Positions 1 through 32,000 of a stretch of DNA of 32,000 nt are shown in pieces. The stretch lies in contig NC_010814.1 of assembly GCF_000020385.1 (NCBI RefSeq), positions 510,001 through 542,000 of the forward strand, in the 5' to 3' direction. A program made the translations under genes and the position numbers. The notes below the pieces were generated by a model, which was not told the DNA's origin, did not search any database, and worked only from the letters and a program-made list of their open reading frames with translations. The DNA comes from Trichlorobacter lovleyi SZ (GTDB taxonomy: Bacteria > Desulfobacterota > Desulfuromonadia > Geobacterales > Pseudopelobacteraceae). Every line of letters starts with the position of its first letter. Within the stretch, counting starts at the first letter, position 1.

Positions 1-682
1 TGTCCAGCGTGCCGGTGATTTCTGGCCGACTGCCGCTGGCAAGTCCCATCAGCGTCCAGAGTCGCGCCTGATTTTGGAGCATCGTTTTCGCACTTTCGAT
101 CCTGGCCCCTTCACTCCGCGCCAGTTCAACCTTGACGAGATTCATCTCCAGTTCCGGGATGTCTCCGGCGGACAGGCGTTCTTTGGTTACGTCAAGGAGT
201 TGCCGGTTGAGCGCAATGGAACGGTCAGCCAGCGCAACGCGCTCTTTTGCCAGCAGGGCATCATAGAAGGCGGTCTTCACCTCTTCTCGTAACCGACGCT
301 CCTTATCCAGCAACTGCCAGCGGTAGAGATCCCGTTCCTGTTCGGCAACTGAAAGGCGTTTTCCGCGCTTGCCGACAAGCGGGATCTCTTGTGACAGGCC
401 AAGTGCCAGGCTGTTTTCATTTTTGCTGCCGGTCAGTGCGCCGGTGCCGGCTTCAAGGTCAAGGGTTGGATTCGGCAGCAGACCGGCTCTGGTCACACCG
501 GCGTCGCGGACACCCAGCTCCTCGCGCAACGCCCGCAGCTCGGCATTGTGCTGCATCGAAAGTGCAATGACATGGGACAACGAGAGTGTTGACTCTACCG
601 CCCAGGCCGTGCTGGACAGGGCCATGACGAAAATGACTGTCAACAGGGATAATGCTCCCTGTGCGCGTAGTGTTCTGCTCAA
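1..682 (-). CDS. Outer-membrane efflux protein, TolC/CzcC (OEP) family; 5' part only, gene runs off the window start
   Basis: Absent from the ORF track because it has no stop in the window. My minus-strand translation from TTG at 682-680 (AAAAGGAG 6 nt upstream) gives LSRTLRAQGALSLLTVIFVMALSSTAWA/VESTLSLSHVIALSMQHNAELRALREELGVRDAGVTRAGLLPNPTLDLEAG...ERLSAGDIPELEMNLVKVELARSEG. That is a signal peptide followed by the N-terminal repeat typical of CzcC-type outer membrane factors. The frame stays open to position 1. Confidence 0.75.
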   Translation of the reverse strand, partial: MSRTLRAQGALSLLTVIFVMALSSTAWAVESTLSLSHVIALSMQHNAELRALREELGVRDAGVTRAGLLPNPTLDLEAGTGALTGSKNENSLALGLSQEIPLVGKRGKRLSVAEQERDLYRWQLLDKERRLREEVKTAFYDALLAKERVALADRSIALNRQLLDVTKERLSAGDIPELEMNLVKVELARSEGARIESAKTMLQNQARLWTLMGLASGSRPEITGTLD

Positions 683-802
683 GAGATGTTCTCCTTTTAT
701 TCAGTTGTATGATCGGCTGAACAGCGGTTGTAGGCGTACTACGACGGGAAATGGACGCAGGTGTCCCTGTGGATCAGGGCGAACTGCTCCCTCCGTAGCG
801 TG

Positions 803-1174
803 CTAGGCTTGGTTTTGCGGAGGAATAAACTTGGAGAGGAAAACTTCAGGAAGAAACTGATAGGGCTCGGAAAAGATCAAGTCACGTACAACAGGGCTGT
901 AGTGTAATGCCAGCTGTTGCATGGGAAGAGGGGCGTGGCAGATGCAGTTGACACAGCTATCGCAGCCGTCAGAATCCTTGTGCTCGGACGACGGCGTGCT
1001 GCAGGGACAGTGATCGTTTGCACAGGGAGGATGGTGAATGTATGCCGAGGCGTTCGGTACGGCTGAACATCCCTGAAGGGCATGGGCACTTTCTGCCACG
1101 CCATGCAGGGTAATGGCCAGCATGACCAGAAGCATGAGCTGCGTTAAAAATTTTATGAAAGGTAGTTTGCGCAT
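803..1174 (-). CDS. Small secreted Cys/His-rich protein, paralog 1 of an unrecognised family (C-terminal FIPPQN motif)
   Basis: 123-aa ORF with signal peptide MRKLPFIKFLTQLMLLVMLAITLHGVAES. Cys/His-rich core (HHPPCANDHCPCS, DGCDSCVNCICHAPLP) and C-terminus LPEVFLSKFIPPQNQA. It shares this architecture and both motifs with the ORFs at 5503-5838 and 10565-10921. It sits directly upstream of the czcC-like gene on the same strand. Confidence 0.6.
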   Translation of the reverse strand: MRKLPFIKFLTQLMLLVMLAITLHGVAESAHALQGCSAVPNASAYIHHPPCANDHCPCSTPSSEHKDSDGCDSCVNCICHAPLPMQQLALHYSPVVRDLIFSEPYQFLPEVFLSKFIPPQNQA

Positions 1175-1362
1175 TTAGTCTTAAAAATATAAATTACTAC
1201 GCTATCTGTCAAGAATTATAAAATTAATGTTTAAAGCTGGATGATTACAGTAGATGGAAAGACAATTAAAAACGTTAAAATGGTCTTACCCTTTTGTTGG
1301 CAATTTTGAGGCAGCGCTTGACCGGCACTTTAATCGCCGCTTGCATCATGAGATAAACTTTC

Positions 1363-3711
1363 TCAGTTAAACCCGTTAGTTAGGTAGTATTCCTGGATTC
1401 TGGTGCTTTTCGGCAGTATTGCCTCGGGATCGGTAAACTTGATGATACTGCGTGGTGAGTCATACTGCTCGGTAAAGAGTTTTTTGAAACGTTGTGGCGC
1501 ATAGGTTGTCCGTGCGGTTCCGTATTCAAGCACTGGCCTGTCGTTGCTTAGAAGAGGGGCGTCTGTCGAGATATTTGCCAGAGTTTTCGGCCCCATCAGG
1601 AAGCTTGCAGCCAGCACTTCCGGCAGATTCAAAAAATGCTCCTCGGTGCCGGGGTAGCCGAAGAACAGTTCGGCACGTACCCTGCTGTTCTGCTTCAATA
1701 CCCTGACCCCTTCCGCCCGAATCGCTAAATCTCTGTCGGGGGAACCGATCAGCAACAGTTCGGCATGTTGATTGTACCAGAGGGTGCTGTGGGGGAACAC
1801 TGCCAGAAAGGTTCTGATCACCGACTTGAGCTGGTCTTGGTTGAAGAAGCCGACCGGCAGAAATTGGGCGATGATGCCGTCCTGAGCCAGTTTTTCCCTG
1901 GCGTTGCGATAAAATTCAAGGGTATAGAAGGCCGATGCCTGCGGCCTGAAGATCTGCCCCACCTCAACCGAGATCAGGTCATACCGCCGCTTGCCGTACC
2001 GTGCCACGGTGCGACCGTCTTCGGCAATGAATGAGACCCGTGGATCGTTGAGCCAGCTTCCCTGAAAATGCTTCTTGAGCACCTGCGGAAGGCTGCTTTC
2101 AATATCCACGCAATCCAGGCGGGTGATGTCGTAGTAGAGGAACCTGCTTGGCGCCTGTCCGGCGCCGATCCCAACCACCAGGATCTCCTGTGCAGCCGGG
2201 TGGAGCAGCATCGGAAGGTGGGCCGCCATGATCTGGTGCCCGGTGCCTTTCTTGCCCTGCCACAGACGATCCAACTCCATGGTCAGATCGCCGTTTTTTT
2301 GAACCACAGAGATAAAACTGTTCTTGCCCTCCACGTAATCGACCAGCTTTTTCCCCTTGGCCAGATAACTCTGCGGCAGATGTACGGTTGTTGTGCTGAT
2401 CAGGCACAGCCACGCCGCCAGGCTGACGCACGCAATCAGCCCCCTGACCCGCCAGGGTCTGCCCCGCTCAAAAAAGAGCATGACTAGAATTCCCAACAGC
2501 AGACACAGGCCGGTGGTAACCAGCAGGGTGGCGTGCATGCCCAGCAACGGCAGCAGGATAAAGCCGGTCAACAGCGAACCGGCAACACAGCCCGCTGTGT
2601 TGACAGCAAGCAGCCTCCCCACACGTTTGCCGCTGCTGTAACGTGCCTGCCTGATCAGATCAAACAGCAAAGGAAAGGTGAGACCGGAGCAGAGCGCCGG
2701 AATAAACATCAGCGCCAGACAGATCAGCAGTACCATCACCGGTGATTCGCTTGATCCGGCCCAGTCCCAGGCCGCTGTCGGCAGTAGTAGCGATAGCAGA
2801 ACAAACAGCGAGTTCAGGATGTAGGCCGCAGCCAATGCAGTCGGGTGGCGCAGGGCGGGCCGGTGCAGGCGGGCCAGTATGCTGCCTGCACTTATCCCCA
2901 GCAGGGTTACCAGCAGACTGATGGTATAGGTATAGACCGTGTTGTGGGTGATCAGCGACAGAAAGCGGGTCCAGATGATCTCGTAAGAAAGTGCACAGAA
3001 GCCGGTGCCGAAGATAACGGGATACAGCAGCGCCTGTCCGGTTGAATTAAAGCTCCGGTCAGGAAAGGCTGTAACTGCTGCAGGGATAGCTACGGAATGC
3101 GGATCATATTTCAGCAGGTACAGCAGAAGCAGCCCCGTCCCCTGGGCCATCAGGCCGATCAGCAGCAGCGTGCTGCTGATGCCGAGCATCGGCAGCAAGA
3201 TAAAGCCGCAGAGCAGGCAACCGGCTGCTGCACCGAGGCTGTTCAGGGCATAGAGAAATCCCAGCTCCTTGCCTGCTGTATCGTAAAACTGGGTAAAGAG
3301 CGGTAGTGTTCCCCCCATTAGAAAGGTCGGCGGAATGATGATCAGACCGATCAGCAGCAGACGAGTCAGTGCCAGGGTGCTATCGTTCTGAAAACCGGCT
3401 TGGTAGAGCAGCTGGTACGGCTGTTCAAGCAGGGTCAGCAGGGGCAAGCTGAGCATGGCTCCGGTGCCGATGCCGATCTCAAGCAGTGCGTAGACCCGTA
3501 ACGGTTGTTTCCACCGTTGCACACAGTTGCCGAAATAGTGCGCACCCAGCGCCATTCCGGCAAAGAACAGCGCAACCACGGAACTGACGGCAAAGGCTGT
3601 GGCTCCGAATATCCTGCCGGCTGCCCTGATCCAGCAGATTTCGTAGCAAAGTCCGGTGAACCCGGAGAGGAACAAGAGGCTCAGCAGGAGTAAGCGGAAC
3701 TGTCGTGTCAT
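1363..3711 (-). CDS. Fused polytopic membrane domain / spermidine-synthase-like (class I SAM-fold aminopropyltransferase-like) protein
   Basis: 786-aa ORF. The N-terminal roughly 450 aa are many hydrophobic helices. The C-terminal part has a Rossmann SAM-fold signature (ILVVGIGAGQAPS...DCVDIE...FIAEDGR...YDLISVEV), as in the spermidine synthase family. The ATG at 3711 (MTRQFRLLLL...) is preferred over the TTG at 3723. The gene follows the EamA stop (3720-3722) within 8 nt, or overlaps it by 4 nt if TTG is used. Confidence 0.75.
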   Translation of the reverse strand: MTRQFRLLLLSLLFLSGFTGLCYEICWIRAAGRIFGATAFAVSSVVALFFAGMALGAHYFGNCVQRWKQPLRVYALLEIGIGTGAMLSLPLLTLLEQPYQLLYQAGFQNDSTLALTRLLLIGLIIIPPTFLMGGTLPLFTQFYDTAGKELGFLYALNSLGAAAGCLLCGFILLPMLGISSTLLLIGLMAQGTGLLLLYLLKYDPHSVAIPAAVTAFPDRSFNSTGQALLYPVIFGTGFCALSYEIIWTRFLSLITHNTVYTYTISLLVTLLGISAGSILARLHRPALRHPTALAAAYILNSLFVLLSLLLPTAAWDWAGSSESPVMVLLICLALMFIPALCSGLTFPLLFDLIRQARYSSGKRVGRLLAVNTAGCVAGSLLTGFILLPLLGMHATLLVTTGLCLLLGILVMLFFERGRPWRVRGLIACVSLAAWLCLISTTTVHLPQSYLAKGKKLVDYVEGKNSFISVVQKNGDLTMELDRLWQGKKGTGHQIMAAHLPMLLHPAAQEILVVGIGAGQAPSRFLYYDITRLDCVDIESSLPQVLKKHFQGSWLNDPRVSFIAEDGRTVARYGKRRYDLISVEVGQIFRPQASAFYTLEFYRNAREKLAQDGIIAQFLPVGFFNQDQLKSVIRTFLAVFPHSTLWYNQHAELLLIGSPDRDLAIRAEGVRVLKQNSRVRAELFFGYPGTEEHFLNLPEVLAASFLMGPKTLANISTDAPLLSNDRPVLEYGTARTTYAPQRFKKLFTEQYDSPRSIIKFTDPEAILPKSTRIQEYYLTNGFN

Positions 3712-3719
3712 GCAATGGT

Positions 3720-4763
3720 TCAATGGCTGTGACGGTGATGAATATCCGGCCAGTGCACGTGGGTGTGGGTCAGCGGTTCGTGGCAGTGGTGATGCTCATG
3801 GGGCCCGCTGATATCCCGCTCATCATGGGCATGCCGGTGATGCTTGTCATGGGTGTGTTGGTGGTTGTGCTCCAGAGGATTATGGGTGTGGGGATGACGG
3901 TGCCTTTCACCGTAGAGGAACAGGATCCCTGAAAGCATGATCAGCGCTGCCAACCAGTATGCTTCAGGGGGACGCTCGCCCAGCAGGAGAACCGAAAGCA
4001 GGGTGCCGATGAACGGTCCGGTGGCAAACCAGGTGCTGGTGCGGGCCGCTCCGATCTCGCGCAGCGCATGAATGAACAGCACCAGGCTTACGCCGTAGCT
4101 GAGGGCCCCGATACCCAAAGCCGCTGTCACCTGCAGTGCAGAGCCTGACTCACTGGAGAGCAGACGGGCAAGCAGGATGTTGAACAGCCCGGCGCTCAGA
4201 CCTTTCAGGCAGGCAAGCAGTGTGGCTGGCAAGGACTCCAACTCGCGGGTCAGATTGTTGTCAATTCCCCACAGGCAGCAGGCTGCCAGCACCGCAAGGC
4301 CGGGGAGGGAAAGCGTTGTCCCGCCACTGCCGCTCAGTACAATCAGAACAGAGGCTCCGACGATCAGTAACTTGCCCGCCCAGACCCGCATGCCGACATA
4401 TTCATGGAACACCAGCCAGGCCAACAGCGTTGTTGCCACCGCCTCGAAATTAAGCAGCAACGACACCTCTGTTGCTGAACCGAAACGAATGCCGTACGCC
4501 AGAAAGAGAGGAGCCAGCACTCCCCCGGAGACAATAGCGCCGCCAAGGTGCAGCCACTGGCGGCCGGACAGGGAGTGTAGTGCCGTGAAGACAGGTGTTC
4601 TTTGCCGGAGCACTACGCCGGCCAGTCCCAGGCCTGAACCCAGATAAAGCAGACCGGCCAGCAGCGCGGGCGGCATTTCCCCCGTCATTGCCTTGCAGGC
4701 CACCGGTGATATGCCGAATAGAATTGCCGAGAGCAATGCGGTATGGATGCCCTGTTTACCCAT
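3720..4763 (-). CDS. EamA/DMT-family transporter with a C-terminal poly-histidine tail
   Basis: 347-aa ORF with about ten hydrophobic helices in two EamA-like halves (ILFGISPVACK..., GLLYLGSGLGL...). The last roughly 62 aa (coordinates about 3723-3908) are ERHRHPHTHNPLEHNHQHTHDKHHRHAHDERDISGPHEHHHCHEPLTHTHVHWPDIHHRHSH. Confidence 0.8.
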   Translation of the reverse strand: MGKQGIHTALLSAILFGISPVACKAMTGEMPPALLAGLLYLGSGLGLAGVVLRQRTPVFTALHSLSGRQWLHLGGAIVSGGVLAPLFLAYGIRFGSATEVSLLLNFEAVATTLLAWLVFHEYVGMRVWAGKLLIVGASVLIVLSGSGGTTLSLPGLAVLAACCLWGIDNNLTRELESLPATLLACLKGLSAGLFNILLARLLSSESGSALQVTAALGIGALSYGVSLVLFIHALREIGAARTSTWFATGPFIGTLLSVLLLGERPPEAYWLAALIMLSGILFLYGERHRHPHTHNPLEHNHQHTHDKHHRHAHDERDISGPHEHHHCHEPLTHTHVHWPDIHHRHSH

Positions 4764-5075
4764 GCATGAGTTTTATCACGGCAGTTTGCAAGATAATAGT
4801 TTTCCCTGCCCACGGAACTACTTTTGTCCCGGCGTCACCAATCTTGAGCTCTACCTTAAAGGGATAGCGTTAGTCGGCGTAAGTTTAAGTGACGATGGTG
4901 AATCACAAAACGATTGCCGGGTAGAATTAAACTGGGGCTGCTATTATTTTTGATCGCAGCGTGGGGGGGGACAGCACGGTTTCGGATGATATTTGGGTTA
5001 CTGCACTTGAGTGCATTCTGTAAAATCCTCCGGGAAAGGAAAACCCAAAGAACGTCCAATCATTGGCAGATCTTG

Positions 5076-5195
5076 TCAAGCCTGGAATACGCTGTTGCGG
5101 TCACACGGATGAGTGCCAATAGGGAAGCAGCGTTGCAGTTAATTAAATATCTCCAGACTGATGAAGCCCACAGGGCCTTGCAGGTTTGGGGTTGA
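5076..5195 (+). pseudogene. Possible 3' remnant of a periplasmic solute-binding protein gene (ModA/TupA/FbpA-like C-terminus)
   Basis: The end of ORF 4914-5195 reads LEYAVAVTRMSANREAALQLIKYLQTDEAHRALQVWG*. This resembles the C-terminal 'y-x-vav-k-s-n-xeaA-x-F-x-fL-s-xeaq-x-l-x-x-G' end of family-1 extracellular solute-binding proteins. The upstream part of the ORF looks non-homologous, and there is no signal peptide or full-length gene. Called by eye only. Confidence 0.3.
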
Positions 5196-5450
5196 GAATA
5201 GAGCCGTCTTCAATATAGGGCCTTGCTGACATTTACGTTTTTTTACCCAGACCTGTTTGTCAAGCTGTTTCCAATAGCTCATCGGTTTCCGGTTTGCGCA
5301 AAAGCAACGAGGCACCACTGCGATCGCCAGGGTCACCACAATCACTGCCGCCTCGGCAGATAAGGGCGGCTCCGCTCCCGGGGCAGGGACGGGGATGGCG
5401 CAGATGCATGCAAACAGGTAGAACGCCGGCGCGTATCTGGCAATGCGCAT
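5139..5450 (-). pseudogene. Chimeric/decayed ORF whose 3' part is a frameshifted copy of the terC C-terminal helix and tail
   Basis: 103-aa ORF with a good SD (GAGGAG 7 nt before the ATG at 5450). Residues AAVIVVTLAIAVV are encoded by DNA near-identical to the terC 3' end. A 1-nt deletion (GTGGTTGCC to GTGGTGCC) shifts the frame. In the ancestral frame the sequence would read ASLLLRKPETDELLETA*, the same 17 C-terminal residues as TerC (encoded with several synonymous differences). Confidence 0.45.
5253..5349. repeat. 97-bp copy of the terC 3' end (repeat copy A)
   Basis: ctgtttgtcaagctgtttcca..ctcatcggtttccggttt...ccactgcgatcgccagggtcaccacaatcactgcc aligns base for base with 10947-11044, with a handful of substitutions and one 1-nt indel. 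Confidence 0.85.
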
Positions 5451-5502
5451 GGACGTACTCCTCGTAATGTGATGAAGCTACGGCAAGGGTGTTGCTGCGG
5501 AG

Positions 5503-5838
5503 TCAGGCGTTGGATCGGGGCGGCTTGAACGGGATGCGGGAAAATTCCTTTGGCACCAGGTGGGGGACAACAGCGGTGAACTGTTTGGTCTGGGGTGGAA
5601 CCAGGACTGCAGGCAGCTGTGAGGTAACTGCCTGCAGCTGTGTATGGGTGTCGCAACAGTGGTCACCATCCGGGTTGTGTGTGTCATCATGACAAGGGCT
5701 CGTGCTTGAGGCGCATCCTGACGATATCAGGCAACCGCCGGTCTCATGGGCATCTGCCACCGCCTGGTCGTGTCCGGCGTGCAGGCTGCCGCCCAGCAGG
5801 CAGATGATCATGACTATGACACCACAATAACGAAGCAT
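5503..5838 (-). CDS. Small secreted Cys/His-rich protein, paralog 2 (C-terminal FKPPRSN motif)
   Basis: ATG at 5838 gives MLRYCGVIVMIICLLGGSLHA (signal peptide). The core is His/Cys/Asp-rich (GHDQAVADAHETGGC...SPCHDDTHNPDGDHCCDTHTQ) and the C-terminus is VPKEFSRIPFKPPRSNA. The ORF track start (TTG at 5880) has no SD. It is the last gene after the ABC ATPase. Confidence 0.55.
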   Translation of the reverse strand: MLRYCGVIVMIICLLGGSLHAGHDQAVADAHETGGCLISSGCASSTSPCHDDTHNPDGDHCCDTHTQLQAVTSQLPAVLVPPQTKQFTAVVPHLVPKEFSRIPFKPPRSNA

Positions 5839-5895
5839 GGCTGAGACCTTAGTGTTTGTTGATGTTGGACGTAGTGACAAAACAGGGCTGGCCGG

Positions 5896-6555
5896 TCAGA
5901 GCAGCAGCCCATCCTTCAGGCGGATCGTCCGCTGAGCGTAGTGGCCGTTATCCGGGTTGTGGGTGACCATCACGATGGTCTGGCCCGCCTGGTGCAGCTC
6001 TGTAAAAAGCCCCATGACCTGGTCGCTGGTGGCACTGTCCAAATTGCCGGTCGGCTCATCGGCAAACAGGATTGCCGGACGGTTGACCACGGCCCGCGCG
6101 ATTGCAACCCGTTCCTGTTCCCCACCGGACAGCCGGCCGGGCAGGCGCCCGGTGCAGCCGGCCAGCCCCATCCGTGCCAGAGCGTCATTTGCCAGACGCC
6201 GTTTTTCCGCAGCGGCCATGGCCAGCGGGGCCAGCGGCAGCATGACGTTTTCCTGTGCTGTCAGGTAGGGCACCAGATGAAAGGACTGGAAGATAAAACC
6301 GAAATGCCTTGCGCGAAAATCTGCCAGGCCGTTGTCATCAAGCCTGTAGATGGCCGTGCCGTCCACTTCGACGCTGCCGCTGCCGGGGTGGCACATCCCC
6401 CCCAGAATGGTCAGCAGGGTGCTCTTGCCGGAGCCGGACTGCCCCATGATACAGACAAACTCGCCGGTCTCCACTGTCAGATCGACCCCCCGGAGTGCTG
6501 CTACGGCGCCTTCGCCGGAGGGATACTCTTTGGTTATATGGTGTGCGGTTATCAT
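5896..6555 (-). CDS. ABC transporter ATP-binding protein (MacB/LolD/FtsE-like)
   Basis: Walker A GQSGSGKST, signature LSGGEQERVAIARA, Walker B ILFADEPT, H-loop VTHN. 219 aa, with GGGGAAG upstream of the ATG. Confidence 0.9.
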   Translation of the reverse strand: MITAHHITKEYPSGEGAVAALRGVDLTVETGEFVCIMGQSGSGKSTLLTILGGMCHPGSGSVEVDGTAIYRLDDNGLADFRARHFGFIFQSFHLVPYLTAQENVMLPLAPLAMAAAEKRRLANDALARMGLAGCTGRLPGRLSGGEQERVAIARAVVNRPAILFADEPTGNLDSATSDQVMGLFTELHQAGQTIVMVTHNPDNGHYAQRTIRLKDGLLL

Positions 6556-6645
6556 CGTACTTCCCCAATGCGCGACTGGGCGCCGTAAGTGAATGTAGAG
6601 CGGCAGAAGCGTGACTTCTGAACTGAAGCTGCCCAGCCGCGCCAG

Positions 6646-7806
6646 CTACAGACTACGAAGTGCATCGGCCGGATCCATCCTGCCAGCCCGGCGGGCCGGG
6701 TAGACAGCTGCCAGCAGGCTGACCAGCCCCACGGCAGCAATGGCGGCAAGGGCCACCTGCCACTGCAGCAGCAGGTGCGGGTGACCGGATTGCGCCAGCA
6801 GTGGCAGTGTCACGGCGGCGGCTCCGACCCCCAGCAGGTAGCCTGTCAGGCCTGCCACCAGCCCCACCAGCCCGGCCTCAAGCAGGATAATCCCCATCAC
6901 ATGACCGGTGCGGTAGCCGATGGCCCGGAAGATGCCGATTTCTACCTTACGCTCGTTGACATTGCCCATCATGGTGATGAAGACTACCAGAAGACCGATC
7001 AGGGCGATCACCCCACCCATCCCCAGCGAGAACCGCTTGAGCTGGCCGATGGTCTGCAGACGCCCCTCCACCACCTGTTTGATGGCGCTGACCCTGGCGT
7101 CCGGCAGCACCCCGGCAATCTGCTCCACCATCTCACCAATCGGACAGCCGGAGCAGAGTGCCGCCACTTCGATCAGCGTGATCTTGCCCTGTTTGCCGGT
7201 TATGGCCTGGGCTGCTGCCAACGGTACAAACAGCAGGCCATCATCCTGAGAGCCGGTCTCCTGCAAAAGTGCAGCTACCTTAAACGATCTGCCCCCTACT
7301 GTGAGCCGGTCACCCGGCTTTACCCCCAACACCCGTGCAGCGCTATTACCCAGCAGGGCATCATCAGCAGCCGACGGCTCTGCACCGGTTAACCGCCACC
7401 AGGGTTTCATCCGCAGTTCAGCCGCAAAATCCACCCCCACCAGTAGCAGCTCCCTGCCCTGCACAGTCACCGTTCCCAGCACCTTGGGGGCAACGGCGGC
7501 GATGTTCTGGTGGTTCTTGATGGTGCGGATCCGCTCCAGCACCGATGGGTCAAGCTCTCGCTGGTCAAAGGAGACACGTCCCAGGCTGATGCCGCCGTAG
7601 GAGAGGGCCAGATCATTACTCTTGGGGGTGATCAGGATATTGGCCCCGAACTGGTCCATGGTGTGTTCAATATCAGCAGTCATGGAGTTTGAGAGGGTGA
7701 CCAGCGCCACCACTGCAGCCAGCCCCACTGCCAGCGCCACGGTCAGGAAGAACATCCGGGCAGGCCGGCGGATCAGGTTTTTTAAGGCGATCTGATAGGG
7801 TCTCAT
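6646..7806 (-). CDS. ABC transporter permease, FtsX/MacB-type
   Basis: 386 aa. N-terminal MRPYQIALKNLIRRPARMFFLTVALAVGLAAV (typical FtsX-family start and TM1), a roughly 230-aa extracytoplasmic domain, then three C-terminal TM helices. Overlaps the upstream lipoprotein gene by 4 nt. Confidence 0.85.
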   Translation of the reverse strand: MRPYQIALKNLIRRPARMFFLTVALAVGLAAVVALVTLSNSMTADIEHTMDQFGANILITPKSNDLALSYGGISLGRVSFDQRELDPSVLERIRTIKNHQNIAAVAPKVLGTVTVQGRELLLVGVDFAAELRMKPWWRLTGAEPSAADDALLGNSAARVLGVKPGDRLTVGGRSFKVAALLQETGSQDDGLLFVPLAAAQAITGKQGKITLIEVAALCSGCPIGEMVEQIAGVLPDARVSAIKQVVEGRLQTIGQLKRFSLGMGGVIALIGLLVVFITMMGNVNERKVEIGIFRAIGYRTGHVMGIILLEAGLVGLVAGLTGYLLGVGAAAVTLPLLAQSGHPHLLLQWQVALAAIAAVGLVSLLAAVYPARRAGRMDPADALRSL

Positions 7807-8240
7807 GGGAAGAACCGTGCCCCCTGTTGCAGTTCAGCCACCGGCAGCAGCAGCTGATCACCTGTCACCTGTGACGGCAGGAAGTGGGGGTTGCAGCCTC
7901 CCACTGAAGATGGGCCGATCCGGTCAATCGGGAAGGTCAGATTGCAGTTGCGGCAGAGCATCAGATCCCCCTGCTGCTGATAGCCTTTGCGCTCCTTGTA
8001 GCAGACATCGCAGGCATCCAGCGCGGTCCTGATCCGGCCATCACTCCCTTTGACCGCAAAGAAGCGGATCTCTTTGCCGTCCAGATTAATCCGGTAAAAG
8101 GAGGCTTGCATCGGTTGCAGGTCTGTCAGCGGGATCTTTACTACGCTGCCGTCTGCCTGCACAGACTTGTGCGAACCGCTGCTGCAGGCTGCCAGCATGC
8201 CGACCAGGGCCAGGATAGTCAGAATTAACAGTTTTTTCAT
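7803..8240 (-). CDS. Cys-rich lipoprotein, DUF2318-like (CxxC...CxxC...GGCNP)
   Basis: Lipobox MKKLLILTILALVGMLAAC. Also FYRINLDGKEIRFFAVKGSDGRIRTALDACDVCYKERKGYQQQGDLMLCRNCNLTFPIDRIGPSSVGGCNPHFLP. This CxxC/CxxC/GGCNP pattern is what I remember for DUF2318 ('Fe-S-containing protein') domains that co-occur with FtsX-type ABC systems. Family assignment is from memory, not from a search. Confidence 0.6.
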   Translation of the reverse strand: MKKLLILTILALVGMLAACSSGSHKSVQADGSVVKIPLTDLQPMQASFYRINLDGKEIRFFAVKGSDGRIRTALDACDVCYKERKGYQQQGDLMLCRNCNLTFPIDRIGPSSVGGCNPHFLPSQVTGDQLLLPVAELQQGARFFP

Positions 8241-8242
8241 GG

Positions 8243-9091
8243 TTACATTCCTCCGTAGCTGTGTAGACCGGACAGCAGCAGGTTGACACCCAGGTAGCAG
8301 AAAATGGTGGCTGCAAAGCCGATGATCGAGAGCCAGGCTGCCCGTTTGCCGACCCAGCCCTTGGTGAAGCGGGCATGCAGGAAGGCGGCATAGACAAACC
8401 AGACAATCAGCGACCAGGTCTCTTTGGGGTCCCAGCTCCAGTAGGTGCCCCAGGCATAGTTGGCCCAGGCCGCACCGGTGATGATCCCCAGGGTCAAAAG
8501 CGGAAAGCCGACCATGATCGCCTTGTAGTTCAGGTCGTCCAGCACCCGGGTGGGGGGAAAGACCGACAGGATTCCATCGGCAGGTTCGGTACTGCTTGCT
8601 TCGCTTTTGGCCTTGATCAGGTACATGATCGAGACGCCGCAGGCCACGGCAAAGGCGGCATAGCCCAGAAAGCAGCTGATGACATGGTAGGTCAGCCAGT
8701 TGCTCTGCAGGGCCGGCATCAAGGGACTGATGTCGCTGGGCAGGTAGAGCTGGCCCCAGGTCATGCCCAGCAGGGCAAACGGCATCACAAAGGCGCCGAT
8801 CACCCGGTAGTGGTATTTTGCATCAATGATCCCGAAGATCAGCACGATGCTCCAGGCAAAAAATACCACTGATTCGTACAGGTTGGACATCGGCGCATGG
8901 CCGACTCCCATGTCGTAGGACTCTTTCCAGCGCAGCCCCAGTGCGACGGTCTGGAGGGCAAAACCGGTCCAGGCCAGAACGGAACCTGCCAGGCCGATCT
9001 GCTTGTTGCGCCCGGCCAGGTAGATGAAGAAGGCCAGGGTGGAGAGCATGTAGAAGATGGTGGTACCGTTCATCAATGATCCGCTGTTCAT
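8243..9091 (-). CDS. ccsA: Cytochrome c biogenesis protein CcsA/ResC (system II heme handling)
   Basis: 282 aa, polytopic, with the tryptophan-rich WWD motif WANYAWGTYWSWDPKETWS and conserved His residues. Overlaps ccsB by 4 nt. Confidence 0.9.
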   Translation of the reverse strand: MNSGSLMNGTTIFYMLSTLAFFIYLAGRNKQIGLAGSVLAWTGFALQTVALGLRWKESYDMGVGHAPMSNLYESVVFFAWSIVLIFGIIDAKYHYRVIGAFVMPFALLGMTWGQLYLPSDISPLMPALQSNWLTYHVISCFLGYAAFAVACGVSIMYLIKAKSEASSTEPADGILSVFPPTRVLDDLNYKAIMVGFPLLTLGIITGAAWANYAWGTYWSWDPKETWSLIVWFVYAAFLHARFTKGWVGKRAAWLSIIGFAATIFCYLGVNLLLSGLHSYGGM

Positions 9092-10473
9092 CGTGTCTCC
9101 TCCTGCTGCAGTGTTGCCTTCAGTTGTTGTTCGATCCGCTCAATGCGCTGACGGAAGGCTGCCTGGGACTTGGTGGTATGACCGGCAATCACCAGTCTGC
9201 CCTGGCCAAATCTGAACCAGATCCGCTGGTGCGGCAGGAAAAAGGCTACATACAGCCCGACGCACATCAGCAGGCTGCCGATCCAGACCACCCAGACACC
9301 GGGGTCCTTGTTGACCTGCAGGCCGGTATACGGGCGTTCGGTGCCACCCTGGTAGGTGATGACCGGCAGGTTGTGTTTGGCTGCCTCACGTCTGTTCTCT
9401 TCAGGGTAGTTGGCAAGGCTCAACAAGGTCACTGCTGCGCCGCCATTGGCGGGATGCACGTCAATCCTGGCCGCCGGTCCGGTCTTGCCCGGCAGGAATG
9501 GCGAGACATCCTGTACCGCCTCAATCAGGTGCATGCTGCTGCCGTCCGGCAGATGGGCGGTTTCTTCACTGCCGACCGTCAGGCGTGTGGTACCGACGGT
9601 AAAGGTGTGGTTACCAGTGGTGCCGTAACTGGACTGATAAAAGGTGATCCCCTTGTAGGTCAACGGATCGTTGACGATCAGGCGGGCATGTTTGTAGCCG
9701 GGAATCTCCTTGCCATTCTCGGTAAGAGTCAGGATGCTCTTGAACTCTTTGGGCATCTGACTGGGGCCGCCACCGGGGGCATCATAGAAACTGACCGTAA
9801 ACTGGTCGCAGCGCAGCTCAAAACCGAGCGGCCGCTGCTGCCCTTTGCGGTCGGTGAAGCTGGAGACGGTACTGCCTTCCGGTATGGCCACAAAGCCCTT
9901 GAAACCGAAGATATTACCGATAATGGCGCCAATGAAGATCAGGATCACGCTGGCATGTACGCCATAGACCGCCAGTCTGGCCCAGGGGCGCTGCTGCACA
10001 AACAGGTGCAGTTCATGATCCTTTTCGGTCAGTACCGGTTTGCCTGCAACGGCAGCGATCGCTGCGGTCAGTCTGGCACGGTCAACAGATTCCGGGACGG
10101 TTAAAACAGCGCTGCAGGTGGCGGCTGCTTCCTGGGCGCTGCTGAGGGTGATGTCCGGTCTGGTGGCGATCCGCCAGACATGGGGCAGTCGTTTGATGGT
10201 GCAGGCCAGCAGGTTGATCGACAGCAGGGCCAAAAGCCCCTGAAACCACCAGGCGTGGTACATGTCAAAGAAGCCGAGCAAGGCATAGAGGCGGAAACGG
10301 TTGCCCTGTTCACCGCCGATGGATGCGACATATTCAGGGGGCAGTTGCCCCTGGGGAATAACGGTCCCGATGATGGAAACCAGGGCCAGCAGAATCAGTA
10401 CAGCCATGGTCAGGCGCAGCGAGGCAAGGGTCTGCATGACCTTGTCGCTGACCGAACGGTGTTCAGTCGTCAT
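9088..10473 (-). CDS. ccsB: Cytochrome c biogenesis protein CcsB/ResB (system II)
   Basis: 461 aa. The N-terminus ...TLASLRLTMAVLILLALVSIIGTVIPQG is the typical ResB start. A large periplasmic domain and C-terminal TM follow. AGGAG lies upstream of the ATG. Confidence 0.9.
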   Translation of the reverse strand: MTTEHRSVSDKVMQTLASLRLTMAVLILLALVSIIGTVIPQGQLPPEYVASIGGEQGNRFRLYALLGFFDMYHAWWFQGLLALLSINLLACTIKRLPHVWRIATRPDITLSSAQEAAATCSAVLTVPESVDRARLTAAIAAVAGKPVLTEKDHELHLFVQQRPWARLAVYGVHASVILIFIGAIIGNIFGFKGFVAIPEGSTVSSFTDRKGQQRPLGFELRCDQFTVSFYDAPGGGPSQMPKEFKSILTLTENGKEIPGYKHARLIVNDPLTYKGITFYQSSYGTTGNHTFTVGTTRLTVGSEETAHLPDGSSMHLIEAVQDVSPFLPGKTGPAARIDVHPANGGAAVTLLSLANYPEENRREAAKHNLPVITYQGGTERPYTGLQVNKDPGVWVVWIGSLLMCVGLYVAFFLPHQRIWFRFGQGRLVIAGHTTKSQAAFRQRIERIEQQLKATLQQEETR

Positions 10474-10564
10474 AGGTGGATCTCCTGAAACAGATAATCA
10501 GTCTTTGCAGCCAGGTGGCGCAAAGGAACAGGCAGAAAATGCCGCTAGGATGCTGTGATTACAG

Positions 10565-10921
10565 TCAGGAGAGGTTTTGCGGAGGTACAAAGATGGAGAG
10601 ATAGACTTGCGGTGGTGTTTGAGGCGTAGAGAGATTAAAACTGCTGGCAATGGCAACCGGTAAAGGAACGGTGACTGGAGCAAGGGTCAGTGGTGCATGG
10701 CAGGCACAGGCGCAGGCGGTTGTTGCACAGCCGTCATCCTGGTGTGTGTCTGCAGGGGTTTCTCCATGGCAGCCATCGCAATCAGCACTGGAGGCGGCTG
10801 TGCTGCGTGTATCGGGCAGATCCTGATGACTCAGTGCAGCCACCGGAGCCATCAGGATCGTTGCCAGTGCCAGTATGCTCAACAGGGTTGTGCTGATTAT
10901 GCGGATACGTGTTTGTAGCAT
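10565..10921 (-). CDS. Small secreted Cys/His-rich protein, paralog 3 (C-terminal FVPPQN motif; contains one CxxCH)
   Basis: ATG at 10921 gives MLQTRIRIISTTLLSILALATILMAPVAALS (signal peptide). The core is SADCDGCHGETPADTHQDDGCATTACACACHAPLT and the C-terminus is PPQVYLSIFVPPQNLS. An alternative TTG start at 10957 overlaps the terC stop (TTGA). The start is therefore uncertain. Confidence 0.6.
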   Translation of the reverse strand: MLQTRIRIISTTLLSILALATILMAPVAALSHQDLPDTRSTAASSADCDGCHGETPADTHQDDGCATTACACACHAPLTLAPVTVPLPVAIASSFNLSTPQTPPQVYLSIFVPPQNLS

Positions 10922-10946
10922 ACCGTTACAGTAGGGAATTGGCGTA

Positions 10947-11044
10947 CTGTTTGTCAAGCTGTTTCCAGCAACTCATCGGTTTCCGGTTTCCGTAAAAGTA
11001 GTGAGGCAACCACTGCGATCGCCAGGGTCACCACAATCACTGCC
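10947..11044. repeat. terC 3' end, repeat copy B (the intact source copy)
   Basis: Near-identical to 5253-5349. It covers the last TM helix, the C-terminal tail, the stop codon and 7 nt beyond the terC stop. Confidence 0.85.
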
Positions 11045-11892
11045 AGTGACAGACTGATCGGAATATGGAACCCCAGCATCATCAGGATCATCTTGACCCC
11101 CACAAAGGCCAGGATCAGGGCGATGCCGAACTTCAGGTAGGCAAACATCCCCATCAGGTTCGAGAGCAGAAAGAAGAGCGATCTGAGTCCCATGATGGCA
11201 AAGACGTTGGAGGTCAGTACGATAAACGGGTCCAGGGTAATGGCAAAGATGGCCGGAATCGAGTCCATGGCAAAGACCAGGTCGCTGCTCTCCACCACCA
11301 GCAGTACCATGAAGAGTGGACTGGCAATCCAGAGCTGCATGCGACGGGTAATAAACCAGTCGCCACGGATCCGCTTGGTCATCGGCAGGAAGCGGCGGGC
11401 CAGCTTGACCAGCGGGTTCTTGTCCGGCTCAATCTCGTCATCGCCGCTGAAGGCCATCTTCCAGGCGGTGTAGACCAGTAGTGCGCCAAAGATATAGAAA
11501 AGCCATTGGAACTCTTTCAGCAGTGCTGCGCCGATGAAGATGAAGACCAGCCGCATTACGATGGCACCCAGAATACCCCATTTCAAAACCTTGGCCTGCA
11601 GTTCACCCCGTACCCCGAAGACCGTGAAGATCATGATGAAGACAAACAGGTTGTCCACTGAGAGCGACTGTTCAATCAGGTAGCCGGTCAGAAACTCCAG
11701 TGCCTTCTGCTGGCCCATGGTGTACCAGATTCCGCCACCGAACAGCAGAGCCAGAAGCATCCAGACCACGGTCCAGGTGGCTGCTTTTTTGAAGCTGACC
11801 CGGCCGCTCTTGCGGTTCAGGCTCAGGTCTATGACCAGCATAAAGCTGATCAGGGCTGCAAAGACGATCCACATGATGGTGGTAGGTGACAT
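10954..11892 (-). CDS. terC: TerC-family integral membrane protein (Alx/YkoY-like, Mn-associated)
   Basis: 312 aa. Contains LTGYLIEQSLSVDNLFVFIMIF and a second half-repeat ESSDLVFAMDSIPAIFAIT, both typical of the TerC family. Confidence 0.9.
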   Translation of the reverse strand: MSPTTIMWIVFAALISFMLVIDLSLNRKSGRVSFKKAATWTVVWMLLALLFGGGIWYTMGQQKALEFLTGYLIEQSLSVDNLFVFIMIFTVFGVRGELQAKVLKWGILGAIVMRLVFIFIGAALLKEFQWLFYIFGALLVYTAWKMAFSGDDEIEPDKNPLVKLARRFLPMTKRIRGDWFITRRMQLWIASPLFMVLLVVESSDLVFAMDSIPAIFAITLDPFIVLTSNVFAIMGLRSLFFLLSNLMGMFAYLKFGIALILAFVGVKMILMMLGFHIPISLSLAVIVVTLAIAVVASLLLRKPETDELLETA

Positions 11893-11915
11893 GGTAGTTC
11901 CTTTACAACAACTGT

Positions 11916-12503
11916 TTAGAGTGAGAACAGGCGCCAGCCCATGGCAACGCCAAACACCAGAAACATGAAGCCGGCAGTGCGGTGAATCCAGCAGACCGGG
12001 ATATACTTGACCAGTTGTTTGCCGGCAAAGATGCCGATCAACGAAACCAGCCAGAGCGCCAGGGTTGAGGCAACAAAAACGGTGACGATGCCGGACAGGC
12101 TGCCGGAGTGTTGGGCTGCCTGACTGGCGGTCACCAGCTGGGTCTTGTCACCCAGCTCTGCCATGAAGATCATCAGAAAGGCGGTCCGCACCGCATCAGC
12201 TGCAGTGGGGGGCGGAGTATCGTCATCTCCGGCATCACAGGCATTTTTCAGGGTACTGTAGCCAAAGTACAGAAACAACAGGGCTGAAACCAGGGTGACC
12301 CAGAAGATCGGCAGTACCAGAAACAGGATCTTCCCCACCAGTACCGCTGCTAGGTTCAGCACGGTAAAGGCTGCGGCAATGCCGATGAAGATCCGTTTCC
12401 AGGGGTAGCGCAGTGCCAGGGCCATGGCAGTGAGCTGGGTCTTGTCACCCAGCTCCGCCAGAAAGATCAGACCAAAGCTGCTGATAAAAGTGGACAGTTC
12501 CAC
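11916..12503 (-). CDS. GDT1/UPF0016 (TMEM165/MneA-like) cation (Mn2+/Ca2+) transporter
   Basis: 195 aa with the duplicated signature E-x-G-D-K-T (FLAELGDKTQLTAMAL and FMAELGDKTQLVTASQ) in two 3-TM halves. The GTG start directly abuts the lemA stop. Confidence 0.85.
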   Translation of the reverse strand: MELSTFISSFGLIFLAELGDKTQLTAMALALRYPWKRIFIGIAAAFTVLNLAAVLVGKILFLVLPIFWVTLVSALLFLYFGYSTLKNACDAGDDDTPPPTAADAVRTAFLMIFMAELGDKTQLVTASQAAQHSGSLSGIVTVFVASTLALWLVSLIGIFAGKQLVKYIPVCWIHRTAGFMFLVFGVAMGWRLFSL

Positions 12504-13088
12504 CTAGAACTTCACTTTCGGTGCAACCTTGGCCCCTTCTTCGGCCTTGAACGGCTCCTTGCGCTGCAGGTGCAGCAGCATGGAGTTGGTCAGTGAGTTG
12601 GGGAAGGTGCGGATGCTGGTGTTAAAGGCCTGTACCTGCTTGTTGTAGCGCTCACGGGCCACGTTGATCCGGTTTTCAGTCCCTTCCAGCTGTTTCTGCA
12701 GATCAAGGAAGTTCTGGTTGGCCTTCAGGTCAGGATACTTCTCTGCCACCACCATCAGGCGGGACAGGGCGCCGGACATCTGGCCCTGCATCTGCTGGAA
12801 CTTGGCAATGGCAGCCGGGTCATTGATGATCTCCTTGCCCACCTTCATACCACCCACACTTGCGCGGGCCTCGGTGACCGCCTTCAAGGTATCGGCTTCA
12901 TGCTTGGCGTACCCTTTAACCACCTCAACCAGATTGGGGATCAGGTCGTTACGGCGTTGATAGGCGGATTCCACATCGCCCCAGGCAGCTATTACCGCTT
13001 CTTCATTGGCCTGCATGGTGTTGTAGCCACAACCGGACAGCATGCCCATCAGCAGGGTGCCCATAATCAACAGCATGATTCGTTTCAT
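12504..13088 (-). CDS. lemA: LemA-family protein (lipoprotein form)
   Basis: 194 aa. Has a lipobox (LSGC) and then YNTMQANEEAVIAAWGDVESAYQRRNDLIPNLVEVVKGYAKHE...NRINVARERYNKQVQAFNTSIRTFP, the canonical LemA pattern. Confidence 0.9.
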   Translation of the reverse strand: MKRIMLLIMGTLLMGMLSGCGYNTMQANEEAVIAAWGDVESAYQRRNDLIPNLVEVVKGYAKHEADTLKAVTEARASVGGMKVGKEIINDPAAIAKFQQMQGQMSGALSRLMVVAEKYPDLKANQNFLDLQKQLEGTENRINVARERYNKQVQAFNTSIRTFPNSLTNSMLLHLQRKEPFKAEEGAKVAPKVKF

Positions 13089-13321
13089 TGTGATTCCTCC
13101 GCTTTCTCAGGTTTCTTAACTTTTTTTTCAATGTAGGTCTTGACCTTGTGCAACAAATCCCTGGCCCAGACGAATTCAGTGGCCAGTATGCCCAGGCCCA
13201 GCGGTATCACCACGATTGCCGGGCCAGGGGTAAAGATCATGATGATGCCGATGATCACCACCGTGATGCCAATTACCGCCACCACCAGCTGGCGGGCCTT
13301 GCGCAGGGTCCAGTGCAGCAT
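13085..13321 (-). CDS. Small two-TM membrane protein, PGPGW-like
   Basis: 78 aa. VVAVIGITVVIIGIIMIFTPGPAIVVIPLGLGILATEFVWARDLL matches my memory of the PGPGW transmembrane family. The start overlaps the htpX stop (TAATG) and the stop overlaps the lemA start (ATGA). Confidence 0.55.
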   Translation of the reverse strand: MLHWTLRKARQLVVAVIGITVVIIGIIMIFTPGPAIVVIPLGLGILATEFVWARDLLHKVKTYIEKKVKKPEKAEESQ

Positions 13322-14178
13322 TAACGCTGGGCCATGGCCTGTAGACGGGCGATCCGCTCTTCCATGGGCGGATGGGTGGAGAACAGGCTCATCATGCCGC
13401 CGCCGGTAAGCGGATTGACGATGAACATGTGGGCCGTGGCCGGTGTGGCATCATGCATCGGAATCTGGTGTGACGCATTCTGCAGCCGTCCCAGGGCACT
13501 GGCCAGGGCGCGGGGCTTGCCGCAGATCTCGGCGCCGGTTGCGTCGGCCAGATATTCCCGCGAGCGGGAGACCGCCATCTGGATCAGCATCGCCATAAAG
13601 GGGGCCAGAATGGCCATGGCCAGTGAACCGACCAGGCCGCCAAGGCCGCCCCCTTCTTCGTCATCCCGTCCGGCACCCAGCATGGCGCCCCATTGCAGCA
13701 TGCTGCCGATCATGGAAATGGCACCGGCAAAGGTGGCGGCAATGGTGGAGATCAGGATGTCGCGGTTCTTGACATGCCCCAGCTCATGGGCCATCACCCC
13801 TTCCAGCTCCTCAGGGGAGAGAATCCGCAGGATGCCTTCCGTGGCTGCTACGGCAGCATGGCTGGGGTTGCGGCCGGTGGCAAAGGCGTTGGGTGATTGA
13901 TCCGGAATGATATAGACCTTGGGCATCGGCAGACCAGCCCGCTGTGCCAGCCGTTCTACCATGCCATAAAAAGCCGGGTTCTCACTGCGGGTGATCTCCT
14001 GAGCGCCGTACATCCGCAGTACGATCTTGTCCGAGAACCAATAGCTGCCGAAGTTCATGACTGCCGCCATGACAAAGGCGATCAACATGCCGCCTGACCC
14101 GCCGATTGCGCCCCCCATGGCCACCAACAGCACGGTTAACAGTGACAGTAACAAGGTTGTTTTAAACTGGTTCAACAT
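13321..14178 (-). CDS. htpX: Zinc metalloprotease HtpX (M48 family)
   Basis: HEXXH motif [12 protein letters not shown], four TM segments, and C-terminus [14 protein letters not shown]. The ATG at 14178 has GGAGGA 6 nt upstream. The longer track ORF (to 14256) would run into the riboswitch terminator, so it is rejected. Confidence 0.9.
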
Positions 14179-14222
14179 TTTGGGTTCCTCCGTTATGGTG
14201 CTTTGATAAAGCCGGGGAGGCC

Positions 14223-14279
14223 AAATAAAAAAGACCTTTACCCACGGCAAATACAACGAAAAGCCTGGGTAAAGGTCTT
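14223..14279 (-). terminator. Intrinsic terminator acting as the riboswitch expression platform
   Basis: Minus strand reads AAGACCUUUACCCA-(21-nt loop)-UGGGUAAAGGUCUU followed by UUUUAUUUGG. This is a perfect 14-bp stem. Its 5' arm overlaps the 3' strand of aptamer helix P1. Confidence 0.8.
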
Positions 14280-14380
14280 GCTGGCGATCTCTCGTCCCAC
14301 GTCCGAGCCCGTTTTACAGGACTGTCTTGACGAATCGTGGGCCGACCATGTCTCCGGTCGGTAGCTACTCCCCTTTACGT
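14269..14380 (-). promoter_or_regulatory. yybP-ykoY (Mn2+) riboswitch aptamer
   Basis: Minus strand reads ACGUAAAGGGGAGUAGCUACCGACCGGAGACAUGGUCGG...UUCGUCAAGACAG...GAGAGAUCGCCAGCAAGACCUUUAC. It carries the hallmark 5' AAAGGGGAGUAGC and 3' AGCAAGACCUUU blocks closed by P1 (GUAAAGG/CCUUUAC). These are nearly identical to the blocks I remember from the crystallised Lactococcus lactis Mn riboswitch. Downstream genes include TerC and UPF0016, the classic regulon. Confidence 0.85.
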
Positions 14381-14386
14381 AGTGAA

Positions 14387-14415
14387 ATCATAATCAGCCT
14401 TGCTATGCTTGTCAA
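14387..14415 (-). promoter_or_regulatory. Sigma70-type promoter for the riboswitch leader
   Basis: Minus strand has TTGACA (14415-14410), a 17-nt spacer and TATGAT (14392-14387). The predicted TSS is about 14380, right at the start of the aptamer. Confidence 0.6.
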
Positions 14416-14457
14416 GGGGATTCAATAGATGTTGTTGTTACGTTATTTCAACAGGTT

Positions 14458-15090
14458 TTACACAAGCAGGGTAAATTCACCACTGGCCGGGTGGTAGCTG
14501 TACAGGTTACCGGACTCAATGTCAAAGTACCAGCCGTGCAGGTCAAGTTTTCCGGCATCAACCCGCTCCTTGATCCAGGGAAAGGTCAGCAGGTTTTCCA
14601 GCGACACCAGAATCGAGGCATGTTCGCAGGCCTTGGCCTGACGCTCCGCTGAGGCATCTGAAAATGTTTCCAGCACCTGCTGCTTGGCCCGTTCAGCAAT
14701 ACTGACCCACTTGCTGATATATTCACCGTTCTTGTCAGACGGGATACCTTCCATCAGAGAACGGATACCGCCACAGTTGGAATGCCCCAGCACAATGACA
14801 TGTTCCACCTCAAGGTGGCAGACCGCATATTCAAGGGCGGCACTGACGCCGTGATAGGCCTGGTCATGTTCGCAGGGGGGAACCAGGTTGGCTACGTTGC
14901 GGACAATAAACAGATCACCCGGCTCGGAGCGGACCATCATGGACGGGTCAACCCGTGAATCACTGCAGCCGATCAGGACCACTTTGGGGCGCTGCCCCTG
15001 CTTCAGGCAATCAAACAGTTCCCGGTCTTCGTGGAAGTACTCCTCCTGGAAGTTACGGAAGCCGTGGATAAATTTCTGGATCTCCTGCAT
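14458..15090 (-). CDS. can: Beta-class carbonic anhydrase
   Basis: 210 aa. Contains IGCSDSRVDP, FIVRNVANLV and VLGHSNCGGI, which supply the Cys/His/Cys zinc ligands and Asp-Arg dyad of beta-carbonic anhydrases. Confidence 0.9.
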   Translation of the reverse strand: MQEIQKFIHGFRNFQEEYFHEDRELFDCLKQGQRPKVVLIGCSDSRVDPSMMVRSEPGDLFIVRNVANLVPPCEHDQAYHGVSAALEYAVCHLEVEHVIVLGHSNCGGIRSLMEGIPSDKNGEYISKWVSIAERAKQQVLETFSDASAERQAKACEHASILVSLENLLTFPWIKERVDAGKLDLHGWYFDIESGNLYSYHPASGEFTLLV

Positions 15091-15103
15091 TGCTGCTTCT
15101 CCC

Positions 15104-15607
15104 TCAAGCCTGCTTCAGGCGGGTCTGCAGCTCGCTGGATTTTTCCTCCAGCTCCTGCCGGGTGGCAGCACGGAACTGCTCCAGCCTGTCTGCCAGCTCA
15201 GGTCGTTTGATGGAAAGGATTGAAGCAGCCAGGTAGCCGGCATTCTTGCCGCCGTCAACGGCCACCGTAGCGACCGGAATGCCGGGAGGCATCTGCACCG
15301 TGGCATAGAGCGCATCCACACCGGCCAGGGCACCGGATTTCAGCGGGACACCGATTACCGGCAGGGTTGTGTGGGAGGCAACAACGCCGGCCAGGTGGGC
15401 AGCCATGCCTGCCCCGCAGATCAGGACTTCAATGCCCCGTTCACGGGCGGTGCGGGCGTAGACAGCAGTCTTGTCCGGCAGACGGTGGGCCGAACTGATA
15501 TCCATCTCCCAGCCAATTCCCAGTTGTGTCAGGACCTCGGCTGCCTTCTCCATTACCGGCAGATCGCTATCACTGCCCATTAAAATGCCAACCAACGGTT
15601 TGCTCAT
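15104..15607 (-). CDS. purE: N5-carboxyaminoimidazole ribonucleotide mutase (PurE)
   Basis: [19 protein letters not shown]...SAHRLPD...[27 protein letters not shown] is the canonical PurE sequence. The ATG at 15607 has AAGGAG 8 nt upstream. Confidence 0.92.
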
Positions 15608-15746
15608 AGTGGGGTGCTCCTTACGCATCTGTTGAGTTACGTGCAGGGGGGAGTCCTACCGAATCATTGCATCCCTGTCAACTGGTTTTAAGGGCATTGA
15701 TGCCGATGCCGCTTGATTCCGCCAGTCAGCTGCGGCATGATGCGCC

Positions 15747-16994
15747 ATGTCCAATTCTACCTCACATCAGAGTCGCTTCCTGCACTACGGCTGGGTCATT
15801 GTGGCGGTCGGCGTCCTGGTGCTGTTTTCCTGCCTGGGGCTGGCCCGTTATGCCTACACCATGCTGTTGCCTGCCATGCAGACCGGATTGCAGCTGAGCT
15901 ATGACCGGATGGGGCTGATCGGCACCGCCAACTTCAGCGGCTATCTGGTTGCCGTGGTGCTGTCTCCCTGGCTGCTCCGCCGTTTTCGCCCCCGGGCGGT
16001 GATCAGTGCCGGGCTGCTGTTGATCGCACTCTGCATGGCCGGTATCAGCCAGTCCCGCGGTTTTTTGACGGCTGCACTGCTCTACGCGTTTACCGGCCTG
16101 GGGGGTGGTCTTGCCAATATCCCCCTGATGGCGCTGGTCCCCTGCTGGTTCCGCAGCCGGGTCCGCGGCCGGGCCGCCGGTCTGATCATTGGCGGCAACG
16201 GTCTGGCCATTATCTGTGCCGGCTATCTGATTCCGTTGCTTAATCGTCAGTATGCTGCTGCCGGCTGGCGTCTGGCCTGGCTGCTGCTGGCAGCCATTAC
16301 TCTGCTGACCGCCCTGATTGCTGCCCTGTGGTTGCGTAATACGCCGGCGGAAAAGGGGCTGGAACCGCTGGGGCCGTTGCAGCCGGAACAGCACGGCAGC
16401 CTGCCCGTTCACCACGAGCAGCAGGGGGATGGCGTGTTGCTGCTCAGGCTGGGGCTTTTGTATCTGGCCTTTGGCGCAACCTTTATGGTCTTCGGCACCT
16501 TTATTGTCACCAGCATGGTGCGGGAGTCCGGTTTCAGTGAGGCGCAAGCCGGCCACTACTGGTCGTGGGTCGGCTTCTTCAGCGTCTTTTCCGGGGTCGG
16601 TTTTGGCAGCCTGTCTGACCGGATCGGCCGCAAGCAGGGACTGGCACTGGTCTTTCTGGTGCAGAGCACGGCCTACCTGTTGGCCGGACTCAAACTGGGG
16701 GCCATTGGCCTGATGCTTGCCATTGTCCTGTACGGTTCGGCCGTTTTTGCCATACCAGCCATCATGGCTGCTGCTGTAGGTGACTATCTGGGCACCGCCC
16801 GGGCTGCCGCTTCCTTTGCCACCATTACCATCTTCTTTGCCGTGGGGCAGACCATCGGTCCGGCCGTTGCCGGGTTGCTGGCGCGTAGCTACGGCAGCTT
16901 TGCTCCGGCCTATCTCTGCGCTGCCGCCATTACCTGTTCTGCGGCCCTGTTTTCCCTTGTGCTGCCTACGCCGCACAGGCGTGATCCCGCTTGA
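15747..16994 (+). CDS. MFS transporter
   Basis: 415 aa with about 12 predicted TM helices in two halves separated by a central loop (NTPAEKGLEPLGPLQPEQHGSLPVHHEQQ). Has an MFS-like motif after TM2 (LSPWLLRRFRPRAV). Confidence 0.8.
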   Translation: MSNSTSHQSRFLHYGWVIVAVGVLVLFSCLGLARYAYTMLLPAMQTGLQLSYDRMGLIGTANFSGYLVAVVLSPWLLRRFRPRAVISAGLLLIALCMAGISQSRGFLTAALLYAFTGLGGGLANIPLMALVPCWFRSRVRGRAAGLIIGGNGLAIICAGYLIPLLNRQYAAAGWRLAWLLLAAITLLTALIAALWLRNTPAEKGLEPLGPLQPEQHGSLPVHHEQQGDGVLLLRLGLLYLAFGATFMVFGTFIVTSMVRESGFSEAQAGHYWSWVGFFSVFSGVGFGSLSDRIGRKQGLALVFLVQSTAYLLAGLKLGAIGLMLAIVLYGSAVFAIPAIMAAAVGDYLGTARAAASFATITIFFAVGQTIGPAVAGLLARSYGSFAPAYLCAAAITCSAALFSLVLPTPHRRDPA

Positions 16995-17082
16995 CATTTC
17001 CTAGTTTAATGGCAGACTTTACTCTCCTTGAACCACTTTTTTGACAGGGGCGTTTGAGGTAGTCCCGGAGCGTGGAGCTGCC

Positions 17083-19764
17083 ATGAAAAAGTACCGTACC
17101 ATCTGGATGGCGTTACTGCAGTGGGGGCTGCTCTGGAGCCTGATTGTCGGTTGCTCGTTGCTCTGGAATGAACGCCTGATCCGGCAACAGGTCTATGAGT
17201 ACTCCCGCCATGAAGCAACCACCATTATCAATAAAGATCTTGCCTTCCGGCGTTGGGCCACCATGCATGGAGGCGTCTATGTGCATCCCACCGAACAGAC
17301 CCCGCCCAATCCCTGGTTAACCATACCCAAACGCGATGTTGTGACGACTGACGGCGACAAACTGACCCTGATGAATCCGGCCTACATGACCCGTCAGGTC
17401 ATGGGGCTGTTTGGCGAGCAGTTCGGCGTCAAGGGCCATATCACCAGCCTGATAGTCAAAAATCCTGCCAATGCGCCGGATGCCTGGGAAAGGGATGCCC
17501 TGTTGCGTTTTGAAAAAGGGGCGACTTCTGTCAGCGAGTTGACCATCATCAACGGTGCTCCCTACTATCGCCTGATTCTGCCGATGAAGATGGAGCAGGG
17601 CTGTCTGAAGTGCCACGCCGATACCAGGATCCCTGTGGGCGGTATCAGGGGAGGCATCAGTGCTGCCGTGCCGCTGGCGCCGCATCTGCAGGCCGGCGAG
17701 AGCGGGTTGAGGGGGGTTCGTCTGGCCCACGGCGGTATCTGGCTGGCGGGGATGATCGGCATCACGATTGCCAGCGCCATTTATCTGCGCCAACAACGTC
17801 TCAGTCAGCAGGCGGAAGACGACTTGCGGGCCCAGGAGGCCTTGTATGCATCATTGACCACCGCCTCTCCCACCGGTGTTTTCCAGGCCGATCTGCACGG
17901 GGCCTACTGTTACGTCAATGATCGCTGGTCAGCCATTGCCGGATTGCCGTTTGAGCAGGCCCTGGGAGAGGGGTGGTTGCAGGCACTGCATCCCGAAGAC
18001 CGGGTACGGGTCTCTGAGGAATGGCAGCACTCAGTTGCCGGAGATTGTCCCTTCAGTCTGGAATTCCGTTTTGTGCGGCCCGATGGTACGGTTGCCTGGG
18101 TCTATGGCCAGTCGGCCGAGATCTTTGACAGCAAGGGCGGGATTGTCGGCTATGTCGGTACCATTACCGATATCTCGATCCGCAAAAAGGCGGAGGCTAC
18201 CCTGGCGGAGCAGGCCCTCTTCCTGCGGGAGAGCCAGTCCATTGCCCACCTGGCGGGCTGGAAGTCGAACCCGGATTCGGACCTGCTTTCCTGGACCGAT
18301 GAGATGTACCATATGCTGGACCATCCGCAGGATGAGCCGATCAGCCATGTTGCCTGCTTCAGGTATTTTGATCCGCAGGATCTGCCGATGGTGGAAAAGG
18401 CGCTGCAGGAGGCGATGCGCAACGGTACCCCCTTCAAGTTGAGCTGCCGGATGGTCAGCGCCCGTGGCCGCCGTTTCTGGGCCGATTTCCGCTGCATCGG
18501 CAGGATGGATGGACCGGATGGTGGGTATATTGGCGGTACCCTGCAGGATATCAGCGAACACAAACAGATTGAAGAGCTGTTGATCAGCGCCAAGGAGATG
18601 GCCGAGGCCACCAGTCGCGCCAAGACAGAGCTGCTGGCTACCCTGAGCCATGAGCTGCGTACGCCGCTGAATGGTGTGATGGGAGGGGTGCAGTTGCTTG
18701 AGATGACGGATCTTTCGGCAGATCAGGAAGAATACCTGCAGATGGTCAGGACATCGGCAACCAATGAGCTGGCTCTGGTGAACGACCTGCTTGATCTGGC
18801 CGGGCTTGAGGCATCAGGCCTGAAGGTCGAGTCAACGCCGTTCAATCTGCTGGAGAGCATTAAACTGGCCATCACACTGCACCGCAGCGCACTGGAGACG
18901 CGGGGGTTGCCACTTGTGACCAGTCTGCCGGAGAGTCTGGCACAGCTGGTGATTGGCGACGGGCGCCGCCTGACCCAGATTGTCTCCAACCTGCTGGGCA
19001 ACGCGATCAAGTTTACCGAGCAGGGGGGGATCTCCCTTGCCGCGGATTGTACGCCGTGCGGCGGCAGTGAGCTGCGGCTGCAGGTGCGGGTCAGCGATAC
19101 CGGCATCGGTATTGCTGAAAAAGATCTGCAACGGATCTTTGAGCCCTTTGTGCAGGCCGATATGTCCAGCACCCGCAGGTTTGGCGGCACCGGCCTCGGC
19201 CTGGCGATCTGCCACCGGCTGGCAGAGCGGATGGGGGGCAGCATCCGTGTTGACAGTATCCCCGGTGAGGGGAGCAGTTTTACCCTTGAGCTGCCGTTTC
19301 TGGCCGCCGCCGCTGATCTGGCCGAGACGGACGGGCATGACGCAGCCCTGCAGCCGCTCTGGCATGGCTCACGCCTGACGGTAGTGATTGCTGAAGACAA
19401 TCCGGTCAACCTGAAGGCAGCCGCAGGGCTGGCGGGCAAACTGGGGCTCAGGGTACTCTGCGCTGAAGACGGCAAGCAGGCTCTGGCGCACTGGATGTCA
19501 GGCGGAGTTGATGTTATCCTGATGGATATCCAGATGCCGGTCATGGACGGCAGTGAGGCCACCCGTTTTATCCGTCAACGTGAGCAGGGCAGCGGTGCGC
19601 ACACGCCGATCATCGCCCTGACCGCCCATGCTATGGCCGGCGACCGTGAACGACTGCTGGCCGAGGGATTTGACGGCTACGTGGCCAAGCCGTTTCTGAT
19701 CAACGAGCTGGCAGCGGAACTGGAACGCGTAACTACGGCTGTGGCCGCTGTCTCTTCTGTTTGA
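17083..19764 (+). CDS. Hybrid sensor histidine kinase 1: periplasmic c-heme (CxxCH, DUF3365/Tll0287-like) domain, 2x PAS, HisKA, HATPase_c, REC
   Basis: The ATG at 17083 (MKKYRTIW...) has GGAG upstream. Order: TM1; a periplasmic domain with ...FRRWATMHGGVYV...LMNPAYMTRQV...PANAPDAWE... and CLKCH (17602-17616); TM2; two PAS domains; H-box LATLSHELRTPLNG; N/G boxes NLLGNAIKFTEQGG, DTGIGI, GGTGLGLAI; and a receiver DVILMDIQMPVMDG...ALTAHAM...GFDGYVAKP. Confidence 0.88.
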   Translation: MKKYRTIWMALLQWGLLWSLIVGCSLLWNERLIRQQVYEYSRHEATTIINKDLAFRRWATMHGGVYVHPTEQTPPNPWLTIPKRDVVTTDGDKLTLMNPAYMTRQVMGLFGEQFGVKGHITSLIVKNPANAPDAWERDALLRFEKGATSVSELTIINGAPYYRLILPMKMEQGCLKCHADTRIPVGGIRGGISAAVPLAPHLQAGESGLRGVRLAHGGIWLAGMIGITIASAIYLRQQRLSQQAEDDLRAQEALYASLTTASPTGVFQADLHGAYCYVNDRWSAIAGLPFEQALGEGWLQALHPEDRVRVSEEWQHSVAGDCPFSLEFRFVRPDGTVAWVYGQSAEIFDSKGGIVGYVGTITDISIRKKAEATLAEQALFLRESQSIAHLAGWKSNPDSDLLSWTDEMYHMLDHPQDEPISHVACFRYFDPQDLPMVEKALQEAMRNGTPFKLSCRMVSARGRRFWADFRCIGRMDGPDGGYIGGTLQDISEHKQIEELLISAKEMAEATSRAKTELLATLSHELRTPLNGVMGGVQLLEMTDLSADQEEYLQMVRTSATNELALVNDLLDLAGLEASGLKVESTPFNLLESIKLAITLHRSALETRGLPLVTSLPESLAQLVIGDGRRLTQIVSNLLGNAIKFTEQGGISLAADCTPCGGSELRLQVRVSDTGIGIAEKDLQRIFEPFVQADMSSTRRFGGTGLGLAICHRLAERMGGSIRVDSIPGEGSSFTLELPFLAAAADLAETDGHDAALQPLWHGSRLTVVIAEDNPVNLKAAAGLAGKLGLRVLCAEDGKQALAHWMSGGVDVILMDIQMPVMDGSEATRFIRQREQGSGAHTPIIALTAHAMAGDRERLLAEGFDGYVAKPFLINELAAELERVTTAVAAVSSV

Positions 19765-19771
19765 GGTTTTG

Positions 19772-21882
19772 ATGATCTATCTTGCCCTGATACAAAATAT
19801 CGCCCTGCTGGTGGCGTTGACCTTTGCCCATGGTCTGCTGATCCGGCATATCCGGCAACGGGGGCATGCGTATGCATTGTTGTCCGGCCTGCTGTTCGGC
19901 AGTGTGGCCCTGGTGGGAATGATGACCCCGATGATCCTGCAACCGGGCCTGATCTTTGATGGACGCAGTATCGTCATCGCCGTGGCGGGTCTGTTTGGCG
20001 GCCCGGTTACCGCAGCGGTTGCCGCTGCCATGGCTGCCGGCTACCGTTACTGGCTGGGCGGGGTTGGCGCACCGATGGGGGTGGCGGTCATTATCGGCTC
20101 TGGTGCCATTGGTGTGGCCGGCTACTATCTGCGGCGTAGTTGGCCCCGTGTCGTCAGTCCGGTCGGTTTCTACCTGTTCGGTCTGCTGGTGCATCTCTGG
20201 ATGATTGGCTGCATGTCCTTTTTGCCCGCAGCAGTTGCGCAGGTGGTGCTGGCCAACATTACACTGCCGGTGCTGCTGGTCTACCCCGTTGCTACCCTGC
20301 TGGTCTGCCAGCTCTTTCTGCAGATGGAACACCATATTAGCGTTGAACAGGAGTTGGAACAGGAACGCAACAAACTTGACAGCCTGATCCAGGCCGTGCC
20401 GGATCTGCTGTTTGAGGTCGGCCTGGATGGCCGCTACTATGCCTGCTATGCCCGCCATTCTGAACAGCTGGCGGCGCCTGCAGAGCAACTGGTCGGCAGA
20501 ACCGTGCGTGAGATGTTGCCGCCTCGGGCGGCCGAGGTCTGTCTTGAGGCGTTGCAGGAGGCAGAGGCAACCGGCCATTCCCATGGTCGGCAGTTTTTTC
20601 TGCCGTTGCCAAGCGGAGAAATCTGGTTTGAGCTGTCGGTTGCCCGCAAAACCGGGCCGGTGGAGGATCAGCCCCGCTTTGTGGTGTTGTCGCGGGATAT
20701 CAGCGACCGCAAACAGCACGAAAAGGAGCTGCTTGAAGCCCGTTATGCCGCCGAGGCCGCCAGCCGGGCCAAGTCTGAATTCCTGGCCAACATGAGCCAT
20801 GAGATCCGTACCCCGATGAACGGCGTGATCGGTATGGCCCACCTGCTGGGGACCACTGAGCTGAGCCCGGAGCAGGAGCAGTATCTTGAGAATATTGAAA
20901 ATTCCGCAAACAGCCTGATTACCTTGATCGGCGATATTCTGGATCTGTCCAGGATCGAGGCCGGCAGGATGCTGCTGGAAAATGTCGATTTTTCGTTGCG
21001 CAGATGCATTCAGGAGCTGCTGGGCAGCCAGCAGTTTCAGATCAACCAGAAGAAGATCAGCATTCACACCGAGATAGCGGAGGATGTGCCGGATCTGCTG
21101 CGGGGCGACCAGTTGCGGACACGGCAGATCCTGCTGAATCTGCTGGGTAACGCGATCAAGTTTACCGAGCATGGAGGGGTCACCATTACCGCACAGCTGG
21201 TGACGTCTGAGGAGAACCGGGTCCTGATTCATCTTGCTGTCTCGGATACCGGTATCGGCATGCCGCCGGATCTGCTGGAACGGATCTTTGCCCCCTTTGA
21301 GCAGGCCGATAACTCCACCACCCGGCGCTATGGTGGCAGCGGGCTGGGGCTGGCCATCTGCCGCCGTCTGGCAGAGTTGATGGGAGGACGGATCTGGGCT
21401 GAAAGCGGAGCAGAGGGCGGCAGCACCTTCCATGTTGAATTGCCGTTTCTGCTGCCGGAGCAGACTGACCGGCAACAGGAGCGCAACTGCGAACAAGCCG
21501 ATGACGTGTATCAAGACCGGCCGCTGGAGCTTCTGCTGGCTGAGGATAATCTTGTCAGCGCCCAGTTTGTCCACAAGGTCCTGAGCCGGATGGGGCATCA
21601 AGTAACGGTTGTGGGAGATGGCAGGCAGGCGCTGGACTGCCTGGCTGACCGGTCGTTTGACTGCATCCTGATGGATATTCAAATGCCGGTCATGGGGGGG
21701 GATGCTGCTGTCCGGATCATCAGGGAACAGGAAAACCAGCGTGGTGGCCATATCCCGATTATCGCCCTGACGGCCCATGACATGGATGAGGAACGGGAAC
21801 GGCTGCTGCGGCAGGGCTTTGATGCCCATGTGGCCAAACCGGTGGATATTGCGCTTCTGAACGCAGCATTGCGCAGGTTGCT

Positions 21883-21886
<4 letters not shown>
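19772..21886 (+). CDS. Hybrid sensor histidine kinase 2: 5TM LytS/YhcK-type membrane sensor, PAS, HisKA, HATPase_c, REC
   Basis: The N-terminal roughly 190 aa form five or six TM helices (MIYLALIQNIALLVALTFAHG...GLIFDGRSIVIAVAGLFGGPVTA), resembling the 5TMR-LYT domain. A PAS domain follows. H-box LANMSHEIRTPMNG, then LLGNAIKFTEHGG and GGSGLGLAI. REC is DCILMDIQMPVMGG. Confidence 0.85.
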
Positions 21887-24701
<2,815 letters not shown>

Positions 24702-24705
<4 letters not shown>

Positions 24706-25808
24706 ACTACAGTGTGCTGGTTGCTCTGCTGTTCTGCTGGCTGCTTGCCGGCTGCACGCCGAAAAGCGAACCGATTCTGATCGGTCTGGCGGTCAACCTG
24801 ACCGGCACGGGAGGCACAGCCGGCGAGTATATCCGTGAAGGGGCCATGCTGGCGGTGGAGGAGGTCAACCGCCGTGGAGGGGTCAACGGGCGGCCGCTGA
24901 AACTGCTGGTGCGGGATGACAAAAACAGCGCAGAGGGTATCCGGCAGGCCGATCAGGAGCTGATGCAGGAGGGGGTGGTTGCGATTATCGGCCACAGTTA
25001 TTCCGACAGCACCCTGCAGGCCTATCCGCAGGTGATGGCAAACGGCAAGACCCTGCTGATCACCGGCTATACCGCCACGGATAAATTGACCGGCAGGGAT
25101 GACCTCTTTTTTCGCACCTCGGTTTCCAGTTCTTCCTACAGCGCTGCCACGGTCAGGTTGCTGAACCGGCGGGGAATCCGTTCAATCACCCTGCTTCAGG
25201 ATCGGGTCAACTTCAGCTTTTCAGAGGAGATCACCGCCGGGGTCAGACAACGGTTTGATGGTGCTGTTTCAGTGGTGACCACCGACTCACGGGGTGAGGT
25301 CAACTGGGATAGCGTGGTCAGACAGATACAGCGGCAGAAACCGGGAGCCGTGTTTTTGCTGACCGAAGTGGCGACCAGCGGTATTGCAGCCCAGAAGCTG
25401 CGATCAGCGGGGTATCAGGGGGATCTGCTGGCCACGCTCTGGGCCCAGACTCCTGACCTGATCAGGTTTGGCGGCGCTGCTGTGGAAGGGCTTACCATCC
25501 TGACCTTTATTGAGCCGGACAACCCGCGCCCTGCCTATCGTGCCTTTGCTGCAACCATTGAGAAACGGTTTAACAAGGCCGCCACAGCCCGTACTGACCG
25601 GGCCTATGAACTGATCACCATCCTGGCAGAGGCCCTTGGAAGGGCACCTGCCCATACGGCAGCGGAGTTGAAGGCGGCACTGTTGCGTGAGCCGTTTGAG
25701 ACCCTGATGGGTACCGTCAGGTTTGACCGTTTCGGAGATGTGGAACGGCCGGTTTTTGAGGTCCGGGTGGCAGACGGACGGTTTGCCAACGGCGGGGAGA
25801 TCAAATGA
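24702..25808 (+). CDS. Periplasmic binding lipoprotein, LivJ/LivK-like (Peripla_BP_6 type)
   Basis: Lipobox LLAGC, then [79 protein letters not shown], typical of branched-chain amino acid/amide-type binding proteins. There are no cognate permease or ATPase genes nearby. ATGA overlaps at both ends. Confidence 0.85.
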
Positions 25809-28036
25809 AACGCCTGATTTCCCTTAACAGTAAGCTCAGCCGCAGCCTGATCATCTTCGGGCTCTTTGCCTTTCTGCTGGCAAGCGTCATCCGCCTGACC
25901 CTGCGGCTGGCAGAAGAAAAAAAGTATTACGCCACCACCATGATGAACACCCTCAAGACCTGCAAAGGGGTGCTTGAGGACTATCTGCATACCTATGACC
26001 GGGATGTGGAGGAGGTGAAGAGGCGGCATCTGCATGCCGGAAGTACGGATGCAGAGGTGGTGCAGTATCTGAAGACGCACCTTTCGCTGCGCAGCCGGGA
26101 CCTCTGGTATCTGCTGGATCAGCACAACCGGGTGCTCTATGCCCCGTCTCGGTATCGCTCCTTCACCGGACTTGACTTCAGCCATCTGGCACATGTCAAG
26201 AACAGGCATTCGGTTTCGGAGGTGCATCAGTCGCTCTTCAGCCAGCGCTCGGTGGTATCCCGCAGCTACCCTCTCTGTCCGACTCATACGCTGATCATTG
26301 AACAGGATCTGGAGAGCATTATTCCGTTATTCAGCCATGTCTCCACCATGAATGTCTATGGCCAGGGTATCCTGTTTGCCCTGACGGCTGACGGCACGGT
26401 GGTCTATCACCCGGATAGCCGTCTTATCACCAGCAGGCACAACCTGGGTTTTGAGTTGCAGGGCTGGACGCAGCCCGATAAATGGGGGCTCCGTAAGTGT
26501 CGCTACAACGGTCAGACCTGGCTGGTCTATACGGAGAAGACCAGCTATCCCCAGGGCTGGGCGATCTACTATGCCGTGCCGTACGCGTCACTGCTCAAGG
26601 CGATGGTGAAGCAGACCGGCATTCAGCTGGTGATTGTGGCGGCACTGTTTGCCCTGCTTGTGTACCTGCTGAAGAGGCTGATCGAGACCAATCTGGCCGG
26701 CCCGGTGCGGAACATCGCCGCCTCCATTGCCGGTATAAGACCGCTGGAAGCGGAGTCGGATATACCGCTGGAGCAGGCCGGCAACATTACAGAGCTGCAT
26801 GGGATCATCAGTGAGGTCAATCACCTGATGAGTCAGGTCCGTCAATCACATCATCAGTTGACGGCTGCGCGGGATGCTGCCGAATCTGCCAACCGCACCA
26901 AGAGCGAGTTTCTAGCCAACATGAGCCATGAACTGCGTACTCCGATGAACGGTGTGATCGGCACGGCTCAGCTGCTGCGGATGACAGAGCTGAACGCTGA
27001 ACAGGCCGAGTATCTGGCCAGCATTGAACATTCGGCCGACAGCCTGATGGCGTTGTTGAATGATATTCTGGATCTCTCCCGGATCGAGGCAGGACGGCTT
27101 GAGCTGGAAAACCGTCCGTTTGGTCTGCAGGAGGTGATCGGCAATGTGGTGGACTCACTTTCCGCCCAGGCCCGTTTGAAGTGGTTGCAGCTGAGCGTCG
27201 AGTTTGACCGGAATCTGCCGCAACTGGTGCTGGGGGATTCGCTGCGTTTCAGGCAGATACTGTTGAATCTGACCGGCAACGCGATCAAGTTTACCGACCA
27301 GGGGGCGGTACTGGTCACGGCTGCCCTGAGCAGTGCTGATGAAGACAGCGTCACCCTGCATCTGTGCGTGCAGGACACCGGCATCGGTATTACAGCAGAG
27401 GCGATGCAGCGGATCTTTGCCCCCTTTACCCAGGCCGACAGCTCCAATACCCGCAAGTACGGCGGCAGCGGTCTGGGGCTCACCATCAGCCGTCATCTGA
27501 CCGGATTGATGGGGGGGCGGCTCTGGGCTGAAAGTGAGCCGGGTATCGGTACCACCTTCCACCTTGAGCTGCCGTTCCTGATCTGTGCGGCAGTTCCGGC
27601 TGTCCCGGTTGCGGAGGCGGTTCCGGCACCTGTTGCCGCCCTGTGGGACGGTCCTGCGCTCTCGATCCTGCTGGCAGAGGATCAACAGGTCAATATTGTC
27701 TTTGTGCGGCGGATCCTGGACAAGCTCGGCCATCGTCTGACCGTGGCTGAAAATGGCGAACAGGCGCTCAACTGCTGGCAGTCTGAGCGGTTTGATCTGA
27801 TCCTGATGGATGTGCAGATGCCGGTGATGGATGGCCGCTCGGCCACGGGCCGCATCAGGGAGCAGGAACAGGCCGGCGGCGCACGTATCCCGATTATTGC
27901 CCTGACCGCCCATGCCATGGAAGGGGATCGGGAACGGCTGCTGTCAGAAGGATTTGACGGCTATGTGGCCAAGCCGGTCGATATCAAGCTGCTCTGCGCC
28001 GAGATGGCGCGAGTCATCGCAAAGGAGAGGGGATGA
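25805..28036 (+). CDS. Hybrid sensor histidine kinase 4: TM, Cache-like periplasmic domain, TM, HAMP, HisKA, HATPase_c, REC
   Basis: TM1 is [16 protein letters not shown] roughly 230-aa extracytoplasmic region contains [17 protein letters not shown] (Cache-like). TM2 is [17 protein letters not shown], followed by a HAMP-like linker. H-box [14 protein letters not shown], then [12 protein letters not shown] and [12 protein letters not shown] is [14 protein letters not shown]. Confidence 0.85.
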
Positions 28037-28794
28037 CCAACAGCACTTTCACCGACCATTTTGCACAGGTGGCTGCCCATTATGCCAGCCACCGTCCCAC
28101 CTATCCGCCCGCGCTGTTCAGCTGGCTGGCTGAACAGGCCCCGGCCCGCAGACTGGCCTGGGATTGTGCCACCGGTACCGGTCAGGCAGCGCTGGGGCTG
28201 GCTGAGTATTTCGAGCAGGTCTGGGCCACCGATGCCAGCCGCTCCCAGATTGAGGCTGCCGCACCCTGCCCCGGAGTTCAGTATCATACCGCGCCGTCTG
28301 ACTGTTCCGGCCTGCCTGACCACGCTGCCGATCTGGTGACCGTGGCACAGGCCCTGCACTGGTTTGATCTTGATCGATTCTATGCCGAGGTGCGCCGGGT
28401 GATGCAGCCCGGCGGTCTGCTGGCGGTCTGGACCTACGGCGTCTTTCGGGTTGAGGAGGGAGGCACTGCTGCCGGGATACAGACTCTGCTGGACCGGTTT
28501 TATTACGAAACCGTCGGCGATTGCTGGCCGCCGGAGCGGCGCCATGTCGAGAACGGGTATGCCGATCTGGTTTTTCCCTTCCGTGAGCTCGCACCCCCGC
28601 CCTGCGCCATGGCCGTTGACTGGAATCTTGAAGACCTGGCGGGCTACCTGCGCAGCTGGTCTGCCGTCAGCCGCTACCGTGAACGCTATGGCAGCGATCC
28701 GGTGCCGCTGCTTACTGCGCAGCTTGCCCCGCTCTGGGGCGAAGACCGGCGCCGGGTGGTCTGGCCGCTGTCAATCAAGGCAGGCCGCCTGTAG
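28033..28794 (+). CDS. Class I SAM-dependent methyltransferase (Methyltransf_11-like)
   Basis: 253 aa. SAM motif I is [19 protein letters not shown]. Post-I acidic residue is WATDAS. Motif II/III is [37 protein letters not shown]. The start overlaps the HK4 stop (ATGA). Confidence 0.85.
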
Positions 28795-28870
28795 CCCCAG
28801 GGCAGTTGCGTATCAAACGCCTGGTGATACACTGTCATATGCTGACCATTCTCGATCAAGGACCTGTTCC

Positions 28871-30754
28871 ATGACGCTCCGGACCCGGCTGACAATCAGT
28901 TACACCCTGCTGGCTTTACTGCTGATTGCGGTTAAGGTGGGCTGTTCCTCCCTGGTCGCCCTGACGCTGCTGCAGGAGTTGCTGCTGACACTGGGGCTGT
29001 TGGCGCTTGGAGCTGCCGGTATCTATTCCCTGGCCGGGCGATTCAGTCAGCAGCTTGATGCATCCCTTGCCCACGCCGTCCAGCTGCTTGGTGACGGTGA
29101 GACCGAAGCGCTGGCCCGGTTGCCGTTGCGGGGTGATGAGCTTGCGCTGCTGCAGAGTACCCTGCTGCAGATCTCCTCCAAACTGCAGGACAGCATGCAG
29201 CGTCTGACCAGCAGCGAAGAACGTTTTCATGCCTTGTTTGATGCCATGGTGGAAGGTTGTGCCCTGCATCGCATCCAGTACAGCCCTGACGGCACTCCGG
29301 TAAATTACGTGATTGAGGAGGCCAACCAGGCCTTTGAACAGCTGTTGGGACTGAAACGGGAGCAGGTTGTCGGCAAGCCTGCCACCGAAGCGTATCAGAC
29401 TGACTCCCCGCTTTATCTGCAGGAGTATGCCACGGTGGTGGCAACCGGGCAGCCCAGCCGTTTTGAGAGCTGTTGCGCCCCCCTTGACCGGCATTTTCGC
29501 ATCTCCGCCTGCCGGGTCGGGCCGGAACGGTTTGCCACGCTCTTCGAGGATATCACCGAACAGAAGTCCCACGTTGAGACCCTGCGCAGTACCATGCAGC
29601 AGCTCAAGTCGGCCAACGAGGCCAAGAGCCGCTTTCTGGCCGTGATGAGCCATGAGATCCGTACCCCGCTTAACGGCATTACCGGCATGGTACAGCTGCT
29701 GCGGGATATGGAGATGCCGCCGGCCCAGCGGGAGTATCTCAACTTTATCGACAGCTCTGCTGAAAGCCTGCTGAATGTGATCAACGACATTCTGGACTTC
29801 TCTAAAATCGAGGCTGAAAGGCTGGAGCTGGAGCTGGTCCCGTTTCAGCCGTTAAAGCTGTTGCATGATACCCTGCGGGTGATGCGGTTGCGTACCCAGG
29901 CCAAGGGGTTGCTGCTCAGTCTGGTCTGTCCTCCTGATCTGGCGGAGGTCCTGGTGGGGGATCCCCACCGGCTGACCCAGATCCTGAATAACCTGGTGGG
30001 CAACGCCATCAAGTTTACCGCCGGTGGCGAGATTGTGGTGCGGGCCTCCAGCCGCTCCCGTGGTGACGGCACCGTGCTGTTTGCGGTTGAGGTGCAGGAC
30101 TCCGGGATCGGCATGGACCAGGCCACCCAGCAGACCATCTTTGAACCGTTCATCCAGGCTGACAGCTCCACCAGCCGCAGGTTTGGCGGTACCGGCCTGG
30201 GGCTGGCAATCTGCAAACAGCTGGTTGAGCTGATGCATGGCACCATCACGGTTGCCAGCAGCCCGGGCAACGGCAGCACCTTCTGCTTTGCGGTGCCGCT
30301 CAAGCCGGGTGTGCTGCCTGCGGCAGCGCCGGAGCCGGTGGCGGTGACCGGTCTTGATCAGCCGCTGCAGATTCTGGTGGCGGAAGACCAGCCGATTAAC
30401 CAGCGCTTTGTCGCCGAGATCCTGCGCAAGCAGGGACATCTGCCGCTGCTGGCCAACAACGGCAAGGAGGCGGTGGATATCTGGAACAGTACCGCTGTTG
30501 ATATGGTGCTGATGGATATCCAGATGCCGGTTATGGATGGCTTGAAGGCTCTGGCTGCCATTCGTGCTGCTGAAGACGGAACCAAACGCCACACGCCGAT
30601 TGTGGCTTTAACGGCCCATGCCATCGTAGGCGATCAGGAACGGTTGCTGAATGCCGGTTTTGACGGCTATCTTGCCAAACCGTTGCAGGTTGCCAACCTG
30701 TTTGAGGAGATGGCCAGGGTGCTGGAGCAGATCAGCAAGGAGAGGCGCCTATGA
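28871..30754 (+). CDS. Hybrid sensor histidine kinase 5: two TM helices with minimal loop, coiled linker, PAS, HisKA, HATPase_c, REC
   Basis: The ATG at 28871 (MTLRTRLTISYTLLALLLIAV...) has AAGGA 8 nt upstream. One PAS domain (FHALFDAMVEGCALHRI...). H-box LAVMSHEIRTPLNG, then LVGNAIKFTAGG and GGTGLGLAI. REC is DMVLMDIQMPVMDG. The longer track ORF (from 28451) overlaps the methyltransferase gene and is rejected. Confidence 0.85.
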   Translation: MTLRTRLTISYTLLALLLIAVKVGCSSLVALTLLQELLLTLGLLALGAAGIYSLAGRFSQQLDASLAHAVQLLGDGETEALARLPLRGDELALLQSTLLQISSKLQDSMQRLTSSEERFHALFDAMVEGCALHRIQYSPDGTPVNYVIEEANQAFEQLLGLKREQVVGKPATEAYQTDSPLYLQEYATVVATGQPSRFESCCAPLDRHFRISACRVGPERFATLFEDITEQKSHVETLRSTMQQLKSANEAKSRFLAVMSHEIRTPLNGITGMVQLLRDMEMPPAQREYLNFIDSSAESLLNVINDILDFSKIEAERLELELVPFQPLKLLHDTLRVMRLRTQAKGLLLSLVCPPDLAEVLVGDPHRLTQILNNLVGNAIKFTAGGEIVVRASSRSRGDGTVLFAVEVQDSGIGMDQATQQTIFEPFIQADSSTSRRFGGTGLGLAICKQLVELMHGTITVASSPGNGSTFCFAVPLKPGVLPAAAPEPVAVTGLDQPLQILVAEDQPINQRFVAEILRKQGHLPLLANNGKEAVDIWNSTAVDMVLMDIQMPVMDGLKALAAIRAAEDGTKRHTPIVALTAHAIVGDQERLLNAGFDGYLAKPLQVANLFEEMARVLEQISKERRL

Positions 30755-32000
30755 CAACAGCTGCGGATCGGCATGCCGTTGATGAACTGGTGCGTATCGG
30801 CCCCCTGCTGGAGGAGGCGCTTGAAGGTACCGCTACAACAGTTGGTGATGCCTTTCTGGCAGCCCTGGTTACCACGCTGGCCAGGGTGCTCAACGTCCGT
30901 TATGCCGTTGTTGGCCGCCTGCTGCCGCAGCATGCTGCAATACAGACCCTGAAGGTCTGTGTCGATGGCGAGCTGGTGGAAAACATCGTGTATCCCCTGT
31001 CCGGAACCCCCTGCGAACATGTGGTGGGGCTGGCTCCGCGTTATTTTGCCGCCGGCGCTGCCGATCTCTTCCCGAAAGACGAACTGCTGCGTCAGCTGCA
31101 GGTTGAATGCTATCTGGGGGTGCCGCTGTACTCATCCCGGCATGAGCCGCTGGGTAATCTGTTGCTGATGGACAGCAAACCGTTACCGGAAGCGCTGGTG
31201 CCGCCGGCCCTGAAACTGATGGAGCTGTTCGCCTTGCGCACGGCCGGAGAGATTGAACGGGCTGAGCGGGAGCAACAACTGGCAATTCAGGATATCCACC
31301 TCGGCATCATCCTGAACAACAGCCGCGACGGCCTGTTGACTGCCTCCGCCGATGCCCGCATACTGGCCGTCAACCGGGCTTACTGTACTCTGCTGGGCTA
31401 TGAGGAGCAGGAACTGCTCGGCCGGTCTATCCACGAGATTGAGGCAAATGAGACAATGGAAGAGGTGGATGCCCACACCCGTAAAATCGTTGAGCAGGGC
31501 TTTGACCGCTTTATCAGCCGTCATCGCTGTAAGGACGGCACAACACGGGATCTGGAGCTTTCCATCAGCTATATCGCCGAGGTCGGCCAGTTTCTGACCA
31601 TTGCCCGGGATGTGACGGAGCGCCTGCTGCTTGAGCGACAACTGCTTGATTCCGAACAGCGCTATCAGGCCTTTACCGAGTTAAGCTCCGACTTCTGCCA
31701 TGTCTGTAGCCGTACGGCCGGCGGACCCTACCGTGTGCAGTGGATCGGCGGCCAGTTTGAGCGGATAACCGGGTATGGTAACGATGAGTTGCTGGCCCTG
31801 GGGTGCTGGCTGCCGCTGGTACACCCCGATGACCGGGAGCGGGTGGCGGCAGGGTTGTTACGGCTGTCTGCCGGTGATGAGCTCCGTTCCGAATTCCGGC
31901 TGGTGCGCAAGGATCTGGTTGTGCGCTGGATCAGTGAGCATAGCCGTTGTGTACAGGACCCCGTCAATCCGGATCTGTTGCGCCTGTACGGTTCAGCCCG
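30751..32000 (+). CDS. Cytoplasmic GAF-PAS-PAS sensor protein (5' part; runs off the window end, output domain unseen)
   Basis: Absent from the ORF track because it has no stop in the window. My translation from the ATG at 30751 (ATGA overlap with the HK5 stop) gives MTTAADRHAVDELVRIGPLLEEALEG...VECYLGVPLYSSRHEPLGNLLLMDSKPLPE (GAF-like). This is followed by two PAS-like segments (LGIILNNSRDGLLTASADARILAVNRAYCTLLGYEEQELLGRSIHEIE...; ...YRVQWIGGQFERITGYGNDELLALGCWLPLVHPDDRERV...). The frame stays open to 32000. Confidence 0.75.
   Translation, partial: MTTAADRHAVDELVRIGPLLEEALEGTATTVGDAFLAALVTTLARVLNVRYAVVGRLLPQHAAIQTLKVCVDGELVENIVYPLSGTPCEHVVGLAPRYFAAGAADLFPKDELLRQLQVECYLGVPLYSSRHEPLGNLLLMDSKPLPEALVPPALKLMELFALRTAGEIERAEREQQLAIQDIHLGIILNNSRDGLLTASADARILAVNRAYCTLLGYEEQELLGRSIHEIEANETMEEVDAHTRKIVEQGFDRFISRHRCKDGTTRDLELSISYIAEVGQFLTIARDVTERLLLERQLLDSEQRYQAFTELSSDFCHVCSRTAGGPYRVQWIGGQFERITGYGNDELLALGCWLPLVHPDDRERVAAGLLRLSAGDELRSEFRLVRKDLVVRWISEHSRCVQDPVNPDLLRLYGSA

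Follow-up and report, generated by a model that had tools for sequence, protein, structure and literature searches.

Three short minus-strand ORFs in the window (the whole 32,000-nucleotide stretch of the Trichlorobacter lovleyi genome analysed here) are probably cis-acting regulatory leader ORFs, and within the CutF/CruR/CopL/SilD ('DUF2946-like') class they would form part of a clade from Geobacterales/Desulfuromonadales. Most likely, these leaders sense metal co-translationally, pause the ribosome and thereby activate the operon that follows. This reading draws on homology, conservation of motifs and of their spacing, gene order and predictions of RNA structure.

According to the ORF list, the three ORFs, counted from their ATG codons, are located at positions 803 to 1174 (P1, 123 aa), 5503 to 5838 (P2, 111 aa) and 10565 to 10921 (P3, 118 aa, with an alternative TTG start at 10957). 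This is where a first-pass annotation of this DNA had placed them, and the quotations given there, of the Cys/His blocks DGCDSCVNCICHAPLP and DGCATTACACACHAPLT as well as of all three C-terminal tails, are letter-exact. A scan of the window found no fourth ORF with a tail like those of P1, P2 or P3. P1, whose sequence matches a T. lovleyi 'hypothetical protein' at 100% identity, has a signal-like hydrophobic N-terminal helix, a Cys/His core whose block DGCDSCVNCICHAPLP (positions 923 to 970) is a putative metal-binding site, and a C-terminal motif, LPEVFLSKFIPPQNQA (806 to 853, followed by the stop codon at 803-805), which is a putative ribosome pausing or arrest segment. The corresponding block and tail are found at 5635-5670 (DGDHCCDTHTQL) and 5506-5556 (VPKEFSRIPFKPPRSNA) in P2, and at 10685-10735 and 10568-10615 (PPQVYLSIFVPPQNLS) in P3, all on the minus strand. 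Orthologs were found in related genomes for every one of the three ORFs (16, 11 and 3 clusters, none of them named).

The kinship between the three ORFs is uneven. The P1 and P3 family profiles align with an hhalign probability of 97.4% (E 1e-11), and P1 and P3 score 134.6 and 84.0 bits against the family HMM; judged by their sequences, they are clear paralogs. P2 is only a distant relative: its hhalign probability is 26% with P3 and 6% with P1. Its score is 20.5 bits with the family HMM, which was built without the window proteins. The maximum among 2000 shuffles of P2 was 11.5 bits, a lenient control, since shuffling also destroys the signal peptide. Thus, the earlier proposal of three paralogs sharing a near-identical tail holds for P1 and P3, whereas P2 aligns weakly and its tail agrees with theirs in F-x-P-P-x-x-x-A-stop alone.

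The family comprises at least 261 representative clusters (E<=1e-3), almost all of 110-125 aa and matched through the C-terminus, and its members, almost all from Geobacterales/Desulfuromonadales, are unannotated. That this DNA encodes members of an unannotated, Cys/His-rich family, predicted to be exported and linked to metal and envelope genes, is therefore borne out. About 150 representatives carry a nearly uniform tail, P-E-V-Y-L-S-K-F-[IV]-P-P-Q-N-x-A-stop, and in 106 of 124 members exactly 4 residues separate the PP from the stop. A C-x-C-H motif lies 36-38 residues N-terminal of the PP in 109/117, the intervening sequence being poorly conserved; in P1 the C-H of the block precedes the PP by 37 residues, a spacing found in 88/117 members. 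In the tail codons, the first two positions do not vary, against 0.9-1.6 bits of variation at position 3, which argues that the tail is selected as a peptide, at the amino-acid level only. A fixed C-terminus would fit a docking peptide as well. The median member has 8 Cys and 6 His. AlphaFold2 predicted no fold except the signal-peptide helix (pTM 0.29, coil past residue 35; in P1 a helix at residues 4-35 only), and no relative of the family was found among solved structures in the PDB.

Gene order points to what the leaders may control. The same-strand downstream gene is an OEP gene in 59 of 65 sampled loci and resB in the other 6, which does not support the way in which the first-pass annotation had assigned the genes to operons. 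The gap between leader and OEP gene is about 120 nt, and in 32/32 related loci the gene that follows the OEP gene encodes a CzcB/NccB-type adaptor. One and the same tail is found ahead of unlike targets: OEP, ResB and FtrD-like.

For P1, the earlier placement ahead of an outer membrane factor is correct. The next ORF (1 to 682, minus strand) is a czcC-like outer-membrane efflux gene of which only the 5' part lies in the window (Pfam OEP, E 8.6e-25), and we propose it as the target of P1. A candidate sigma-70-like promoter is located in the AT-rich gap 5' of P1 (1184 to 1212; TTGACA-17-TATTTT, 10/12 consensus positions, a pattern match only). A conserved RNA hairpin of about 60 nt (738 to 799) begins 4 nt past the P1 stop codon. 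Minimum free energy (MFE) folding predicts it in the window and in the majority of the 53 related intergenic regions, and in an alignment of OEP-type loci (A8) 72.8% of cells pair and 20 of 22 pairs show compensatory changes, values that were reached by none of 500 shuffles. Further downstream lies the translation-initiation region of the OEP gene (677 to 700; SD AAGGAG, TTG start at 682-680), where a small local hairpin is predicted to hold the SD and the start codon, and where related loci have a near-invariant AAAGGAGGTTATTCCTTTGGGAACA. For the OEP-type leaders, which are the majority and include P1, thermodynamic modelling of a ribosome at the leader end frees no SD, and no complementarity between the tail and the translation-initiation region (TIR) was found.

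At the P3 locus a more direct connection is predicted. Downstream of P3 lies its proposed target operon (5896 to 10473, minus strand), which according to Pfam consists of resB (9088-10473), ccsA (8243-9091), an FtrD-like lipoprotein gene (7803-8240), a MacB/FtsX permease gene (6646-7806) and an ABC ATPase gene (5896-6555). P3 had been described as the last gene of a Mn-riboswitch operon, directly behind terC. The riboswitch finds no support, because the whole window is without any Rfam match at gathering scores, and the region 10400-15800 has no relevant match at E<=1. The physical position is as described: P3 starts 33 nt past terC, so the two genes may be co-transcribed in the T. lovleyi genome. 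However, it is the link to resB-ccsA that is conserved, not that to terC. The genes 5' of P3-type leaders vary among genomes, and P3 orthologs have the same downstream operon order despite differing upstream neighbours, which argues that P3 heads resB-ccsA rather than ending the terC operon. In the MFE fold, the last two P3 codons and the stop (CUCUCCUGA, 10565 to 10573) are the 5' arm, and the resB Shine-Dalgarno region (UCAGGAGAU, 10480 to 10488) the 3' arm, of a long-range stem. The fold has a z-score of -4.2 and none of 200 shuffles folds as well; the duplex is predicted at -13.2 kcal/mol versus a shuffle mean of -5.4. When a ribosome footprint is imposed on the P3 end in the model, the unpaired probability of the resB SD rises from 0.0 to about 0.5. 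In one ortholog (L085) the pairing is maintained by a compensatory replacement of U-A by G-C, and another locus (L082) retains it with a different downstream gene. Among nine P3-type loci, the tail/TIR duplex exceeds shuffles at p<0.005 in three and at about 0.02-0.06 in three more.

P2 was previously regarded as the last gene after the ccsBA/MacB cluster. This holds for its physical position but not as a conserved linkage, since its ortholog P0030 lies 50 nt ahead of an intact OEP gene. Downstream of P2 we identified a remnant of such a target (5139 to 5450, minus strand), in which about 36 codons from the start of an OEP gene are joined to a copy, ~97 nt long, of the 3' end of terC. The remnant shares 50% identity over 36 aa with the N-terminus of the L081 OEP (BLASTP, E 8e-8), its SD and ATG lie 52 nt past the P2 stop, and the terC copy (5253-5349) forms a direct repeat with 10947-11044. 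Related strains have the same arrangement. RNA structure in the P2 intergenic region was not significant when MFE values were compared with shuffles. The best reading of these sequences is that P2 is a leader copy that has diverged and that, in the T. lovleyi genome, is left with a truncated efflux operon.

The family resembles several characterised systems without coinciding with any of them. Its only recurrent library matches are CopL_fam (18/101 members, best E 3.2e-7) and DUF2946 (15/101, best E 2.4e-4), all below the curated cut-offs, and the DUF2946 resemblance suspected earlier was a useful lead to that extent. CopL of Xanthomonas/Stenotrophomonas (NCBIfam NF033807), the best recurrent match, is likewise a Cys/His-rich ORF, on which the copper induction of copA downstream depends in cis, but the family has other downstream genes; P3 matches CopL_fam at E 1.8e-4 (22.1 bits versus a 40-bit cut-off), and P1 and P2 do not match. 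CruR (Bp2923) of Bordetella pertussis is the founding uORF of Pfam DUF2946, whose threshold the family does not reach. Like the family, it has a C-terminal Pro-Pro near the stop and a conserved Cys motif whose distance from it is fixed, its product is predicted to be poorly structured, and its intergenic region is long (162 nt against about 120 nt in the family) and includes a C>G stretch. In DUF2946, the fixed CXXC-to-RAPP spacing, to which the fixed C-H-to-PP spacing of the family is comparable, has been shown to matter for regulation (Roy et al. 2022, PMC9426467). On the other hand, the RAPP of CruR lies 3 residues from the end and the F-I-P-P of the family 4, the Cys-to-Pro spacing is 45 residues versus 37, and in CruR copper relieves arrest, leading to Rho termination of an uptake system, so that the logic would have to be reversed for efflux operons.

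CutF, encoded by cutFOG of Rhodobacter capsulatus, is also an exported protein of <150 aa that combines a Cys/His metal site with a proline motif in its last 15 residues. Its gene stands directly upstream of one for metal homeostasis, and an RNA stem masks the latter's ribosome-binding site, a stem for which a counterpart is predicted at P3. The family architecture passes the published CutF-like filters (PMC9973294), a likeness at the level of features, and the commonest downstream neighbour in the CutF-like set is OEP (Ozturk et al. 2023/2025; PMC9973294). The family differs in having C-x-C-x-C-H-A-P-L and F-[IV]-P-P-Q-N-x-A-stop where CutF has CxxxC and PPP (PP versus PPP in CutF and RAPP in CruR), in its targets (that of CutF is a multicopper oxidase), in being largely confined to Geobacterales/Desulfuromonadales and, at P1-type loci, in an SD outside the stem that adjoins the stop. 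The CutF proline motif causes no stalling out of context (PMC9973294). SilD/CusD of Cupriavidus metallidurans (silDCBA/cusDCBAF) resembles P1 in operon position: it is a small exported Cys/His protein with a Pro-rich end, and its ORF lies 72 nt upstream of the TolC-family gene of a heavy-metal RND pump. Like the family, SilD has no Pfam or NCBIfam match. Its similarity to the family is weak (hhalign 34%, E 4e-4, N-terminal half), and in its end, ...PRPPPRPLAILHCCFRI, the prolines lie 12 residues from the terminus, unlike in the family. The sub-threshold DUF2946/CopL_fam similarity, the weak SilD similarity, a PP in place of PPP or RAPP, the SD that stays unreleased in the model of OEP-type leaders, the truncated P2 target with its non-significant intergenic structure, and the closeness of P3 to terC are counterpoints to the leader reading.

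The first-pass annotation had favoured stable secreted periplasmic metal-binding or metallochaperone proteins, the tail being a docking peptide for OEP/RND, MacB, TerC or CcsBA. The export-type N-terminus, the many Cys and His, the constant linkage to metal-efflux genes, selection on the tail as peptide and not RNA, and an exact C-terminal end, such as peptides bound through a free C-terminus typically have, all speak for it. We nevertheless consider it unlikely, and a poorer fit than a cis-acting leader, because no fold is predicted past the signal helix and no solved structure is related, because the PP-to-stop and Cys-to-PP distances are fixed, the latter over a variable linker, which docking leaves unexplained, and because RNA pairing ties the last P3 codons to the following gene's ribosome-binding site. 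In addition, a tail that precedes unrelated targets makes a single docking partner not evident, the family gene is always the first gene and is followed by a conserved structured intergenic region, and those relatives that have been characterised work in cis, their products being degraded once exported (PMC9973294; PMC9426467).

Very unlikely, in our view, is a trans-acting periplasmic regulator that binds metal and modulates a membrane sensor or pump without ribosome pausing. Its model would be CzcI of C. metallidurans, a small protein of the periplasm whose gene immediately precedes czcC in czcCBA and which is thought to be a metal-sensing regulator (PMC9973294), and P1 is placed likewise relative to its czcC-like gene. 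CzcI falls inside the CutF-like similarity network yet lacks the proline motif (PMC9973294), whereas in the family nothing is better conserved than the PP, which is almost invariant and stands at a constant distance from the stop; no sensor kinase is conserved beside the leaders in the sampled loci, and the P3 stem argues for a link in cis. We give least credence to a SecM-like monitor of periplasmic thiol chemistry or cytochrome c maturation instead of metal, in which C-x-C-H or C-x-x-x-C-H would mimic a haem-attachment site and disulfide or CcsBA handling would set the pulling force on the paused nascent chain. It would suit the P3-type leaders, which head resB-ccsA, the C-H that ends the most conserved Cys element, and the disulfide-dependent pulling force included in the current CutF model (bioRxiv 10.1101/2025.02.05.636593). 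However, heavy-metal efflux loci outnumber cytochrome-biogenesis loci downstream of the leaders by 59 to 6, and the motif is not a canonical CXXCH.

For metal-sensing leaders, we envisage, by analogy, that the ORF is translated with its N-terminal export signal and that, once the ribosome reaches F-[IV/K]-P-P, the C-x-C-H and the Cys/His upstream of it would be just out of the ribosome or entering the translocon. Metal binding (or the thiol state) at these residues would then alter the dwell of the ribosome on P-E-V-Y-L-S-K-F-I-P-P-Q-N-x-A-stop, and ribosome occupancy at the 3' end of the leader would set the expression of the next gene. At P3 the route may be direct, the model predicting that a paused ribosome frees the resB ribosome-binding site from its pairing with the leader end. 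At P1-type loci, the link ahead of czcCBA-like operons would be the conserved post-stop hairpin followed by a short C>G spacer, and the hairpin may act through translation initiation or through Rho-type attenuation.

The three small Cys/His-rich ORFs on the minus strand, P1 (803-1174, 123 aa), P2 (5503-5838, 111 aa from the ATG, or 125 aa if translation starts at the TTG at 5880) and P3 (10565-10921, 118 aa from the ATG, or 130 aa if it starts at the TTG at 10957), are probably cis-acting, exported, metal-sensing leader peptides, forming a Geobacterales-specific branch of the class that comprises CutF, CruR, CopL and SilD. The first-pass annotation had located the ORFs correctly and had quoted their Cys/His blocks and C-terminal tails exactly. 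They contain 6-8 Cys and 4-8 His residues each, with CxxC, CxC and C-H elements (the CXXC being CDSC in P1 and CDGC in P3), and inspection by eye shows basic n-regions and an N-terminal hydrophobic stretch followed by A-H-A, L-S-H or L-H-A sites. They lack a lipobox and were rejected as lipoproteins. P1 is 100% identical to a Trichlorobacter lovleyi 'hypothetical protein'. Public data contain 16, 11 and 3 ortholog clusters for the three ORFs, none of which is named or contains a Pfam domain. Because the ORFs are conserved and, as discussed below, under selection at the peptide level, the possibility that they are chance ORFs was also rejected. A six-frame scan of the whole window revealed no additional ORF with a tail of the P1, P2 or P3 type.

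It had also been claimed that the three ORFs are paralogs. This stands for P1 and P3, whose ortholog groups align over 58 C-terminal columns in profile-profile comparison (hhalign probability 97.4%, E 1e-11). P2 is far more distant, with hhalign probabilities of 26% and 6% against the other two groups, and its tail shares only F-x-P-P-x-x-x-A-stop with those of P1 and P3. Against a family HMM built from database representatives alone P2 scored 20.5 bits, compared with a maximum of 11.5 bits for 2000 shuffled P2 sequences, a lenient control because shuffling also destroys the signal peptide.

When the P1 and P3 groups were used for an exhaustive HMM search, 261 representative clusters matched at E<=1e-3, of which 119 also matched at E<=1e-10. 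Nearly all members are 110-125 aa long, the match reaches the C-terminus, and the tails are uniform, reading ...(L/F)-P-(E/Q)-V-Y-L-(S/P)-(K/I)-F-(I/V)-P-P-Q-N-x-(A/S)-stop. In 106 of 124 members, as well as in P1, P2 and P3, exactly four residues separate the PP from the stop codon. Among 71 distinct DNA tails, codon positions 1-2 of P-E-V-Y-L-S-K-F-I-P-P-Q are essentially invariant, and the third positions are free, with 0.9-1.6 bits of variation and every synonymous codon in use. The tail is under selection as a peptide, and these 71 tails thus display the peptide-level conservation near the stop codon that is a criterion for arrest leaders. The second conserved element is C-x-C-x-C-H-A-P-L. 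It is separated from the tail by a weakly conserved stretch of nearly fixed length: C-H lies 36-38 residues ahead of PP in 109 of the 117 members, 88 of which have a spacing of exactly 37. Scanning one genome per species, we found 80 loci, nearly all in Geobacteraceae and other Desulfuromonadales, with a few in Desulfobulbales-like MAGs; this sample over-represents P1-type leaders because P1 served as the confirmation query. Local multiplicity is common in the family, since paired members were also found in two other loci. One of these, L037, carries them at 1481-1840 and 3986-4366; in the other, L038, they are divergent (3315-3707 on the minus strand and 3989-4366 on the plus strand), and each faces a larger downstream ORF.

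How do these ORFs compare with characterised systems? In R. capsulatus, the small protein CutF, exported through Sec, has both a CxxxC site and a proline motif at its C-terminus; while still nascent it senses copper in the periplasm and stalls the ribosome (PMC9973294; bioRxiv 10.1101/2025.02.05.636593). The CutF-like set is delimited by a length below 150 aa, a signal peptide, a PP among the final 15 residues and a next gene on the same strand no more than 1 kb downstream; the gene most often found there codes for the outer-membrane efflux protein (OEP) of an RND pump (PMC9973294). With 123, 111 and 118 aa, P1, P2 and P3 lie within this length limit; all three, like the 106 family members mentioned, have the PP inside the last 15 residues, they carry putative Cys/His metal motifs, and the next gene follows after 120 nt (P1), 91 nt (P3) or, for the gene remnant behind P2, 52 nt. 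The DUF2946 uORF CruR of B. pertussis is arrested at its C-terminal RAPP; copper lifts this arrest, which leads to Rho termination, and the distance separating CXXC from RAPP is both conserved and important for function (PMC9426467). The fixed Cys-to-proline spacing is in principle found here too, at 36-38 residues versus 45 +/- 2. The RAPP three residues from the end, typical of DUF2946, is absent from the family, which has F-[IVK]-P-P four from the end.

The evidence from sequence for membership of this class is weaker than that from these rules. Pfam and NCBIfam scans of P1, P2 and P3 gave nothing above threshold. A loose resemblance to DUF2946 had been suggested in the first-pass annotation, and it is partly justified: 15 of 101 family members match DUF2946 (PF11162) at E<=1, the best at E 2.4e-4 and below the curated cut-off, but P1, P2 and P3 do not match it even at E<=10, nor do they reach its gathering threshold. 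The only other recurrent library match of the family is CopL_fam (NF033807), with 18 of 101 members matching, all below the cut-off (best E 3.2e-7); P3 reaches 22.1 bits (E 1.8e-4) against a curated cut-off of 40 bits, and P1 and P2 gave no match to it in the NCBIfam scan. A search for literature linking DUF2946 to Geobacter returned nothing relevant. SilD of C. metallidurans pMOL30 aligns weakly with the family (hhalign 34%). It is placed as P1 is, with a TolC-family gene following after 72 nt. SilD itself has no Pfam or NCBIfam match, and therefore failing these models does not exclude membership of the wider class.

The first-pass annotation regarded P2 and P3 as the last genes of their operons. 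Judging by the gene order in the window and in related loci, the best reading for each of the three ORFs is that of a first gene. Of the 80 loci, which are biased to P1-like leaders, 65 contain an ORF of 300 aa or more on the same strand downstream of the leader, and this ORF has the Pfam OEP domain in 59 and ResB in 6. The gap between the leader stop and the OEP start is about 120 nt in the related loci, and the OEP gene is followed, with a 4-nt overlap, by a gene for a CzcB/NccB-type periplasmic adaptor in 32 of 32 cases; these loci are czcCBA-like heavy-metal RND operons. P1 itself had correctly been placed ahead of a czcC-like outer membrane factor, since an OEP gene with a TTG start lies 120 nt downstream, and the 189-nt AT-rich gap upstream of P1 holds a promoter-like match.

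The situation of P2 is different in that its target is truncated. The ORF that starts 52 nt behind it (5139-5450, minus strand, 103 aa) preserves the Shine-Dalgarno (SD) sequence, the ATG and roughly the first 36 codons of an OEP gene (50% identity, E 8e-8), and these run into a copy of about 97 nt of the terC 3' end (5253-5349 versus 10947-11044, about 90% identical). A P2 ortholog, P0030, has an intact OEP gene 50 nt downstream. The chimera looks like a recombination scar that cut short the efflux operon of P2, and the same arrangement is common to related strains. Behind the OEP gene of a P2 ortholog, the next gene (L081, 6017-6760) encodes a lipoprotein-like product with weak YtkA/FixH-like matches and a His-rich stretch, whose N-terminus is unlike that of a typical RND adaptor. 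Two further minus-strand genes lie between P2 and P1. One (3720-4763) encodes an EamA-family transporter that ends in a long tail rich in His (…HRHPHTHNPLEHNHQHTHDKHHRHAHDE…HEHHHCHEPLTHTHVH…), matches ZIP transporters weakly and may be an inserted metal transporter; the other (1363-3723) encodes a 786-aa polytopic membrane protein with a C-terminal spermidine/spermine-synthase domain and a weak MFS-like match in its N-terminal part. Elsewhere in the window (17041-30754, plus strand) there is a run of five hybrid histidine kinases with HisKA, HATPase and receiver domains, several of them also with PAS, and a periplasmic binding protein is encoded among them.

P3 lies 91 nt ahead of a resB-ccsA-(FtrD-like)-(MacB/FtsX)-(ABC) block. 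It had been tied to the terC gene upstream, as the end of an operon with a Mn riboswitch. P3 orthologs keep the downstream block and differ in their upstream neighbours (DUF3142, cytochromes or divergent genes), and therefore TerC is not the conserved partner of P3. Nor did we find a yybP-ykoY riboswitch: Rfam gave no match to it near the LemA-GDT1-TerC genes, in 10400-15800 or in the whole window, and no other RNA family near those genes. Closely related strains lack resB-ccsA, and in these the leader directly precedes the FtrD-like gene, as can be seen when L082/L083 3027-3940 is compared with window 7803-10921, where resB-ccsA separates the P3 leader from the FtrD-like/MacB/ABC genes.

At the P3-resB junction, the minimum free energy fold pairs the last two P3 codons and the stop codon (CUCUCCUGA) with the SD region of resB (UCAGGAGAU), with a z-score of -4.2 and none of 200 shuffles folding as well. 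When a ribosome footprint is modelled on the end of P3, the probability that the resB SD is free rises from 0.0 to about 0.5. The stem is kept in an ortholog encoding a 55% identical protein (L085) through a U-A to G-C exchange, and in L082, which has a different next gene, the leader end is again predicted to pair with the SD and start region of that gene. Among nine P3-type loci, the duplex between tail and translation-initiation region (TIR) was significant against shuffles in three (p<0.005), borderline in three (p about 0.02-0.06) and not significant in three. For P3 and its close orthologs, the in silico picture is of an occluded SD that a ribosome pausing on the leader would open.

P1-type loci follow another pattern. 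Most of 53 sequences contain a hairpin of about 60 nt starting 2-10 nt past the leader stop. RNAalifold predicted no pairs on the MAFFT alignment of these intergenic regions, and a structure derived by hand was therefore tested on the alignment of the regions between P1-type leaders and OEP genes. It gave 72.8% paired cells versus 38-56% when the partners were slid, and compensatory changes in 20 of 22 pairs, values reached by none of 500 shuffles. The spacer of about 39 nt on its 3' side has more C than G in 52 of 53 sequences. The OEP start region (AAAGGAGGTTATTCCTTTGGGAACA, window 677-700, minus strand) is almost invariant in related loci (alignment columns about 160-187), nearly all of which have a TTG start, and the near-invariant sequence AAAGGAGGTTATTCCTTTGG is predicted to form a small hairpin holding the SD and start codon. 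A modelled ribosome at the leader end does not free the OEP SD in these loci, and neither P1- nor P2-type loci show complementarity between tail and TIR. The simple CutF route, in which a paused ribosome frees the SD, thus fails in silico for P1-type loci, and coupling could involve re-initiation, attenuation of the Rho type known from CruR, or another route. The short P2 intergenic region has no significant structure and showed no SD opening.

Several proposals compete to explain what these proteins do. A stable metallochaperone with a docking tail seems unlikely: AlphaFold2 predicts for P1 (101-sequence alignment) only an N-terminal hydrophobic helix at residues 4-35, the remainder being coil (pTM 0.29), a PDB sequence search found no relative at E<=1, and no chaperone, for instance of the CusF or CopC type, was matched by the three proteins in Pfam and NCBIfam. 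CopL, SilD and CusD belong to the CutF-like set, to which CzcI is related but without the prolines (PMC9973294); that the ORFs encode a CzcI-like regulator acting in trans is very doubtful, and a monitor of thiols or of cytochrome maturation is highly improbable. The analysis itself shows the homology, the conserved motifs, the spacing rule, selection on the peptide, the conserved upstream position and the predicted RNA structures, on which the leader-peptide reading draws. By analogy with the characterised sensors, the leaders would be exported, bind metal and regulate the downstream genes, and the ribosome translating them would pause at F-I-P-P-Q-N-x-A-stop. Judging from the usual length of the ribosomal tunnel, a distance of 37 residues would bring the C-x-C-H block close to the exit of the ribosome or to the translocon as the PP is decoded.

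This kind of system is already known. What appears from the sequences to be new is a large unannotated clade with an arrest-like motif and a Cys motif of its own, very strongly conserved. New, too, are the presence of three copies in a stretch of 10 kb, of which a rearrangement has orphaned one, and a leader ahead of resB-ccsA whose last codons are predicted to pair with the resB ribosome-binding site; neither ResB nor cytochrome c biogenesis is named as a target in the main text of PMC9973294 or PMC9426467. A bolder proposal, which we consider distinctly unlikely, is that P3-type leaders are the first nascent-chain sensors to control cytochrome c biogenesis, namely System II resB-ccsA with an FtrD-like/MacB module, either coupling metal stress in the periplasm to extra haem-ligation capacity or serving as SecM-like substrates whose C-x-C-H reports on the thiol/haem-attachment machinery, and, more broadly, that P-E-V-Y-L-S-K-F-I-P-P-Q-N-x-A-stop is a new ligand-tuned arrest sequence over most Geobacterales czcCBA-type pumps.

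Co-translational metal-sensing leaders have so far been demonstrated experimentally only for CutF and CruR. If the leader-peptide reading is true, the operon boundaries in this part of the genome would have to be redrawn, hundreds of 'hypothetical protein' annotations would find an explanation, and ribosome studies would gain a distinct and very strongly conserved arrest-like sequence. The heavy-metal RND pumps of Geobacterales would then be controlled by exported leaders that sense metal during their own synthesis, and the same control would extend, in some lineages, to an operon for cytochrome c biogenesis, tying metal stress to cytochrome maturation in bacteria whose respiration depends on multihaem cytochromes.
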